Shown: one piece after another, positions 1 to 38,784 of the stretch | Position numbering within the stretch: the first letter of the stretch is position 1 | How the letters are laid out: each line of letters opens with the position of its first letter | NCBI GenBank assembly: GCA_964545825.1 | Contig: CAZJGX010000001.1 | Coordinates: 1-38,784 of the forward strand | DNA: 38,784 nucleotides | DNA from: an uncultured Muribaculaceae bacterium | GTDB taxonomy: Bacteria; Pseudomonadota; Alphaproteobacteria; Rs-D84 | Reading direction: 5' to 3' | The notes under the pieces: model-generated | What the model saw: only the letters and a program-made list of their open reading frames with translations | What the model was told of the DNA's origin: nothing | Databases searched by the model: none | Program-made: the position numbers and the translations under genes

Positions 1-1322
1 ATGTATTGGATGAACCGTCAATTGGGCTGCATCAAAGTGATAATGATAAATTGTTAGATACACTGAAAATGTTGCGTGATAAAGATAATACAGTTATCGT
101 TGTTGAACATGACGAAGATGCAATGTTGGCGGCGGATTACTTGGTTGATATTGGTCGTGGCGCGGGTGTAAATGGTGGTAATATCGTGGCACATGGTACA
201 CCACAACAGGTTATAAAAAACAAAGATTCTTTGACGGGACAATATCTGTCTGGAAAGCGTAAAATAGATGTTCCAAAGGTTCGGCGCAGTGGTAATGGAA
301 AAACAATTTCTGTTCATGGGGCGCGTGAAAATAATCTTAAAAATGTGGATGTTGAATTTCCGCTGGGTAAATTTATTGCGCTGACTGGTGTGTCTGGGTC
401 TGGTAAATCCACATTATTGTTAGATACGCTGTATCCTGCATTAATGCGTGCGTTATATAATTCAAAATTGGAAACCGGTGCGCACGATATTATTCGCGGT
501 ATGGAAAACGTAGACAAGGTTGTTGATATCGATCAATCACCAATTGGTCGTACGCCGCGCAGTAATCCCGCAACATATACAGGTGTGTTTTCCAATATAC
601 GTGATTTCTTTGCCGGATTGCCAGAGGCTAAGGCGCGTGGGTACGGGCCTGGGCGATTCTCGTTCAATGTCAAGGGCGGCCGGTGCGAGGCATGTCAGGG
701 TGATGGCCAGATAAAGATAGAAATGAATTTCTTGGCAGATGTATATGTTGAGTGCGATAAATGTCACGGTGCACGCTATAACGAAGAAACTTTGGCGGTA
801 AAGTATAAAGGCAAATCAATTGCGGATGTCTTGAATATGACTGTGGACGAGGCGTATCGTTTCTTTGTTAATGTACCACAAATTTCGCGTAAATTAGAAT
901 TGCTGAAACGTGTTGGTTTGGATTATATCAAACTGGGGCAAAGTTCATTGGAATTATCCGGTGGCGAGGCTCAGCGTATCAAATTGTCAAAAGAATTAGC
1001 CGCACGCAGTACCGGTCAGACCATATACATATTGGATGAACCCACAACAGGGTTGCATTTTGAAGATATAAAGATGTTATTGGGTGTTTTGCACGAATTG
1101 GTAGAACAGGGCAATACCGTTATCGTGATTGAACATAATCTGGATGTGATAAAGACCGCGGATTGGATTATTGACCTGGGGCCACACGGTGGTGCCGGCG
1201 GTGGTCAGATTGTGGCAACCGGTACACCGGAACAGGTTGCCGTGTGTGAAGACTCTTTGACAGGTCTGTACTTAAAAAAGTATCTGGACAAATCGTCAGG
1301 AAAAAAAGTAAAATCTAAATAA
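1..1322 (+). CDS. uvrA: excinuclease ABC subunit UvrA, C-terminal part (5' end outside window; reading frame starts at nt 3)
   Basis: LDEPSIGLH signature, second ABC ATPase with Walker [10 protein letters not shown], zinc-finger [32 protein letters not shown]. Confidence 0.95.
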
Positions 1323-1336
1323 AAGGAGTTTTGATA

Positions 1337-1858
1337 ATGTTTGGTTTTGGCAAGAAAAAAGAATCTGCAAAAATTGATGACGCGTCGATTGATGGTATTT
1401 CCGAAGAAAAAATCCCCAGCGGTATGAAGGAAACTGCCGCCCGCATGATGAGTGGTCAGTTTGACTTGAACGACATGTTGGCACAGTTAAAACAAATTAA
1501 GAAAATGAGTAATTTCAGCGGATTGTTGAAAATGGTGCCGGGCATGTCTGGTGCGGTATCCGCGATGAAGGAAAAAATCAAAGATGGCAGTGTCGATGCC
1601 CAAATTAAAATATTAGAGGCGATGACCCCTGCCGAACGCAGTGCACCAGACAAGATTTTTGCCAATGCAAAAACACGTATTGCCGAAAGTGCTGGTTGTA
1701 CTGTGCGTGATGTTGAACATATTATAAAACAATATACAAAAATGAAACAGCAGATGGCAATGATACAACGCATGGGCGGGATGGAGGCTGTTATGCAACG
1801 CATGCAGCAGGGTGGTGCCCAGCCTGGTAATTTTGGCCCAAAGCCTGCGGCAGCATAA
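1337..1858 (+). CDS. stand-alone SRP54/Ffh M-domain protein (no N or G domain)
   Basis: AAGGAG RBS at 1322-1327, 9 nt before the ATG at 1337. FDLNDMLAQLKQIKKM..LLKMVPGM..ILEAMTPAER..RIAESAGCTVRDV..KQYTKMKQQM, with a Met-rich tail, matches the Ffh M domain from the G-M linker onward. Confidence 0.8.
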   Translation: MFGFGKKKESAKIDDASIDGISEEKIPSGMKETAARMMSGQFDLNDMLAQLKQIKKMSNFSGLLKMVPGMSGAVSAMKEKIKDGSVDAQIKILEAMTPAERSAPDKIFANAKTRIAESAGCTVRDVEHIIKQYTKMKQQMAMIQRMGGMEAVMQRMQQGGAQPGNFGPKPAAA

Positions 1859-1872
1859 TAACGGGATAATAT

Positions 1873-2175
1873 ATGAAAATAAAATGGTCTAAGATTTTTG
1901 ATTGGTCTGTGACAGGTATCCAGGCGCCGTATATGTTGGCTGGGACGGCTGACGTGTTGGACGCGTATTGTGTAGAAGTTTTTTATCGCCACCATGGCCA
2001 GCGCAGATATTCGTTTCCGGTGACGCGTGACAGGGCATTGATTTCTGGACGTGAATTGGCACGTCAACGTGCGATGACGTTTTATAACAAAATGCGTCGT
2101 AAAATGCGGATTGGGTTGGGCTATGTACCAACGGTGATAAAAATTGTAACGCAAAGTCAAAATAGGGGATTGTAA
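1873..2175 (+). CDS. small hypothetical protein, paralogue A of a tandem pair
   Basis: 100-aa ORF. Shares FDWSV, Y.HHG, FP and A..F..KMR+ motifs with the next ORF. Its stop overlaps the next ATG (TAATG). Confidence 0.55.
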   Translation: MKIKWSKIFDWSVTGIQAPYMLAGTADVLDAYCVEVFYRHHGQRRYSFPVTRDRALISGRELARQRAMTFYNKMRRKMRIGLGYVPTVIKIVTQSQNRGL

Positions 2176-2432
2176 TGTTTTTTGGATGGACGCATTGGTT
2201 TGATTGGTCGGTTGCGTCTGTCAGTGAACCTGTTGAATTTTATCATCACGGTAATCGATTGCGGGTTGTTGCGTATCAGGTTGTGGTTCAGTATAACTAT
2301 CATGGTACGCGTACGGTGTTTTTTCCGATTGGTGATTATGGGCTGTTTGTTTCCTCTAATCATCAGGCATACACACAGGCAATGCAGTTTTGTGATAAAA
2401 TGCGCAAAAGGATTTTGCAAAAACAACGGTAG
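2175..2432 (+). CDS. small hypothetical protein, paralogue B of a tandem pair
   Basis: 85-aa ORF paralogous to 1873-2175, translationally coupled to it. Confidence 0.55.
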   Translation: MFFGWTHWFDWSVASVSEPVEFYHHGNRLRVVAYQVVVQYNYHGTRTVFFPIGDYGLFVSSNHQAYTQAMQFCDKMRKRILQKQR

Positions 2433-2457
2433 TTTTTATGAAAATACTTAATAAAAA

Positions 2458-2515
2458 TTCCGCACTCGTCCTATGACTGCCACCAAAGATGGTGGCGCAC
2501 ACGGACTCTGCGGAA
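2458..2515 (+). repeat. imperfect long hairpin (TTCCGCA/TGCGGAA, GTCC/GGAC, GCCACCA/TGGTGGC) lying between the two copies of a 20-nt direct repeat (2438-2457 and 2531-2550)
   Basis: Inverted repeats read directly. The direct repeat ATGAAAATACTTAATAAAAA duplicates the rlmE start. Confidence 0.6.
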
Positions 2516-2530
2516 TGACAAGGACAGCGG

Positions 2531-3193
2531 ATGAAAATACTTAATAAAAAAATTGCGGCAAAAAAATCGTCTGTTGCATGGATTCAACGCCAGGCAAATG
2601 ACCCTTATGTTGCGCGGGCGCACAAAGATGGATATCGTGCGCGGGCGGCATATAAACTGATTGAAATGAACGAAAAATTTCGTTTCTTGAAAAATGGCCA
2701 GGTTGTGGTTGATTTGGGTGCGGCGCCGGGATCGTGGACGCAATACGTTATGCGTGAATTTCCGCGCAGCAAAGTTTTTGCAATGGATTTATTGGAAATA
2801 ACACCGATTCCAGGGGTTGAATTTTATCAGGGTGATTTTACAACAGATGCCGCATTGGATTGGCTGGTTCAGAAATTAAATTTGCCGGCGGACGCCGCAG
2901 AACATGGAACAGTTGATGTTGTTATGTCTGATATGGCGCCAAATACTGTGGGGCATAAAAAGACAGATCATATACGTCAGATGGTATTGTTGGAATATGC
3001 TTTTGATTTCGCATTGCGTGCATTAAAGCCGGGTGGGACATTTGTTGCAAAATCTTTTACCGGCGGCACGACAAACGAATTATTAAAACAAATCAAAGAA
3101 AAATTTGAATCTGTACATCATATGAAACCGCCGGCCTCGCGCAAGGATAGCGTAGAAATGTTTATTGTTGCGACCGGATTCAAAGGCAAATAA
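2531..3193 (+). CDS. rlmE: 23S rRNA (uridine2552-2'-O)-methyltransferase RlmE/FtsJ
   Basis: SSVAWIQRQANDPYV..A.KDGYRARAAYKL, SAM motif DLGAAPGSWTQY, DVVMSDMAPN. Confidence 0.9.
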   Translation: MKILNKKIAAKKSSVAWIQRQANDPYVARAHKDGYRARAAYKLIEMNEKFRFLKNGQVVVDLGAAPGSWTQYVMREFPRSKVFAMDLLEITPIPGVEFYQGDFTTDAALDWLVQKLNLPADAAEHGTVDVVMSDMAPNTVGHKKTDHIRQMVLLEYAFDFALRALKPGGTFVAKSFTGGTTNELLKQIKEKFESVHHMKPPASRKDSVEMFIVATGFKGK

Positions 3194-3254
3194 TTTGTTG
3201 ACAATTTAGTATTTTTGTATAACATATAATGTGTGTTGTAAACAAGGATTTACT

Positions 3255-3686
3255 ATGAAATTAAATGATGTTGTTAAAAATATAAAGGGTCTTCGTGTGT
3301 CTACGGATGCAAAGATTTTGATTATTGGGTTATTAGTTTTGATTGGTGTTGACCGTGGATGTTCATCTCATAAAGATGTTGATACGACCGAAATAGATAA
3401 AGAAATTGTTGGTGCCCAGGCGGCATTACGTGCGGCCCAGGTACGTTATCAAGAATCTGCGGCGTTGCATAAAATGTATAAACATAAATGCGATTCGCTG
3501 TGTCCTGTTGTTGGGGTGCCGGAAAATCCGGCTGACCGCGAACGCAAGAATATTCAATGGCGTCAGTATCGTGATTCTGTATCAAAATATGGTGACCGCA
3601 GTATTGATATGGAAATTGCGCGTGACTGGGCAAAATTGCGTGTCGATACGTTGATGTCAAAACGTGATAGGATGAAAATGCGCTAA
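3255..3686 (+). CDS. hypothetical membrane-anchored protein
   Basis: ATG 3255 preceded by AAGGA. N-terminal hydrophobic segment ILIIGLLVLIGV, charged helical remainder, followed by a strong terminator. Confidence 0.5.
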   Translation: MKLNDVVKNIKGLRVSTDAKILIIGLLVLIGVDRGCSSHKDVDTTEIDKEIVGAQAALRAAQVRYQESAALHKMYKHKCDSLCPVVGVPENPADRERKNIQWRQYRDSVSKYGDRSIDMEIARDWAKLRVDTLMSKRDRMKMR

Positions 3687-3694
3687 GTTTTAAA

Positions 3695-3724
3695 TAAAAA
3701 AACGCACAACTGTGCGTTTTTTTA
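3695..3724 (+). terminator. intrinsic terminator
   Basis: AACGCACA-AC-TGTGCGTT hairpin followed by a T run. Confidence 0.8.
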
Positions 3725-3725
3725 T

Positions 3726-3993
3726 TTGTTTTTATTACTGCTGCATTATATAATTAAAATGTCAATAGGTATTCTGTTGACGGGGTGTGATGACCTCTGC
3801 CATAGCGTCGGGATATATACTCATGGCGCATATAATGCGCTGTTTTTTTTATTGCGACGAAACTATCTCCTGACCTGTGGTCAGGAGGGTTGTGAATATA
3901 TTGAATAAGCACACAATTCTATGGATTGTCATCAACCTCCTGGCCACTAAATTTTTGGTGGTTTTTTGTTTAACAAAATTAGGAGATTAGACA
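3726..3993 (+). promoter_or_regulatory. promoter + structured 5' leader, copy 1 of the repeated leader family
   Basis: -35 TTGTTT 3726-3731, 17-nt spacer, -10 TATAAT 3749-3754. 5' hairpin 3762-3780. GC hairpin 3826-3840 plus U tract. CTCCTGACC 3867-3875 / GGTCAGGAGGG 3879-3889 / CAACCTCCTGGCC 3933-3945. CCAC..GGTGG plus T6 at 3944-3967. AGGAG 3981-3985. ATG 3994. Confidence 0.8.
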
Positions 3994-4410
3994 ATGAAAA
4001 AAATATTGATTCCCGGCATTTTTATAACATGTATTGGTGTTGCCAGTGCGGCAACTGTAAAGTGTATTGCATTTAATACACAAACGGCATGCACTTATGA
4101 TAATCCTGGTGATTATGTAGATTTTACAGCCTATTGTGGTGGTATCACGGTCAGGGGGCTTGGCTATTGTTCAGAACAAAGTGGCAGCAGTGTCGGGTCT
4201 ACGACAATGGATTTGGAAAAGTCAAAAGGTATATATTGTTGGTGTCGTATGGTTTCGCCTGCATTATCCAATTGGGTATATTTGGAAAGTGCCATGGATA
4301 GTAGTCAGTGTGTGCATACGTGCAGCATAGATTGTGCGATTGCGTTGAATGATAGCAGGACGAAGGGTTCCAGTATGCGTCAAGGTATGTTTAATTCTGC
4401 CATTTATTAA
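3994..4410 (+). CDS. secreted cysteine-rich protein (138 aa)
   Basis: Signal peptide MKKILIPGIFITCIGVASA. Many Cys in the mature part. Preceded by leader copy 1 and an AGGAG RBS. Confidence 0.7.
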   Translation: MKKILIPGIFITCIGVASAATVKCIAFNTQTACTYDNPGDYVDFTAYCGGITVRGLGYCSEQSGSSVGSTTMDLEKSKGIYCWCRMVSPALSNWVYLESAMDSSQCVHTCSIDCAIALNDSRTKGSSMRQGMFNSAIY

Positions 4411-4423
4411 ATAGGATTGTGAA

Positions 4424-4729
4424 ATGAGGCAAATAAAGAAAATATTAGTTGTGTTGATTTGTCATTTGATGGTGTATGGTGCGTATGCCGCCACACCGTC
4501 AACCCAATGTCCATCCGGATATGTGACAATTGTTGAACCGTATACGATAATAGGATATCCGTATTGTGAATCTGTTGGCTCAATTATCCCAACGGAAATT
4601 GAACGTATAACAACGTGTTTGACTGATTCACCAGAAGCGGTTTGTACAATGTTTGTGCCGCGTGGTACGAAATATCAGGATGAAAGTGGTGAATACCAAT
4701 ATTCTGAACCATGTGCATTGGAACCATAG
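4424..4729 (+). CDS. secreted cysteine-rich protein (101 aa), second gene of the bicistron
   Basis: Signal peptide ..LICHLMVYGAYA, AGGA RBS, starts 13 nt after the preceding stop, terminator follows. Confidence 0.65.
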   Translation: MRQIKKILVVLICHLMVYGAYAATPSTQCPSGYVTIVEPYTIIGYPYCESVGSIIPTEIERITTCLTDSPEAVCTMFVPRGTKYQDESGEYQYSEPCALEP

Positions 4730-4731
4730 AT

Positions 4732-4757
4732 AAAACACCCGTGACGGGTGTTTTTTT
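4732..4757. terminator. intrinsic terminator between convergent genes
   Basis: ACACCCG-TGA-CGGGTGT plus T7, with an A run upstream. Confidence 0.8.
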
Positions 4758-4790
4758 ATAATGGCTTTATATAGATTATATGAATTTATT

Positions 4791-5219
4791 TTACTTTAAA
4801 CTTTCGGCGGCGGTACGTGCCAATTCATCGCAACGCTCATTAAATTCTTCGCCGGCATGACCTTTGACCCAGACCCAATGGATTTTTATGTTTTGGGCCA
4901 ATTGGTCTAATTGTTGCCATAAGTCTTGATTTTTAACAGGTTTGTTTGTTCGTGTGCGCCAATTGTTGCGTTTCCAATTGTGCATCCAGGATTCCATACC
5001 TTCTTTTACATACTTGCTGTCTGTGTGTAATTCTACGTCCGTATGACGGTGTGCCGCACGCAATGCACGTATTACGGCCATCAATTCCATCCGATTGTTT
5101 GTAGTATCTTTTTCACCGCCTGAACGTTCTGCAACATTAACGCCGTCTGTGGCAATAAATCCCCATCCGCCGGGGCCCGGATTGCCTAAACAAGAGCCGT
5201 CTGTCCAAATTTTTATCAT
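4791..5219 (-). CDS. rnhA: ribonuclease HI
   Basis: IWTDGSCLGNPGPGGWG..TNNRMEL..HTDSKYV..W.WVKGHAG...NE.CDELA. Confidence 0.95.
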   Translation of the reverse strand: MIKIWTDGSCLGNPGPGGWGFIATDGVNVAERSGGEKDTTNNRMELMAVIRALRAAHRHTDVELHTDSKYVKEGMESWMHNWKRNNWRTRTNKPVKNQDLWQQLDQLAQNIKIHWVWVKGHAGEEFNERCDELARTAAESLK

Positions 5220-5256
5220 TTTTTTTACATGCCTTTTTATGGTATAATATTATACC

Positions 5257-7062
5257 ATGAGATACACATCAAAACAATTAAAAGAAATGTCAAATTCTGT
5301 CCGCAGTAATGCGTTGCAGGCGGTGCGTTCTGCGATGTCGGGGCATGTTGGTATTGTGCTGGGGGCATCTGATATTGTGACAACAATTTTTGCAAATTTT
5401 TTGCGTCGTGGACGTGATAAATTTGTTTTGTCGGCAGGTCATGGCAGTGCGTTGTTATATTCGGTATTAAAACTGGCGGGATATGATATTGGTGATTTGA
5501 ACAGTTTTCGTAAAATCGGTGGATTACCCGGACATCCAGAGTTTGGCGTTGATGGGGTTGCAGCAACAACAGGGCCGCTGGGCCAGGGTGTTGGAAACGC
5601 AGTTGGTATTGCATTGGCGGAAAAAATAAAAAAATCAGACGGTATGGTTTATTGTCTGTGCGGTGATGGTGATTTGATGGAAGGTGTCGCCCAAGAATCA
5701 ATCGCATTTGCCGGAATTTATAAATTAAATAATCTGGTGTTGTTGTGGGATGATAACAAAATCAGTATTGATGGTGTGGCGCTGACTGATGTTGATGTGC
5801 CGATGCGGATGCGTGCGGCGGGCTGGCGCGTGATAACGGTTAATGGTGATGATTTTGGGGCGATAAATCGTGCATTATCACGTGGCACGGCATCAAAATA
5901 TCCAACATTTATTCAGTGTAAGACGCAAATTGGTCGTGGGTCATCGGTTGCGGGCACTGCGCGTGCGCATGGTTTGGCGCTGTCTGCGGCGGAATTAGAT
6001 AATTTAATAGAAAAATATGCCTCGTCACGTGGTGCGCAATTGTGGGCGGATGTTGCGCGTGATGCACCGGCGAAATATGTTCAAAATCCGTTGGATGTTG
6101 CATTGCAAAATGTTGATATGCCGACTGTTGATGGCGATATATCAACGCGCGAATTATCGGGAATTTATTTAAATGCCTTGGTTTCATCTGGTGTGCGTTT
6201 AATTGGGGGCAGTGCGGATTTATCGGCCAGTACAAATGCACGTTCGTCGTCGCATATTGATATCGCACCCGGTAAGTTTTCAGGAAACTTTATAAATTAT
6301 GGTGTTCGCGAACATGCAATGGGTGCGATTATGAACGGACTGGCGTATGCGGGATTGCGGCCATATGGGTCAACGTTCTTGGCGTTTTCTGATTATATGC
6401 GCCCCAGTATTCGCCTGGCGGCGTTGTCAAAGTTGCCGGTGATTTATGTGTTTACCCATGACAGTGTTGCTGTTGGTGAAGATGGGCCAACGCATCAGCC
6501 GGTTGAGCAATTGGCATCCCTGCGATTGATACCGAATTTAAATGTATTTCGTCCCTGTAATGAGGCTGAGGTCGCAGCCGCTTGGCGCATTGCGATTCAA
6601 AGTACCGACAGGCCGTCGTGTATAATTCTGTCACGCCAGAAAATTAAACAGATTCCAACACCGCGTACGCATATTGTAGATATTGCGCGTGGTGGATATA
6701 TTATTCATGCGGCGCGTGGTCGTACGGTTTCTGCGACAATTATTGCCACCGGGTCGGAGGTTCCACTGGCAGTTGCCGTTGCAAAAAAATTAGGGCCGTC
6801 AGTTCAGGTGGCCAGTTTTCCTGATGTTGCGTCGTTCTGTGCGCAGTCTGCATTATATAAACGCAAGATTTTGCGTGGAAAACTAATCGCGATAGAGGCG
6901 GCATCGCCAACGCCGTGGTTTTCAATTGCGGATATTGTATTTGGTATTGATGAATTTGGTATGTCGGGGCCGGGGGATATGGTTTATTCTGCATATGGAT
7001 TTGATGCAGATACAATTGCGTCGGAAATAAAGGATTATATTGGTGGCGGTCGCCGTGTCTGA
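5257..7062 (+). CDS. tkt: transketolase
   Basis: SGHVG.., HPE.., TTGPLGQG, GDGDLMEGV TPP motif, GVREHAM, HDSVAVGEDGPTHQPVE. Confidence 0.93.
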   Translation: MRYTSKQLKEMSNSVRSNALQAVRSAMSGHVGIVLGASDIVTTIFANFLRRGRDKFVLSAGHGSALLYSVLKLAGYDIGDLNSFRKIGGLPGHPEFGVDGVAATTGPLGQGVGNAVGIALAEKIKKSDGMVYCLCGDGDLMEGVAQESIAFAGIYKLNNLVLLWDDNKISIDGVALTDVDVPMRMRAAGWRVITVNGDDFGAINRALSRGTASKYPTFIQCKTQIGRGSSVAGTARAHGLALSAAELDNLIEKYASSRGAQLWADVARDAPAKYVQNPLDVALQNVDMPTVDGDISTRELSGIYLNALVSSGVRLIGGSADLSASTNARSSSHIDIAPGKFSGNFINYGVREHAMGAIMNGLAYAGLRPYGSTFLAFSDYMRPSIRLAALSKLPVIYVFTHDSVAVGEDGPTHQPVEQLASLRLIPNLNVFRPCNEAEVAAAWRIAIQSTDRPSCIILSRQKIKQIPTPRTHIVDIARGGYIIHAARGRTVSATIIATGSEVPLAVAVAKKLGPSVQVASFPDVASFCAQSALYKRKILRGKLIAIEAASPTPWFSIADIVFGIDEFGMSGPGDMVYSAYGFDADTIASEIKDYIGGGRRV

Positions 7063-7762
7063 TTATGTGTTTGTTTTATCCAGTGGTGAAAATATACCAA
7101 TTGTGATTACGACGCGGCGTGGTTTGCGCAACATCACATTGCGACCAAAAACGCGCCCGGTACGCGAAATTCATATTTCTAAGCCATGGCTGTCGCCGAC
7201 ATCAAGTGCGCTGCGCTTTGTTGAATCAAAGCGGCGTTGGATTGAACGAATTTTTGCCAACGCACCACAGAAAACGCATATCGTGCCGGGTGATATGATT
7301 GAATTCTTGGGGTGGCATGTACAGGTTTTGCATGACGCGTCACGTCGTGCAAATGCGTTTACCGTATGTGATGATAGTACGTGTGTTTTGGTTGTTGGGG
7401 GCGGTGCAGATATGTTTGAGCGCCGTGTTCGTGACTTTATAAAGGCTGAATTTTTAAAATCGGTTAAGCAAATGATACGTACCGCGCCGCGTGAATTTTG
7501 GCCACGGCAAATTGCAATCCGTGATACTACCAGCCGATGGGGCAGTTGTTCGACAACTGGTACAATGTCGTTTTCATGGCGTCTGGCGTTTGCGCCACGT
7601 GACGTTATGCGATATGTTGTGATGCATGAATTGGCACATACGCGGCATATGGATCACTCACCGGCGTTTTGGGCAACGGTGTCAGAACTGTATGGTTTTG
7701 GTGTGGAGCGTGCAAAACGTTGGTTGAATCAACATGGCGCAGAATTGCATCAATATTTTTAA
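7040..7762 (+). CDS. YgjP-like (DUF45 / M48-type) metal-dependent hydrolase; start codon uncertain (TTG 7040, GTG 7055 or GTG 7067)
   Basis: RWGSCS..G.MSFSWRL...P..V..YVVMHELAHTRHMDHSPAFW. Confidence 0.8.
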   Translation: MVAVAVSDYVFVLSSGENIPIVITTRRGLRNITLRPKTRPVREIHISKPWLSPTSSALRFVESKRRWIERIFANAPQKTHIVPGDMIEFLGWHVQVLHDASRRANAFTVCDDSTCVLVVGGGADMFERRVRDFIKAEFLKSVKQMIRTAPREFWPRQIAIRDTTSRWGSCSTTGTMSFSWRLAFAPRDVMRYVVMHELAHTRHMDHSPAFWATVSELYGFGVERAKRWLNQHGAELHQYF

Positions 7763-7957
7763 TTGCGTTAAATATTAAAAAACTTGAATTTTTTGCGTGT
7801 GTGCGTTATGATATGTGTGTGAAAAATAAAACAGTTTTCTTTGTTGCGTTGCATCACGCCCGTTGTGGCGGTTGTTTATAGCGTATTTTTATAAAATATA
7901 ATTTGACATTAATTTGTCATTGTTTTCATATCTTAAAAATAAAAACAGGATAAAAAA

Positions 7958-9262
7958 ATGGACTTAAAACCAACAAAACCATTATCAGGATTTATAGAAT
8001 TATTGCCGGCGGGCCAGCGGTGCTTTGATGTGTGTGCGGCGCGTATGTTGCGTGTTTTGCGTAATGCCGGATTTTCAAATCTGGATTTGCCGGCAATTGA
8101 ACGTGCCGAAGTATTGACGGACAAAGATAACTGGGATGAAATTGAAACCCAAATGTTCTTGTTTCAAAAGGGTGATACAAAAATGGGACTGCGGTATGAT
8201 GGTACGGTCGGGCTGTCGCGCTATGTTGCAGGTCACCTGAACGATTTAACATTTCCGTTTCGTGCGTCGCAATTTTCAAAACGTTATCGTGGTGAACGTG
8301 CACAGCGTGGCCGTTATCGCGAATTTTATCAAATGGATTTAGATATCATGGGCATAAACAGTTTGTCTACAAACTATGATGCCGAAATTATTTCCGTGAT
8401 TGGTCGCGCATTAGATTCGTGCCGTGAATTCATCGGTGAAAATCAGGTTCGTGTCGGTTCACGTCCGTTTTGGGATGCGTTGTTTGATTACCTGAATCTG
8501 GATGCGGAACAAAAGAAAAATGTATTTGTTCTGATTGATAAACGCGACAAAATGGGCGATGCGGATTTTGCAGAAGGGCTGCGTGATACATTAAATAATG
8601 AAAGCCAGGAAAATGAAATTAAGTCTGTATTTACAGATGGATATAATAAATTTTTGAATAAATCTGATAAGTTAGATGTGGCGATTTCTGAACTAACTGA
8701 TTTTATGAAAACGCTGAAAATGTTCGGGGTAAAAAATGCCGAAATTGATTTGTCGATTACCCGTGGTCTGGCGTATTACACAGGTTTGGTTTTTGAATTT
8801 AAGTTATTAAGTCATCCGGAATTGGGCACGGCGGCCGGTGGTGGTCGTTATGCGGATTTGGCCGGTAAATTCAGTAAAACAAAAATCATTGGTGTTGGTG
8901 CCGCGATTGGTTTTTCGCGTATATTTGTTGCGTTAATTGAATCTGGGGCAATTGATTTATCACAATTTGAAAATTCAATCGATGCGGTTGCGTTGGTTAT
9001 GGGGGGTGAAAACCTGGCCTATACAATGAGTGTTGTAAATATGTTAAGAGATGAAAATATCGCGGCCAGTGTATATTTGGATGCTGATAAAAAGTTTAAA
9101 AACCAAATTGAATATGCTGATAAAATAAAGGCTAAATACAGTATAATAATCGGTACAGATGAAGTAAAAAATCAGATGTTGTCTGTTAAAGATATGGTGT
9201 CCGGCAATCAGCAGAATTTGTCTGTACAAGATGCGATAAATTTATTAAAAGCGGTAAAATAA
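7958..9262 (+). CDS. hisS: histidine--tRNA ligase
   Basis: Class II motif 2 [41 protein letters not shown]-terminal HGTP anticodon-binding domain. Confidence 0.88.
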
Positions 9263-9263
9263 A

Positions 9264-10328
9264 ATGATAATTGAACAGAAATTAAAAGATATACAAACTC
9301 ATGCGGCAGAAATAGAAGCACAGATGAATTCTGGTTCTGCGACTGGGGCTGAATTGACCAAATTGGCGCGCGAATATTCGCGGTTGTCGGAAATATTGCC
9401 TTTGATAAAAGAATATTTCCAAACAACCCAGGGGATAGCAGATGCGACCGAGATGCAAAACGACCCAGAATTAAAGTCTATTGCGGCGGAACAATTGGCA
9501 GAATTGAATCATGTTTTGCCGGAAATTGAACGTAAACTGCAAATCGCATTGTTGCCGCGTGATGATGCGGATGATAACAGTGTGATTATGGAAATTCGCG
9601 CCGGTGTTGGTGGTGAAGAATCTGCGCTGTTTGCGGGTGATTTATTTAATCAGTATAAATCGTATGCAATGCGCCAGGGCTGGAAAATTGAAATTATTGA
9701 AGAAAATGCGACGTCTTTGCGTGGGTACAAGGAAGTTGTATTTAAAATTGATGGTGCGGGCGCCTATGGACGTATGAAGTTTGAATCCGGTATTCATCGT
9801 GTCCAGCGTGTCCCGGAAACCGAGGCTGGTGGTCGTATCCATACCAGTGCGGCATCTGTTGCCGTTATGCCAGAGGCACAAGATATCGACGTTGTGATTG
9901 ATGACAAAGATATTCGTATTGATATATTCCGTGCATCTGGTGCCGGTGGTCAGCATGTTAATAAAACAGACAGTGCAATACGTATTACGCACTTTCCGAC
10001 GGGTATTGTTGTCACGTGCCAAAATGAACGCAGCCAGATTCAAAACAAAGCGACAGCAATGGCGGTTTTGCGTTCAAAATTGTACGAAAAACAACGTATG
10101 GAGCAGGTGAACGCATCCAATGCATCGCGTCGTTCCATGGTTGGCAGCGGTGATCGCAGCGAAAAAATCCGTACTTATAATTTTCCGGAACAACGTGTGA
10201 CCGATCATAGAATAAAATTAACGTTATATAAACTGGATGATATTTTGGCCGGTGGTGCAGGTTTGGATGAAATGATTGATGCGCTGATTACGGCAGATCA
10301 ATTGGAACAATTGGCAAATATGGAATAG
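9264..10328 (+). CDS. prfA: peptide chain release factor 1
   Basis: GGQ motif [34 protein letters not shown] (PxT tripeptide region). Confidence 0.95.
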
Positions 10329-10342
10329 GGTGTATTTAGTAT

Positions 10343-10370
10343 AAAAAAACGGGCAATTGCCCGTTTTTTT
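10343..10370. terminator. bidirectional intrinsic terminator
   Basis: A7-CGGGCAATTGCCCG-T7 between convergent prfA and the OMP gene. Confidence 0.85.
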
Positions 10371-10383
10371 ATTTGACGTATTA

Positions 10384-11484
10384 TTAAAAAATGTATTTAA
10401 AACTGCTGCCCCAATTCCAACCTGTACGGCCGCCATCGCGACGGTTGATGTGTAATGCAACGTTAAATCTGTCGATTGATTTTATAACGCTAATGCCGTA
10501 TTCGGTATAATCATCTGATTTTAAATCGATTGTGTTAAAATCATTACTGCGCGCGTCGCCGCCGTCAGTCCATCCGATTACATATCGTACGTTTGCAGTT
10601 CCAAACCAACCGGCACCGATATACTTAATTGCGCGTATACCCGGTGTTATTTCGAACTGGGTCAGATTAGTGTTTGATATTTTTATGTCTTGGTATGTGT
10701 AATCATCTGATTTTACCCATGTGCCGCCCATGTATAATTCTGGCTGTAATGTCAGGGTGTCGTCAATTGCGATATTGTATGCCGCATGCGCCATTGCGCC
10801 GACCCATGTGTTAGTATAGTCAATATCGCCGTATCCGTTTTCAATACTGTTAAACATTGTGCCGATATTTGCTGTTGCGGATATGTTAAAGTTAGAAATA
10901 TTGTATCCTGAATAAACGCCTATATGACCACCTTGTTCATTGATTTTTAATGATGAATTTGTTTGTTCGCCACCGGCGTATCCGCCATATATACCCCATT
11001 GTGATACCGCGTTCCTGATTTGTGTGTGGCCGCCGGCCAAGGCGACGCTTACAATATCATAATCGGAATCAATTTTTCCAAAATTATCAAAGTGTGCATA
11101 GTCGTCAAAGTGTTGCCAGTTGGCAAATAAACTGTTGAATTTGGGCAGGGCGATGTCGCCGCCATTATGTCCGTGTGTGTATGCGGTGCCGTCATCGTTG
11201 TATTCGCCATAAACGGGCATTGTGCCATATTTTGTTGTGTCGTTGTTATTTTGTGGCGTGTTTGTATTGTTGTTTTGCGCCAGGTTTAAGTGTGCACGGT
11301 TGCCCAATGCGGCGGCCATTGTGCCTTCGAAAGATTCGATGGCGTTTGTTGCAATTGAGTGCTGGATGGCCGCAATATTGCGCGTAGACAAACTGTTGGC
11401 ATATGGTGTTATTGCGGCCCATGTGTTGCCTGTGGCTATGTTGGCGGCAAGTACAGATAATGCAATCATGTATGTGTTTTTCAT
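10384..11484 (-). CDS. outer-membrane beta-barrel protein (autotransporter-beta-domain-like)
   Basis: Signal peptide MKNTYMIALSVLAANIATGNTWA. Alternating aromatic/Gly-rich strands. C-terminal ..SSFKYIF with terminal Phe. Confidence 0.6.
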   Translation of the reverse strand: MKNTYMIALSVLAANIATGNTWAAITPYANSLSTRNIAAIQHSIATNAIESFEGTMAAALGNRAHLNLAQNNNTNTPQNNNDTTKYGTMPVYGEYNDDGTAYTHGHNGGDIALPKFNSLFANWQHFDDYAHFDNFGKIDSDYDIVSVALAGGHTQIRNAVSQWGIYGGYAGGEQTNSSLKINEQGGHIGVYSGYNISNFNISATANIGTMFNSIENGYGDIDYTNTWVGAMAHAAYNIAIDDTLTLQPELYMGGTWVKSDDYTYQDIKISNTNLTQFEITPGIRAIKYIGAGWFGTANVRYVIGWTDGGDARSNDFNTIDLKSDDYTEYGISVIKSIDRFNVALHINRRDGGRTGWNWGSSFKYIF

Positions 11485-11546
11485 GCGTAATTCTCTCTCT
11501 TTTGATAAGAAGTATATCATATTCGAAAATGTTTTTGAAACTGAAT

Positions 11547-11577
11547 TTAAAACCCCGGAAATTCCGGGGTGTTTTTT
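11547..11577. terminator. intrinsic terminator hairpin downstream of fabG
   Basis: ACCCCGGAAATTCCGGGGT flanked by A/T runs. Confidence 0.65.
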
Positions 11578-12340
11578 ATCGTATCAGGCCACCGTTCAAG
11601 TGTATTTGTTGGCCGTTGATATATCCGGCGTATTCTGATGCCAGAAATGCGACTGTGTATGCGACTTCTTCTGGTTTGCCAAATCTGCGTGATGGGATTT
11701 GTTGGCGCATCGCATCGCGAACTTTTGGGGCTATCTTTTTGATTGCCTCTGTTTCGATTATTCCTGGTGCGATACAGTTTGCGGTGATTCCGCGGCGACC
11801 GTACTCTGTCGCGATTGACTTTGTGGCAGATGCCAATGCGCCCTTGGATGCGGCGTATCCGGACATGCCGGCGTCGCCCATAAAGCCTGCTATGGATGTA
11901 ATGGATATGATGCGCCCGTATTTGTTCTTTAACATATGTGGTACGGCCTCTCGCATCAGATTGTATGGTACGGTAAAGTTTACATGCATTATTTTGCTCA
12001 TGTATGTAGAACTTGATTTTAACAGCATGCATCCGTCAACAATTCCGGCATTGTTAACCAGGATATCTAGTCGTCCGCAGGTGTCAACAGTGCGCTGAAT
12101 CAGTGCGCTTTCTGCATCAATTGCGGTCAAATCCAGTGGTATGCACTCTGGGGTTGGGGTGTCGGTGGAACTGTTTTTCAGATTATCGCGCAATGTGTTT
12201 AATTTGTCGATGTTGCGACCGGTCAAGATGACTTTGGCGCCTTGGGTGAAAAACTCTTTGGCAATGGCACTGCCGATGCCGCCTGTGGCGCCGGTAATTA
12301 AAACAACACGTCCATTTAAATTCAGATTCATAGGAATCAT
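11576..12340 (-). CDS. fabG: 3-oxoacyl-[ACP] reductase (SDR family)
   Basis: Start chosen at MIPMNLNLNGRVVLITGATGGIGSAIA. NNAG. Catalytic YAASKGAL. The upstream part of the 338-aa ORF is not SDR-like. Confidence 0.88.
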   Translation of the reverse strand: MIPMNLNLNGRVVLITGATGGIGSAIAKEFFTQGAKVILTGRNIDKLNTLRDNLKNSSTDTPTPECIPLDLTAIDAESALIQRTVDTCGRLDILVNNAGIVDGCMLLKSSSTYMSKIMHVNFTVPYNLMREAVPHMLKNKYGRIISITSIAGFMGDAGMSGYAASKGALASATKSIATEYGRRGITANCIAPGIIETEAIKKIAPKVRDAMRQQIPSRRFGKPEEVAYTVAFLASEYAGYINGQQIHLNGGLIR

Positions 12341-12464
12341 AATATTTGCTCTGTTTTTTTTGTTAATACTAAATTTAGCACTAAAAAACAAAAAGTCTAC
12401 TTTTTTGTGGTGGGTGTATTTTTTATTGTGTGAGCATGGCTTTTTTATTAATATGTGGCTTGTA

Positions 12465-13034
12465 ATGAACGAAAAACGAGAAATTTTATTAGATAAACCA
12501 ATTGTTATGGTTGGGTTGATGGGGGCAGGAAAAACCAGTGTAGGGCGTGCGTTGGCACGTCGTTTGGGAATCCCGTTTGTTGATTCTGACAAGGAGATAG
12601 AAACGGCCGCCGGATGCAGTGTTGTTGATATTTTTGCAATGTATGGCGAACAGGAATTTCGTCGTGTAGAGCAACGTGTTATAAAACGGTTGTTGAATAC
12701 GCCGCCGAAACTAAAAGTTATTTCAACTGGAGAGGGTGCGTTTATTACACCTGCGGTGCGCGAAATGTTGCAGGGCAGGGCCTTGACAATTTGGTTAAAG
12801 GCTGAACTGGAACTGCTTGTTAAAAGAACAAATTTTCGTGATACGCGTCCACAGTTGCTGCATGCAGATAGTCGGAAAATTTTGGCCCAATTAATTGCAG
12901 AACGTTATGATACATATGCGTTGGCAGATGTGACGGTTGAAACGTTGGATGAAAGTTTGCGTAAAACATTGGGTAAGGTTGTAAATGCGATTGATGAACA
13001 TGTAAATAAAGGGGTAAAAAATGGCGAAAAGTAA
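12465..13034 (+). CDS. aroK: shikimate kinase
   Basis: Start at MNEKREILLDKPIVMVGLMGAGKTSVGRALA..GIPFVDSD..GE.EFR..E. Confidence 0.88.
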   Translation: MNEKREILLDKPIVMVGLMGAGKTSVGRALARRLGIPFVDSDKEIETAAGCSVVDIFAMYGEQEFRRVEQRVIKRLLNTPPKLKVISTGEGAFITPAVREMLQGRALTIWLKAELELLVKRTNFRDTRPQLLHADSRKILAQLIAERYDTYALADVTVETLDESLRKTLGKVVNAIDEHVNKGVKNGEK

Positions 13035-13545
13035 TTTGATTAAAGATTTTAAGGCGTTTATAGAGCGTGGCAGTGCAATAGATATGGCTGTTGGTATCAT
13101 TGTTGGTGGCGTTATGACCAGTGTTGTTAATTCACTGGTAAAAGATGTTATTATGCCGCCAATAGGTTTGTTGATAGGTGGAATTGATTTTTCTGACTGG
13201 GCAATTGTTTTGAGACAGGCAACCGAAGGTAGCGAGGCGGTTTCTATTAATATTGGATTGTTTTTGAATACGGTTGTCAGTTTCTTGATAACGATGTTTG
13301 CAATATTCTGGGTTGTAAAAATTGTTGGCAAGGCGCGTGCTAAGCAGCCGGTGACAACTCGTGCGTGTCCGTATTGCAAAACATCAATTAATATTGCGGC
13401 GGTAAAGTGTCCAAATTGTTGTTCGGATGTAGAACCGGTTGAGGCGGGTGCAATAGAGGAAAGTGAATTGCAAAAAAGCCTGAAAGGACTGGGAAAAATG
13501 GCAACGGGCCAAATTTCAAAAATCAAAAAAATTACAAAGCGTTAA
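13021..13545 (+). CDS. mscL: large-conductance mechanosensitive channel MscL with C-terminal CxxC..CxxC extension
   Basis: FKAFIERGSAIDMAVGIIVGG..DVIMPPIGLLIGGIDFS, then CPYCKTSINIAAVKCPNCC. Confidence 0.9.
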   Translation: MAKSNLIKDFKAFIERGSAIDMAVGIIVGGVMTSVVNSLVKDVIMPPIGLLIGGIDFSDWAIVLRQATEGSEAVSINIGLFLNTVVSFLITMFAIFWVVKIVGKARAKQPVTTRACPYCKTSINIAAVKCPNCCSDVEPVEAGAIEESELQKSLKGLGKMATGQISKIKKITKR

Positions 13546-14212
13546 TTTGTATTTGTAATAAAGTAATTTATGAAAAAAATATGGCGCAAATTTTGCGCCA
13601 TATTTTTTGTGGGATAAAAGGTTGGTGGATGTTGGTGGTTTGTAAAATGATATCTGTTGAAATGGATAAAAGTGTATATTGTTTTGTGTGCAGGGTGACA
13701 TAATCAAAAGGCGCATAATTTATATTATGTATAGTTTTGTGTTCTAGTGGTGTGATGTGGTGTATGATTGGGTGCCGTTTTGATTTTGTTGCTTAAAATA
13801 AAAATGTTTCTGAAATCAGTTTGATAAAAATTATTTTTGATGTTCATTATTAATTTTTTTGTGTTGTTCTGGTGCGAATATTTTTTTGTTCTGTGTTGCA
13901 TTTAATTGAGTGTTATTGGGTCTATATGAAAAACATGGATTTTGTGTTTGTTGTTGTGTGTGTTTTGTGGTGGTTTTTGGATGTTGTTTTGGTTGTGATG
14001 GATGTCTTGGGTGCTCTATTTCTGGTGGTGGGGTTTAATGTAAAACTATACATAATTCTTAAAAGGGTGGTTTATTGTTAAAAATATTTATAAGTGTAAT
14101 AACATTGTAATAATTTTAATTGTTAAAGTAAAATATTGTATCTTTGTCGGTGTTATAATGTTTGTTTTTTTGGTGTGTTGATTTTTTATCTGATGCATTT
14201 ATAATATGTTGT
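13546..14212. other. long non-coding, strongly G+T-biased / C-depleted intergenic region
   Basis: Hand count: about 29 C in 13621-14160 (540 nt). Only one compositional-artefact ORF. Confidence 0.6.
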
Positions 14213-14926
14213 ATGAGTACAAGATTAGATCAAGAATTGGTTTCACGTGGATTGTATATCAGTCGTGCCAAGGCGGTAGCTGCGATAAAGGCCGGCTTGG
14301 TTCGTGTTAATGGTGTTGTTGCGACAAAGGCCAGTCTGGCTGTATCTGATACTGATATTATTGATGGTGCGGATTTGCCGTATGTTTCAGGACGTGGCAG
14401 TTTAAAGTTGGCGCATGCGTTAGATACGTTTCATGTTAATCCGGCGGGATATCAGTGTCTGGATGTTGGTGCCAGTACCGGTGGTTTTACCGAAGTCTTG
14501 TTGTCCCGTGGCGCGGCGCATGTTATTGCGGTGGATGTTGGTTCAAATCAATTGGTTGCCGAAATAAAAAATGATGCCAGGGTTATGTCAATGGAACAGA
14601 CGGATATTCGCACCCTGCCCCCGGTGTCCGGAATTGATTTGATAGTTATTGATGTTTCGTTCGTATCGCTGACCAATATTGCAGATGCGATTGCGGCATG
14701 GCGTTCGCCAGAGATAATTGCGCTGATAAAGCCTCAGTTTGAGGTATCACGTGAAATTGCCGCCCGTTTTAACGGCATTATTAAATCAGAACAATTGCAT
14801 CATGATGTAATTAATCGGGTTGAAAAATGTTTTTCAGCCTTGGGCTATGTATCGCGTGGCGTGATTGAATCGCCAATTCGTGGTGGCAGCGGTAATATTG
14901 AATATTTGGCCTATTTCGTTAAATAA
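14213..14926 (+). CDS. tlyA: TlyA-family 16S/23S rRNA (cytidine-2'-O)-methyltransferase
   Basis: Start at MSTRLDQELVSRGL (S4-like). RGSLKL. LDVGASTGGFTEVLL. IDVSFVSL. G..GNIEYL. Confidence 0.88.
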   Translation: MSTRLDQELVSRGLYISRAKAVAAIKAGLVRVNGVVATKASLAVSDTDIIDGADLPYVSGRGSLKLAHALDTFHVNPAGYQCLDVGASTGGFTEVLLSRGAAHVIAVDVGSNQLVAEIKNDARVMSMEQTDIRTLPPVSGIDLIVIDVSFVSLTNIADAIAAWRSPEIIALIKPQFEVSREIAARFNGIIKSEQLHHDVINRVEKCFSALGYVSRGVIESPIRGGSGNIEYLAYFVK

Positions 14927-14985
14927 AACGTTTTGTGAATTTGTTCTGGTTGAATATAGGTTTAAAAACATACATAATTACAACA

Positions 14986-15052
14986 GGTGGAGGTTCTAAA
15001 CTGTATACTGTGAGACAGCGTCGCTTATTCGACGTATTCACGACCCTCCACC
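14986..15052 (-). ncRNA. orphan copy of the core closing-stem / A+U-rich junction domain of the repeated leader family (no terminator, no downstream gene)
   Basis: RNA sense: GGTGGAGGGTCGTGAATACGTCGAATAAGCGACGCTGTCTCACAGTATACAGTTTAGAACCTCCACC. Collinear with GGTCAGGAGGGTTGTGAATATATTGAATAAGCACACAATTC..AACCTCCTGACC. Confidence 0.45.
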
Positions 15053-15299
15053 TACTTTTGCAGATGAGGGGTGTTTTTTGTCCCCGCGGACACACAGTAT
15101 TTGGGTTTAGCGCCCTTGGCGACAGGAAAAAAAGAACCTGTGCTTGTGCTGATATTTTAAACTAATTTTGGGATAAAAATCAAGTTCTTTTATTAATTGA
15201 TATGTGTTGTAATGTACAAATTGCTTGAATTTAGTGGTGTTGGTGTATAAAATTCAAATTATTTGAATTTAATTAAACAGCAGCCCGAGGTATATAACA

Positions 15300-17696
15300 A
15301 TGGCAGATAATATCGACAAAATTCATGCCCGCGAATCAAAATGGCAGAAAAAATGGCAAGAATCTAATGTCTTTACACCTAAAAATGATGGCGTAAAGCC
15401 GCCTTTTTATATGTTGGCGGAATTTCCATTTCCGTCGGGAACGGGGTTGCATGGCGGACATATGTTAAACTATACCGGGTGTGACGTTATGGCGCGTTTC
15501 ATGCGTATGCGTGGCTATGATGTGTTGTTTCCGTTGGGGTTTGATTCTTTGGGGATTTCAGCAGAAAATTATGCCACCAAAATTGGTCAGCATCCATCGA
15601 TTGTTGTGCGTGATTTGGCTAAAAAATTTACTAAAAATATGCTGGATATGGGTTGGTCTATTGATTTGAAATCCCAGGTGGCAACATCTGATCCAGAATT
15701 TATAAAGTGGACACAATGGATGTTTATTCAGTTCTTTAAGGCGGGTTTGGCATATAAGTCTATGTTGCCGATGAACTGGTGCCCGCATTGCCGTACGACG
15801 CTGACAAATGAAGAATTGGAAGATGGCAAGTGTAATCGTTGTCATGGCGATGTTGAAATCAAAGAAAAAATGCAATGGAATTTGGCGATTACAAAATATG
15901 CGCAGCGTATGTTGGATGATTTGGCGTTGGTTGATTATCCAGAAAAAGTTAAGCGTGACCAGATGAACTGGATTGGGCGTTCAACTGGCGCGGATATTGA
16001 TTTCCGTGTCGGTGATGATGTGATGACGGTTTATACCACACGTCCTGATACTATATTTGGTGCGACGTTCTGTGCAATTGCGCCGGAACATAAATTGGTG
16101 GCCAAGTGGCTGGATGATGGTCGTATTACAAACGCTGATGCGGTGCGGGATTATATTCGTGCGGCGGCGGCCAAATCTGAAATTGACCGAACAGATGTGA
16201 CCAAAGAGAAAACAGGTGTCCAATTAGAAGGCATTATGGCAACAAATCCATATACTGGTAAAGAAATTCCGATTTTTGTTGCGGACTATGTCTTGGCCAA
16301 TTATGCCCAGGGTACGATTATGGCGGTGCCCGCGCATGATGGGCGTGACTGGGATTTTGCCAAGAAATACAACCTGGAAATTATCCCGGTGTTGGCGGGT
16401 GGAACTGCGGACGCTGTATGGGAAGGTGATGGTGCACATATTAATTCAGGATTTATGGATGGTATGAGCAAGGCAGAAGCAATCACAGCCGCAATTGAAT
16501 TTGGTGAAAAAGGTGGCTTTGCACGTCCAAAGACACGTTTTCGTATGGGCGATTGGGGATTTTCGCGTCAGATGTACTGGGGTGAACCAATTCCGTTGGT
16601 ATATTGCGAAAAATGTGGTTGGGTGCCGGTTCCAGAATCTGAATTGCCGCTGATGCAGCCGTTCATGGCGGATTTTCGTCCAACCGAAGATGGGGAAAGC
16701 CCACTTGCACGTGCAACGGATTGGGTGAATACCACCTGCCCGCATTGTGGTGCGCCGGCGCGACGCGAGACTGATACTATGCCACAATGGGCGGGCTCGT
16801 CGTGGTACTATATGCGGTACCTGGATCCAAAAAATGATTCAGAGTTCTGTTCCCGTGAACAGATGGCGCGGTGGATGCCGGTTCATCACTATAATGGTGG
16901 TAATGAACATAATACACGCCATTTGATTTATTCGCGTTTTTGGCACAAGGCATTGTATGATTTGGGGTATGTGACCACGCCGGAGCCATACAAGAAAAGA
17001 ACGACCAATGGCTTGTTGATGGGTTCGGATGGCAAAAAGATGTCTAAATCTGCCGGAAACGGTTTTCAGGTTGATGAAAAAGTTGCCGAAGTTGGGGCCG
17101 ATGCTGCGCGTACAACGGTATTGTCGCTGGGGCCATGGGATTCAAATGTTAATTGGTCAGAAGGTGCATTGGCCGGTGTTCAGCGTTTCTTGAAACGTGT
17201 TGAAAATATGTCTGATAATTTGACAGATGCGGCCCTGACCGCCGAACAAGAAAGATTGATGCATCAATTAATTGCGGATGTGACAGAACGTATTGAGAAC
17301 ATGCGGTATAACACGGCGATTTCCGCGATGATGGAATATCTGAACGCGTTTGGTGGCACAATGCCCCGCCCTGCGTATGTGGCATTGATACAGTGTTTAA
17401 ATCCGTTTGCACCGCATTTGACCGAAGAAATATGGGAAAAATTGGGTAATATGGAAATGTTGGTACTGTCGTCGTGGCCGACATTTGATGCGTCAAAGTT
17501 GGTCAAGACATCAATGACGGTCGTTGTTGCAGTAAATGGGAAACGTGCGGCGGATTTTGTGGTGCCTGTGGATGCATCAGAATCCGATGTTGTTGATGCG
17601 GCCAAAAACGCGGCGGCAAAAAGGTTGGTTGACGCCCAAATTATAAAAACAATTGTTGTGCCTGGTAAGATGGTGAACTTTGTTGTAAAAAAGTAG
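15300..17696 (+). CDS. leuS: leucine--tRNA ligase
   Basis: FPFPSG.GLHGGH (HIGH-type), CP1 editing domain, KMSKS at ..GKKMSKSAGN. Confidence 0.95.
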   Translation: MADNIDKIHARESKWQKKWQESNVFTPKNDGVKPPFYMLAEFPFPSGTGLHGGHMLNYTGCDVMARFMRMRGYDVLFPLGFDSLGISAENYATKIGQHPSIVVRDLAKKFTKNMLDMGWSIDLKSQVATSDPEFIKWTQWMFIQFFKAGLAYKSMLPMNWCPHCRTTLTNEELEDGKCNRCHGDVEIKEKMQWNLAITKYAQRMLDDLALVDYPEKVKRDQMNWIGRSTGADIDFRVGDDVMTVYTTRPDTIFGATFCAIAPEHKLVAKWLDDGRITNADAVRDYIRAAAAKSEIDRTDVTKEKTGVQLEGIMATNPYTGKEIPIFVADYVLANYAQGTIMAVPAHDGRDWDFAKKYNLEIIPVLAGGTADAVWEGDGAHINSGFMDGMSKAEAITAAIEFGEKGGFARPKTRFRMGDWGFSRQMYWGEPIPLVYCEKCGWVPVPESELPLMQPFMADFRPTEDGESPLARATDWVNTTCPHCGAPARRETDTMPQWAGSSWYYMRYLDPKNDSEFCSREQMARWMPVHHYNGGNEHNTRHLIYSRFWHKALYDLGYVTTPEPYKKRTTNGLLMGSDGKKMSKSAGNGFQVDEKVAEVGADAARTTVLSLGPWDSNVNWSEGALAGVQRFLKRVENMSDNLTDAALTAEQERLMHQLIADVTERIENMRYNTAISAMMEYLNAFGGTMPRPAYVALIQCLNPFAPHLTEEIWEKLGNMEMLVLSSWPTFDASKLVKTSMTVVVAVNGKRAADFVVPVDASESDVVDAAKNAAAKRLVDAQIIKTIVVPGKMVNFVVKK

Positions 17697-17708
17697 TTGG
17701 TGCAAAAT

Positions 17709-17741
17709 AAAAAACATCCCGCAGACAGCGGGATGTTTTTT
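17709..17741 (+). terminator. intrinsic terminator of leuS
   Basis: ACATCCCGC-AGACA-GCGGGATGT plus a T run. Confidence 0.85.
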
Positions 17742-17743
17742 AT

Positions 17744-18011
17744 TTGTGTTTTATTTCGGTTGGCGGTATAATCATATTGTTCGTGGGTGTTCCATGAACG
17801 GGGTGTGAGAACCCGGCATAGGCGTCGGAATATGTTCTTGTGGCGTATGATTTGCGCTGTTTTTACTATTGCGACGGAAACAAACTCCTGGCGTTGGTCA
17901 GGAGGGTCGTGAAATATCAAAATAAGCGCACAATTCCTATGATTGTTCTCAACCTCCTGGCCCACCATTTATCGGTGGTTTTTTGTTTGTGATAAATAAC
18001 AGGAGTTTGAA
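17744..18011 (+). promoter_or_regulatory. promoter + structured 5' leader, copy 2
   Basis: -35 TTGTGT 17744-17749, 17 nt, -10 TATAAT 17767-17772. Hairpin GTTCGTGG/CCATGAAC 17779-17799. GGTCAGGAGGG 17896-17906. CAACCTCCTGGCC 17950-17962. CCACC..GGTGG plus T6 ending at 17984. AGGAG 18001-18005. Confidence 0.8.
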
Positions 18012-18539
18012 ATGAATATAAAATCGTTAATTTTTGTTGGGTTTGTGTTATGTGTTCTGGGCAATGCGGCACATGCCGCGGTTATTACTACAAGGTCATG
18101 TTGGTTGGAAAACGCGAATTGTTGTAAATCAAAGGACACTTATTGTTCCGATACACTATGTATGCCTGGCGGAAAGGGAACTTTGTGTCCAACAGAAGGC
18201 GAGACATCTTGTACTTTGCCATTTCAGTTGCAGTGCCAATCGGCTACATATGACGGTTTTAATGGGTATGTTTTGTGTTATGATGTCAGATGCCCTGTTG
18301 AATCGGCTCAATGGTGGTGTGCTGATGGTTTTTATTCCGATGGGGTGTTGGAAACGGATGAAAATGGCAATGAGATTCCGGATTGTTATGAGTGTGATAC
18401 AGCAGGATTGGATAATACACCGGCCAAATCCGATAAAACAGTAAAAGGGGTGGAAGCCTGTTATATACCGGCGGGGGAAATGGTACGTGATAGGTACGGA
18501 AAATATAAATATACAGCCGATTGTCACTATAAATGGTAA
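18012..18539 (+). CDS. secreted cysteine-rich protein (175 aa)
   Basis: Signal peptide ..FVLCVLGNAAHA. 15 Cys in the mature part (hand count). C-terminal ..ACYIPAGE..YKYTADCHYKW. Confidence 0.7.
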   Translation: MNIKSLIFVGFVLCVLGNAAHAAVITTRSCWLENANCCKSKDTYCSDTLCMPGGKGTLCPTEGETSCTLPFQLQCQSATYDGFNGYVLCYDVRCPVESAQWWCADGFYSDGVLETDENGNEIPDCYECDTAGLDNTPAKSDKTVKGVEACYIPAGEMVRDRYGKYKYTADCHYKW

Positions 18540-18566
18540 AAAGAATGCCCCGTTTGGGGCTTTTTT
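18540..18566. terminator. bidirectional terminator between convergent Cys-rich protein genes
   Basis: GCCCC-GTTT-GGGGC flanked by A and T runs. Confidence 0.8.
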
Positions 18567-19362
18567 ACTGTTGATAAAAGCATTCATCGGTTAGAAAAAA
18601 TGTGCCGGTTGTATCTATGAAGGCTTCTTCGTAATAACTGCTTAAACCATCGATATAGCATTCTGTGATACTGGTGGCACCGTCGCTATATGTTTCGCCC
18701 CGTACAGCGGTACCGTTGTGGGCCAATGTGCCCAGGTGGCCGGCGTCACTGTCGGGGCATTCCGTGCATGTGGTGCCGTTTTTGTAATACATATATTTGC
18801 ATATAAATGTTGTTGTGCCGGTGCCACCGTTACATGTTGCGTTTGCCGGGCATGTGATGCATCCGCTGGATGGATTGCCATAGTATCCGGATTTGCATCG
18901 ATATTGTGATGTGGCGGTTTCACCACTGCGTACGTTGCATTTGCCTTGCATTTGGTATGTGTATGTATAATAACGTTCGCGTCCATTGCCGACATCCTGC
19001 CAGCCGCCGTCCGGTGTTGTTTCGCATGCGCAACCGAACTCTGGGCCGCTGGTCATGACATAAACATTATAGCCAATTCTTTCGCATAATGATTCGCAGT
19101 ATGCATATGGTTGACTTGCAGAGTATCCTGTATCTGTGAAATCTTCGCATTTCCCCAGTTCGGCGCGCCAGCAAAAATGTTCTTCTGCTTTGGCGGCGCA
19201 TTGGGTGTCGGTTATATTTGTAAGACTGCCGCCTATAATATAATAGTTAGTGTATGGGCAAACGGTGCCAGTGCATTTGTCCATGATTTGTACTGTTCCT
19301 GATGCGGAATTGGTTATGGCCATGGCAAGTGCCATTGCGGTTAATAATAAATGTTGTTTCAT
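18565..19362 (-). CDS. secreted cysteine-rich protein (265 aa) with CxxGYYG..C..CP-type repeats
   Basis: Start at MKQHLLLTAMALAMAITNSASG. YRCKSGYYGNPSSGCITCPANATCNGG. C-terminal ..ATSITECYIDG..ECFY. Confidence 0.7.
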   Translation of the reverse strand: MKQHLLLTAMALAMAITNSASGTVQIMDKCTGTVCPYTNYYIIGGSLTNITDTQCAAKAEEHFCWRAELGKCEDFTDTGYSASQPYAYCESLCERIGYNVYVMTSGPEFGCACETTPDGGWQDVGNGRERYYTYTYQMQGKCNVRSGETATSQYRCKSGYYGNPSSGCITCPANATCNGGTGTTTFICKYMYYKNGTTCTECPDSDAGHLGTLAHNGTAVRGETYSDGATSITECYIDGLSSYYEEAFIDTTGTFFLTDECFYQQ

Positions 19363-19626
19363 TTGTTCGTTTCTCCTGTGTTTTTCGTAATGAAAAACCA
19401 CCAAATTTTGGTGGTCAGGAGGTTGAGAACAATCCTTAGATTTGTGCCGCTTATTTTTATATATCGCAGCCCTCCTGACCGCTTTGGGCCCAGGAGTTTT
19501 TTCGTCGTATTAAAAAAGGCGCATTGCGCCAATCAATTCCTGACGCTAAGGCAGAGGTTCTCACACCTCATCAACGGAACACCCGTTGACAGTAATAATT
19601 ATATAATGCATGGCATGGAAACACAA
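19363..19626 (-). promoter_or_regulatory. promoter + structured 5' leader, copy 3
   Basis: Minus strand: -35 TTGTGT 19621-19626, 17 nt, -10 TATAAT 19598-19603. GTCAACGG/CCGTTGAT hairpin. GGCGC-AAT-GCGCC plus U6. CTCCTGG../GGTCAGGAGGG (19470-19480)/CTCAACCTCCTGACC (19413-19427). CCACC/GGTGG 19398-19414 plus U run. Confidence 0.8.
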
Positions 19627-19630
19627 ATAA

Positions 19631-19657
19631 AAAAATCCCGCCGTTTGGCGGGTATTG
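19631..19657 (-). terminator. intrinsic terminator of the glycosyltransferase operon
   Basis: CCCGCC-AAAC-GGCGGG plus T7 on the minus strand. Confidence 0.8.
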
Positions 19658-20764
19658 TTATGACCATAATGATTCATACAGTTTTATTGTGTCTGAAATC
19701 ATTTTTTTGCGTGTATATCTGTTCAGAAATCGTGAATATCCTGCAACAGACATGCGGTTGCGTACGGATGCGTTTTCTATAACTTGGCACATTTGGGCCG
19801 CATATTGCGTTGTGTTAATATTGTGTTCATTGTCCACATCAGCATAAAGGGCCGCATTGTCAAACATTTCAACAAGACCGGACACACGTGATGATACGAT
19901 AGGCAGATTATATGACAGTGCCTCGATACCTGCAAAAGAACAGGCTTCTTCCCGGGATGCGAACAGAGCGGCATCTGCTTGCTCGTAATACCGACGAATT
20001 TCGGAATCGTCGGTTAATATGCCTTTATAGACAACCGGCAGGTCGGCGATTTCATCCAGGATGCCTGATGCCTCTGTATCATGGCCACCCAAGACAGTCA
20101 CTTCTATCTTATGTTTTTTTGCAACAGTTCGAATTGCAGGGACTATTTTTGCAAAGCCTTTGTTCTTTGCCAGACCGTTTGCAAATATAAACCGAAATGT
20201 GTCGTCTTTGGGTTTCTTGGATTCGATTTTGGGTTTATCAACACCGTTATAGATTACTGAAAATGGACGCGTGCAATGCCAGTAATCCATATATTTACGA
20301 CCGTTATCGCCAACCAAGATAATTGCATCCATATTAAAGAACGGATCGGCCGGCACAAATCCGGGCGTGTTATTCATTGGCGGCTGGCAATGCAAGACAC
20401 CGATTGTGCGACAATATATGCGGCTTTTTATCATGTATGCCAATCCTTCGCACGACAGACAATCACTTTTTACGATTAGATTCGGCATAGATTTTATCTT
20501 TGGCCAAATCATATTTATAACCGCATCAAACAGGCTTTGAAACGGAAAACCCATCGGGTGAAAAATCTGTAATTCGTCATCGGTATCAACGATACGAATA
20601 TCTTTGTATTCCGTTGAACGATAAAATACGATGTTATACGTTGATATATGCGATGGCATACTGTCGCGCAGAACGCGAAAGTATGTTGCAATACCGCTTT
20701 GATAATGCGCATCACGCGCATCGATTTCTATTATGCTGATAGATTTAAGTGATTTTTTACGCAT
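19658..20764 (-). CDS. glycosyltransferase (GT-B fold, GT4-like)
   Basis: C-terminal EEACSFAGIEALSYNLPIVSSRVSGLVEMF (E-x7-E type region). FIFANGLAKNKG. Starts 9 nt after the upstream stop. Confidence 0.8.
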   Translation of the reverse strand: MRKKSLKSISIIEIDARDAHYQSGIATYFRVLRDSMPSHISTYNIVFYRSTEYKDIRIVDTDDELQIFHPMGFPFQSLFDAVINMIWPKIKSMPNLIVKSDCLSCEGLAYMIKSRIYCRTIGVLHCQPPMNNTPGFVPADPFFNMDAIILVGDNGRKYMDYWHCTRPFSVIYNGVDKPKIESKKPKDDTFRFIFANGLAKNKGFAKIVPAIRTVAKKHKIEVTVLGGHDTEASGILDEIADLPVVYKGILTDDSEIRRYYEQADAALFASREEACSFAGIEALSYNLPIVSSRVSGLVEMFDNAALYADVDNEHNINTTQYAAQMCQVIENASVRNRMSVAGYSRFLNRYTRKKMISDTIKLYESLWS

Positions 20765-20773
20765 CTGTTATCT

Positions 20774-21589
20774 TTATGCCCCCGTGCCACTACCTGTACC
20801 AGTAGTAGCGCATCCTGTATCATTTTCTGTAATGGCCAGTGTACTGGAATAAGAACAGTGTCTATTTGCCAACATATATTTGCCGACACAATCGTTATAT
20901 GTTTGTCCAGAAGAAGATGTCGCACCTGATTCATATACATAACAGTTTGTGATACCGGTGCCAGCTGTTGAACCAAAACAATATCCTGAAACACACATAT
21001 TGTCCGCATTGCCGGCGTATATTCCTGTTGGAAATGCGGCTAAGCCTTCGTTAAAGCGCCCGCGCCCCGGACATAGTATACAACAACCTGTAAACGCGTT
21101 GAGGTCGGTACCGCTATTGATTGCATCACATGGCGATGTGGACTTTGTTTGATATGCGCCATTTAGACATCCACTAAATTTGAAAATACTCAGGCTGCCA
21201 ATTTGGCCTGATGTTTTGTTTAATACCATAGAACTTGCACCTGCAAGCATGTCTTTCTCGCATTTCAGACCTGTGCCGTCACAGGAAGAGTATGTGCCAC
21301 ATGGCGTCTGTTTTCCATCCCAACACGAACACCAGCGGCACAATGCTTCGGTCGCCGTGCCTGTTGCACATGTGTATTTGTTGTTCCCGTCTTTAAATTG
21401 ATTGCAATAACTTCCTTGTAATGCTGCATCATTAAAAACATATAGATATCCGCCGGTACCACCGTTTGCTGTATAAGAAAGAACGGTATAGCCTGCTGTG
21501 TGTGTATAGTCACTTTTTGCATCGCGCATGCCTATTGCGCCGAACACCGCCATACATGTTCCCAGAATTCGAATAGTTGTACGTTTCAT
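20774..21589 (-). CDS. secreted cysteine-, Gly/Thr/Ser-rich protein (271 aa)
   Basis: Start at MKRTTIRILGTCMAVFGAIGM. Many Cys. ..GITNCYVYESG... C-terminal GCATTGTGSGTGA tail. Confidence 0.7.
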   Translation of the reverse strand: MKRTTIRILGTCMAVFGAIGMRDAKSDYTHTAGYTVLSYTANGGTGGYLYVFNDAALQGSYCNQFKDGNNKYTCATGTATEALCRWCSCWDGKQTPCGTYSSCDGTGLKCEKDMLAGASSMVLNKTSGQIGSLSIFKFSGCLNGAYQTKSTSPCDAINSGTDLNAFTGCCILCPGRGRFNEGLAAFPTGIYAGNADNMCVSGYCFGSTAGTGITNCYVYESGATSSSGQTYNDCVGKYMLANRHCSYSSTLAITENDTGCATTGTGSGTGA

Positions 21590-21859
21590 TTTGTTTGATC
21601 TCCTGTCTTTTTCGAAATGAAAAACCACCCAAAATCAAGGTGGTCAGGAGGTTCAGAACAATCTCAAGAATTGTGTGCTTATTCAATATATTCACAACCC
21701 TCCTGACCATCGGTCAGGAGATTATTATCATCAGAATAAAAAATAGCGCGTTTACGCGCCACAAGATTATATTCCGACGCTTGAGCACGGGTTCTGACAC
21801 CCCATTGACGGAACTCCCGTCAACATTGTTATTATATAATATCATGGGAATTAATACAA
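21590..21859 (-). promoter_or_regulatory. promoter + structured 5' leader, copy 4
   Basis: Minus strand: -35 TTGTAT 21854-21859, 17 nt, -10 TATAAT 21831-21836. GTTGACGG/CCGTCAAT hairpin 21804-21824. GCGCG-TAAA-CGCGC 21746-21759 plus U tract. A 42-nt block at 21667-21708 is identical to 3879-3920. CCACC..GGTGG plus U run. AGGAG. Confidence 0.8.
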
Positions 21860-21861
21860 AT

Positions 21862-21889
21862 AAAAAATCCCGCCGTTTGGCGGGTATTT
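21862..21889 (-). terminator. intrinsic terminator of the rpiB-containing operon
   Basis: CCCGCC-AAAC-GGCGGG plus a T run, near-identical to 19631-19657. Confidence 0.8.
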
Positions 21890-22336
21890 TTATGATATTT
21901 TTTCAATGCGTCTGATACGTCGTTCAATGTTGTCAAACGGGCTTTCCAGAAATGTTTGTGTGCATAGAAATGCAACTTCTATATCTATATCATCGGCGGC
22001 CAATGCCAGAACGTTTATATCGTCGTGAAATCTGTCATCGCGTGCCTGGGTTGGATTGTCGCATCGTGATGCGCGGATATGACGGTATCTGTTCGCTGCG
22101 ATTTCCATGCCGGCACCGGTACCACAAATCAATATGCCGCGTGAGTTTTTGTCGTCTTTCATCGCGTCCGCCAAATCTTTTGCAATATCTGGGAAATCAA
22201 CAGATGTGTTTGGGTCGTCTGTGCCCAAGTTTACAACCGTATATCCGGCCGCGTTCAGCATTTCAATCAGATATAATTTTACCCCTACCCCACGGTGGTC
22301 AGCCGCAATATAGACCTTGGATACGTTTTTGTTCAT
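21890..22336 (-). CDS. rpiB: ribose-5-phosphate isomerase B
   Basis: Start at MNKNVSKVYIAADHRG, ILICGTGAGMEIAANR. ATGA overlap with the bactofilin stop. Confidence 0.88.
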   Translation of the reverse strand: MNKNVSKVYIAADHRGVGVKLYLIEMLNAAGYTVVNLGTDDPNTSVDFPDIAKDLADAMKDDKNSRGILICGTGAGMEIAANRYRHIRASRCDNPTQARDDRFHDDINVLALAADDIDIEVAFLCTQTFLESPFDNIERRIRRIEKIS

Positions 22337-22683
22337 TTGTCCTTGTCCTTTCGTTTTGACAGTTTGCATTCCAGTCCCGTGTTTCCTGTAATGTTTATTG
22401 TACGGTATGATAAAACACCGGTCATTTGGGCGGCACTGAACATGTTTGCCGTATTTACAGTTGCCGGCCCTTCTAATGTGCCATGTAAAAACAAGTTGTT
22501 TGCGACAACCTTGCCGGTGACAATGCCGCCGCGACCAATTACAACAGTGTCTGCCGTCACATCACCGACAATCGCACCGTGAATCTGTACCGTGTGGTCG
22601 GTTTTTATGTTGCCTGTTAATTTGCATCCTGCACCGATAATGGTTGGGGATTGCTTTTCTTTTGCGTTCGTAAATGCCAGCAT
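22333..22683 (-). CDS. bactofilin (polymer-forming cytoskeletal protein)
   Basis: Beta-helical repeats IIGAGCKLTGNIKTDHTVQIHGAIVGDVTADTVVIGRGGIVTGKVVANNLFLHGTLEG. Confidence 0.85.
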   Translation of the reverse strand: MLAFTNAKEKQSPTIIGAGCKLTGNIKTDHTVQIHGAIVGDVTADTVVIGRGGIVTGKVVANNLFLHGTLEGPATVNTANMFSAAQMTGVLSYRTINITGNTGLECKLSKRKDKDK

Positions 22684-22684
22684 T

Positions 22685-23968
22685 TTAGTTTTCTTCCTTT
22701 ACAAATTTTGATGGGTCAAATGGTGCACCCTTGTACCGAATTTCATAGTGCAGATGTGGGCCCGTTGAACGACCCGATGAGCCGCCCAATCCCACGACTG
22801 TGCCCGGACGTACCCAGTCACCGCGTGATACATTTATATGTGACAGGTGGGCATATAATGTTGTAAATCCCAATCCATGATCAATTTCAACGGTGGTGCC
22901 GTATCCAACACGTTCGCCGGCCGATACCACGCGCCCCGGGGCGACGGCCATTAATTCTGTGCCTATTTTGCCGGCAAAATCAATCCCGCGGTGTTGTTTC
23001 TGTTTGCCGGTGAACGGGTCTTTGCGTTGGCCATAGTTGGACGTGACACGCATGTTCTTTATTGGTGCACCAATTGGTAATACGGTTTCCAATCTTGATA
23101 ATCCAGCCCATAATTCCAATCCATCTGCCAGGCGTTGATATTTTGCATCTAGATTACGGTCAATGTCCAGGGGTGTAAATGCCGCACCAACAAATGGGTT
23201 GGTATATTTGTTTGCACTGGCAATCAAATCACGTTCATTTAACCCCAGGGCGATAATACTGCTGTTTATGGTTTTTAATTTCTTGCGCAGTTCTTCGGTA
23301 TTTTCGGTGGTTAATTTTGATACAGCCTCAACAATCTGGGTGTCAGCATCAATAATTGATTGGACAGATTCCACCATCTGGGTGTTGCGCTTTTTTAATT
23401 CATCATTTTCAGCGCGTGTTAATTCGTATTCAATTGATAAGTCAGACAGTTTTGTATATTCCGGTGTGTATTCGTCATCACTGAACATTTCTGTTAATCT
23501 GGTGCGCAAGAAGTCCAATTCACCCCATGTTTTTAACCGATTGTTCATCAGTTCTTCTTTTTGCTCGGCCGTCAGTTTTTCAGAGTGCAATATCTTGTCA
23601 TCAATAACGTTCAGATTTTTTGTCAGTTCATTATATTTGGCCAGGTAAATCTGTAAATCAGACATGTGACGTGCATGCGTTGCACGTTCTGTTTCCAATT
23701 GATGGGTACGTTTTTGCAATAATGGACGGTGATATACAAACACATATGTTGACCATGTTGCCCATATAATCAGACCTATTTTGCCACACCATTTGGTAAA
23801 TCGCCAAAAACTGCTTTGTTGGAAAGTATAAACATTACCGCGCGGTGTATCCATAACGGTAAATTCACGTGGTGGGAATATGCGCACAATTATGCGCCAT
23901 ATCGCGCGAAAAGGCGATGTTATAAACGCCCACAGTGATGTAAAATATCGTGTTATAAAGTTTATCAT
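22685..23968 (-). CDS. membrane-anchored coiled-coil M23 (LytM) peptidase
   Basis: TM segment KIGLIIWATWSTYVFVY, long charged helical region, HRGIDFAG .. YAHLS.. GSSGRSTGPHLHYEIR. Confidence 0.85.
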   Translation of the reverse strand: MINFITRYFTSLWAFITSPFRAIWRIIVRIFPPREFTVMDTPRGNVYTFQQSSFWRFTKWCGKIGLIIWATWSTYVFVYHRPLLQKRTHQLETERATHARHMSDLQIYLAKYNELTKNLNVIDDKILHSEKLTAEQKEELMNNRLKTWGELDFLRTRLTEMFSDDEYTPEYTKLSDLSIEYELTRAENDELKKRNTQMVESVQSIIDADTQIVEAVSKLTTENTEELRKKLKTINSSIIALGLNERDLIASANKYTNPFVGAAFTPLDIDRNLDAKYQRLADGLELWAGLSRLETVLPIGAPIKNMRVTSNYGQRKDPFTGKQKQHRGIDFAGKIGTELMAVAPGRVVSAGERVGYGTTVEIDHGLGFTTLYAHLSHINVSRGDWVRPGTVVGLGGSSGRSTGPHLHYEIRYKGAPFDPSKFVKEEN

Positions 23969-24651
23969 AATGTATTCAGTCTAGCCAATGCATCGCCAAT
24001 AGTCAAGCCGTCACGCAAAACGGCATCTGTATTCATGGATAGGCCCTTGTGTAATGTCGCCCCGCCCCGTACGCCGACGCGGCCGCGTATCAGCACGCGT
24101 TCAGCGGTGTTTTTGCGACCAAACAGTGGCATTATATGTATATCACCACAGTGTGGTGTCATTGCAGATATAACGTCTGATACGGCTGATGCATCTATAA
24201 TCGTGCAGAAGTATCCACGTGGACGAACGCGGGCAACGCATTTTTTTGTCCAACCACATAAATCCGCATTGTGATGCGCATTATGTGTGGCGGGGGTGCC
24301 TTTGAAATACGGTGGATTGGATACAACCATATCAAATGTGCGTGGTGTGCGCCATGTCATGATATCTGTATTAATTAATTCAATTTTACGATTATTTTGT
24401 TCTGCGTTTTGTGCGCTTTCTGTTAGCATGTCGTTGCATACATCAATTGCAGTGGCGGAAATATCCGGGTGGTGCGCCATCAGGCATAATATTACCCCAC
24501 CTGTGCCGACACCGACGTCCAGAACTGTATGTGCCGGACAGTCGGCTGCAAATGCCGCCAACCAGACCGCATCAGATGTTGGATTGTATCGACCGCGGTG
24601 AATCTGAACGCGACCGCCCATCAGGGTAAAAATTTCTTGTTTTTGCGCCAT
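23965..24651 (-). CDS. SAM-dependent methyltransferase with NPPY motif (TrmN6/YfiC-like)
   Basis: Start at MAQKQEIF. LDVGVGTGGVIL. VVSNPPYF. The upstream part of the 320-aa ORF is not supported. Confidence 0.78.
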   Translation of the reverse strand: MAQKQEIFTLMGGRVQIHRGRYNPTSDAVWLAAFAADCPAHTVLDVGVGTGGVILCLMAHHPDISATAIDVCNDMLTESAQNAEQNNRKIELINTDIMTWRTPRTFDMVVSNPPYFKGTPATHNAHHNADLCGWTKKCVARVRPRGYFCTIIDASAVSDVISAMTPHCGDIHIMPLFGRKNTAERVLIRGRVGVRGGATLHKGLSMNTDAVLRDGLTIGDALARLNTL

Positions 24652-24691
24652 ACCTTTATATAATAATTCAATAAAAATAAAAGGCAAGTTT

Positions 24692-25699
24692 ATGTTCGAT
24701 GATGTGATTGTTGTAAAAAGTGCGGTCAGTGCGTTTAATAATGCGGCGTTGGTGTCGCCTGCATTTTTGTGGTACGCGATATTGGCGGTGCCATTGTTTG
24801 TAATGGTGTATTTTTGCGGCAATTTGTTCTTGGATAAGATTGGTTGGAATCGGAATAATGTCATAAAAAACAGTTCTGTGGTAATGGTTGTGATGACATT
24901 TATATGGATGGTTTTGTTTGGTGGCAATTACGTTGTGTTGCGTGATGGAATATCTGTTTTGCCGTTTTTGACGGCCGCAATTTTGGGGCTGTGCGGGATG
25001 TTTGTTGCCGCACGTACGCGTGATGCGAAATTGCCACAATGGAAAAATATGTCGCGTCGTATGCGTATTGCGGTATATGCGGCGGGGGCATTAATACTGT
25101 TGGCGGTTGGATTGACTGATTTACATGCGTGGTGGGGGCCTATATTGCAGATTGGTGTGCTGGCGTTTGGTGTTTTGATTGGTCGGCGTGGACGTTGGAA
25201 ATTGCCGGTGTTGTCTGGTGCAATCCTGATTATGACGTCGGTGGTGGTTGCAATTTTGATGCAGCCGGAATATTTTCACTTTGGCCAGTTGGGTAATTTA
25301 ACTGTATTGCACATGTTGGCGATATTTATATTTGGGGCATTGGTTGCGGCATGTGTTGCCGTAAATAATGTTGTGCCCTGCGCACGAATTCATCGCAGTG
25401 CGTATATTAAACTAAAATGGATGGCGCGGTTTATTGTTGCACTGGGGTTGGTATTATTCTTTATGACGGAATCAGTGCCGGTGTTCTTGGGGACGTTGGT
25501 GGCGATGTTTGTATCAATTGCAATGTCTGTTTGGCATGCGGATAAAGTATCTGAAAATTTGGGCAATTGTTTGTTCGCATTGACGTTGGGGATGTTTGGT
25601 GTGTTGACTACCATGCCGGTTATAACTGCGTTGGGTATATTGTGCTGGATGAAATTGCCGTGTGCTGATTTTGTCAGAGATGTTCGCGAATTGTTATAA
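24692..25699 (+). CDS. polytopic inner-membrane protein, function unknown
   Basis: 335 aa with about 9 hydrophobic segments, divergent from the methyltransferase operon. Confidence 0.6.
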   Translation: MFDDVIVVKSAVSAFNNAALVSPAFLWYAILAVPLFVMVYFCGNLFLDKIGWNRNNVIKNSSVVMVVMTFIWMVLFGGNYVVLRDGISVLPFLTAAILGLCGMFVAARTRDAKLPQWKNMSRRMRIAVYAAGALILLAVGLTDLHAWWGPILQIGVLAFGVLIGRRGRWKLPVLSGAILIMTSVVVAILMQPEYFHFGQLGNLTVLHMLAIFIFGALVAACVAVNNVVPCARIHRSAYIKLKWMARFIVALGLVLFFMTESVPVFLGTLVAMFVSIAMSVWHADKVSENLGNCLFALTLGMFGVLTTMPVITALGILCWMKLPCADFVRDVRELL

Positions 25700-25783
25700 T
25701 TGGTTATATTTATTGAATACCATTGATGGCCGCTGTGGTGTAGTATTTTACAAGAAATAATGTAAAAATATAGGCTTGTAATT

Positions 25784-26584
25784 ATGACAAATATACATCC
25801 AACCGCGATAATTCATGAAGGCGCTGTTATTGGTGCTGACTGTAAGATTGGCCCGTTTTGTATCGTTGGTGCAAACGTAGTGCTGGGCGAACGCGTTGAA
25901 CTGGTTTCACATGTTGTTATTGATGGTAAAACATCTATCGGTGATGATTCTATCGTGTATCCGTTTGCAGTACTTGGCGTGATGAGTCAGGACTTAAAAT
26001 GGCAGGATGAAGATGCGATGACCGGATTGCGTATTGGCAAACGTTGCCGTATTCGTGAATATGTGACGATACATTCTGGTACGCCCGCATCTGATGGTAC
26101 GGTTATTGGGGATGACTGTCAAATTATGGTTAATGCCCATGTCGGTCACGATTGCAAGGTTGGAAACAGTGTCGTTATGTCAAACCTGGTTCAGGTGGCG
26201 GGTCACGTTGAAATAGAAGACTTTGCTATCTTATCTGGTGGCGTATGTGTATTGCAATTTGCACGTATTGGACGCAATGCCTTTATCGGGGGGATGTCTG
26301 GTGTTGGAAACGATATTCTGCCGTATGCGATATACGATGGTGCGCGTGCGACATATCGTACGATTAATCGTGTCGGATTGATGCGCCATGGTTTTACTAA
26401 TGAAGATATGCATGCAATTCACTCTGTTTATAATGCGGTATTCCGTGGTACGGATGGTACGGTTGCAGATCGCGTTAACCGTATTCGCAAAGATGTTAAA
26501 AACAATAAATACGCAATGGATGCTATTGATTTTATAGAAAATCGTTCAAAGCGTGGAATTGGCACGTCAAACAATGCAGAATAA
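25784..26584 (+). CDS. lpxA: acyl-ACP--UDP-N-acetylglucosamine O-acyltransferase
   Basis: IHPTAIIHEGAVIG..C.IGPFC hexapeptide repeats plus helical C-terminal domain. Confidence 0.92.
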   Translation: MTNIHPTAIIHEGAVIGADCKIGPFCIVGANVVLGERVELVSHVVIDGKTSIGDDSIVYPFAVLGVMSQDLKWQDEDAMTGLRIGKRCRIREYVTIHSGTPASDGTVIGDDCQIMVNAHVGHDCKVGNSVVMSNLVQVAGHVEIEDFAILSGGVCVLQFARIGRNAFIGGMSGVGNDILPYAIYDGARATYRTINRVGLMRHGFTNEDMHAIHSVYNAVFRGTDGTVADRVNRIRKDVKNNKYAMDAIDFIENRSKRGIGTSNNAE

Positions 26585-27719
26585 AAAAATCAAAGTATTT
26601 ATTATCGCAGGCGAAGTATCTGGCGATGTTTTGGGTGGTCGCATAATTGAACATATGCGTGATGGTGCAGAATTTGTCGGTGTCGGTGGTGAAAATATGA
26701 CGGCGGCCGGCATGGTCAGTCTGTTCCCGATGTCTGATTTGGCTGTTATGGGAATATTAGAGGTTGCCGCGCATGCTCGTACATTGACACGCCGTATGCG
26801 CCAGACAGCTGATGAAATAATTCGTACACGTCCAGATATTGTTTTAACGATTGATGCACCGGGTTTTGCACGTGGTGTTATCAAATTGGTTAAAAAATCA
26901 CGTGCAGGTCGCGATTTAATAAAGAACGGTCTGCGGTTTCATCACTTTGTTGCGCCCCAGGTTTGGGCGTGGCGTCCAGGTCGTGCAAAAAAGTACGCAA
27001 AAACGTTTGATAAACTGTATGCATTTTTTGATTTCGAAGTGCCCTATTTCACCCAATATGGCCTGTCTACGATTGCGGTGGGGCATCCAATTGCGGATAA
27101 ATTAATCGGTCTGTATCCGGACAGGCGTGTGACGGAAAAGATTATCACTCTTATCCCCGGCAGCCGTATGAGCGAGGTAAAAAAATTACTGCCCGTATTT
27201 CGTCAAATTGTAGATATGATGACATCATGTGGATATACCGGATATAAATTTGTAATGCCAACGGTTGAAACAACAGACGCATATTTGCGCGAACAGATTG
27301 ATGCGTGGCCTGTAAAGCCGGAACTGGTGCCGGCGGGTCAGCGATATGATTGGTATTCCAAAACCTATATTGCAATCGCGGCCAGTGGCACTGTATCCGC
27401 TGAATTGGCCATGATTCATATCCCGGCGATAATCATATATAAAATGAATCCGGTCACCACATGGCTGGTTCGTCAGGCTATACGAACAAAATGGGTGTCA
27501 TTGGTAAATGTTTTACTGCAACGTAGTGTGTATCCGGAATTTTTAGGGCCGGCGGCCACCGCACAAAACGTTGTAAATGCATTTTGCGAGTTATCTATCC
27601 CGTCTGTGCGTGAAAAAATGGTTGCCCAATTGCGTGATGCGGATAAATTATGGCGTCCGGGTGACAGCGGTGTGGTTGGCATAATTGCCGATGATATATA
27701 TAAAACCGTATCTAAATAA
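26574..27719 (+). CDS. lpxB: lipid-A-disaccharide synthase
   Basis: Start at MQNKKIKVFIIAGEVSGD..GG..M. IDAPGF. PQVWAWR. PGSR. AASGTVSAELA. Confidence 0.9.
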   Translation: MQNKKIKVFIIAGEVSGDVLGGRIIEHMRDGAEFVGVGGENMTAAGMVSLFPMSDLAVMGILEVAAHARTLTRRMRQTADEIIRTRPDIVLTIDAPGFARGVIKLVKKSRAGRDLIKNGLRFHHFVAPQVWAWRPGRAKKYAKTFDKLYAFFDFEVPYFTQYGLSTIAVGHPIADKLIGLYPDRRVTEKIITLIPGSRMSEVKKLLPVFRQIVDMMTSCGYTGYKFVMPTVETTDAYLREQIDAWPVKPELVPAGQRYDWYSKTYIAIAASGTVSAELAMIHIPAIIIYKMNPVTTWLVRQAIRTKWVSLVNVLLQRSVYPEFLGPAATAQNVVNAFCELSIPSVREKMVAQLRDADKLWRPGDSGVVGIIADDIYKTVSK

Positions 27720-27740
27720 TGTTTTAATGTTATAAAATTC

Positions 27741-27767
27741 AAAAACGCCAATTAATGGCGTTTTTTA
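27741..27767. terminator. bidirectional terminator
   Basis: A5-CGCCA-ATTAA-TGGCG-T6 between convergent lpxB and the 859-aa gene. Confidence 0.8.
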
Positions 27768-27776
27768 TTATAGGGA

Positions 27777-30356
27777 TTATTTTGTTAATGCTTGGGGCGC
27801 TTTGTCTGGAATTTCGCATGCAGACCCAGCAGACCCACTGGGTTTATATGGGCATACCTGTTTCGTGGTCAGATTGATTGATTGGGTGCACCACTGGTCA
27901 CGTGATGTGTCGGTGGTTGCCTGTGATACCTTGATGCCTTCTGTGCTGCAGGCGGCGTCAAGCGCATCTTTGCCATCTTTTGGCGTTATTGTTGGCAGCG
28001 CGGCAACGCAAATCGGGCTTTTCCCCCATTTGCTGCGTCGGCCACCGTTTTCCCAGCACAGGCATGCCCCCCATGATTGTGTATCTACACTTAAACCATA
28101 GTCACGTGGACACATGTTTTCTTGGGTGCCAATACTGTATGAACTTATCAAGTCTGCATAATCTGATTTTTCAAAATCCCCAATGCAAAAGTCGGTTTCT
28201 GTGTACGCGTGCAACGGCAATATAAATTGCGGTTCCAAGAATCTGCCTTGCAGATTTGAGCACTGAATAGACAGCATATCGACAATCTGATAGTAAATTT
28301 CGGTTGCAACGCCGGTTGGACGTGGTTCGTGATGCGCCAATAGGGGCTTTTTTGTTTTTTTGCCGCCCTCTTCTATTTCCTTTACTTCTTTTGTGCCGTA
28401 TCTGATTTCGGCTTCTTTTGGTTCTGACGTAATTTCAAACAAAATGCCCTTGGATGATATCTTTGTAGTGTAATATTTGTCGAATCCACCGAATACTTCT
28501 TCTACTTTGTCCTTGCAAGAATCTATTTCTGCCAATTGTTTTGCACACTCTGATTTGTATTGGTGGCCACCAGTGGTTTCGTCATACAGGGTTAACCAAT
28601 CCAATGCCTCGCCGGATGTGAACAGCCCACTGTACGGATAGTAAAAGTTCTGGTATCCTGTTCCGCCAAATTTATCAAAGCATTGTTTTGCTGCCGCGCG
28701 ACATGCAGATGTGCGATCGGTATCTTTGCGATTCTCGATATAGTCTGCGATGATTTTGCCGTCAAACATATTGTCGCATGAATTAACATAGTTGCGACAC
28801 ATTTCACTGTTTAATACGACTTTGTCCGGTTGGATTACAATATCACTGCCGTCGGTCAGTGCCTGCATTGCCTGGGTTAAACCTTTGTCCACGTTTGTAT
28901 AACATGATGAAATGAAATCAAAACAGCCTTGTTTAATTTCTGCAACTTTGGACTTTTGGGCATAGTATATAGACAGCAGTGCCTTGTCCAGATATTCTGC
29001 CCAGACGTCATCTGCCTGCTCGACGCATTTATCTAATGCGGGTGCTGCGAATTTTTTTACACGTTTTTCAAAGTTTTGAACGAATTGACGATTGTCGACC
29101 AATTTTGATAATTGTTGGTTTGCGGCATCAACACTGTCACTGAACGTTAACAATTTTTCCAGTTCATAGAATTTTTCAACACCGGTAATAGGCTTGCCCG
29201 TAGATATATCGATAAATTCACCATTATCCAGACACTTGTGATAATTTGCACCGCATACTTCTTCGCTAAGTACGGCGGCCTCTACATTATTCAAACATGT
29301 TGTAAAGTCGGATGAATTGTGGTTTTTGCGGTTTTCAACACGTGCCAAATCCAGCATTGCACTGCCCTCGCGCACGGCGGATTTCATTTGCTTTTGCTTG
29401 GTTTCTATCGCAGTTTGGACAGTATTGCAGTCTTGTTCAATCGCCATCAAGTATGCAGTTATTGCACGTTGCAATGACGCGTCATTACAATCACCGCGTA
29501 CGGCCTGGCGGCATTGGGGGTATACGGCGGAATATAAATTTTTGCCGTTATAGGTACCGATTATTTGGCCGGCATCAGCCGTACCAAACGCATTGGCGGT
29601 ATCAAATGATATGTTGATGCTGTTCAGGTCAGAATATTTTCCACCAACCGATGCATTGTCGCCACGTATAGAATTCATAATTGCCTGTAATAATGCCTTG
29701 GATGCCGATGAATCTGATGTTAGTGCACTTTCACCCTCGGATGCGCGTTTCATGGATGTTGCCTGGGCGGCGGTCATACCAACAACGTCCAGGTTTTCTG
29801 TAAATGTGGTTAATTTTTCGCCGGCCTGTTGCAGTGTGTCAAACGCATCATCCAAATCGTACACCCTGTCATTGCAAGAGCATCGACGATAATTGTCGTT
29901 TTTCAGTTGGCAAAACTGATCCATACATGTGAAATATGCGGTTTTGCAACGTTCATAATCTGCACCGGTGCGTGTTTGACTCATTACGCTGGTGTCTGTA
30001 TCTGTTGCAGCGCGTGCGTTGGTGGCGGGCATCCGGGTTGTTGTGGCCCGTGTGGCAACTGTTTTTAATGCGGTTGCGGCACGTGATATTGTGGCGCGTG
30101 CGCCACTGGTTTCAGGTGTTGCCCGTTGTGATACGTTATTTGCAGTACGTGCACTTGTGCGTGCCGATGTGGTTGTTGCCCGGGCCTGTGAATTTGATGT
30201 GCCCAAGCGTGATGTTGTGGTGCGTTCAACAGGCTTGGTTGAAACAACACGTTGTGATGATGTGGTACGTGAATTTGATGCGCCGTCACGCACGGCGGCC
30301 GTTGCGCCTGATGCAATAAATATAGAATATGCGATAAAAATTAGAATTCTGCTCAT
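27777..30356 (-). CDS. large secreted cysteine-rich protein (859 aa) with N-terminal T/S/A/R-rich low-complexity region
   Basis: Signal peptide MSRILIFIAYSIFIASGATA. About 110 aa of ARATTTSARTSART-type low complexity. The remainder is Cys-rich, with no motif I recognise. Confidence 0.7.
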   Translation of the reverse strand: MSRILIFIAYSIFIASGATAAVRDGASNSRTTSSQRVVSTKPVERTTTSRLGTSNSQARATTTSARTSARTANNVSQRATPETSGARATISRAATALKTVATRATTTRMPATNARAATDTDTSVMSQTRTGADYERCKTAYFTCMDQFCQLKNDNYRRCSCNDRVYDLDDAFDTLQQAGEKLTTFTENLDVVGMTAAQATSMKRASEGESALTSDSSASKALLQAIMNSIRGDNASVGGKYSDLNSINISFDTANAFGTADAGQIIGTYNGKNLYSAVYPQCRQAVRGDCNDASLQRAITAYLMAIEQDCNTVQTAIETKQKQMKSAVREGSAMLDLARVENRKNHNSSDFTTCLNNVEAAVLSEEVCGANYHKCLDNGEFIDISTGKPITGVEKFYELEKLLTFSDSVDAANQQLSKLVDNRQFVQNFEKRVKKFAAPALDKCVEQADDVWAEYLDKALLSIYYAQKSKVAEIKQGCFDFISSCYTNVDKGLTQAMQALTDGSDIVIQPDKVVLNSEMCRNYVNSCDNMFDGKIIADYIENRKDTDRTSACRAAAKQCFDKFGGTGYQNFYYPYSGLFTSGEALDWLTLYDETTGGHQYKSECAKQLAEIDSCKDKVEEVFGGFDKYYTTKISSKGILFEITSEPKEAEIRYGTKEVKEIEEGGKKTKKPLLAHHEPRPTGVATEIYYQIVDMLSIQCSNLQGRFLEPQFILPLHAYTETDFCIGDFEKSDYADLISSYSIGTQENMCPRDYGLSVDTQSWGACLCWENGGRRSKWGKSPICVAALPTITPKDGKDALDAACSTEGIKVSQATTDTSRDQWCTQSINLTTKQVCPYKPSGSAGSACEIPDKAPQALTK

Positions 30357-30486
30357 CTCTGATATTAGTCTAGCAAATTACGGAATTTTAGAGCAAGGCA
30401 AAAATGTATCTTTTATTCATCATGATTTTGTACCTGGTGATGTCTGGTGTGACGTTATGATATGGTTTTGAAAAAAAGGATTGCTA

Positions 30487-31092
30487 ATGAATACATCGCG
30501 ATTGGCGGCGTTCAGTGATGGATTATTTGCCGTTATTATCACTATTATGGTGCTGGAATTACAGGCGCCAATTGGCTGGACATTTGGGGCGTTGACCCCG
30601 CTGATACCGATATTTTTAAGTTATGTATTAAGTTTTGTTTATGGCGCGGTGTTCTGGATAAATCATAGATATTTATTACAGGCCACACGACGGTTAAGTA
30701 ATGGTGTACTGTGGGCGAATTTAAATTTTTTATTTTGGTTGTCATTGATACCGTTTTTTACCGCATGGGTGGATGAAAACCATTTTAATCCGGTGCCGGT
30801 TGCGGCATATGGTGCGGCATTGGTATGCGTGTTTGTGTCGTATCGTGTATTAGAATTAATCTTGTTGCGTATACATGATGCAGATGCGCCGATTGTGCGT
30901 GGTCTGCGTTCTGGTACGCGTGAAAAGTTATCCATATCAATTTTGATAATTGCCGCATGTGTCGCATTTGTTCATCCGTTAATATCAATGGCGATATATA
31001 TTGGTGTTGCCGTATGGTGGGTGCAACCGTCAAAATCGCTGCGGCGTGCGATGGCGGAAATTGAATCCGACCAAGGCACACGGAATAAATAA
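30487..31092 (+). CDS. TMEM175-family (DUF1211) potassium channel
   Basis: RLAAFSDGLFAVIITIMVLEL signature, 6 hydrophobic helices. A TTG at 30481 is also possible. Confidence 0.8.
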   Translation: MNTSRLAAFSDGLFAVIITIMVLELQAPIGWTFGALTPLIPIFLSYVLSFVYGAVFWINHRYLLQATRRLSNGVLWANLNFLFWLSLIPFFTAWVDENHFNPVPVAAYGAALVCVFVSYRVLELILLRIHDADAPIVRGLRSGTREKLSISILIIAACVAFVHPLISMAIYIGVAVWWVQPSKSLRRAMAEIESDQGTRNK

Positions 31093-31149
31093 TTTGAATT
31101 TTTCCCCTTGCAATAGATTGAAAGTTAATATAATATATGCACCAGTACT

Positions 31150-31236
31150 GCGGATATGGCGGAATTGGTAGACGCGCTAGTTTCAGGTACTAGTGGCAGC
31201 AATGCCTTGGAAGTTCGAGTCTTCTTATCCGCACCA
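31150..31236 (+). tRNA. tRNA-Leu(CAG)
   Basis: Cloverleaf: acceptor GCGGATA/TATCCGC, anticodon stem CTAGT/ACTAG with loop TTCAGGT, long variable arm, TTCGAGT T-loop, encoded CCA. Confidence 0.9.
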
Positions 31237-31241
31237 GTTTT

Positions 31242-31317
31242 GGGGTTGTAGCTCAGTTGATAGAGCGCTACGTTCGCATCGTAGAGGTCGTGGGTTTGAG
31301 TCCCATCAGCTCCACCA
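31242..31317 (+). tRNA. tRNA-Ala(CGC)
   Basis: Acceptor GGGGTTG/CAGCTCC with G3:U70, anticodon stem CTACG/CGTAG with loop TTCGCAT, encoded CCA. Confidence 0.9.
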
Positions 31318-31321
31318 AGAT

Positions 31322-31347
31322 AACCGACTGAAATCAGCCGGTTTTTT
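31322..31347 (+). terminator. intrinsic terminator after the tRNA pair
   Basis: AACCGACTGA-AA-TCAGCCGGTT plus a T run. Confidence 0.75.
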
Positions 31348-31353
31348 CTTTTG

Positions 31354-32487
31354 TTATTCTGATGTTATTGCGTCGTCAATAATTGAATATATGATGCCGT
31401 TAATTTGGGTGCGCAGTTGCCCCGTGTTGCGGTTTGGTGTCATGTTGGCATAGAATATTTTTCCATTTATTTCTGCATACAGGGATGGCGATGTCTTTTT
31501 ATTGTTGCGCAGATGTATTTTTGCATTATTGCCGATATGTAGTACGTGACCACAGTCGCCAGCCTCGTCTGCGCCGGGGCCATACCCAATTGTCGTCAGG
31601 TTATCGGAACATTGATTGCGCGTACCTGGTGTACCATAATTTGTTATTGATGCGGGTGCCCAAAATCCGGCCCCCACAGGTGTACAGATATATAATGGTG
31701 ATTCTGGGCCGCCGGTGGCTGTGTCGTATCCTTGGTTTTCCAGAAATGTATCGGTTATATCATCATAAAATCCGATGCTGTCATCGGATATGCGGCGCAC
31801 AGGTGTATATCGATGAATCAAGTTATTGTCACGATAAATGTATACCCTATATATATTACCATAATATAGTGAGTCATGTGTATCAACGCTTCCTATTTTG
31901 CAGGTTGCCGGTTGTGTATAGTCAACATAGTTATAATCGTGAATATTGTCGCCATTTATTATCAGGCCGCCTGCCCCGATAGATATATCGTACATTTGAT
32001 TGGATTTCAGTTGAGTTTTGTTAATTTGACCGCCGTATCTGAAAAATTCGCTGTATATTTGAAAAGATTTATCGCCCGGCCCCTGGGAGACAAAGTGTCC
32101 GGCGATACTTATTGTGCGCGTTTTTTCGTTTAATGGGTAAAAAACTGCGCGCAGAGTATCGTTGCCGGTTAAATAGACGCCCGTGTCAAATGCCGTGTGT
32201 TTGGTTTGTATTTGTGCATTGGTATCTTTACTGTTATCAAAATGAACGTATTCCAAGATTGCATATTTATTGCTGGGGGTTGGGTAATATCCACCAGGGC
32301 ACGCTATTGCGCATTGTGATATATCTGTTTTTCCATCGGTTGTGTCGGCATCAAATCCCATGGGACAATCCATGCATAATTCGTGTTCGACGTTGTAATA
32401 TGTTGCGCCATGGCATCCGTCGGCGTATGCGTATGTTGTGTTACATGTGTATATAAATGCCGCAATAATGATATATTTGTTGTACAT
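31354..32487 (-). CDS. secreted protein (377 aa): N-terminal Cys-rich module plus beta-rich central/C-terminal region
   Basis: Start at MYNKYIIIAAFIYTCNTTYAYA. CMDCPMGFDADTTDGKTDISQCAIACPGGYY. YRVYIYRDNNLIHRYTPVRRISDDSIGFYDDITDTFLEN. Preceded by leader copy 5. Confidence 0.7.
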   Translation of the reverse strand: MYNKYIIIAAFIYTCNTTYAYADGCHGATYYNVEHELCMDCPMGFDADTTDGKTDISQCAIACPGGYYPTPSNKYAILEYVHFDNSKDTNAQIQTKHTAFDTGVYLTGNDTLRAVFYPLNEKTRTISIAGHFVSQGPGDKSFQIYSEFFRYGGQINKTQLKSNQMYDISIGAGGLIINGDNIHDYNYVDYTQPATCKIGSVDTHDSLYYGNIYRVYIYRDNNLIHRYTPVRRISDDSIGFYDDITDTFLENQGYDTATGGPESPLYICTPVGAGFWAPASITNYGTPGTRNQCSDNLTTIGYGPGADEAGDCGHVLHIGNNAKIHLRNNKKTSPSLYAEINGKIFYANMTPNRNTGQLRTQINGIIYSIIDDAITSE

Positions 32488-32726
32488 AAATCCCCCTATT
32501 CTGCATATGCAAAAACCACCTATGCGTGGTGGTTGGAGGTTCGTTACAATTTTGCTTAAATTGTGCTGTTTATTCGATATATTCACAGGCCCTCCAACCG
32601 CTTCTGATTGGAGATATTTAACGTCGCGCCATTTATGGCGTGGACGAAGCTAAAAGAGGTAACGACACCCCTGTATGATGCATTTCATACATTGCTATTT
32701 TATATTAAAACAGTATTCGTTAGCAA
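32488..32726 (-). promoter_or_regulatory. promoter + structured 5' leader, copy 5 (most divergent, compensatory changes)
   Basis: Minus strand: -35 TTGCTA 32721-32726, 16 nt, -10 TATAAA 32699-32704. GTATGA/TCATAC hairpin. CGCCA-TAAA-TGGCG. CTCCAATC (32606-32613) / GGTTGGAGGG (32590-32599) / CCTCCAACC (32531-32539). CCACC/GGTGG 32516-32532 plus U5. Confidence 0.75.
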
Positions 32727-32736
32727 GAGGGTTTTT

Positions 32737-32766
32737 ATAAAAAATGCCCCGGTAAAGGGGCTGTTT
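32737..32766 (-). terminator. intrinsic terminator of the rfb operon
   Basis: GCCCC-TTTACC-GGGGC then ATTTTTT on the minus strand. Confidence 0.8.
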
Positions 32767-33783
32767 TTATTTTTTGTTATCCAGATACCATTTGACTGTT
32801 TTTACAATACCGGTATCAAACGTTTCGTCCGCACGCCAGCCGAGTTCGTTTTCCAGTTTTGTTGCATCAATTGCGTATCTGAAATCGTGCCCTGCCCGGT
32901 CGGCAACAAATTCAATTTGGTCGGCATACGTTTTTCCGTCGCTGCGTGGGCGCATTTCGTCCAATATTGCACATATTGTTTTTACAATGGTTATATTGTT
33001 GCGTTCATTATGCCCGCCAATATTATATGTTTGGCCAGATTTACCGGTATGGAATATTAAATCAATCGCCTTGGCATGATCCAAAACATACAGCCAATCG
33101 CGCACATTTTCGCCACGACCATAAATTGGTAATGGTTGGCCGGCCAATGCCTTGGATATAATATGTGGGATTAATTTTTCATTATGTTGTTTTGGCCCAT
33201 AATTATTAGAGCAATTAGATGTTGTCACGTTCATGCCAAATGTGTGGTGGTATGCACGTACGATAAAATCTGAACTGGCCTTGGATGCCGAATACGGGCT
33301 GTTTGGTGCATAAGGTGTGGTTTCGGTAAAAAATCCGTCAGGGCCCAATGCGCCATATACTTCGTCTGTTGAAATGTGGTGGAAACGACAGTCCTCGTAT
33401 CCTGGCTTTACCCGGCCTGGGCCATCCATCCAGTGTTGACGTGCAACATCAATCAGGTTAAATGTCCCGGCAATATTTGTCTGGATAAATGCGCCTGGGT
33501 TTTTGATAGAATTGTCAACGTGACTTTCAGCGGCAAAGTGAATAACGCCACGGATATCGTGTTCGCGAAACAATTTTTCAATTAATTCGCGGTCGCATAT
33601 ATCGCCTTGGATAAATTTATAATTTGGCATGTTTTCGCACTCTGACAAATTATCCAAGTTGCCCGCATACGTTAACTTGTCCAGATTGATAATATTATAT
33701 TCTGGATATTTAGACGCAAAATATGGAACAAAGTTTGAACCGATAAATCCGGCGCCGCCTGTGACTAGAATTGTTTTAGACAT
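32767..33783 (-). CDS. rfbB: dTDP-glucose 4,6-dehydratase
   Basis: ILVTGGAGFIGSNF, HFAAESHVD, YSASKASSD, GENVRDWLYV. Confidence 0.95.
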   Translation of the reverse strand: MSKTILVTGGAGFIGSNFVPYFASKYPEYNIINLDKLTYAGNLDNLSECENMPNYKFIQGDICDRELIEKLFREHDIRGVIHFAAESHVDNSIKNPGAFIQTNIAGTFNLIDVARQHWMDGPGRVKPGYEDCRFHHISTDEVYGALGPDGFFTETTPYAPNSPYSASKASSDFIVRAYHHTFGMNVTTSNCSNNYGPKQHNEKLIPHIISKALAGQPLPIYGRGENVRDWLYVLDHAKAIDLIFHTGKSGQTYNIGGHNERNNITIVKTICAILDEMRPRSDGKTYADQIEFVADRAGHDFRYAIDATKLENELGWRADETFDTGIVKTVKWYLDNKK

Positions 33784-34586
33784 GTGTTTAAAGCCTCCTG
33801 CCAGTGGTTTATTGTTATGTTAAAGTCTTGTTTGATGGATTGTTTGCTTAATACGCTGTAAGATGGGCGTGTTGCGCGTGTCGGATATTCGGCTGTTGTG
33901 ATTGGATTGACATGACACTTTAATCCTGACAATTTCATTATTGCGCATGCAAAATCGTACCAAGAGCATACGCCTTCGTTTGTAAAGTGATATATGCCAC
34001 GCATCCCGTCGCGCATTTGTGGTAATATCTGGGCAATTGCAGACGCCAAATCTGCCGCACAGGTTGGTGTGCCAATCTGGTCACAAATAACGTTAATGCT
34101 GTCGTGTTCGCTACCAAGGCGTCGCATCGTCTTAACAAAATTATTTCCATATGGCGAATATAACCATGCCGTACGTATAATAATCGCGGCGCGTGCATGT
34201 TGTAATACGGCCTTTTCTCCTGCCAGTTTTGTGCGCCCATATGCAGAAACTGGATTTGGTGCATCATCCGGTGTGTATGGTGTGTGACCGGTGCCGTCAA
34301 ATACGTAATCGGTGGATATATGTATAACTCGCGCCCCGGATTTGGCCAAATTTTCAGGCCCTGTCGCATTTATTTTATATGCGGTGTCTTCATCATCTTC
34401 AGCGCGGTCAACGGCGGTATATGCCGCGCAATTTATAATTGTATCAATATTATTTTCTGTGACGAATTTATTTACGGCGTTTGCGTCGGTTATGTCTAAT
34501 GTGTCAATATCAGCCAAAATTGCGTCTGGTAATAATTTTGCTAATTCTTGGCCCAATTGCCCACGGCTACCGGTTATCAGGTACAT
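33765..34586 (-). CDS. rfbD: dTDP-4-dehydrorhamnose reductase
   Basis: MYLITGSRGQLG, INCAAYTAVD.AE, HISTDYVFDG, YG.TKL.GE. Confidence 0.9.
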   Translation of the reverse strand: MYLITGSRGQLGQELAKLLPDAILADIDTLDITDANAVNKFVTENNIDTIINCAAYTAVDRAEDDEDTAYKINATGPENLAKSGARVIHISTDYVFDGTGHTPYTPDDAPNPVSAYGRTKLAGEKAVLQHARAAIIIRTAWLYSPYGNNFVKTMRRLGSEHDSINVICDQIGTPTCAADLASAIAQILPQMRDGMRGIYHFTNEGVCSWYDFACAIMKLSGLKCHVNPITTAEYPTRATRPSYSVLSKQSIKQDFNITINHWQEALNTCLKQF

Positions 34587-35115
34587 CTTTTAATCCTTTT
34601 GCAATGTTGTCTTTGGCGGATGTTATAATTTTATCGGCAGGTATACGCCAATCAATGCCGATATCCGGGTCATCAAATCTGATACCGAATTCCGCCGATG
34701 GACAGTACAGGTTATCACATTTATATGCGAAAACGGCTGTGTCGGATAATACGGAAAATCCATGCAAGAAACCACGCGGGATAAATAACTGGCGCTGATT
34801 TTCATCGGATAATTCAACGGCAACGTGTCGGCCAAATGTGGCTGACCCTGGGCGAATATCAACCGCAACGTCCAGAACGCGACCTTGCAAGACGCGTACC
34901 AGTTTTGCCTGGGCGTATTCACCCAATTGGCAATGCAGACCGCGTACAACGCCGTATGATGATTTGGACTGATTGTCCTGGACGAATTTATTTGTGATAC
35001 CGGCACGGTGAAATTCCGCCTCGTTATAACTTTCAAAGAAATAACCGCGTGCATCTGTGAATATTTTTGGCTCGACAATGATTACACCGTCGATATCGGT
35101 TTTAATAAAGTTCAT
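34567..35115 (-). CDS. rfbC: dTDP-4-dehydrorhamnose 3,5-epimerase
   Basis: F.D.RGYFFE, VRGLHCQ, KLVRV..G.V.DVAVDIR, L.IP.GF.HGF. Confidence 0.92.
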   Translation of the reverse strand: MNFIKTDIDGVIIVEPKIFTDARGYFFESYNEAEFHRAGITNKFVQDNQSKSSYGVVRGLHCQLGEYAQAKLVRVLQGRVLDVAVDIRPGSATFGRHVAVELSDENQRQLFIPRGFLHGFSVLSDTAVFAYKCDNLYCPSAEFGIRFDDPDIGIDWRIPADKIITSAKDNIAKGLKDVPDNR

Positions 35116-35992
35116 GTTTGTCCTCTTGCGATACTTTGACCAGATAATTTTTATAATCGCTGTCTTTCAGACCACTGATAATTTGATTCAGTTGGTCGGT
35201 TGATATGAATCCCTGGCGAAATGCGATTTCTTCGATACATGCGATTTTCAGGCCCTGGCGTTCTTCGATAATCTGAATAAAGTTCCCAGAATCCATCAGG
35301 CTTTTGGGGGTGCCAGCGTCCAACCATGCATTACCACGGCGCATTGGGACAACGGACATGCGACCTTCGTTCAGGTATATATTGTTCAAATCTGTTATTT
35401 CCAGTTCGCCGCGTGCCGATGGTGTCAACGATTTTGCGCGCGATACAACGTCGGACGGATAAAAATACAGGCCGACAGATGCAAAGTTTGACTTTGGATT
35501 TTTCGGTTTTTCTTCGATAGATATCGCATTTAATTGGTCATCAAATTCAACAACGCCAAAACGCCATGGGTCGGATACATGATATGCAAAGATTGTTGCA
35601 CGTTTACCTGCATTTTGTGAAACAACCTGCTGGAACCATTTGAACTGGTCGCCCATATGGAAAATATTATCGCCCAGAATCAAGCATACGTCATCGTTGC
35701 CGATGAAGTCTGCGCCAATTGTAAAGGCTTGGGCGATACCTTTGGGTTCTGGCTGGACTGCATATTGAATATTCATCCCCAGTGACGTGCCATCACCAAA
35801 TAGGCGTTCGATATTTGGCGTATCTTGGGGTGTTGATATTATCAATATATCACGTATACCAAATTGCATCAATGTTGATAATGGATAATAAATCATAGGT
35901 TTGTCGTATACCGGCAATAACTGTTTTGATGTAGTTTTAGTCAATGGATACAGACGTGTTCCACTGCCCCCGGCCAGAATAATTCCTTTCAT
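35102..35992 (-). CDS. rfbA: glucose-1-phosphate thymidylyltransferase
   Basis: MKGIILAGGSGTRLYPLT...SKQLLPVYDKPMIYYPLS, LGDNIF, EKP..PKSN.A..GLYFY. Confidence 0.95.
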   Translation of the reverse strand: MKGIILAGGSGTRLYPLTKTTSKQLLPVYDKPMIYYPLSTLMQFGIRDILIISTPQDTPNIERLFGDGTSLGMNIQYAVQPEPKGIAQAFTIGADFIGNDDVCLILGDNIFHMGDQFKWFQQVVSQNAGKRATIFAYHVSDPWRFGVVEFDDQLNAISIEEKPKNPKSNFASVGLYFYPSDVVSRAKSLTPSARGELEITDLNNIYLNEGRMSVVPMRRGNAWLDAGTPKSLMDSGNFIQIIEERQGLKIACIEEIAFRQGFISTDQLNQIISGLKDSDYKNYLVKVSQEDKHELY

Positions 35993-36161
35993 GGTATAAT
36001 TTCCTTAACTTGGTTAATAAATATGGTAGAAAAATCCCCAGTCAAAGGCAAGGTTATATTTGTGGTATGTATAATTAAAACAAACATAGAAAATGCGGAT
36101 TTTTTGCTTGCACCGTCGATTGTGTTTTGATAAGATTTTGGTTACACATGGTGACCGTATC

Positions 36162-36248
36162 GGGGATATGGCGGAATGGTAGACGCTGAGGACTTAAAAT
36201 CCTTTGGTTATTGCAACCGTGTGGGTTCGAGTCCCACTATCCCCACCA
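36162..36248 (+). tRNA. tRNA-Leu(TAA)
   Basis: Acceptor GGGGATA/TATCCCC, anticodon loop CTTAAAA, long variable arm, GGTTCGAGTCC T-arm, encoded CCA. Confidence 0.88.
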
Positions 36249-36279
36249 CTTGAAAGCGCGCAATGTGCTTTTTTTATTT

Positions 36280-36356
36280 GGATGTGTAGCTCAGTTGGTT
36301 AGAGCGCTTCGTTCACATCGAAGAGGTCGTTAGTTCGAGTCTAATCACATCCACCA
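36280..36356 (+). tRNA. tRNA-Val(CAC)
   Basis: Acceptor GGATGTG/CACATCC, anticodon stem CTTCG/CGAAG with loop TTCACAT, encoded CCA. Confidence 0.88.
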
Positions 36357-36400
36357 TTTGTTTTTGCTGACGTAAATTTGTTAAAAGCGTTTGCAATAAT

Positions 36401-36430
36401 AAAAAAATCCGTCATTTGGCGGATTTTTTT
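36401..36430 (+). terminator. intrinsic terminator after the tRNA pair
   Basis: TCCGTC-ATTT-GGCGGA plus T7. Confidence 0.8.
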
Positions 36431-36493
36431 ATGGTGCTGAATTAATGCTTTTTTATTAAAAAAAGAAACGATAAATATGTTATAATGTAATGT

Positions 36494-37558
36494 ATGAAAA
36501 AATACTTTATATTTTCTGTTGCTTGTGTGATGGCCGGGGCGTCAAATGCCGCGTCGTTATTGCAGGCTGTCAAATTTCCAAAAACATTTGATGATGTTAA
36601 ATGGTCTGAACGTATGGATGTGTTGGCCGAAGACTATAATAATTATGCAGAATTAAGCCCGTATCAACAATTAAGACTGGTAGAAGCCGAAAATCAGGCG
36701 TATCAAGAAATAGATGCAATAAACGCATCAGAGTGTGCGGCAACGGGAAACGCATGCGATATTGATACACCTATATCTGATGGTAGTACATATACCGTTG
36801 TAATAAATAATAATAGTACACCTATATCTGAAACCGTTGAAAATACGCCTGTGGTGGAATCGTATCCGGTTCAGGAAAATCCCGTTGGTGCATCGTCCGG
36901 TGGGGCGGCACAAACACCAACAGGATATTGTTCTGTTCGGCAACCAGAAATACCACAGGGACAGCAGGTGCCGTTGGGCAGTCCTGTGAATTTTAATGAT
37001 TTGCCGGCCGCGGCATCAGATAGAAGCCGGCGCATCGCCGCAGACAGTAAAAAAGGGAAGTTTTGTTCGCCATATGGTTGTCGCGAGAAATATAACAATC
37101 GTGGAACCTATCGCCCACATCAGGGGATTGATATAGGATGTACTGCGGATTATTTTGGGATGCCGGTTTATACACCTGCCGATGGTGTTGTGACCCAGGT
37201 TAACTATGCCAAAAAAGGAAAGTCGGCTGGAAATTATATTCGTATAAAACATGCGGACGGATGGGAAACACAGTATATGCATTTGGATAAAATTTTTGTT
37301 TCCAAGGGACAATCTGTTAGTGCGGGATGTGCAATTGGGTTATTGGGGCATTCCGGCGGAAATGCGGATTCATCAAATCCATCAATGGGTATAGATATAA
37401 GTCATTTGCATTACGAGGTTATTTATAATGGTTCGGCGTCAAATGTACAAACACCAAACGGCAGTAGTATAAGAGTTGTACGTGGTGGCAATAAGGCATG
37501 TGGTAAATTTAAAGCAAAAATTAAACCGGATGATTTTGTCACATATTATTATAAATAA
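36494..37558 (+). CDS. secreted M23 (LytM) family peptidase
   Basis: Signal peptide ..ACVMAGASNA. HQGIDIGC. YMHLDKIFVSKGQSV..G..IG..GHSGG. HLHYEV. Confidence 0.85.
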   Translation: MKKYFIFSVACVMAGASNAASLLQAVKFPKTFDDVKWSERMDVLAEDYNNYAELSPYQQLRLVEAENQAYQEIDAINASECAATGNACDIDTPISDGSTYTVVINNNSTPISETVENTPVVESYPVQENPVGASSGGAAQTPTGYCSVRQPEIPQGQQVPLGSPVNFNDLPAAASDRSRRIAADSKKGKFCSPYGCREKYNNRGTYRPHQGIDIGCTADYFGMPVYTPADGVVTQVNYAKKGKSAGNYIRIKHADGWETQYMHLDKIFVSKGQSVSAGCAIGLLGHSGGNADSSNPSMGIDISHLHYEVIYNGSASNVQTPNGSSIRVVRGGNKACGKFKAKIKPDDFVTYYYK

Positions 37559-37583
37559 AAATCCGCCATTTGGCGGATTTTTT
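37556..37583. terminator. bidirectional terminator
   Basis: A5-TCCGCC-ATTT-GGCGGA-T6 between convergent genes. Confidence 0.8.
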
Positions 37584-37589
37584 AATAGA

Positions 37590-37907
37590 TTATCTTAATC
37601 CCTTGGCGCGACAGCAGGCTGATGCGGCACTGCGCCAATCTGAATACTGTTTACCCGGATTACGTAAATCTGTCCATGGTTGCCAGCCTGTGCAATTTTT
37701 ATTTGTGCTGGTGCCACTGCATTTGGCATAACGACGCAGTGAACATGTTTGGTTTGAAACCTTGCCTGTGTCAGTTGTGCATTTCACGACAACATTTTGA
37801 TTTTTTGCATCGTTTTTGCCCATTTCCTTGGATGATAAAACCTGGTATGCGTTCGCGGTCGTGATGGTCGCGATGGATATTGTAATTACCATTAACAGTT
37901 TTCTCAT
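37590..37907 (-). CDS. small secreted cysteine-containing protein (105 aa)
   Basis: Signal peptide MRKLLMVITISIATITTANA. 7 Cys in the mature part. No repeated leader upstream. Confidence 0.55.
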   Translation of the reverse strand: MRKLLMVITISIATITTANAYQVLSSKEMGKNDAKNQNVVVKCTTDTGKVSNQTCSLRRYAKCSGTSTNKNCTGWQPWTDLRNPGKQYSDWRSAASACCRAKGLR

Positions 37908-37971
37908 ATGCTCACCTTTTTTTATTATTATAAGTTATGGTGCCTTAAAACACAATGGGTTTTTGGTCGTT

Positions 37972-38784
37972 TTACTTCGTACTCCATGGTACATCGTTCA
38001 TTATCATATAATACAATTGGGCGTCATCTGTATCAGGATTACGCAATATTGGGCGTACAACATATATGTCTACGTTGCAGGAATAATCGTTTTTGCGGTC
38101 TTGGGTGTTTAATAGATTGCGATGAAATTCTTCGGCAAAATCCATTGCCTGTAAATATGCGGCATCGTCGTCTTCTTCGCTGTATGTATCACCCTGCCAC
38201 ATCAACCACATGCCGTAGTTTACTTTGTTTTCTTGGCCTTCGATATCGTCGGCAGATAGCAACAATAATGGTTTGAATTCAATGTCATTGGTGAATTCGC
38301 CGGTGCTGGTTTCTGTCCAGTCATACATTTCACCTGCGACCTTTATTGCGCCGTATAACAGGCCTGATTTCTGTTCCAAACGTGCCAGTTTATTTGCGGA
38401 TTTCATTGACGAGTGGAATAACCAATTACGCAGACGTGTACCTTTTTGGCTGACGCGTGCAAATCCTTTGACCGGCTTTCTGGTATCGGCAACAACTTCC
38501 AATACTTTCAGTTCTTTGGTTAATCTTGATATGCGTTTTGTTGTTTCGGCGGTTTGTTCCGCTTTTTCCAATGCCGTTAATTCTTTTTGTATTTGTTTGA
38601 TATTTTTACTGGCCAGTTTTTCTGCATCACTGACGACATCGGCGGCTTGGTTAATTTTCTTTGTTCCGGTTGCAGATGCGCGCCATGACCGCCAACCGCG
38701 ACGTGCAATATTACCGCGTTGTGCCGGACGTTTTAATGCCAACAGTTTATGACGGTACTTGTTCAAATCAGAATAAGCCTTGGT
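37972..38784 (-). CDS. hypothetical protein (basic coiled-coil N-terminal half, acidic C-terminal half); frame stays open to the window edge, so the 5' end may lie outside
   Basis: Long ORF with no in-frame stop before nt 38784. The only start candidate inside the window is TTG at 38766. Confidence 0.5.
   Translation of the reverse strand, partial: TKAYSDLNKYRHKLLALKRPAQRGNIARRGWRSWRASATGTKKINQAADVVSDAEKLASKNIKQIQKELTALEKAEQTAETTKRISRLTKELKVLEVVADTRKPVKGFARVSQKGTRLRNWLFHSSMKSANKLARLEQKSGLLYGAIKVAGEMYDWTETSTGEFTNDIEFKPLLLLSADDIEGQENKVNYGMWLMWQGDTYSEEDDDAAYLQAMDFAEEFHRNLLNTQDRKNDYSCNVDIYVVRPILRNPDTDDAQLYYMIMNDVPWSTK

Follow-up and report, generated by a model that had tools for sequence, protein, structure and literature searches.

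The SRP (Ffh, SRP RNA and FtsY) counts among the small number of cellular machines considered to be conserved universally, and it is retained in many endosymbiont genomes far smaller than that of Enterousia, the gut bacterium considered here. Ffh docks on the ribosome mainly through its N domain, which sits on uL23 and uL29, and both ffh and ftsY are in use as universal marker genes.

The closest described system to the one reported below is that of MAP67/mL105, a mitochondrial protein that has been proposed to derive from mtFfh by loss of its N and G domains (PMC8321541). It sits at the tunnel exit of the mitoribosome, inserts its C-terminal helix into the tunnel and is in contact with the Oxa1 insertase (PMC7326499, PMC9576764); entry of the C-terminal helix into the ribosomal tunnel is described for Ffh as well as for mL105 (PMC7326499). 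In plastid and mitochondrial SRPs, the loss of ffs goes together with mutated RNA-binding motifs in the M domain (PMC8321541). The isolated M domain of E. coli Ffh co-migrates with the 50S subunit and selectively affects the synthesis of membrane proteins in an FtsY-independent manner (Yosef et al. 2010, PMC2921155). Finally, the loss of ffh and ftsY is implied for insect endosymbionts with extremely reduced genomes, among them Carsonella and Portiera (PMC4122945).

The DNA analyzed here, hereafter the window, is a stretch of 38,784 nucleotides (contig CAZJGX010000001.1, positions 1 to 38,784, of assembly GCA_964545825.1) from a genome of Candidatus Enterousia. The source assembly comprises 943 kb in 124 contigs and is 89% complete. 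The paper that places Candidatus Enterousia in the order and family Rs-D84, as reduced-genome (<1 Mb) gut bacteria of farm animals, makes no mention of SRP, and in our literature search neither an M-only Ffh of bacteria nor a loss of SRP GTPases in Enterousia was found to be described.

Materials and Methods

The family survey covered 251 genomes, i.e. 208 of Enterousia, 13 of the genera that we number g12, g17, g19, g20, g24, g26 and g27, and those of ten other Rs-D84 genera. All surveyed genomes are metagenome-assembled genomes (MAGs), and absence is used below in the sense of not found in those searched. The GTPase-negative set includes one 100%-complete assembly of 5 contigs and two single-contig assemblies. 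The orthologue sample of the M-only protein consisted of ninety sequences of 158-178 aa and one more with a probably mis-called start. Rates were estimated according to Nei and Gojobori on 600 random pairs, and the relative-rate control compared the median percent identities of the flanking uvrA C-terminus and rlmE with that of the M core. A custom SRP RNA covariance model, R1, was built with 13 SRP RNAs of the order; one of these 13 seed sequences (G041:C3) is probably false, the true SRP RNA being located at G041:C28, and the groups were still separated cleanly. In other lineages, a representative library gave many short matches (120-250 aa) that lack contig context and are thus inseparable from truncated gene calls, and therefore no claim of M-only proteins is made for those lineages.

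Results

A Stand-alone M-domain Gene Is Located Downstream of uvrA

An ORF on the + strand of the window extends from an ATG at 1337 to a TAA at 1856-1858 and encodes a product of 173 aa, which we refer to as the M-only protein (Table 1). The ATG is 14 nt past the stop codon of uvrA (1320-1322), and an AAGGAG sequence is found immediately 3' of this stop, 8 nt upstream of the ATG. A promoter scan gave 9 matches, which is the level expected from shuffled sequence (6.6 +/- 2.7). Because the gap between uvrA and the M-only gene is too short to accommodate a promoter of its own, the latter is probably co-transcribed with uvrA.

A Pfam search matched the M-only protein to SRP_SPB (PF02978) with 83.8 bits (cut-off 27) over all 91 profile positions (residues 41-140), and detected neither an N (PF02881) nor a G (PF00448) domain in it. 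In a phmmer search of the PDB, residues 42-149 aligned with the M domain of E. coli Ffh (5aka, 1dul) with an E value of ~1e-14. The NCBIfam ffh model TIGR00959 gave 87.9 bits against a cut-off of 473.2, with only model positions 314-427 being aligned, whereas a full-length Ffh of the same family scores 524 bits. The AlphaFold2 model has a moderate mean pLDDT of 65.5, with a helical core at 70-88 and two disordered stretches, residues 1-27, where pLDDT falls below 50, and residues 159-170, and the best PDB matches obtained with it in Foldseek were all SRP54/Ffh M domains. The M-only protein departs from Ffh/SRP54 in five of the features that define this family, and what ties it to the family is orthology by descent and the M domain. 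These results agree with an initial annotation that had described a stand-alone SRP54/Ffh M domain without N or G, preceded by its own ribosome-binding site directly after the uvrA stop and with no NG portion encoded upstream. The motifs quoted in that annotation are all present, but the stretch that it named the SRP-RNA-binding helix region, RIAESAGCTVRDV, contains a degenerate motif and not an intact one.

The two tandem small ORFs that follow the M-only gene had no family match in the Pfam search. Since they are missing from the M-only loci of genus g19, and a similar ORF adjoins the full ffh gene in locus L116, these ORFs are not M-only-specific, and they were rejected as specific partners of the M-only protein.

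Table 1. Features of the M-only locus in the window
Feature	Coordinates	Strand	Basis
uvrA, 3' part (open at window start)	3..1322	+	ORF list; ABC_tran and related matches; synteny
Shine-Dalgarno sequence AAGGAG	1323..1328	+	sequence
M-only ffh derivative, 173 aa (coordinates include stop)	1337..1858	+	Pfam, phmmer, TIGR00959, synteny
N-terminal octapeptide MFGFGKKK (aromatic and basic)	1337..1360	+	conservation
Variable acidic/polar disordered linker, residues 9-25	1361..1411	+	omega, length variation, pLDDT
G-M linker helix remaining from Ffh (IPSGMKETAARMMSG), strongly conserved	1412..1456	+	alignment with sister Ffh; predicted helix 28-39
SRP_SPB (M) domain with Met-rich groove and finger loop (MSNFSGLLKMVPGMSGAVSAMKEKIKDGSVD), near-invariant in the clade	1457..1756	+	PF02978 positions 1-91
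Degenerate SRP-RNA-binding signature NAKTRIAESAG	1664..1696	+	89 M-only proteins compared with 16 full-length Ffh
C-terminal Met/Gln-rich helix and tail (KQQMAMIQRMGGMEAVMQRMQ...)	1757..1855	+	conservation
Pair of small paralogous ORFs in tandem (100 and 85 aa)	1873..2432	+	ORF list
rlmE, FtsJ-type 23S rRNA methyltransferase	2531..3193	+	PF01728, 202 bits; synteny

The M-only Gene Occupies the ffh Locus

As the initial annotation had proposed, the gene downstream of uvrA was inspected in the relatives, and this slot was found to hold either ffh or the M-only gene across the family, uvrA being the upstream neighbor of one or the other in all the related loci examined. The gene order in GTPase-bearing genera is uvrA, a small ORF (...PTDGGAY...), ffh (446 aa) and rlmE (loci L114, L115 and L117-L119). 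An in-frame TAG codon is present in the ffh gene of genome G085. The GTPase-less genus g19 shows uvrA, the same small ORF (...PTDGGAY...), the M-only gene and rlmE, and in Enterousia the order is uvrA, the M-only gene, the small ORFs when present, and rlmE. The closest full-length relatives of the M-only protein are the M domains of Ffh proteins of the same family (46-48% identity). The presence of a full-length ffh gene in the same uvrA/rlmE slot of the sister genera indicates that the M-only gene is an ffh gene truncated in situ. Judged from gene order and alignments, it is thus an ffh orthologue whose N- and G-coding part has been deleted, and neither a paralogue nor a translocated fragment.

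SRP GTPases and SRP RNA Are Missing from the Same Genomes

Profile searches for the SRP GTPase domain (PF00448) found it in none of the 208 Enterousia genomes and in none of the 13 genomes of g12, g17, g19, g20, g24, g26 and g27, whereas all ten other Rs-D84 genera contain it in an Ffh of ~446 aa and an FtsY of ~295 aa (only one of the two in a few genomes). The M-domain profile PF02978 was present in 205 of the 208 Enterousia genomes, as an ORF of ~150-200 aa, and in 12 of the 13 genomes of the seven neighboring GTPase-less genera, also as a short ORF; in the ten GTPase-bearing genera it lies inside Ffh. In the source genome, the ORF at 1337-1858 accounts for the sole PF02978 match. This genome yielded no PF00448 match at cut-off and no PF02881 match at E <= 10, so that the check for a full-length ffh or an NG-only ORF suggested by the initial annotation returned none. 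Ffh-NG and FtsY proteins of the same family, used as queries against five genomes, two of them single-contig, found nothing (best E value 0.03). Six weak matches to PF00448 in the source genome were identified as Der/EngA, an MsbA-like ABC transporter, ClpB, HolB, an ABC ATPase and DnaX, and were discarded as candidates for a cryptic NG or FtsY.

The SRP RNA was searched for with two covariance models. The Rfam model RF00169 had no match in the 25 Enterousia genomes searched, the source genome among them, and five high-quality genomes were likewise negative at E <= 10. The custom model R1 revealed SRP RNA in 15 of 16 genomes of sister families and, within the family, in 26 of 29 genomes of GTPase-bearing genera. 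With the same model, no SRP RNA was found in those 25 Enterousia genomes or in the 13 genomes of GTPase-less genera outside Enterousia; a run on 107 Enterousia genomes gave a single match whose score (E value 0.054, 20.5 bits) is at chance level. From this pattern of presence and absence of PF00448 and SRP RNA, the losses of Ffh-NG, FtsY and SRP RNA therefore coincide exactly on the tree, and the number and quality of the negative genomes make assembly gaps untenable as an explanation.

The M-only Protein Has Lost the RNA-binding Signature and Carries a Conserved N-terminal Peptide

In 16 Ffh proteins of sister genera the RNA-binding signature reads S-R-K/R-x-R-I-A-K/R-G-S/A-G, and the corresponding sequence of E. 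coli Ffh in the alignment is SRKRRIAAGSG. The consensus of 89 M-only proteins is N-A-K-A/T-R-I-A-E-x-A/S-G, which has Ala in place of the conserved Arg and Glu at the position of the basic residue that follows RIA, and lacks the first Gly. The Met-rich composition is kept (16 Met in the 135-residue core), as are the PGM finger loop, the MTxxER motif and the C-terminal Met-rich helix. The shared core, which begins with PSGMKETAxRMMSG, includes the finger loop and extends as far as the C-terminal helix rich in Met, is nearly invariant, and the finger loop of the M-only proteins is better conserved than that of ordinary Ffh.

The N-terminal octapeptide MFGFGKKK is found in 75 of 90 orthologues, and eight more have MFGFGRKK. 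It occurs only once in the source genome and is modeled with low pLDDT. MAFFT aligned MFGFG with ILGMG, the motif at the end of the G domain of full-length Ffh, and the sister Ffh proteins start with MFD/E.L; on the alignments, a derivation of MFGFG from either of these is conceivable. The FtsY proteins of sister genera start with MG(I/L)FSK(I/F)S, and this likeness is too loose for the octapeptide to be taken as a transplanted FtsY membrane-targeting sequence. The octapeptide also resembles GFRxGxxP, the uL23-binding signature of trigger factor, which we mention as speculation only; the trigger factor of the source genome retains GFRPGHIP.

The M-only Protein Evolves under Purifying Selection

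The estimates of pN and pS for the core (residues 26-155) were 0.069 and 0.705, respectively, giving an omega of ~0.04 with synonymous sites near saturation. Residues 1-8 showed a median pN of 0 and a pS of 0.55. The linker had an omega of ~0.94 and varied in length from ~10 to 35 aa among the orthologues, and the omega of the tail was ~0.37. That the intact frame and the ribosome-binding site speak against decay, as the initial annotation had argued, is borne out by the core value.

All M-only sequences group in a single clade (100/99) of a maximum-likelihood tree, with a stem of ~1.2 substitutions per site and very short internal branches. When M-only and GTPase-bearing genera were compared with each other, the median identities were 82% for the uvrA C-terminus, 75% for rlmE and 46% for the M core. 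The corresponding values were 86.5, 77 and 81% among M-only genera, and 86, 76 and 73% among GTPase-bearing genera. As read from these identities, a burst of replacements accompanied the loss, and the constraint that has acted since then is at least as strong as the earlier one; this pattern is the signature of a re-tuned functional protein and not of decay.

The Sec Machinery Is Retained

Closed or near-closed genomes contain SecY, SecA, trigger factor and SecB; in the source assembly, which is incomplete, SecB is the only one of these four that was not found. YidC is present in single copy and ends right past its last TM segment. About 55 ORFs of the source genome have at least 4 TM-like segments according to a crude hydropathy count, which indicates that polytopic membrane proteins still need to be inserted.

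Two possible compensations for the loss of SRP were considered. A ribosome-binding C-tail of the YidC2/Oxa1 type was rejected because the Enterousia YidC lacks such a tail. Extensions of ribosomal proteins at the exit site were unsupported, since uL23, uL22, uL29 and uL24 do not differ in length between M-only (g1, g19) and GTPase-bearing (g14, g15, g25) genera and show no clade-specific extension.

Discussion

The M-only gene very probably arose by truncation of ffh in place, with loss of the SRP GTPases and of the SRP RNA. The N and G domains, FtsY and SRP RNA were lost together in an ancestor of Enterousia and about seven neighboring Rs-D84 genera. A phase of fast M-domain change followed, during which, besides other changes, the RNA-binding signature disappeared and MFGFGKKK on its flexible linker was gained or fixed, and the protein has since then stayed near-constant under purifying selection.

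The initial annotation had considered three other possibilities for the gene, namely one half of a split ffh, an extra paralogue or a gene remnant. An SRP that is split or hidden, with NG, FtsY and SRP RNA unassembled or too divergent to be recognized, might be invoked for a source MAG that is incomplete and fragmented, all the more as the SRP model of Rfam performs poorly in some of the sister genera, too. However, no NG/FtsY-type GTPase was found in the source genome or in the 220 related ones, including the 100%-complete 5-contig assembly and the two single-contig assemblies, and the profile, protein and custom covariance-model searches that were negative here succeeded in the sister genera; together with the loss of the RNA-binding motif from the M domain, this makes a hidden SRP very improbable and excludes a split ffh. 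Equally, a truncation that arose in a lineage under genome reduction could be a non-functional remnant of ffh heading for deletion. By origin the gene is indeed a remnant, since the truncation took place at the ancestral uvrA-ffh-rlmE locus. It is nevertheless under selection, and functional rather than decaying: the dN/dS of its core is very low with synonymous sites near saturation, 217 of 221 genomes have an intact frame, homologues of 165-181 aa form 890 clusters, its ribosome-binding site is strong, and its conservation among M-only genera is at least equal to that of rlmE. We regard ongoing decay as extremely improbable. As for an extra paralogue in competition with a normal full-length Ffh over 4.5S RNA or signal peptides, its domain identity taken alone would fit, but the clade has no full-length ffh and no SRP RNA, its own RNA-binding motif is lost, it has no second PF02978 protein beside it in the genome, and it occupies the ffh locus itself, all of which leaves this proposal with practically no probability.

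Regarding function, the M-only protein is most likely a GTPase-free and RNA-free binder of hydrophobic nascent segments, a role that we infer and to which we give somewhat better than even chances. The Met-rich groove would still bind hydrophobic signal or TM segments without RNA or a GTPase cycle, and, given the 46% identity to Ffh M domains, its specificity may have changed. The protein may sit at the ribosomal tunnel exit in an mL105-like manner, and the two precedents of the E. coli M domain and mL105/MAP67 make such a ribosome-proximal role plausible; its C-terminal helix, which is the counterpart of the Ffh/mL105 helix, could by analogy enter the tunnel here. Alternatively, the M-only protein may act as a soluble holdase that hands its clients to SecA, YidC or SecY, which fits the data equally well. 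To be set against a binder of nascent segments, the N-domain ribosome dock of Ffh is gone, and no compensation by exit proteins or a YidC tail was found.

The aromatic and basic N-terminal peptide, which is invariant as a protein sequence, may replace the lost docking through the N domain and FtsY, with either an anionic membrane or the ribosome as its target. Lying on a disordered linker that evolves neutrally, MFGFGKKK looks like a tethering element, although this is speculation. A tentative and rather doubtful extension of this idea is a minimal one-protein device for co-translational targeting that would require neither GTPase nor RNA. In this device the M domain, as the cargo-binding half, would be placed at the exit and catch TM or signal segments, and MFGFGKKK on its flexible acidic linker would tether the complex to the anionic membrane or the translocon, or dock it again on uL23. 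If true, such a device would represent a living alphaproteobacterial re-run of the step to mL105/MAP67.

It is also possible, though unlikely, that the M-only protein has been kept for a function unlinked to the binding of signal or TM segments, such as contact with a new partner or regulation of translation on the 50S subunit, its kinship with the Ffh M domain then being one of descent alone. The long stem branch with its many fixed replacements speaks for this, and the invariance of the finger loop, which sets it apart from ordinary Ffh, suggests a new specific contact; furthermore, SRP RNA and the N-domain ribosome dock are both lost, and the isolated M domain of E. coli slows the synthesis of membrane proteins rather than targeting them. 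Nevertheless, the Met-rich composition of the groove and the C-terminal Met-rich helix have been retained, and mL105, the only other known M domain without NG, sits at the tunnel exit facing an insertase.

More than 200 species-level gut genomes with a full Sec/YidC machinery and dozens of polytopic proteins have thus discarded the GTPase cycle and the RNA of SRP, and only its cargo-binding domain has been kept in the Enterousia clade, under strong selection. This bears on the minimal needs of co-translational membrane-protein biogenesis and on what an M domain does alone. It also bears on the conversion of Ffh into mL105/MAP67, as the N/G deletion proposed for that protein has taken place here in an alphaproteobacterium, whose intact sister lineages are available for comparison. 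Because ffh and ftsY are used as universal markers, completeness estimates and marker-based phylogenies of this clade are affected.

Compared with bacterial Ffh (TIGR00959; PF02881, PF00448 and PF02978), the M-only gene shares the uvrA-ffh-rlmE locus, and the Ffh proteins of GTPase-bearing Rs-D84 genera have in common with its product the M profile, the groove, the PGM loop, MTxxER and the C-terminal Met-rich helix. The M-only protein differs from Ffh in lacking the N and G domains, the FtsY partner and SRP RNA, in its degenerate RNA-binding signature, and in the new conserved MFGFGKKK with its disordered linker. The RNA-less organellar SRPs (seed-plant cpSRP54, and mtFfh of Naegleria and others) combine RNA loss with motif mutation, as observed here, but they retain the NG GTPase and FtsY, both of which the M-only clade has lost. 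The E. coli M-domain fragment has the same domain boundaries as the M-only protein; it is, however, an over-expressed construct of artificial origin that retains binding to 4.5S RNA and is inhibitory, whereas the M-only protein is natural. Carsonella and Portiera have much smaller genomes, have also lost most of the Sec machinery and contain no M domain, unlike Enterousia, whose genome of ~0.9 Mb has SecYEG, SecA, SecB, YidC and trigger factor intact. Evansia, with a much smaller and strongly reduced genome, retains ffh and ftsY nonetheless.

The likeness to MAP67/mL105, known from the mitoribosomes of Tetrahymena (6Z1P) and Polytomella, is closer, since that protein is likewise a stand-alone Ffh M domain without NG and without RNA, and its host system derives from an alphaproteobacterium, as the host of the M-only protein is one. 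In Foldseek, 6z1p_AT appeared at rank 20 as a weak match (TM ~0.48, E value 0.069). Binding to the ribosome has been shown for mL105, whereas that of the M-only protein is hypothetical, and the uL24/uL29 extensions that hold mL105 in Polytomella have no equivalent found in the M-only genera. The M-only protein is bacterial, and SecYEG is retained beside it; some lineages had MAP67 together with mtFfh, while the M-only clade keeps nothing else of SRP. The two proteins also differ in origin, which must be independent because the M-only clade is nested within Rs-D84, beside genera that carry a full Ffh at the same locus. Taken together, these comparisons indicate that the M-only protein is a bacterial and independently evolved counterpart of the mitochondrial M-only derivative of Ffh.

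Genes Surrounding the M-only Gene

The M-only gene is followed by two small ORFs that are paralogous, lie in tandem and overlap at TAATG (see table); both have a W..FDWSV motif and a basic C-terminal KMR+K motif in common, and neither has a Pfam match. Similar small ORFs are present at the Enterousia locus L127, and one adjoins the full-length ffh at locus L116 of the GTPase-bearing genus g15, while the loci of genus g19 harbor none resembling this pair.

A different ORF, conserved and of ~200 aa, with the end ...VEPTDGGAY.HF.T.F, occupies the slot after uvrA and before either ffh (GTPase-bearing genera) or the M-only gene (genus g19) at loci L114, L115, L119, L121, and L126, and it appears to carry a signal peptide. 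In Enterousia this ORF is absent from the uvrA/M-only slot.

The first 20 nt of rlmE, ATGAAAATACTTAATAAAAA, are present as a direct repeat whose two copies start 93 nt apart and enclose a GC-rich palindromic segment, an arrangement that looks like a small insertion with target duplication at the beginning of rlmE.

Features downstream of the M-only gene in the window
Feature	Position	Strand	Length
Small ORF 1	1873-2175	+	100 aa
Small ORF 2	2175-2432	+	85 aa
Direct repeat, copy 1	2438-2457		20 nt
Direct repeat, copy 2 (rlmE start)	2531-2550		20 nt
Small Cys-rich protein, N-terminal signal peptide	3994-4410	+	
Small Cys-rich protein, N-terminal signal peptide	4424-4729	+	

Ffh, FtsY, and SecY Variants and Protein Export

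The ffh frame at L116 (G085:C8, ~1213-2529) is broken by a single in-frame TAG separating the N-terminal 168 aa from the other 296 aa; the stop may reflect either an error in sequencing or the onset of ffh breakdown. Because the PF00448 (SRP-type GTPase G domain) matches are split into two pieces in both Ffh (C28:17542-18666, 570-aa frame) and FtsY (C12:12564-13424, 391-aa frame) of genome G051, these data suggest insertions within both G domains in genus g21.

Besides a complete SecY (G000:C100:597-1622), the window's own assembly contains a partial second one at a contig end (G000:C76:3-809, 219 bits), which probably reflects strain heterogeneity or contamination (estimated at 3.5%) rather than a true duplicate. 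Judging from the small Cys-rich proteins with N-terminal signal peptides encoded at 3994-4410 and 4424-4729 of the window, heavy use of Sec-dependent export evidently persists although SRP is absent.

Follow-up and report, generated by a model that had tools for sequence, protein, structure and literature searches.

The spacer between tlyA and leuS examined here lies in a 38,784-nt stretch of DNA (the window), which is one whole contig of an assembly of 0.94 Mb in 124 contigs (G000; 43% GC, 89% complete). The genus is Candidatus Enterousia, an alphaproteobacterium of the gut whose genome is reduced. It has been placed in the order Rs-D84 (PMC12306168). The minus strand of the spacer carries a structured leader RNA that has no gene of its own and which we refer to as the orphan leader (Table 1). 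The position of the leuS promoter-like site, a block partly conserved in the closest species (G134), puts the orphan leader outside the leuS 5′ UTR. Most Enterousia genomes have a gap of 77-113 nt between tlyA and leuS, and the 373-nt spacer of G000 is therefore derived. One Logan contig, found via an identical-protein look-up, is identical to the window and has the same tlyA-orphan junction; being an independent assembly, it excludes a binning artefact and adds no diversity.

In 80 related genomes, the region upstream of leuS (loci L017-L096) appears as a hot spot for opposite-strand cassettes in the tlyA-leuS spacer. A cluster of a GT8-like gene, a GT2 gene and a signal-anchored Cys-rich gene is found in spacer loci L019, L063, L051, L052, L090 and L017, locus L043 has an intact class I leader with a gene for a 751-aa secreted protein, and other spacers hold small genes of about 100-160 aa.

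Table 1. Features of the tlyA-leuS region (window coordinates; minus-strand elements of the orphan leader run from high to low numbers)
Feature	Position	Strand	Description
tlyA	14213..14926	+	rRNA methyltransferase; ORF list, Pfam S4 and FtsJ domains on the identical protein; convergent with the orphan leader
3′ tail	14927..14984	-	U-rich, G-poor; unpaired in the fold; enters the 3′ end of convergent tlyA
Three-way-junction core	14985..15053	-	covariance model R1, full length, all pairs canonical
P1	15052-15045 with 14993-14986	-	GGTGGAGG/CCTCCACC
P2	15044-15040 with 15024-15020	-	GTCGT/GCGAC
L2	15039-15025	-	GAATACGTCGAATAA; family motif GAATA...GAATAAG
P3	15019-15015 with 15004-15000	-	GCTGT/ACAGT
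P3 loop	15014-15005	-	
J3/1	14999-14994	-	
P0 competitor hairpin	15043..15072	-	5′ strand 15072-15060, loop AAAA 15059-15056, 3′ strand 15055-15043
Hairpin C	15080..15091	-	GTCC-GCGG-GGAC; common to leaders C118, C22, C61 and L099-L115
PK1 5′ strand	15093..15100	-	ATACTGTG; pairs over all 8 bp with CACAGTAT (15012-15005) of the P3 loop
Hairpin B	15103..15115	-	GGG-CGCTAAA-CCC; loop CTAAAC (15110-15105) is the PK2 5′ strand
Hairpin A	15119..15143	-	GCACAGG / CCTGT-GC; in the minimum-free-energy fold, at the position of the canonical leaders' first hairpin
Promoter-like site	15154..15183	-	sigma-70-like; TTGATT (15183-15178), 18-nt spacer, TAAAAT (15159-15154); predicted start near 15147
leuS promoter-like site	15225..15253	+	TTGAAT-17-TAAAAT; back to back with the orphan leader's promoter
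leuS	15300-17696	+	

An abundant leader family in Enterousia

Genome-wide, about 47 class I leader cores are detected by a core HMM. The cores of the five gene-linked leaders in the window are at 3880-3944 (+), 17897-17961 (+), 19414-19479 (-), 21643-21707 (-) and 32531-32599 (-). The fold was evaluated in an alignment (A2) of 43 class I cores of the same genome, from which the orphan was left out and for which P1 (9 bp), P2 (5 bp) and P3 (5 bp) were specified. RNAalifold on a MAFFT alignment had recovered P1 alone; P2 and P3 were specified by hand and then verified in A2, where 94.4% of cells are in standard pairs, as against 28-50% after the partner columns are slid, and double changes occur at 12 of the 19 pairs. 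A covariance model (R1) built from A2 and run unfiltered over the whole window gives the five window leaders scores of 65-77 bits.

In the hairpin C subfamily, two pseudoknots, each covarying from leader to leader, link this core to upstream sequence. PK1 pairs a strand of 8-9 nt just 5′ of hairpin C with the P3 loop; leaders of the hairpin C subfamily form 8-9 bp with their own partner in 20 of 20 cases, the sequences differing, and non-self combinations average 4.3 bp. PK2 pairs the loop of hairpin B with the 3′ end of P3 and J3/1, with at least 7 bp to the own partner in all 12 leaders tested and in 9.5% of non-self combinations. Nine intact leaders have a competitor hairpin, P0, of -11.2 to -16.2 kcal/mol. 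In the platform of canonical leaders, the 5′ strand of an intrinsic terminator overlaps the 3′ strand of P1 and is followed by a U tract, the Shine-Dalgarno site is complementary to the P1 strands, and an ORF begins within about 40-95 nt. A scan for hairpins followed by T runs finds a clear terminator hairpin of 5-12 bp in most other class I copies, and 6 of the 47 copies have no ORF directly downstream.

The Enterousia family of pseudoknotted leaders is undescribed and very abundant, with about 47 class I copies in this 0.94-Mb genome. Over the whole window, tRNAs alone reach the gathering threshold in Rfam 15, in which the leader family has no entry; the best Rfam 15 match in 14800-15400, IS128, reaches 13.5 bits where the threshold is 80. 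A DUF3800-I match on a canonical leader (Rfam, 16 bits) was dismissed as noise. Among the matches listed by a full-text literature search with the genus name, no title concerns RNA regulation, and PMC12306168 mentions neither riboswitches nor non-coding RNA.

Several features of the family were noted in passing. Across leaders, changes in the cargo gene's Shine-Dalgarno region go together with changes in the strands of P1 and P0, CAGGAG occurring with CTCCTG leaders and TGGAG or GGAGG with CTCCA leaders (window 3975-3995, 17995-18012, 19362-19385 (-) and 21588-21610 (-), and many other loci), a pattern of letters that suggests translational sequestration on top of termination. Beyond Cys-rich secreted proteins, several cargo proteins of 72-97 aa resemble, by eye, helix-turn-helix regulators, and in two relatives (L103 and L104) the N-terminus of the cargo resembles, also by eye, a methylase subunit of a type I restriction-modification system. 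A second class of leader core is present on contigs of G000 at C18:14082-14166, C39:2779-2865, C67:669-752, C77:3157-3241 and C96:2474-2558; it has a P1 of GGTCGGGG/CCCCGACC, a different junction (GTTATAnAACAGG ... CCnAAAG ...), and precedes genes for secreted proteins.

Leaders that lack a gene or stand in tandem were also seen elsewhere in the genome. At C15:~12830-12910 (-) and C7:~2750-2830 (-), two ORF-less class I leaders have terminators and share, downstream, a conserved long hairpin of about 75 nt (GCTGGTTGGGG..ATGCCGAATATACCAAATACGCATAGCATTTTAACG..CCCCTAACC) of which the genome has these two copies only; it may be a leader-controlled non-coding RNA. Two other ORF-less leaders, at C55:1470-1533 and C16:6415-6483, have terminators followed by a common motif, AATCTATCTCCACA, and then by convergent genes; the motif is located at C55:1424 and 1793 (-) and C16:6342 (-), one of the C55 copies being a third. 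Tandem leader modules occur on C33 and C15. On C33 (8280-8630 (-)), two class I modules, each with a promoter-like region, stand ahead of one 91-aa gene; their P2, L2 and P3 are near-identical and their P1 strands different.

The orphan leader

The first-pass annotation of this DNA had placed a 67-nt string, collinear with the five leader cores, at 14986-15052 of the minus strand, and alignment bears out both the placement and the collinearity. R1 matches the orphan over model positions 1-67 of 67 with 56.3 bits (E 2e-13) and zero non-canonical pairs, against 10.4 bits for the opposite strand and 9.2 bits for the best unrelated match in 77 kb of searched strand; the resemblance to the family is thus far beyond chance and strand-specific. 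A sequence-only core HMM also detects it (E 1.4e-7), and a sequence HMM from four long leaders nearly missed it (E 0.23). The loop consensus that had been reported as retained is indeed the L2 motif of the family. The stems had been described as changed yet still paired. P3 has a G-C pair where 43 of 43 paralogues have A-U; the GTCG/CGAC of P2 is no new covariation, since paralogues on C15, C14 and C69 have this stem too. P1, at 8 bp, is one base pair shorter on both strands than the 9-bp GGTTGGAGG/CCTCCAACC.

The annotation had taken the orphan for a copy of the core only. It is instead a whole leader, which extends from the promoter to P1 and includes hairpins A, B and C, both pseudoknot pairings and the competitor hairpin. 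The promoter-like site is at the family's usual distance. The upstream part matches the hairpin C subfamily (GTCC-GYGG-GGAC: C118, C22, C61, L099-L115), and hairpin C itself is what had been read as a flanking GGGG..CCCC hairpin. In PK2, the loop of hairpin B pairs with GTTTAG (15001-14996), a long-range helix also seen in folds; it has 6 bp, against 7 bp in G134 and 7 bp or more in the 12 tested leaders, because a T in the hairpin B loop has become G in G000 only. The upstream competitor strand was said to be lacking, and a reading of it as degenerate was overturned by folding: P0 is present with 12 pairs and one C-A mismatch, its 3′ strand includes the entire 5′ strand of P1, and its -15.9 kcal/mol is within the canonical range of -11 to -16.

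What is missing is the platform, of which the annotation had correctly noted the absent terminator and ORF. No terminator-like site is found on either strand in 14800-15400, no ORF preceded by a Shine-Dalgarno site follows the orphan, and only 59 nt are left after P1 before the stop codon of tlyA, which is convergent. The orphan is the sole member of the six ORF-less copies that is also without a terminator.

Conservation in the sister species

The closest species, G134 (CAMWQN01), has a LeuS 89% identical to that of G000 and an orthologue of the orphan leader that scores 53.5 bits with the covariance model. A search of the genus (257 genomes) yielded this orthologue and intact relatives, so that the proposed conservation in related genomes is confirmed in one species and found in no other of the 257. 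An exact 27-mer search of genome contigs matched G134 only, and the exact 27-mer gave no match in metagenome contigs; the 17 matches of an 18-mer search were all chance, and none matched the covariance model.

The two cores are identical at 65 of 69 positions, and upstream, from the loop of hairpin B through hairpin C to the linker, a 42-nt run is identical without interruption. Hairpin A of G134 has the same ACAGG/CCTGT pairing with a different loop. The P0 region is 72% identical, with indels, and the hairpin is kept (-14.7 kcal/mol in G134), its apical part differing between the species yet staying paired. G134 has a promoter, TTGATT-18-TATTAT, at the equivalent place in surroundings that are only about 50% identical. 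Whereas the RNA part is 94-100% identical, all flanks are at 44-55% and the four-fold degenerate sites of leuS at 48% (151/314). As these sites are saturated, the orphan RNA has been under purifying selection; the orphan leader is real, intact and was constrained in the past. Positions at which the cores differ internally are also variable across the family, and with intact relatives as outgroup (L138, L099-L101), the differences split about evenly between both lineages, which indicates no excess change in G000. Neither species has a terminator after P1, and the terminator-less state is therefore older than their split.

The setting differs in G134. On one strand, between tlyA and leuS, lie the element, a 250-nt spacer, a second promoter (TTGATT-18-TATCAT), a degenerate leader module, a gene for a Cys-rich secreted protein of 237 aa (gene X), and GT2 and GT8 genes; tlyA is 3.1 kb from the element. 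The same gene cluster occupies the tlyA-leuS site without leaders in several other species, and no orthologues of it are found in the 89% complete assembly of G000. The most parsimonious account is a deletion of the cluster in G000 that spared the unit from promoter to P1. A deletion junction could not be read, since the 59-nt tail has no significant similarity to G134 DNA, its best local match being equalled by 14 of 300 shuffles.

The degenerate module of G134 (L017:2300-2600 (-)) has the PK1 strand of the element, ATACTGTG, along with hairpins A and B, and CACAGTAT follows downstream; its L2 motif is lost. From its letters it looks like a tandem duplication that has since diverged.

Function and related systems

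An orphan leader that is nearly unchanged in the sister species is either a stand-alone regulatory RNA or a leader that was stranded very recently; the annotation had raised both a free-standing sRNA and a relic. We suggest, tentatively and with a little less than an even chance of being right, that it is a still-functional stand-alone non-coding RNA. Such an RNA would have kept the promoter, the full sensing fold (hairpins A-C, P1-P2-P3, PK1 and PK2) and the alternative pairing of P0 and P1, and would have lost the expression platform (the Shine-Dalgarno site and the terminator that overlaps the 3′ strand of P1) together with its cargo gene. The terminator-less, gene-less state would predate the split from G134 and would then have been held by purifying selection. 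We infer independent transcription into a non-coding RNA of about 165 nt with an untranslated tail, which would fold and answer the same signal as the approximately 47 gene-linked leaders. Lacking an intrinsic terminator, such an RNA would have to act by one of two routes. In the first, the RNA would mimic the leaders and compete in trans for a common factor or ligand. In the second, the signal would determine the exposure of the C-rich, G-poor 3′ strand of P1 and the tail, and so set the reach of the untranslated transcript; termination could be Rho-dependent and, in G000, would govern antisense transcription over the 3′ end of tlyA.

Several observations are consistent with a stand-alone RNA. 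Both species have a promoter of the form TTGATT-18-TAnnAT, the G134 element is set apart from the downstream gene by a second promoter, the deletion in G000 left the unit from promoter to P1 exactly intact, and ORF-less copies of the leader recur (6 of 47). The rho gene is present in 20 of 20 relatives; the Rho RNA-binding domain was not found in G000 (89% complete), which is most likely an assembly gap. Other observations point the other way: the element is carried by two genomes only, PK2 is shortened from 7 to 6 bp in G000, and the G134 element is co-oriented with a Cys-rich gene, the typical cargo, with no terminator between them. What was conserved could thus have been a function in cis, in which case the copy in G000 may have been stranded recently. 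As to the first route, one extra copy among about 48 makes a weak sponge, and none of the other G000 leaders contains the PK1 strand. The single further occurrence of GGTGGAGG in G000, at the Shine-Dalgarno site of rplA, was judged to be chance; complements of PK1 and P1 elsewhere in the genome come down to chance or to the rplA site, and no trans target was found. The orphan is conserved between a genome without the cargo and one with it; that its riboswitch-like sensing domain has been released from the gene, and as a signal-responsive, trans-acting leader mimic tunes a regulon of some 50 identical leader switches of variable secreted and surface proteins in a gut symbiont with a tiny genome, is an unlikely extension.

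The main alternative, which we consider a serious possibility while inclining against it, is a freshly orphaned relic: the element would have been the upstream module of a tandem leader, acting in cis by regulated read-through on gene X and the two glycosyltransferase genes, and G000 would have lost this cluster too recently for the remaining leader to have decayed. The layout of G134, with the element upstream of and co-oriented with the Cys-rich gene cluster, fits this history, as do the absence of a cluster orthologue from G000 and the tandem modules on C33 and C15. Retention of P0 is what a co-transcriptional, cis-acting decision would call for, one PK2 pair is already gone, and with about 50 fast-turning cassettes per genome, one fresh relic is not unlikely. 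Against it, the approximately 100 constrained positions hold at most one or two G000-derived changes at a Jukes-Cantor distance of about 0.9 (from the four-fold sites, 48%), which by our estimate leaves room for neutral evolution during only about the final 2-7% of the branch; the promoter, P0 and the two pseudoknots remain whole, and in G134 the gene's own promoter sits between element and gene.

A special case of the stand-alone RNA is a static decoy, or sponge, locked in the closed P1 form and titrating the factor that controls the leaders. The complete, conserved binding fold and the lack of an effector part, which recalls the relation of GlmY to GlmZ, would suit such a role. We think it quite improbable, however, since the competitor hairpin is as strong as those of regulated leaders and conserved in both species with compensating changes: its retention implies that the orphan is still a two-state switch and not a static binding domain. 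Moreover, the decoy would be a single site beside about 47 others, the domain would already be plentiful in terminated leader transcripts, and titration is implausible if the signal is a small molecule.

A constraint on the plus strand or on the DNA itself, a protein-coding role and chance together carry only a small share of the probability. For the first, a terminator or insulator of tlyA or a part of leuS control, one can point to the P1 inverted repeat, which forms on the plus strand too, after the tlyA stop codon and followed by TACTTTTG, and to the 77-113 nt that separate the two genes in most relatives; it is nevertheless very improbable, as the plus strand reaches 10.4 bits against 56.3, has no terminator-like site and has the leuS promoter downstream of the element, and as the element is still conserved in G134, where tlyA is 3.1 kb distant and gene X diverges from this side. 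A small protein, encoded by a 58-codon GTG frame (15095-14919 (-)) or a 76-codon plus-strand frame, was rejected as exceedingly improbable: although G134 also has the minus-strand frame open, over 41 codons, and the indel in P0 measures 3 nt, this frame starts with GTG and has no Shine-Dalgarno site, its non-synonymous changes (T to M, S to P) fall exactly where the RNA may vary, paralogous cores differ in length by non-multiples of three, and conservation tracks helices and pseudoknots, not codons.

If the stand-alone RNA is the correct reading, a terminator-less, gene-less copy kept by selection would hint, more directly than any other genomic observation, at a function of the sensing fold apart from cis control, and the orphan would be a natural minimal construct (promoter, sensor and switch in about 165 nt) useful for finding the ligand or protein of the regulon. 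If it is a recent relic, it still identifies the spacer between tlyA and leuS as a hot spot where cassettes come and go, and provides a dated example of cassette loss.

With its own family the orphan shares the promoter position, hairpins A-C, PK1, PK2, the P0/P1 pairing, the junction, the L2 motif and J3/1; it differs in having no intrinsic terminator, no Shine-Dalgarno site complementary to P1 and no ORF, as well as in the shorter P1 (8 against 9 bp), the G-C pair in P3 (A-U in the 43 paralogues) and the internal mismatch of P0. Among characterised systems, GlmY and GlmZ of enterobacteria are homologous small RNAs, of which GlmY is a decoy for the adaptor protein RapZ. The likeness lies in a paralogue that has the common protein-binding fold without the effector part, so that mimicry is possible; unlike GlmY, the orphan keeps a switchable competitor hairpin, and it stands alone against about 47 paralogues where GlmY faces a single GlmZ. 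SreA and SreB of Listeria and EutX/Rli55 are trans-acting RNAs derived from or controlled by riboswitches, EutX/Rli55 sequestering the ANTAR protein EutV. In the orphan, too, a sensing leader would yield a non-coding transcript that has its own role, but those transcripts end at the riboswitch terminator or carry defined binding sites, whereas the orphan is terminator-less. The leaders of mgtA (Mg2+) and ribB (FMN) reportedly act via Rho-dependent termination, in work from 2012 by Hollands et al. They resemble the orphan as sensors with alternative pairing, no intrinsic terminator and a C-rich, G-poor untranslated tail, in a genus that has rho; in G000, by contrast, no gene follows the leader, and rho was not found in the 89% complete assembly.

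Follow-up and report, generated by a model that had tools for sequence, protein, structure and literature searches.

Why should neighbouring genes for cysteine-rich proteins with predicted signal peptides share upstream regions that are far better conserved than the proteins themselves? The question arises from a 4.1-kb stretch (17744-21859) of the window, the whole 38,784-nucleotide piece of DNA that was analysed. This stretch holds units C, D and E, and two further units, the A-B bicistron and F, lie elsewhere in the window (Table 1). Each unit consists of a promoter, a ~210-nt leader, a terminator, a Shine-Dalgarno (SD) site and the gene of a predicted exported Cys-rich protein; unit E also contains a GT4 glycosyltransferase. 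The unit and ORF coordinates reported in an earlier note on this DNA were reproduced by our ORFs, and the five leader copies were found by three approaches, namely repeat search, alignment and a covariance model (101-211 bits). The pattern AATAARC..CACAA..ATTGT....AACCTCC has five matches in the window against 0.00 expected, and an AGGAG-like SD site precedes each of the ATG starts at 19362, 21589 and 32487. We regard it as reasonably probable that units C, D and E are locally concentrated members of a lineage-specific, attenuator-controlled regulon of exported proteins in 'Candidatus Enterousia' (order Rs-D84).

Table 1. Leader-headed units and associated elements, in positions of the window.
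Feature	Position	Strand	Evidence
Leader RNA of A-B bicistron	3757..3966	+	R1 211 bits
Protein A, 138 aa, 'CWCKM' family	3994..4410	+	Family alignment, tblastn
Protein B, 101 aa, 5 mature Cys, partner cistron of A	4424..4729	+	HMM, hhalign, loci comparison
Sixth, divergent leader-like RNA between tlyA and leuS	14964..15133	-	R1 31 bits, E 4e-8
-10 box TATAAT of unit C leader	17767-17772
Leader RNA of unit C	17775..17983	+	Covariance model R1 172 bits; alignments
Terminator-like site of unit C leader, then T run	17962-17978		Terminator scan
Protein C, 175 aa, predicted signal peptide, 15 mature Cys	18012..18539	+	ORF, Cys count
Bidirectional terminator hairpin between convergent C and D	18547..18560	both	Terminator scan
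Protein D, 265 aa, 19 Cys	18565..19362	-	ORF, orthologs, family alignments
Leader RNA of unit D	19393..19594	-	R1 167.5 bits
Terminator of unit D leader	19416-19396	-	Terminator scan
Terminator 3′ of GT4 gene, taking in its last two codons	19630..19663	-	Repeat family, terminator scan
GT4-family glycosyltransferase, second cistron after E, gap 9 nt	19658..20764	-	Pfam, NCBIfam, PHROGs
Protein E, 271 aa, 20 Cys, signal-peptide-like N-terminus	20774..21589	-	ORF
Leader RNA of unit E	21620..21828	-	R1 202.5 bits
Terminator of unit E leader	21645-21623	-	Terminator scan
Protein F, 377 aa, predicted signal peptide	31354..32487	-	ORF
Leader RNA of unit F, variant subfamily	32511..32695	-	R1 101.6 bits, variant segments

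The central observation of the earlier note, that the regulatory regions are better conserved than the coding sequences, holds. Among the paralogous leaders A, C, D and E, identity is 75-79%, against ~58% for shuffled sequences, and leader F is 59-64% identical to the others; pairs of coding sequences, compared over their first 400 nt, reach 59-62%, which is the shuffle level. In the comparison with the orthologous locus of GCA_029057925.1, identity is 89% for the D leader, 82% for leuS and 73% for the D coding sequence.

The leader is a real structured RNA. A MAFFT alignment of 67 copies is 91% paired, against 79% in shuffles, and its covariation score is 0.416, against 0.185 in shuffles (0 of 500 reach 0.416) and at most 0.10 in slid controls. 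When 78 copies were aligned to the model, 96% of cells proved to be paired, and covariation with compensatory changes was seen at 42 of 50 pairs; helix P2 is 100% paired, with three to four pair types per position. The MFE z-scores are -5.2 for the unit D leader and -6.1 for the A-B leader, and the MFE fold of the latter recovers the helices supported by covariation. After the -10 box come the 5′ hairpin of the leader, P1, and the long-range helices P2 and P3, which close a junction containing a variable hairpin P4, hairpin P6 (CUCCUGACC/GGUCAGGAG) and hairpin P5; the 15-nt loop of P5 is invariant, as is the junction. An anti-SD-like segment, CCUCCUGACC, and then the intrinsic terminator lie 3′ of the junction, with an AGGAG SD site and the gene ~30 nt beyond. 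All five window leaders have the terminator hairpin (CCACC..GGUGG and a U run), which is nearly universal in 145 aligned copies, and an independent terminator scan also recovered the leader terminators. The unit F leader belongs to a variant subfamily with CUCCAACC, GGUUGGAGG and CCUCCAACC. Rfam 15 (4227 families) returned no match to the leaders in sequence or structure: its gathering-level matches in the whole window are four tRNAs, and nothing relevant falls on the leaders within 17700-21900 at E<=10.

As expected of an attenuator, an intrinsic terminator lies between promoter and SD site, and a mutually exclusive helix overlaps the 5′ arm of that terminator. The segment GGUCAGGAGG has two alternative partners: the upstream CUCCUGACC, with 94% of cells paired, and the downstream CCUCCUGACC, with 97%. 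Its pairing with CCUCCUGACC overlaps the terminator 5′ arm by 3 nt. In the variant subfamily, all three segments are altered jointly, UGA to AA and UCA to UU; covariation of the antiterminator helix comes essentially from this one variant clade and hence probably from one event. There is no promoter space after the terminator, so the gene would be transcribed only by read-through, which leads us to infer that the leader acts as a transcription attenuator. In the OFF state, P6 would form, leaving the downstream CCUCCUGACC segment free and allowing the terminator to form; the free segment may additionally mask the SD site. In the ON state, GGUCAGGAGG would pair with CCUCCUGACC in a pseudoknot relative to P2 and P3, and loss of the terminator base would permit read-through. 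The choice between termination and read-through, this assignment of ON and OFF and the co-regulation of the units are all predicted from sequence. Recognition of the invariant junction and P5 loop by a small ligand, or by a protein or RNA acting in trans, could be the trigger. The leader also has the conserved aptamer with covariation support that is characteristic of riboswitches; no ligand can be deduced, because the downstream genes are not metabolic.

A pattern scan for the leader yielded at least 120 loci, all in gut MAGs of the Rs-D84/Enterousia type. Members of this lineage, Alphaproteobacteria of the gut, have genomes of less than 1 Mb and live in dependence on a partner (PMC12306168). 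Among these loci, 114 of 119 downstream ORFs have a signal-peptide-like N-terminus by a hydrophobic-window heuristic, and the median Cys content of the downstream ORFs is 6.5%, against a background of 1.5%. A regulon-like set of exported proteins, as proposed, is borne out to this extent, and its membership proved broader than suggested: some leaders precede Cys-poor exported proteins and outer-membrane beta-barrels, and cytoplasmic glycosyltransferases come under the leader through operon position. Given this mixture, the common denominator is 'exported/envelope' rather than 'Cys-rich'. In other genomes, three or four leaders precede non-exported genes (hexapeptide transferase, AcpS, RecF), with the AcpS and RecF genes lying far from their leaders (130-250 nt). 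Three signal-peptide proteins in the window lack the leader.

The leaders before non-exported genes lend something to a different reading, which we consider possible but improbable, namely that the leaders are a multi-copy family of small RNAs whose terminated transcripts work in trans or titrate a shared factor, with read-through secondary. No ORF was found downstream of the sixth leader-like RNA, at 14964-15133, and its core is ~93% identical to the syntenic element in locus L002, with unalignable flanks, although synonymous sites are saturated against that genome. Such a strongly conserved gene-less copy fits a trans-acting RNA better than a purely cis role; the leaders elsewhere without an adjacent exported gene and the invariance of the P5 loop and junction point the same way. 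However, the leaders are coupled very specifically to their genes: over 95% of copies are followed, 45-70 nt past the core, by an exported gene that has an SD site and no space for a promoter of its own. A small-RNA role and a cis role are in any case compatible.

Slightly less credible is a constitutive expression cassette, in which a strong promoter, coupled to a 5′ UTR that stabilises the transcript or enhances translation, would have spread by duplication or gene conversion, in the manner of the conserved 5′ regions of Mycoplasma vsp/vlp families, with no sensing. The element is indeed multi-copy in a reduced genome, and its orientation never varies, with a -10 box and an SD site each time. 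The terminator of the GT4 gene, beside the E-GT4 cassette, duplicates the rpiB terminator (21862-21895) almost exactly (direct repeat family D1, 97-100% identity), which indicates recombination at these units. A cassette of this kind does not account for an intrinsic terminator between promoter and SD site in almost every copy, nor for a leader common to unrelated protein folds. Moreover, copies in the same genome each have their own compensated P2/P3 sequence, so they are old and held by structural selection rather than homogenised. Nor were homopolymer or SSR tracts or invertible repeats found: a TRF search of the window for phase-variation tracts gave just two trivial low-score arrays, and the repeat search detected no inverted repeats specifically flanking the promoters. 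An attenuator remains the reading that we prefer for the leader.

The products are small, disulfide-type, Cys-rich exported proteins assembled from a few modules. Proteins A to F contain 10, 6, 16, 19, 20 and 10 cysteines, respectively, and our recount of the mature part of C agrees with the 15 counted by hand in the earlier note; the remaining 24 window proteins average 1.5% Cys. Disulfide formation in Rs-D84 is hard to explain, because respiratory chains are reportedly missing. Signal peptides, called by inspection together with the hydrophobic-window heuristic (also applied to the census ORFs), were recovered in all six as first described: each N-terminus combines a charged n-region and a hydrophobic h-region with a cleavage motif of small residues (AHA↓A, AYA↓A or AYA↓D, for instance), and A-F are thus predicted to be exported by the Sec pathway. 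None of the six N-termini has a lipobox ([LVI][ASTVI][GAS]C) at the signal-peptide end; E has ILGTC, but after a hydrophobic stretch of just four residues.

Rather than the single divergent set first envisaged, the six proteins represent no fewer than four groups, with B, C and D together in one and A, E and F each in another. None has a match in Pfam, NCBIfam, PHROGs, PADLOC or the PDB, which places all six outside the characterised families. The view that they share only short motifs is accurate for most pairs, for which BLAST is non-significant; it fails for B and C, whose match is significant, and for the 'CYIP' motif, which is a true homologous module. This module is C-terminal in B, C and D, after ephrin-receptor-like Cys repeats (HMM values of 2.7e-18 for D, 7.5e-8 for C and 5.8e-5 for B; 1e-3 for B by hhalign). 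The TSI..CY motif described across the proteins accordingly belongs to B, C and D; the module is marginal and possibly degenerate in E (residues 207-248; hhalign E 0.0033, probability 9.6%) and absent from F. Neither the CYIP nor the CWCKM module has a counterpart in Pfam, NCBIfam or the PDB.

Protein D comprises a signal peptide, a variable N-terminal region, a beta-rich middle, two C..GYY..C..CP repeats and the CYIP module. Its AF2 model has a pLDDT of 76.8 (about 90 in the C-terminal half), and Foldseek gave no significant structural match to it, with weak top matches enriched in EphA2/EphA4 Cys-rich domains. Orthologs of D are 50-62% identical, a deep search of the family gave 961 representatives, and C was recovered by the D-family profile (as P0011, 2.3e-17) as a divergent member of the CYIP-module family. 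The family of A (KCVAL...CWCKM.SPA.S.WV...) has 22 members in alignment A7 and tblastn matches in 32 loci. A is always paired with B: in at least 13 loci the A homologs are immediately followed by homologs of B, all with five mature Cys, and the mature Cys number is odd in both A (9 or 7) and B (always 5). E, with a C-terminal tail rich in Ser/Thr/Gly, is an orphan: a search of 5.8 billion proteins returned E itself only, and the at least 120 loci contain no relative. In F, a short Cys-rich N-terminal part gives way to a long Cys-poor one; F has no match in Pfam or the PDB, and its relatives are a fragment of an ortholog (L002) and paralogs (L066 and L084). The GT4 enzyme, which lacks a signal peptide, matches Pfam (Glycos_transf_1, 5e-13; GT4-conflict, 9e-10), NCBIfam and PHROGs (phrog_2170, 4e-19, a phage 'moron' glycosyltransferase family), with no relative in the at least 120 loci; among the anti-phage defence and phage families of PADLOC and PHROGs, it alone matched. 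One leader-plus-CYIP gene is located in a phage genome.

A role for the Cys-rich proteins as secreted toxins or antagonistic peptides, accompanied by partner or immunity proteins and directed at competitors or a partner cell, would suit small, Cys-rich, secreted, multi-copy products that vary between strains, a conserved A-B bicistron with odd mature Cys numbers and a phage-carried family member, but we find it the least likely account, as both A and B have signal peptides, no toxin, bacteriocin or defence family matches, and the leader also heads outer-membrane barrels and long fibre-like exported proteins.

Variation between strains affects both sequence and gene content. D has a dN of 0.27, against 0.04-0.09 for housekeeping genes, and evolves three to six times faster than these (dS saturated). 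These figures fall short of showing the diversifying selection suggested earlier, as the apparent dN/dS is below 1 with dS saturated. Compared with its ortholog, D is 46% identical in the N-terminus and 80% in the Cys repeats, and 17 of its 19 Cys are conserved. Close relatives differ in gene content at these units, and the syntenic locus of GCA_029057925.1 lacks C, E and GT4. The picture resembles central control of a variable repertoire of surface or secreted proteins in a tiny-genome gut bacterium, a repertoire that may serve interaction with a partner, host or phage.

Multi-copy leader regulons have precedents: c-di-GMP riboswitches head adhesin, pilus and secreted-protease genes, and T-box leaders likewise form multi-copy regulons. 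As in these, a single structured leader, complete with terminator and competing helix, serves many genes of one functional class; unlike these, our leader has no match in Rfam, and the gene class (Sec-exported, mostly Cys-rich) and host clade are new for such a leader. Small RNAs of the MicA/RybB type, which control mRNAs of outer-membrane proteins in envelope stress, are themselves the common element in trans, and their target 5′ UTRs are non-homologous. The inferred post-initiation control of envelope mRNAs through their 5′ regions, outer-membrane barrels included, would be similarly coordinated, whereas in our units it is the 5′ UTRs that are homologous, and they are highly structured. Mycoplasma Vlp/Vsp families are variable surface lipoproteins with conserved 5′ regions; shared with them are a reduced-genome, host-dependent bacterium, an upstream region far better conserved than the mature coding part, and many surface or exported genes whose content varies between strains. 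In contrast, the conserved block here is a covarying structured RNA with a terminator rather than a phase-variable tract promoter or invertible element, the window proteins have no lipobox, and unrelated families stand behind one leader.

Giardia, in the anaerobic gut, coats itself with Cys-rich VSPs. The same C..G(Y/F)Y...C..CP disulfide-type modules occur in exported proteins with Ephrin_rec_like (PF07699, formerly GCC2_GCC3), Giardia VSP (PF03302) and EGF_MSP1_1 domains, but the window proteins, at 100-380 aa, are short and lack a membrane anchor at the C-terminus; their C-termini (...CFYQQ, ...CHYKW and ...GSGTGA) lack the VSP-type hydrophobic anchor. A-F have no Ephrin_rec_like match even at E<=1, and the six have no HMM match to Giardia VSP. 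The likeness to these families noted at the outset is nonetheless real at a distance: the D-family profile matches long multi-repeat proteins bearing Pfam VSP, Ephrin_rec_like and EGF_MSP1_1 (P0026 carries VSP), and two regulon members, at L091 (39.3 bits) and L006 (25.4 bits), pass the Ephrin_rec_like gathering cut-off of 23.1 bits.

All five leader-controlled units, three in the cluster at 17744–21859 and two outside it, lie exactly where the earlier note placed them, and their upstream blocks are homologous. A core pattern with 24 specified bases has 5 matches in the window against 0.00 expected, and R1, a covariance model of the leader, recovers all five leaders at 101–211 bits. The claim that the regulatory regions are better conserved than the coding sequences is borne out: leaders A, C, D and E are 75–79% identical pairwise and leader F is 59–64% identical to these (shuffles ~58%), whereas identity between units over the first 400 nt of coding sequence is at shuffle level. 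Between the D unit and the syntenic locus of GCA_029057925.1 (L002), nucleotide identity is 89% for the leader, 82% for leuS and 73% for the D coding sequence. The leader is a distinct structured RNA; it has no match in Rfam 15 at the gathering level or at E ≤ 10, which speaks against a known RNA family, and we found nothing in the literature on this RNA or these proteins.

Coordinates of genes and RNA elements in the window
Feature	Position (nt)	Strand	Remark
A	3994–4410	+	A–B operon, 3994–4729
B	4424–4729	+	
C	18012–18539	+	
D	18565–19362	-	
GT4	19658–20764	-	cistron after E; E and GT4, 19658–21589
E	20774–21589	-	
F	31354–32487	-	
P4 inner hairpin	17840–17860	+	
P4 inner hairpin	19518–19530	-	
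P4 inner hairpin	21743–21762	-	
Leader-like RNA	14964–15133	-	sixth, divergent; R1 31 bits, E 4e-8
rpiB terminator copy	19630–19663		34 nt
rpiB terminator copy	21862–21895		34 nt
SRP54 M-domain ORF	1331–1858	+	175 aa; Pfam SRP_SPB 1.1e-23
Two small ORFs	1873–2432	+	100 and 85 aa
Signal-peptide protein, no leader	10384–11520	-	
Signal-peptide protein, no leader	27777–30356	-	
Signal-peptide protein, no leader	36494–37558	+	

The leader structure was derived from an alignment of 67 copies, on which R1 was built. It comprises a 5′ hairpin (P1); two long-range helices, P2, in which five positions vary freely yet stay complementary (99.8–100% paired), and P3, with covariation in all six pairs; a variable hairpin (P4), whose inner GC hairpin and U run are themselves terminator-like; a hairpin with an invariant 15-nt loop, GAAUAUAUUGAAUAA (P5); a hairpin formed by CUCCUGACC and GGUCAGGAG (P6); and a terminator at its end. 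Across the 67 copies, 91% of cells are paired (shuffles 79%). Covariation scores 0.416 as against 0.185 for shuffles, and none of 500 shuffles reached the observed score (slid controls ≤0.10). The other half of the loci, aligned with R1, gave 78 copies in which pairing reaches 96% and 42 of 50 pairs covary; this alignment leans to the R1 model, but its slid and shuffle controls are nonetheless far lower. Minimum-free-energy folding independently gives most helices, with z-scores of −5.2 and −6.1. An inner hairpin, ACAATTC..GATTGT, was superseded by the covarying P2 and P3. A leader peptide was also rejected: leaders A and C have ACG in place of the AUG with which P1 ends, no Shine–Dalgarno (SD) site is present for it, and the frames stop at ~12 codons. 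At three sites in the window, the inner P4 hairpin (GGCGCG..CGCGCC) is followed by 6–8 U and looks like a second, early intrinsic terminator within the leader; this element is absent from the variant leader subfamily.

AGGAG and the start codon lie ~30 nt beyond the terminator. A promoter does not fit into this interval, so expression of the gene requires read-through. Two pairing partners are available to the middle segment, GGUCAGGAGG: the upstream CUCCUGACC, with which it forms P6, and the downstream CCUCCUGACC (97% pairable), which shares 3 nt with the terminator's 5′ arm. Leader F and the rest of its variant subfamily carry joint changes in these three segments (CUCCAACC, GGUUGGAGG and CCUCCAACC). 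Such a joint change is the signature of a terminator/antiterminator switch, although it probably goes back to a single evolutionary event. Obligatory read-through, competing pairings of GGUCAGGAGG and joint segment changes are why we read the leader as a putative attenuator, for which we infer the ON and OFF assignments. When free, the downstream segment is also able to base-pair with the SD site in the full-length fold. The invariant junction and the P5 loop would form the recognition surface for a putative ligand or factor that conveys a presumed signal.

A pattern scan of one genome per GTDB species found at least 120 leader loci, and R1 adds ~10–15% more copies within the same 8-kb pieces. 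Among the matches listed, single metagenome-assembled genomes (MAGs) carry up to 6–7 copies, 114 of 119 scorable downstream ORFs have a signal-peptide-like N-terminus, and the 101 complete ORFs with such a start have a median Cys content of 6.5% (≥4% in 70, 2–4% in 15 and <2% in 16). The Cys-poor genes encode outer-membrane β-barrels (Pfam OMP_b-brl/Opacity), a small family of 68–104 aa and long exported proteins. Three or four leaders, probably orphaned, precede cytoplasmic genes: one for a hexapeptide transferase 58 nt away, and those for AcpS and RecF at distances of 130–250 nt. Conversely, the leader is missing from the genes of three signal-peptide proteins in the window. Cys-poor leader genes and leaderless signal-peptide proteins together indicate that the leader marks a subset of the exported proteome, which is enriched for Cys-rich proteins but not confined to them. 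Of the regulon of secreted Cys-rich proteins that had been proposed, the leader-marked exported group stands, but it is neither a single divergent family nor exclusively Cys-rich. One of the leaderless proteins has 859 aa, 3.5% Cys and no Pfam match, and is 72% conserved in L002. At another locus (L123:221–961), a leader-controlled exported protein joins a CYIP module (4e-12; described below) to a ribosomal protein L7/L12 C-terminal domain (Pfam, 6.5e-27).

The six window proteins are Cys-rich, as the note had it, with 10, 6, 16, 19, 20 and 10 Cys in A–F against 1.5% Cys in other window proteins. By inspection and a simple heuristic, all six N-termini resemble Sec signal peptides, in line with the note, and none has a lipobox. 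B, C and D make up the CYIP family. In D and C, the signal peptide leads into a variable N-terminal region containing Cys, which is followed by (Y)RC..GYYG....C..CP repeats; a C-terminal module, CYIP (..G.TSIT.CYIP.G..FSD.TG...Y...CYY..), closes the protein. A hidden Markov model of this module matches D at 2.7e-18, C at 7.5e-8 and B at 5.8e-5; the alignment with E is marginal (hhalign E 0.003, probability 9.6%). E has no homologs among 5.8 billion proteins, and no similarity to the 237-aa CYIP protein of L002. Against the same protein set, the profile of the D family (alignment A5) yielded 11 matches under a word prefilter; a filter-free profile search found 961 representatives at 50% identity, 262 of them at <1e-10. 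The long multi-repeat matches carry Pfam VSP, Ephrin_rec_like or EGF_MSP1_1, and two regulon members pass the Ephrin_rec_like threshold. The resemblance to ephrin-receptor-like and VSP repeats that the note pointed out is thus right as a distant relationship, although A–F themselves fall below every Pfam threshold. In an AF2 model of D, the C-terminal half is confident (pLDDT ~90); Foldseek returned nothing at E < 0.3 against PDB and BFVD, and its weak top matches are mostly Eph-receptor Cys-rich domains. F has a different architecture, with paralogs at two further loci (L066 and L084). In sequence searches of the PDB, neither F nor the CYIP or A families had a match. PADLOC, PHROGs and NCBIfam were negative for A–F, and the first two speak against defence or phage families.

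Protein A belongs to a separate family of ~145 aa (KCVAL...CWCKM.SPA.S.WV...) that is represented several times per genome. In at least 13 loci, a B-type gene follows 0–22 nt after an A-type gene, and the two-gene operon in the window is conserved, for example, in L041, L055, L071, L072, L079 and L094. Mature canonical B always has 5 Cys and mature A mostly 9 or 7, and these odd numbers hint at an intermolecular disulfide. An AF2 model of A alone was unusable (pLDDT 35.9). A further A paralog occupies the second-cistron position in L018, L054, L107 and L120.

D and its L002 ortholog share 63.6% protein identity (dN 0.27), whereas LeuRS, RpiB, LpxA, bactofilin and M23 are 86–94% identical (dN 0.04–0.09); dS between the window and L002 is saturated at 1.1–1.5, which makes dN/dS uninformative as to positive selection. 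Identity among five D orthologs is 46% in the N-terminal part and 80% in the Cys repeats, with 17 of 19 Cys conserved. In L002, D is the one gene that separates rpiB from leuS; L002 lacks C, E and GT4 here, and the fetched loci hold no relatives of GT4 or E. A second copy (97–100% identity) of the rpiB terminator, together with the two final codons (TCA TAA), stands after GT4, which fits recombinational insertion of a leader–E–GT4 cassette. Gene content, the terminator duplication and D divergence fit rapid turnover but do not amount to proof of positive selection. Phase variation was rejected for lack of simple sequence repeats in the window.

A viral contig (L125, IMGVR_UViG_3300010163_000459) carries at 9872–10595 a full leader (143.6 bits) and a 162-aa Cys-rich exported protein of the CYIP family. 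The unit lies in reverse orientation between the genes for the terminase large subunit (phrog_38) and a portal/head–tail adaptor (phrog_332), a placement like that of a moron. The leader-like RNA in the window has no ORF downstream and may be a stand-alone RNA; its core is ~93% identical to the syntenic L002:13369–13545, with unalignable flanks and a dS of the genome pair >1. About 400 nt downstream of this element, L002 encodes a CYIP protein that has a Ser-rich tail, and after it GT2 and GT8. Both leader-controlled Cys-rich genes that are followed by glycosyltransferases, E in the window and the gene for the 237-aa CYIP protein in L002 (with GT2 and GT8 at 13949–16597), encode an extra Ser/Thr/Gly-rich tail, a possible glycosylation substrate.

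The window DNA is from a gut alphaproteobacterial MAG of the ‘Candidatus Enterousia’/order Rs-D84 type. Its protein D has its best homolog under the annotation ‘MAG: Alphaproteobacteria bacterium’, and the leader loci listed from the pattern scan come without exception from animal-gut MAGs titled Enterousia, Alphaproteobacteria, ‘Rickettsiales’ or (uncultured) proteobacterium. Outside the leader units, housekeeping genes are present in the window: the uvrA 3′ end, ftsJ, rnhA, tkt, hisS, a release factor, aroK, mscL, tlyA, leuS, rpiB, bactofilin, an M23 peptidase, lpxA/B, rmlBDCA and four tRNAs. The clade is uncultured and widespread in the guts of humans and livestock, with genomes <1 Mb. According to PMC12306168, genome sizes are 0.75–1.0 Mb, respiration and most biosynthetic capacity are absent, and the bacteria are proposed to rely on a partner cell; the paper also points to uncharacterised membrane proteins.

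The mechanism kind, a terminator/antiterminator leader, and the protein kind, Cys-repeat exported proteins, are already known; what is new, as far as could be found, is the class of RNA, the modules of the proteins and the way this clade combines them. We tentatively propose, as a possibility short of an even chance, that in these gut Alphaproteobacteria, taken to be obligately dependent on a partner, an undescribed class of large riboswitch-like leader serves as master switch for a repertoire of variable, Cys-rich surface or secreted proteins, with leader-plus-gene cassettes spread by recombination and phages, and with the invariant junction and P5 loop binding a partner- or envelope/secretion-linked signal. 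If true, this would be a bacterial counterpart of parasite variant-surface-protein systems, run at the level of RNA structure. One RNA element flags a recognisable gene set in Rs-D84/Enterousia, probably much of the interface of these bacteria with the outside. For RNA biology, the covariance-supported model supplied here describes a strong new structured-RNA candidate, unusual in its association with exported proteins and not metabolism. For microbiome biology, the leader and the newly defined modules (CYIP, CWCKM of the A family and the A–B pair) give a handle on surface, host-interaction and phage-interaction genes in an uncultured clade, and coordinated control is a testable prediction.

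Directly 3′ of the uvrA 3′ end, an ORF encodes only the M domain of SRP54, the upstream NG domain being absent. The SRP54 M domain binds RNA and signal peptides; standing alone in a locus rich in signal-peptide genes it is a curiosity, and a candidate RNA-binding factor. Two adjacent small ORFs with like N-terminal halves (..W..FDWSV...) look like tandem paralogs.

Follow-up and report, generated by a model that had tools for sequence, protein, structure and literature searches.

The leader cassette and its copies

Copy 4, the reference element of this study, occupies positions 21590-21859 (-) of the window (the whole 38,784-nt stretch of DNA that was analyzed), between a promoter and the open reading frame (ORF) at 20774..21589 (-). 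This ORF encodes a 271-aa protein with a signal peptide and 7.4% Cys, in which no Pfam family was found, and a GT4 glycosyltransferase gene (19658-20764) lies 9 nt past it. Upstream, the terminator hairpin of the preceding gene (CCCGCC/GGCGGG plus U6; 21862..21884 (-)) abuts the -35 element, a position from which it would insulate the copy 4 cassette, and a similar hairpin stands ahead of the promoter in many of the homologues. The predicted -35 element TTGTAT (21854..21859 (-)) and, 17 nt past it, the predicted -10 element TATAAT (21831..21836 (-)) are as an earlier note on this DNA described them, and the same consensus recurs in 113 homologues (TTG at 90/70/60%, 17 nt, TATAAT at 60-90% per position), in which the distance from promoter to first hairpin is fixed. 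Transcription of copy 4 is predicted to start ~7 nt past the -10 element. At the other end, a Shine-Dalgarno sequence AGGAG (21604-21600) and an ATG (21589-21587) together mark the start of the regulated gene (21587..21604 (-)). In most homologues, 14-40 nt separate the U tract of the leader's last hairpin from the start codon, which leaves no space for a second promoter.

The earlier note had listed five such ordered modules, and in alignment A1 all five are homologous at the places and on the strands given there. Copy 1 runs from promoter to start codon at 3726..3993 (+) (RNA 3758-3972), copy 2 lies at 17744..18011 (+) (RNA 17776-17989), copy 3 at 19363..19626 (-) (RNA 19387-19593), and copy 5 at 32488..32726 (-) (RNA 32505-32694). 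With the covariance model built for the leader family (R1), which was used to scan both the window and the homologues, copy 4 scores 200.8 bits and copies 1, 2, 3, and 5 score 198.2, 169.7, 153.2, and 110.2 bits, respectively; a search for the five-copy pattern returned exactly those five matches in the window versus 0 expected. The count of five was nevertheless too low, as a sixth, degenerate copy lies at 14959..15132 (-) (41.6 bits, E ~1e-13). Together, the six copies take up ~1.5 kb of the 38.8-kb window. The modules had also been described as ending at the start codon of a secreted-protein ORF: a signal-peptide ORF is indeed next, and each copy stops ~20 to 40 nt before its ATG.

A covariance-model search of related genomes, as the earlier note had proposed, returned at least 117 homologues (116 matches by nhmmer, 117 by the covariance model) from gut alphaproteobacterial metagenome-assembled genomes (MAGs) of Ca. 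Enterousia and the order Rs-D84, plus one T7-like phage contig that carries the whole cassette. One single MAG holds at least eight copies. Outside this group, 26 loci in other phyla (Bacillota, Brocadia, archaea, and others) fit the pattern; we attribute them to chance, as none scores with the covariance model. Ca. Enterousia and the order Rs-D84 have genomes of <1 Mb (PMC12306168). In the literature on Enterousia, on Rs-D84 RNA motifs, and on riboswitch candidates for Cys-rich signal-peptide proteins, we found no prior description of the leader, nor did the literature on Ca. Enterousia and Rs-D84 yield a description of gene regulation.

The leader RNA, ~215 nt long, is a previously undescribed, new family. 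The element had been called unclassified from the start, and Rfam 15 (4227 models, including riboswitch, T-box, leader, ribozyme, and Weinberg-motif families) agrees: at gathering score the window yields four tRNAs only and three other loci (L069, L111, and L021) yield no match. At E<=10, the region 21500-21950 gives only sub-threshold chance matches (<=25 bits versus cut-offs of 37-114), most of them on the terminator of the upstream gene and none covering the leader, and the c-di-GMP-I (GEMM-I) and c-di-GMP-II models do not match copy 4 even at this threshold. The Rfam T-box model gave no match either; the downstream genes encode secreted proteins, and no sense-oriented leader of this family precedes the window's LeuRS gene (15300-17696). 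Coding explanations were also rejected. No frame is conserved for a leader peptide, a small ORF past the SD-like AGGAGG, or an antisense ORF (e.g., 21577-21915 (+)), and the longest open stretch (median 59.5 aa versus 49.5 in shuffles) falls in an inconsistent frame across members. An ATG at RNA positions 23-25 is replaced in at least 15 members, in a manner consistent with a G-U/G-C base pair.

Covariation and the fold of the proposed sensor

Comparative analysis shows all of the predicted leader helices, plus both alternative pairings. In an alignment that was not fitted to any structure, 91.9% of cells are paired (shuffles, 80.6%), and the covariation score of 0.404 (shuffles, 0.193) was reached in 0/500 shuffles. 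Among the 117 model-aligned members, 95.0% of cells are paired (79.1% shuffled), the covariation score is 0.482 versus 0.187, and 897 double-sided cells are seen versus 265 in shuffles, with slid controls at <=0.087. The covariation that the earlier note had read from five copies is thus borne out on both alignments. From the unfitted alignment, RNAalifold independently finds P1, S1, GGAGG:CCUCC, P5, P6, and T.

These numbers bear on an alternative hypothesis, in which the cassettes are homology boxes at the level of DNA, spread by duplication, gene conversion, cassette shuffling, or phage capture, and the RNA fold is incidental. The upstream homology boxes of Mycoplasma vsp/vlp and Borrelia erp/mlp are conserved at the DNA or promoter level, and there, as here, a single conserved promoter with its leader recurs within one small genome ahead of many secreted-protein genes that are unrelated or evolve fast. 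In keeping with such boxes, copies 1 and 4 share a 42-nt block (3879-3920 is the reverse complement of 21667-21708) that had been noted before and is exact on direct comparison of the two intervals, and the proteins behind it are not alignable; the terminators ahead of copies 3 and 4 share 97% identity across 34 nt, and the whole cassette is found in a phage. However, recombination boxes would not account for nine helices being kept intact by compensatory double substitutions in the hundreds, and it is precisely the segments that evolve fastest, S2 and PK2, whose complementarity persists. Unlike in the Mycoplasma and Borrelia systems, selection on the leader acts on RNA base-pairing. Covariation largely refutes homology boxes as the sole explanation, which we regard as very improbable, although they could have an additional role.

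The first hairpin, P1 (GUUGACGG / CCGUCAAU; 21804..21824 (-)), has double-sided changes in 8/8 pairs and is paired in 99.0% of cells. It is followed by the mini-hairpin S1 (21788..21803 (-)), in which GGGG (21803-21800) pairs with CCCG (21791-21788). The S1 pair R26:Y39 is GC in 83, GU in 17, and AU in 14 members and is never unpaired; A26 is found only with U39 (14/14, zero A-C). Past P1, the loop of S1, which holds UCAGAA (21797-21792), pairs with a strand 3' of P6 (UUCUGA; 21653..21658 (-)) to form S2, for which 99.9% of cells are paired and 6/6 pairs show double-sided changes, four of these in 40-66 sequences each. In the same manner, the loop (21663-21668) of the P6 mini-hairpin (CAAU / AUUG; 21659..21673 (-)) pairs with a strand 3' of S1 and just 5' of P3 (CUCAAG; 21780..21785 (-)) to form PK2. 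In 109/113 members PK2 has 6-9 contiguous pairs (cross-partner control mean, 3.6), realized by 83 distinct duplex sequences with a covariation score of 0.555 versus 0.211. By these pairings, S1/S2 and P6/PK2 make up a symmetric double pseudoknot, which closes off a junction bearing the arms P3, P4, and P5.

Parts of the earlier description require revision in light of this fold. A block given as conserved (GGGGTGTGAGAACC..AGCGTCGGAAT) has a hypervariable middle pentamer that covaries with the pentamer right before AACCTCC. The stem of the reported mini-hairpin stands as P6, whereas its loop has a role that was missed, in pairing with the junction immediately ahead (5') of the GCGUC stem. Both long-range pseudoknot helices and the P5 stem had been overlooked in that reading.

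Of the three arms on the junction, P3 varies in length (12-97 nt). Its base (CGUCGGAAU / AUUCUGAUG; 21729..21779 (-)) covaries in 6/6 base pairs, and in copy 4 it bears an optional GC-rich tip and then a U tract (21743-21762), terminator-like by consensus scan; a run of U4+ occurs in 72/114 members. This tip, a GC hairpin with a U tract behind it, had been taken for a first terminator. We rejected that role as an obligatory one because 42/114 members lack the tip and it lies inside the covarying P3 arm; where a clade has kept it, it may act as a site of pausing or early termination. P5 (21675..21697 (-)) is a short covarying stem around the conserved GAAUAUAUUGAAUAAG (stem pairs UA 79 / CG 18 / GC 9 and CG 70 / UG 28 / UA 12), whose conserved A/U-rich internal loop carries an inserted hairpin in one clade. 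An alternative P5, UUGUG/CACAA, appears in the minimum-energy fold of copy 4 and was discarded, as most members carry UUGCG there. The single nested closing helix GGGGUGUGAGAAC:GUUCUCAACCUCC predicted by ViennaRNA was replaced in part, as A26 covaries with U39 in S1; pairing of A26 with the invariant U179 is uninformative. The GGGG:CCUC pairing, which is invariant and on which covariation has no bearing, may form as an alternative in the OFF state.

The double pseudoknot is compact and nested, and it has unpaired nucleotides (GGGGUGU, GAAUA...AAUAAG, and CACAAU) that are invariant. These features would also suit a ribozyme, self-cleaving or catalytic in another way, that serves to process the mRNA at its 5' end in the manner of the glmS or HDV-like ribozymes. 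No Rfam ribozyme family matches, though, a ribozyme would leave the conserved antiterminator/terminator pair described below without a role, and a divergent subtype has a replacement for the P5 loop, where conservation of unpaired positions is highest. We therefore give catalysis little credence. The S1/S2 geometry (4-bp stem, 2-nt loop 1, 6-bp second stem, and long loop 3) is instead the classical H-type geometry of aptamers such as preQ1-II/III, SAM-II/V, and fluoride, and like these it immediately adjoins the switching strand. In contrast to H-type aptamers, the pseudoknot of the leader is duplicated, interlocked with P6/PK2, and encloses ~110 nt more of arms, and the leader matches no Rfam model.

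A shared strand between the proposed sensor and the terminator

The remaining arm, P4 (CUCCUGACC-GAU-GGUCAGGAG; 21700..21720 (-)), is paired in 90.4% of cells with compensatory changes in 8/9 pairs. Its 3' strand, GGUCAGGAGG, is the central strand of the element and can take either its upstream partner in P4 or the downstream strand CCUCCUGACC (21642..21651 (-)). The latter pairing, with the central strand at 21709-21700, constitutes a candidate antiterminator with at least 9 consecutive pairs in 90/93 members, 95.4% of cells paired, and compensatory changes in 8/10 pairs. The predicted intrinsic terminator T (GACCACC / GGUGGUU plus U5; 21620..21645 (-)) overlaps the antiterminator with its 5' arm by 4 nt, GACC. 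This final hairpin always has a U5-7 tract, its stem covaries, and a consensus scan finds it terminator-like; the GC-containing stem with an immediate U run is that expected of a putative intrinsic terminator. The earlier proposal of three mutually exclusive helices holds, with P4 and the antiterminator sharing one strand, the antiterminator and terminator sharing GACC, and all three covarying.

Natural variants preserve both pairings of the shared strand. In the clade with UGAC->AAC, all three switch strands carry a 1-nt deletion; copy 5 is of this "AAC" subtype (CUCCAAUC / GGUUGGAG / CCUCCAACC). In one homologue (L112), a U-A pair has become C-G in both P4 and the antiterminator, and in the divergent subtype GGAGG/CCUCC is replaced by GGGGUG/CACCCC with pairing kept. 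Copy 6 retains an intact S2 (CUAAA/UUUAG) and a 9-bp antiterminator (AGGUGGAGG/CCUCCACCU), while its P4 and terminator have decayed and no gene lies downstream. Most double-sided changes in P4 and the antiterminator trace back to one clade split, so that independent events are modest in number (roughly 5-7); they include the AAC clade, L112, window copy 6, and the GGGGUG/CACCCC subtype.

The leader has two hallmarks of a riboswitch, as judged from sequence comparison: a covarying, structured 5' UTR domain between a predicted promoter and a start codon, and mutually exclusive helices that would govern a terminator. We consider it probable that it is a new riboswitch-like, cis-acting transcription attenuator. 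The order of the cassette would be insulating terminator, sigma-70-type promoter, ~215-nt leader RNA, intrinsic terminator, Shine-Dalgarno sequence, and gene. When P4 stays closed, the terminator would form and transcription would end after ~205 nt; in this terminated state, the CCUCC strand may stack onto S2 via GGGG pairing. Alternatively, the 3' strand of P4 would leave its hairpin and pair with the downstream strand one base after S2, and the resulting 10-bp antiterminator would take GACC from the terminator stem, allowing RNA polymerase to read into the gene. We infer that the choice of fold is made during transcription and that it is set by an effector (a small molecule, protein, or RNA) binding the pseudoknotted junction. 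The two helices have comparable energies (P4 hairpin, -12.2 kcal/mol; antiterminator duplex, -18.2 kcal/mol), and pseudoknot-blind nearest-neighbor folding puts the state with P4 and the terminator 11.6 kcal/mol below the antiterminator state in 98/99 members. Before the 3' arm of the terminator is made, the gap favoring P4 is still 6.5 kcal/mol, so that read-through would need additional help.

Because the switch strands resemble Shine-Dalgarno (GGAGG) and anti-SD (CCUCC) sequences, it is conceivable that the leader acts on translation or mRNA stability, with the CCUCC strands as anti-SD mimics by which the true ribosome-binding site is masked or unmasked, the final hairpin being no more than a structural or stabilizing stem. 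CUCCUG is complementary to CAGGAG of the real Shine-Dalgarno sequence of copy 4. Against this, the real Shine-Dalgarno sequences lie in the variable spacer, 14-40 nt past the U tract, with no conserved pairing to the leader, and they do not track the UGAC->AAC change; the GGGGUG/CACCCC subtype loses the SD-like sequence and keeps the pairing, and the U5-7 tract is always on the final hairpin. Control of translation or stability hence appears improbable, and attenuation of transcription is preferred.

As an attenuator, the leader resembles the three-helix systems of trp, pyr, and T-box leaders, in that GGUCAGGAGG picks an upstream or a downstream partner, the latter overlapping the terminator. 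It differs from them in lacking a leader peptide, a match to the Rfam T-box model, amino-acid-related genes, and a PyrR/TRAP-type repeat signature, and its upstream domain is far larger and pseudoknotted. Among transcription-terminating riboswitches, the c-di-GMP-I/II (GEMM) classes regulate genes for secreted and surface proteins and are present many times over in a genome. The leader shares with c-di-GMP-I/II riboswitches a location in the 5' UTR, a covarying multi-helix sensor with pseudoknots, an exclusive antiterminator/terminator pair, and multiple copies per genome before genes for envelope or secreted proteins. In contrast to these riboswitches, its fold is a symmetric double pseudoknot plus three arms and has no Rfam match.

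Downstream genes and a putative regulon

Copy 1 precedes a 138-aa signal-peptide ORF, with a second signal-peptide ORF at 4424-4729; copy 2 precedes a 175-aa ORF (9.1% Cys), copy 3 a 265-aa ORF (7.2% Cys), and copy 5 a 377-aa signal-peptide ORF. The earlier claim of a leader before each gene for a Cys-rich secreted protein is correct for the four ORFs in which Cys makes up 7% or more, and does not extend to all secreted proteins, as signal-peptide ORFs at 10384-11520 (-), 27777-30356 (-), 36494-37558 (+), and 37590-37907 (-) have no leader. Across the family, at least 110 members sit in sense directly ahead of a start codon, and by a crude N-terminus rule 69/78 (88.5%) of the downstream proteins have signal-peptide-like N-termini versus 150/592 (25.3%) background ORFs. 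Matches to Pfam and NCBIfam are few and of surface type (OMP beta-barrel, Opacity, FadL, AcfA, Adr adhesin, and ephrin-receptor-like Cys repeats), and a few members precede non-secreted proteins (an HTH protein at L045 and an acetyltransferase-like protein at L016). For the function of the regulated proteins, neither Pfam and NCBIfam nor a homologue search (5 relatives only) gave anything usable, and an AlphaFold2 model (pLDDT 67.7) found nothing usable in a Foldseek search against PDB (best E, 0.37). In Pfam and NCBIfam the downstream genes offer no metabolic clue and no pointer to an effector. The downstream genes suggest that the regulon comprises secreted, outer-membrane, and Cys-rich surface proteins.

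These gene contexts also bear on whether the leader is instead a free small RNA of ~205 nt that acts in trans, as a protein sponge or antisense regulator, with the genes expressed via leaky read-through. The lowest-energy fold predicted is the terminator state, copy 6 stands alone without a gene behind it, several copies occur per genome (at least eight in one MAG), and the P4-P6 core is highly conserved among homologues, all of which would fit such an RNA. Yet copy 6 has lost P4 and the terminator, which resembles decay rather than specialization, and the variable helices differ between copies and so offer no common seed. Nor would a free RNA explain compensation in a helix that destroys its own terminator, or the at least 110 sense members before a start codon, 88% of them signal-peptide-like. 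A trans-acting RNA is thus unlikely, if the least so of the alternatives to a cis-acting attenuator.

With considerable reserve, we speculate further that the leader is a new class of riboswitch or RNA-protein switch, in which an interlocked double-pseudoknot sensor of one cellular or host-derived signal turns all of the Cys-rich secreted and surface proteins of Rs-D84 on or off, and that it has been captured by phage. If so, it would be an RNA-based master regulator of the cell surface in uncultured, sub-megabase gut Alphaproteobacteria of Rs-D84, and phages of these bacteria would have captured it to time expression of their own secreted protein. Because ~1.5 kb of the 38.8-kb window is spent on it and single MAGs hold at least eight copies, the leader may be a major regulator of what these cells display toward the gut or a partner organism. 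It provides a candidate regulator for organisms known from MAGs only, with a defined regulon of secreted, Cys-rich proteins that are mostly without family assignment. As an RNA it is a well-supported new fold, with nine covarying helices and two interlocked pseudoknots, and the comparative evidence that both switch states are under selection is unusually direct. The copy on the phage contig suggests that the cassette is mobilizable and provides a handle for connecting phages to their hosts. Knowledge of the leader also serves to correct gene calls, as at least one public gene prediction translates it as an N-terminal extension.

Leader copies in the window and their fold

The five stretches that the earlier note had read as copies of one leader (3726-3993(+), 17744-18011(+), 19363-19626(-), 21590-21859(-), and 32488-32726(-)) align over their whole length (alignment A1) and are homologous; the finding is real, its interpretation was right in outline, and by sequence comparison the family is larger than first reported. 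A degenerate pattern derived from these copies (AATAARC-N1-2-CACAA-N15-24-AACCTCC) matches exactly the five in the window, with 0 expected (100 shuffles), and the 42-nt identity between copies 1 and 4 is exact (3879-3920 versus the reverse complement of 21667-21708). The order described for copy 4 also stands: a predicted promoter (-35 TTGTAT at 21859-21854, a 17-nt spacer, and -10 TATAAT at 21836-21831) is followed by the structured region, a terminator-like GC-containing hairpin with U5, a Shine-Dalgarno (SD) AGGAG at 21604-21600, and an ATG at 21589-21587, all on the minus strand. The DNA is chromosomal (LeuRS, transketolase, and M23 peptidase genes plus tRNAs; ~43% GC).

The fold was read from 93 non-redundant sequences, with base pairs counted afterwards (copy-4 numbering: RNA position p = window coordinate 21828-p). 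In a MAFFT alignment fitted to no structure, 91.9% of cells are paired (shuffled, 80.6%), with 558 double-sided changes (182) and a covariation score of 0.404 (0.193); in 117 members aligned to R1, the covariance model of the leader, the values are 95.0% (79.1%), 897 (265), and 0.482 (0.187). None of 500 shuffles reached the observed pairing or covariation in either alignment, and with the 3' partners slid out of register the score never exceeded 0.116 (MAFFT) or 0.087 (model-aligned). RNAalifold, run on the MAFFT alignment with no prior structure, recovers P1, S1, GGAGG:CCUCC, P5, P6, and the terminator (T).

P1 (RNA 4-24) has compensatory changes in all 8 pairs, and in S1 (25-28:37-40) pair 26:39 is GC in 83 members, GU in 17, AU in 14, and never unpaired. 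What had been called a conserved block contains a hypervariable pentamer, which always matches the pentamer preceding AACCUCC; this is S2 (31-36:170-175; 99.9% paired). The reported mini-hairpin is P6 (155-169), and its loop additionally pairs with the junction directly 5' of P3 to form PK2 (43-48:160-165), which has 6-9 contiguous pairs in 109/113 members across 83 different duplex sequences, compared to a mean of 3.6 pairs when a strand is set against another member's partner; its covariation score is 0.555 versus 0.211, on columns unpaired in the model. The S1 and P6 mini-hairpins are thus each predicted to pair by their loop with the strand 3' of the other, and the leader core is, on this comparative evidence, an interlocked, pseudo-symmetric double pseudoknot closing a three-arm junction. 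The remaining elements are P3 (49-99; covarying base, length 12-97 nt), the P4 hairpin (108-128), P5 (131-153; a short covarying stem enclosing conserved GAAUAUAUUGAAUAAG), and the predicted terminator (183-205 plus U tract). The GC hairpin said usually to carry a U tract is terminator-like, but it is an optional tip of P3, because a run of U4 or more occurs in 72/114 members, almost all of one clade; there it could serve as a pause site or early stop.

Clades differ in their arms. The AAC clade (subtypes are named for switch-strand sequence) lacks the long P3 tip, and its P5 loop AUAUAUU is swapped for an extra, variable hairpin insert (GAAUAAUG-hairpin-CAAAAUAAG; about columns 238-277 of alignment A3; members include L002, L009, L022, L031, L039, L067, L079, L084, L099, and L111), so that P3 and P5 seem to trade length. 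A divergent subtype (L119:6767-7006(-), L022:6961-7200(+), and L026:3766-3975(+); 24-47 bits) retains S1, S2, PK2, P6, P4, antiterminator, and terminator, and has the conserved P5 loop replaced.

The element had been called unclassified, and Rfam 15 at gathering score matched only four tRNAs in the whole window and nothing over three divergent leader loci; at E<=10 over the copy-4 element, only sub-threshold chance matches appeared, most of them to the terminator of the upstream gene. No description of the RNA turned up in literature searches. A new family of pseudoknotted leader RNAs, outside every catalogued family, is strongly supported by these comparisons. A coding explanation for the leader was excluded, and a ribozyme is an unlikely reading, with no support.

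Two mutually exclusive helices

The attenuation logic proposed earlier is supported in outline. The central strand (RNA 120-129, GGUCAGGAGG) has alternative partners at 108-116 (P4) or 177-186 (CCUCCUGACC; antiterminator, AT), and RNA 183-186 (GACC) is common to AT and terminator. Pairs were counted on alignment A5, anchored at the invariant GGAG/CUCC ends to allow for a clade in which each of the three strands has lost 1 nt. In AT, 95.4% of cells are paired (shuffled, 81.0%), with double-sided changes in 8/10 pairs and a covariation score of 0.363 (0.122); in P4, the values are 90.4% (75.8%), 8/9, and 0.435 (0.185). At least 9 consecutive AT pairs occur in 90/93 sequences. The compensations stem from more than one event: besides the UGAC-to-AAC clade change, L052 and L036 pair GGAGU with ACUCC, both helices of L112 have C-G in place of U-A, a sixth window copy pairs AGGUGGAGG with CCUCCACCU, and in the divergent subtype GGAGG/CCUCC has become GGGGUG/CACCCC or GGGUUG/CAUCCC. 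Comparative evidence thus covers both states of the switch, and selection apparently maintains two helices that exclude each other, the hallmark of a functional switch.

Since the divergent subtype has GGGGUG/CACCCC, SD resemblance of the switch strands is evidently not the conserved property. Translational masking by anti-SD mimics fails, as covariation does not extend to the real SD, and one subtype has lost the SD-like sequence altogether. A small RNA acting purely in trans does not readily account for selection on a helix that would break up its own terminator, or for the strict sense orientation ahead of start codons.

In nested folding, P4 plus T lies below the AT state by a mean of 11.6 kcal/mol in 98/99 members, in a model unable to represent AT alongside S2 and PK2; before the terminator 3' arm is present, the P4 state is still lower by 6.5 kcal/mol. 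Taken helix by helix, AT is the stronger (-18.2 kcal/mol, against -12.2 for the P4 hairpin). The CCUCC strand could pair with the invariant GGGG (RNA 25-28), thereby extending S2. In a plausible scheme, the OFF state would comprise P4, GGGG:CCUC, and T, and the ON state S1 and AT. The choice would be made while ~15-20 nt are transcribed, after the switch strand and before the terminator 3' arm, and an effector bound at the pseudoknotted junction would bias it. We propose that the leader works like a transcription-terminating riboswitch or a factor-dependent attenuator.

The terminator U tract is often complementary to the A-rich pre-SD spacer (21605-21625 and equivalent positions in other copies; e.g., UUUUUC..GAAAAA in copies 3 and 4), A-richness being normal upstream of an SD; an extra hairpin could form in read-through transcripts.

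Distribution and mobility

A pattern scan over one genome per species returned at least 120 loci; nhmmer confirms 116 matches among those listed. The covariance model R1 confirms 117 members among the listed loci and, in the window, adds the sixth copy. Among the matches listed, all confirmed ones come from MAGs that carry the label Candidatus Enterousia, uncultured gut Alphaproteobacteria, or "Rickettsiales"; the 26 listed loci from other phyla are all chance pattern matches, and none scores with R1. Enterousia belongs to the uncultured order Rs-D84, and nearly all its genomes are <1 Mb (PMC12306168). Copies number at least 8 in isolate KA0024-133, at least 6 in Red_deer_3_mag_193, and at least 5 in another MAG, all lower bounds given that an exact pattern match was needed.

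Copy 6 (14959-15132(-); 41.6 bits) is degenerate; it has the convergent gene 14162-14926(+) on one side and LeuRS on the other, and no ORF behind it. It retains S2, P5, P6, and a perfect 9-bp antiterminator, with P4 and terminator decayed, and may be a relic or else an orphan RNA.

A full-length leader with its own predicted promoter (L124:10381-10594(-); R1, 150.5 bits) lies on IMG/VR contig IMGVR_UViG_3300010163_000459, which we identify by gene content as a T7-like phage because it carries a portal protein (PF12236, 3.5e-83), terminase domains, DnaB, and a weak tail-tube match. It precedes a 162-aa signal-peptide, Cys-rich ORF (L124:9872-10360(-)) that runs opposite to the portal gene, a placement similar to that of moron genes. 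As far as sampled, the leader is confined, among the matches listed, to gut Rs-D84 Alphaproteobacteria and one phage.

Near-identical bidirectional terminator hairpins (AAAAAATCCCGCCGTTTGGCGGGTAT..) abut the -35 of leaders at 19630-19663 and 21862-21895 (97% identical, preceding copies 3 and 4), which suggests that whole cassettes were duplicated or gene-converted; further such hairpins lie at 3694-3728, 10341-10375, 36399-36433, and 37555-37588. The 42-nt identity and these terminators, read as gene conversion between copies, together with capture by a phage, indicate a mobile cassette. The same observations would fit DNA-level homology boxes, but these cannot generate compensatory changes, which span nine helices.

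Downstream genes and their products

A signal-peptide ORF starts just past the end of each of the five leaders, with 7-9% cysteine in four. Not all secreted proteins are so preceded: within the window, four other signal-peptide ORFs have no leader. Across loci, nearly all of 89 downstream ORFs begin with a signal peptide (by one crude rule, 69/78 [88.5%] versus 150/592 [25.3%] other ORFs at the same loci), and a few members precede non-secreted proteins. The leader fronts much of the secreted, Cys-rich proteome of the sampled gut Rs-D84 Alphaproteobacteria.

For most downstream proteins, neither Pfam nor NCBIfam gave a match; the few families matched are of surface type (OMP beta-barrel, Opacity porin, FadL/TodX, AcfA, Rickettsia Adr adhesin, PKD, Listeria-Bacteroides repeat, and ephrin-receptor-like Cys repeats, PF07699 in two members). 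The copy-1 138-aa protein has only five relatives among 5.8 billion database proteins, and its AlphaFold2 model (pLDDT 67.7) matched nothing in the PDB. Many regulated proteins, including 18565-19362(-), L124:9872-10360, and several locus ORFs, carry the repeat C-x-SGYYG-x(5-7)-C-x2-CP, which recalls the Cys-rich repeats of variable surface proteins. An 859-aa signal-peptide ORF (27777-30356(-); 3.5% Cys) has neither a leader nor a Pfam family.

The GT4 glycosyltransferase gene 19658-20764(-) begins 9 nt past the copy-4 Cys-rich ORF, with no terminator between, and is probably co-transcribed under that leader, an arrangement that would be consistent with glycosylation of the envelope or the secreted protein. 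A second signal-peptide ORF (4424-4729(+)), 13 nt past the copy-1 gene, is likewise probably co-transcribed. For P0002, a homologue of 3994-4410, a public prediction adds ~59 codons of leader to the 5' end of the ORF (…RVRRVANILNKHTI… results from translating GGTCAGGAGGG…); annotations thus sometimes present these leaders as N-terminal protein extensions.

Follow-up and report, generated by a model that had tools for sequence, protein, structure and literature searches.

A multi-copy RNA leader with three alternative-pairing strands appears to switch genes for secreted Cys-rich proteins in gut Alphaproteobacteria

The window analysed here, the whole stretch of 38,784 nucleotides, carries repeated copies of a leader in which three short strands, S1, S2 and S3, can form two alternative helices, S2 pairing with either S1 or S3. 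In copy 5 all three strands differ from those of copies 1-4, which raises the question of what kind of selection could have kept both helices through such a change, and whether the change belongs to copy 5 at all. The first-pass annotation of this DNA regarded it as a feature of that copy and saw in it selection on RNA structure. The answer given below is that the larger result is the leader family, not the copy 5 event.

Architecture of the leader copies

The sequences and coordinates previously quoted for copy 5 all proved correct when the minus strand was re-read. They form part of the following layout, listed in the direction of transcription.

32726-32485, minus strand: complete front end of a small transcription unit, from the promoter-like site through the ATG
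32697..32726, minus strand: promoter-like site, TTGCTA / 18-nt spacer / TAAAAT, with an inferred start near 32690
32673..32690, minus strand: P1, the 5' hairpin GUAUGA/UCAUAC
32656..32671, minus strand: P2 element GGGG-UGU-CGUU-A-CCUC, local stem GRGG/CCYC
32647..32655, minus strand: 5' strand of LR2, UUUUAGCUU, with its partner AAGCAAAA at 32557-32550 in the minimum free energy (MFE) fold
32622..32646, minus strand: P3/P3a arm CGUC..[CGCCA-UAAA-UGGCG]..GACG, the mid-leader hairpin of the first-pass annotation
32640-32627, minus strand: mid hairpin CGCCA/TGGCG within this arm
32613-32606, minus strand: S1, CTCCAATC (RNA CUCCAAUC), 5' strand of the proposed anti-antiterminator hairpin
32599-32590, minus strand: S2, GGTTGGAGGG (RNA GGUUGGAGGG), common strand with S1 or S3 as partner
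32566..32589, minus strand: PJ hairpin CUGU...ACAG with the conserved loop GAAUAUAUCGAAUAAAC, from the MFE fold
32546..32565, minus strand: mini stem CACAAUUU/AAAUUGU around the LR2 3' strand AAGCAAAA
32541..32547, minus strand: PK1 3' strand GUAACGA, whose AACG pairs with the box CGUU at 32664-32661
32539-32531, minus strand: S3, CCTCCAACC (RNA CCUCCAACC), proposed antiterminator with S2
32511..32534, minus strand: intrinsic terminator AACCACC-ACGCAUA-GGUGGUU followed by a U-run
31354..32496, minus strand: gene after copy 5, with SD GGGGGA at 32496-32491 and ATG at 32487

The 8-nt loop of P2 holds a 4-nt box (CGUU in copy 5) that provides the 5' strand of PK1. The mini-hairpin region of copy 5 reads CACAAUUU-AAGC-AAAAUUGU, then GUAACGA, and the last 4 nt of S3 are part of the 5' arm of the terminator. 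The same order of elements is found in copies 1-4, which have TATAAT at the same -10 position upstream of P1. The other copies and their genes lie as follows.

3754-3967, plus strand: leader copy 1, class A; S1 3866-3875, S2 3879-3888, S3 3936-3945; nhmmer E 8e-51
3994-4410, plus strand: gene after copy 1
17772-17984, plus strand: leader copy 2, class A; S2 17896-17905, S3 17953-17962
18012-18539, plus strand: gene after copy 2
19597-19393, minus strand: leader copy 3, class A; S2 19480-19471, S3 19422-19413
19362-18565, minus strand: gene after copy 3
21831-21620, minus strand: leader copy 4, class A; S1 21721-21712, S2 21708-21699, S3 21651-21642
21589-20774, then 20764-19658, minus strand: genes after copy 4, the second encoding a glycosyltransferase
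14960..15165, minus strand: sixth, divergent copy ('class C'), absent from the first-pass annotation; nhmmer E 1.5e-6

In copy 6, S2 (AGGUGGAGGG) and S3 (CCUCCACCU) form nine perfect pairs, the box CUAA pairs with UUAG, the LR2 strands are AUACUGUG/CACAGUAU and the mini stem is CUGU/ACAG; neither a clear terminator nor a gene behind it was recognised for this copy. The leader density is thus 6 copies in the 39-kb window. Moreover, the window contains 12 strands of the GGTYRGGAGG type where 2.8 would be expected, and none of 100 shuffles reached 12.

The consensus strands of copies 1-4, CUCCUG(A/G)CC, GGUCAGGAGG and CCUCCUG(A/G)CC, had been read correctly, except that S1 is imperfect in copies 2 and 3 (CUCCUGGCG and CUCCUGGGCC, respectively). 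Relative to this consensus, copy 5 has U for CA in S2 and A for UG in both S1 and S3, so that each alternative helix has one base pair deleted and one exchanged. The change from TCAG to TTGG is therefore mirrored in both partners and keeps both helices, as had been claimed, though it is an indel plus a substitution and not a change of equal length. Because S2 is constrained by two partners at once, the change was needed in all three strands.

Pairing of the three strands and the two leader classes

For the family scan, a pattern from the conserved 3' part of the leader was run against one genome per species (~185,000 species), which yielded at least 120 matches. The loci from the matches listed, together with the window, gave about 145 leaders by nhmmer. 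The recruiting pattern fixed AATAARC, CACAA, ATTGT and AACCTCC, so that conservation at these sites is partly by construction; the covarying positions lay outside it. Among the matches listed, all come from metagenome-assembled genomes (MAGs) of gut Alphaproteobacteria, namely, Candidatus Enterousia, a 'Rickettsiales bacterium' of termite guts, and rumen or faecal MAGs. Enterousia belongs to Rs-D84, an order in which most genomes are <1 Mb (PMC12306168). There are many copies per genome, with at least 7 loci in one MAG, and one family copy was found on a contig that is classified as viral.

The S1:S2 hairpin is predicted by RNAfold in 116 out of 116 family members, and its loop varies in sequence and in length (3-10 nt). 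Pairs were counted in a MAFFT alignment of 40 S1-to-S3 segments (A3) that was not fitted to any structure and in which the class B indels of S2 and S3 nevertheless fall in register. In this alignment S1:S2 is 89.6% paired, and four of its pairs have changed on both sides; the corresponding values for S2:S3 are 95.3% and six, a result that 0 of 500 shuffles reached. When the partner strand of S2:S3 was slid by 1-3 columns as a control, pairing fell to 23-54%. At least five further independent double changes support S2:S3. Leaders L039 and L027 combine S2 GGAGUG with S3 ACUCC (G-C to U-A), L016 combines GACCAGGAGAG with AAUCUCCUGGCC (two exchanges), and L112 has lost a U-A pair on both sides; the S2 and S3 strands of copy 6 (AGGUGGAGGG/CCUCCACCU) are another independent change. 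In L087 and L034 the changes are one-sided and give G.U pairs. When the two duplexes are considered in isolation, S2:S3 exceeds S1:S2 in stability in 139 out of 141 leaders (mean -20.2 vs -14.2 kcal/mol).

The strands fall into two main classes, A (UCAGG) and B (UUGG). We counted S2/S3 combinations in 141 parsable leaders. The class A combination of S2 GUCAGGAGGG with S3 CCUCCUGACC is found in 80 of them, the same S2 joins S3 CCUCCUGGCC through a G.U pair in 13, and class B, in which S2 GGUUGGAGGG or UGUUGGAGGG is combined with S3 CCUCCAACC, accounts for 38; a mixed combination of class A and class B strands occurs in none of the 141. Single genomes can contain both classes, as seen in this window and in JAZQCG01, JAISAB01 and JAFQTD01. 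On a neighbour-joining tree built from the leaders after the S strands had been masked, the A/B character requires two steps, compared with ~25 for shuffled labels, and a single clade contains 26 of the 28 class B leaders. The triple change thus represents only one or two ancient events, and copy 5 is a member of an old sublineage, class B. What had been presented as a feature of copy 5 is a family-wide class difference that arose outside this genome. The near invariance of S1, S2 and S3 can be attributed to the three-way constraint on them; by comparison, the PK1 box, under a two-way constraint, exists in 23 versions.

Covariation in the rest of the leader

Covariation outside the S strands is far stronger than had been noticed, and the structure is dominated by long-range and pseudoknot pairings that the fold in the first-pass annotation had missed. 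The check proposed there, RNAalifold, was applied to the family alignment; it recovered the LR2 helix, and P1 and the terminator covary.

The most striking of these pairings is PK1, in which the NNNN of GRGG-UGU-NNNN-ACC is the exact reverse complement of the NNNN in AUUGU-NNNN-AACCUCC. The two boxes are perfect reverse complements in 114 out of 116 leaders and come in 23 versions. The helix (columns 69-74/350-355) is 99.9% paired, which 0 of 500 shuffles reached, and four of its pairs are changed on both sides, with 44-70 double changes each. It spans about 280 alignment columns, or about 115-155 nt, and its 3' strand lies 1 nt from S3. In LR2, the bases flanked by CACAAUU and AUUGU, the mini-hairpin 'loop', pair with the 6-9 nt that follow P2, a strand 90-100 nt upstream of this 'loop' in the window copies. 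The longest Watson-Crick run of a leader with its own partner strand averages 6.5, vs 3.4 for non-self pairs, and columns 91-94/336-342 show 49-67 double changes at each of columns 91-93 and 5 at column 94/336.

The local stems covary as well. The mini stem is 99.4% paired, with AU to UA in six sequences and AU to GC in one, and in divergent members it passes from CAAU/AUUG through CUAU/AUAG to CUGU/ACAG. The pairing of the mini-hairpin stem had thus been recognised correctly, whereas its supposed loop pairs upstream and is no true loop. In P2, column 64/77 is GC in 89 leaders, GU in 15 and AU in 11, with none unpaired, and A stands opposite U in 11 out of 11. P1, the 5' hairpin that had been said to keep its pairing through sequence change, does so across the family: all nine of its pairs covary (e.g. 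column 43/57: CG38 GC28 UA21 AU9). The terminator stem CCACC/GGTGG, in turn, had been called invariant and is not. The arm of copy 1 is CCACU, with a G.U pair, and the family has CCGCC/GGCGG, CCGUC/GACGG and CCAUC/GAUGG; three pairs covary (e.g. column 367/393: AU100 GC14; column 369/391: CG46 UG38 UA14). The P3/P3a arm differs in length across the family, and in class A a U-run comes after P3a, the two together making a possible pause or early termination site. For PJ, inspection by eye found the partner variants GUCGU/ACGAC, GUUGC/GCAAC and GCU(U)GC/GCAGC; this pairing could not be separated from chance in the self vs non-self test and rests on that inspection and on the MFE fold.

A further pairing, GRGGU:ACCUC, would extend PK1 by joining GRGG to the 5' half of S3. 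It is predicted by RNAalifold and by single-sequence MFEs and is compatible with the sequences of 116 out of 116 leaders. The family alignment shows no compensatory change between GRGG and S3, and in L039 and L027 the change in S3 is compensated in S2, not in GRGG.

Overall, these patterns bear out the earlier view that selection acted on RNA structure and not on the DNA sequence or on a hidden ORF. The double changes keep both S1:S2 and S2:S3. Many of the pairs are G.U, which would be A.C mismatches on the other strand, pointing to RNA rather than DNA; examples are column 37/62 (GU in 97), column 363/397 (GU in 87) and S3 UGGCC opposite S2 GGUCA in 13 leaders. As for a hidden ORF, only 44 out of 116 leaders have an ATG ORF that ends near S1, and these range from 6 to 41 codons.

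Folding and the proposed switch

In all five window copies examined by folding (copies 1-5), the full-length MFE structure is the terminator-on fold. It combines P1, the extended PK1 (GRGGU.GUNNNNAC with GUNNNNA.ACCUC), LR2, P3, S1:S2, PJ and the terminator; for copy 5 the MFE is -58 kcal/mol (z = -4.69). Forcing S2:S3 costs 3.4-13.6 kcal/mol in the five copies. In four out of five copies (not clearly in copy 1) the terminator stem, whose 5' arm has 4-5 nt in common with S3, then disappears or shrinks to 4-5 bp; P2 appears as a local hairpin in five out of five, and a hairpin forms at the mini position in copies 1, 3 and 5. Since the off fold always comes out ahead in the nested energy model, we infer the switching rather than read it from the predicted structures.

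We consider it quite probable that the leader is a cis-acting RNA attenuator in which S1:S2, S2:S3 and the terminator are alternatives. Each copy would be an mRNA 5' leader of about 180-215 nt, acting as a transcription attenuator with a large sensor domain, with the elements in the order sigma-70-like promoter, P1, P2, LR2 strand, P3/P3a, S1:S2, PJ with its A/U-rich loop, S3 and a short terminator. During transcription S1:S2 would form first and leave S3 free, the terminator would then form, and the gene would be off. If S2 paired with S3 instead, most of the terminator stem would be lost and RNA polymerase could read into the gene; taken in isolation, the S2:S3 duplex is about 6 kcal/mol stronger than S1:S2. 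The choice may be set by the 5' domain, where GRGG would either close P2 or extend PK1 into the 5' half of S3, locking S3. A putative effector, which might be an ion, a small molecule or an RNA-binding protein, would probably shift the balance through the pseudoknotted domain. Because P2 and the mini stem as well as PK1 and LR2 are all conserved by covariation, the RNA is either bistable or forms H-type pseudoknots; the loop linkers (2 and 1 nt) would allow the latter.

That the leader is a true ligand-sensing riboswitch of a new orphan class is a tentative proposal, which we regard as possible but on balance doubtful. A more far-reaching alternative starts from the strands themselves: S2 (AGGAGG) mimics a Shine-Dalgarno sequence perfectly, S1 and S3 (CCUCCU) mimic an anti-SD, and what the leader detects might therefore be free 30S subunits, or the 3' tail of the 16S rRNA, instead of a metabolite.

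Downstream genes

A same-strand ORF with an SD-like motif follows 124 out of 141 leaders, in most cases starting 24-50 nt past the leader. A signal-peptide-like N-terminus is found in 101 out of 118 downstream products, whose median Cys content is 5.4%; BLAST groups the products into 25 clusters, of which the largest has 76 members. The product of the gene after copy 5 has 377 aa, is signal-peptide-like and contains 2.4% Cys. It has no match in Pfam or NCBIfam, and a homolog search returned 13 relatives, all hypothetical. Pfam and NCBIfam gave no match for the five first genes of the window and one second gene; the second gene after copy 4 encodes a GT4 glycosyltransferase according to the same databases. 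A separate observation concerns the SD sequences: CAGGRG is present in 36 out of 97 class A genes and in 2 out of 42 class B genes, a bias that is real but confounded with lineage. One idea is that the SD of the gene (CAGGAG) could serve as a functional fourth strand.

The leader family appears to switch genes for secreted Cys-rich proteins in gut Alphaproteobacteria with tiny genomes (Ca. Enterousia, Rs-D84). Whether a new class of effector-sensing riboswitch is the master switch of the secreted and surface Cys-rich proteome of Rs-D84/Enterousia is a bolder conjecture, to which we lend only limited credence. If the attenuator reading holds, the leaders constitute a structured RNA family, so far uncatalogued, of which there are >140 examples and in which covariation is exceptionally clear; among the matches listed, it is confined to an uncultured, genome-reduced gut lineage. 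They would also offer an orphan riboswitch or attenuator candidate ready for biochemical ligand hunting, a natural three-strand switch whose triple constraint can be read from evolution, and a handle on the control of secreted Cys-rich proteins in possibly host- or partner-dependent bacteria. With genomes <1 Mb, Rs-D84/Enterousia presumably have few protein regulators. Adding the leader to RNA family databases would mean that such intergenic regions are no longer annotated as empty.

Alternative explanations

The leader could instead be a constitutive structured 5' UTR, serving stability, processing or a fixed level of partial termination, with S1 a redundant partner and no regulated switch. 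The off fold is indeed the MFE in five out of five copies, the downstream genes give no metabolic clue, and the effector is only putative. A static UTR, however, would hardly explain why two mutually exclusive helices with S2 in common were both kept through coordinated triple changes, why local P2 covaries (AU11 vs GC89) even though the MFE uses GRGG elsewhere, and why S2:S3 is systematically stronger than S1:S2, as befits the design of a switch; we hold this explanation to be unlikely. Somewhat less likely still is that the terminated product, of about 190 nt, acts mainly in trans as a small RNA whose strands CCUCCUGA bind SD regions (UCAGGAG) elsewhere. Copy 6 has no gene behind it, and CAGGRG SDs, to which S1 and S3 are complementary, are enriched in class A over class B genes (36/97 vs 2/42). 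Against this, the SD bias may reflect inheritance with the leader lineage, the predicted folds leave S1 and S3 either paired or buried, and the 124 leaders out of 141 with a same-strand, SD-bearing ORF close behind them, 24-50 nt away in most, argue for action in cis.

Classical ribosome-mediated attenuation of the trp/his/leu type, with a leader peptide over strand 1, shares the logic of 1:2, 2:3 and terminator with the proposed attenuator, and copy 1 has a 49-codon ORF running through S1 and S2. Yet the ATG ORFs near S1, present in only 44 of 116 leaders and varying from 6 to 41 codons, have no common frame, and the Rfam leader-peptide models match only unrelated terminators in the window. 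With no conserved leader ORF among 116 leaders, this mechanism is effectively refuted and we give it very little chance. The same small chance is left to a DNA-level repeat (REP- or MITE-like, a recombination or a protein-binding site) that would mimic RNA helices. The 6 copies in 39 kb and the family copy on the contig classed as viral would suit such a repeat, but the pairing allows G.U and not A.C and is therefore strand-specific, the leader always points in the direction of the gene that follows, with a promoter before it and a terminator behind it, a DNA repeat does not account for the covariation, in 23 versions, of boxes separated by about 115-155 nt, and neither flanking target duplications nor terminal repeats were seen. 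The reading as a mobile element or DNA repeat was rejected on the strand-specific G.U pairs and the fixed orientation.

Relation to known systems

A search of the whole window with Rfam 15 (4227 models) at the gathering threshold found four tRNAs only. At E<=10, nothing relevant lay over copies 2-5, and copy 1 had only far-sub-threshold, opposite-strand matches to STnc40 and MicC; copies 4 and 5 searched alone with lax filters gave chance matches only (DsrA at 14.8 bits, mir-77, etc.). Literature searches (Enterousia or Rs-D84 with riboswitch or attenuator, and the literal S2/S3 strings) returned no description of the motif, and the literal strings led to unrelated primers only. By these searches and the comparisons below, the leader falls into no described family. 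We class it as a new RNA family whose mode of action would resemble that of known systems, as a candidate transcription attenuator or orphan riboswitch.

As in the trp/his/leu leaders and the pyr attenuators, the leader has an anti-antiterminator, a competing antiterminator and a terminator that overlaps S3. Furthermore, in three-strand attenuators the antiterminator is thermodynamically stronger and the anti-antiterminator kinetically first, as we propose here. Unlike these systems, the leader has in addition a large 5' domain with long-range or pseudoknot pairings, and its genes are unrelated to amino-acid or pyrimidine synthesis. With the leader-peptide attenuators (trp/his/leu/thr/phe) it shares alternative 1:2, 2:3 and 3:4 hairpins, but it lacks their short conserved ORF over strand 1. 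The PyrR-dependent pyr attenuator differs in that the leader has neither an Rfam PyrR match nor a conserved binding loop, and its genes encode secreted hypothetical proteins. T-box leaders are likewise distinct, the leader showing no Rfam T-box match, no T-box features and a different gene context.

The ZTP, fluoride and c-di-GMP-II riboswitches terminate transcription and have pseudoknotted aptamers. Like them, the leader has a covarying multi-helix domain abutting a terminator/antiterminator platform, and the 3' strand of its presumed sensor lies immediately beside the switching strand; a covarying domain that shares nucleotides with the expression platform, the generic mark of riboswitches, is present. 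The S1 decoy strand and the SD/anti-SD-like switching strands are unusual for this type. The c-di-GMP-I/II riboswitch regulons have many copies per genome, upstream of genes for surface and secreted proteins. The leader is similarly multi-copy before secreted or surface protein genes, a likeness in gene context only; at E<=10 it has no match to RF01051 or RF01786 (GEMM-I/c-di-GMP-II). Collectively, the unusual traits of the leader are its decoy strand, its SD/anti-SD-like switching strands, its double long-range or pseudoknot pairings and the many copies present in genomes of very small size.

A divergent sixth leader copy

Besides copies 1-5, the window holds a divergent copy of the leader, the structured RNA family with a proposed role in transcription attenuation.

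14960-15165, minus strand: leader copy 6 (nhmmer E 1.5e-6)

Compensatory changes maintain all helices of copy 6, and its S2 and S3, the strands of the proposed antiterminator, read AGGUGGAGGG and CCUCCACCU, a third version of this strand pair. The CCACC/GGUGG terminator is absent from the copy, and no gene lies downstream of it; it runs antisense, heading toward the 3' end of the plus-strand ORF at 14162-14926. Copy 6 could be either a relic or a stand-alone RNA.

Terminator hairpins of another kind recur in the window: AAAAAATCCCGCCGTTTGGCGGGTATT and its relatives (families D1 and D3) are near-identical, bidirectional, flanked by A- and T-runs and placed between convergent or tandem genes. 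There are also two tandem tRNA pairs, separated by 5 kb, both with the long-arm tRNA-Leu first.

19630-19663, 21862-21895, 36401-36434, 37555-37588, 3694-3728, 10341-10375: bidirectional terminator hairpins
31150-31317: tRNA pair Leu(CAG)-Ala(CGC)
36162-36356: tRNA pair Leu(UAA)-Val(CAC)

Genes behind the leaders

The leader-controlled proteins, including those of two loci outside the window (L014 and L044), are lineage-specific, signal-peptide-like and rich in Cys and CxxC, with a recurring 'YCWC' motif.

3994-4410, 18012-18539, 18565-19362, 31354-32487: leader-controlled protein genes

No Pfam or NCBIfam model was found for these Cys-rich proteins, and together they may make up a superfamily that Rs-D84 bacteria secrete or display on their surface. 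A complete class A (UCAGG) leader also occurs on a 12-kb contig classified as viral; this leader has a CCGUC/GACGG terminator, and a signal-peptide gene comes after it.

L122 (IMG/VR UViG_3300010163_000459) 10250-10640, minus strand: complete class A leader

Either bacterial DNA was mis-binned here, or the contig is a prophage carrying a leader-gene cassette.

Class-biased elements flanking the pairing strands

SD sequences reading CAGGAG or CAGGGG follow the leaders in 36 of 97 class A genes versus 2 of 42 class B (UUGG) genes.

18000-18006, 19377-19372, 21606-21601: examples of SD regions 3' of leaders

These SD sequences are the same as the S2 core and complementary to both S1, its partner in the proposed anti-antiterminator, and S3; the class A SD might add a fourth strand to the pairing scheme, or it might simply reflect common ancestry.

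On the 5' side of S1, class A leaders carry 5-8 consecutive U after the GC-rich mid-leader hairpin P3a; this U-run is missing in copy 5 and most other class B leaders.

3828-3850, 17845-17870, 19515-19540, 21745-21775: P3a of copies 1-4

The class A hairpin and U-run, upstream of S1, look like an intrinsic terminator or a pause site.
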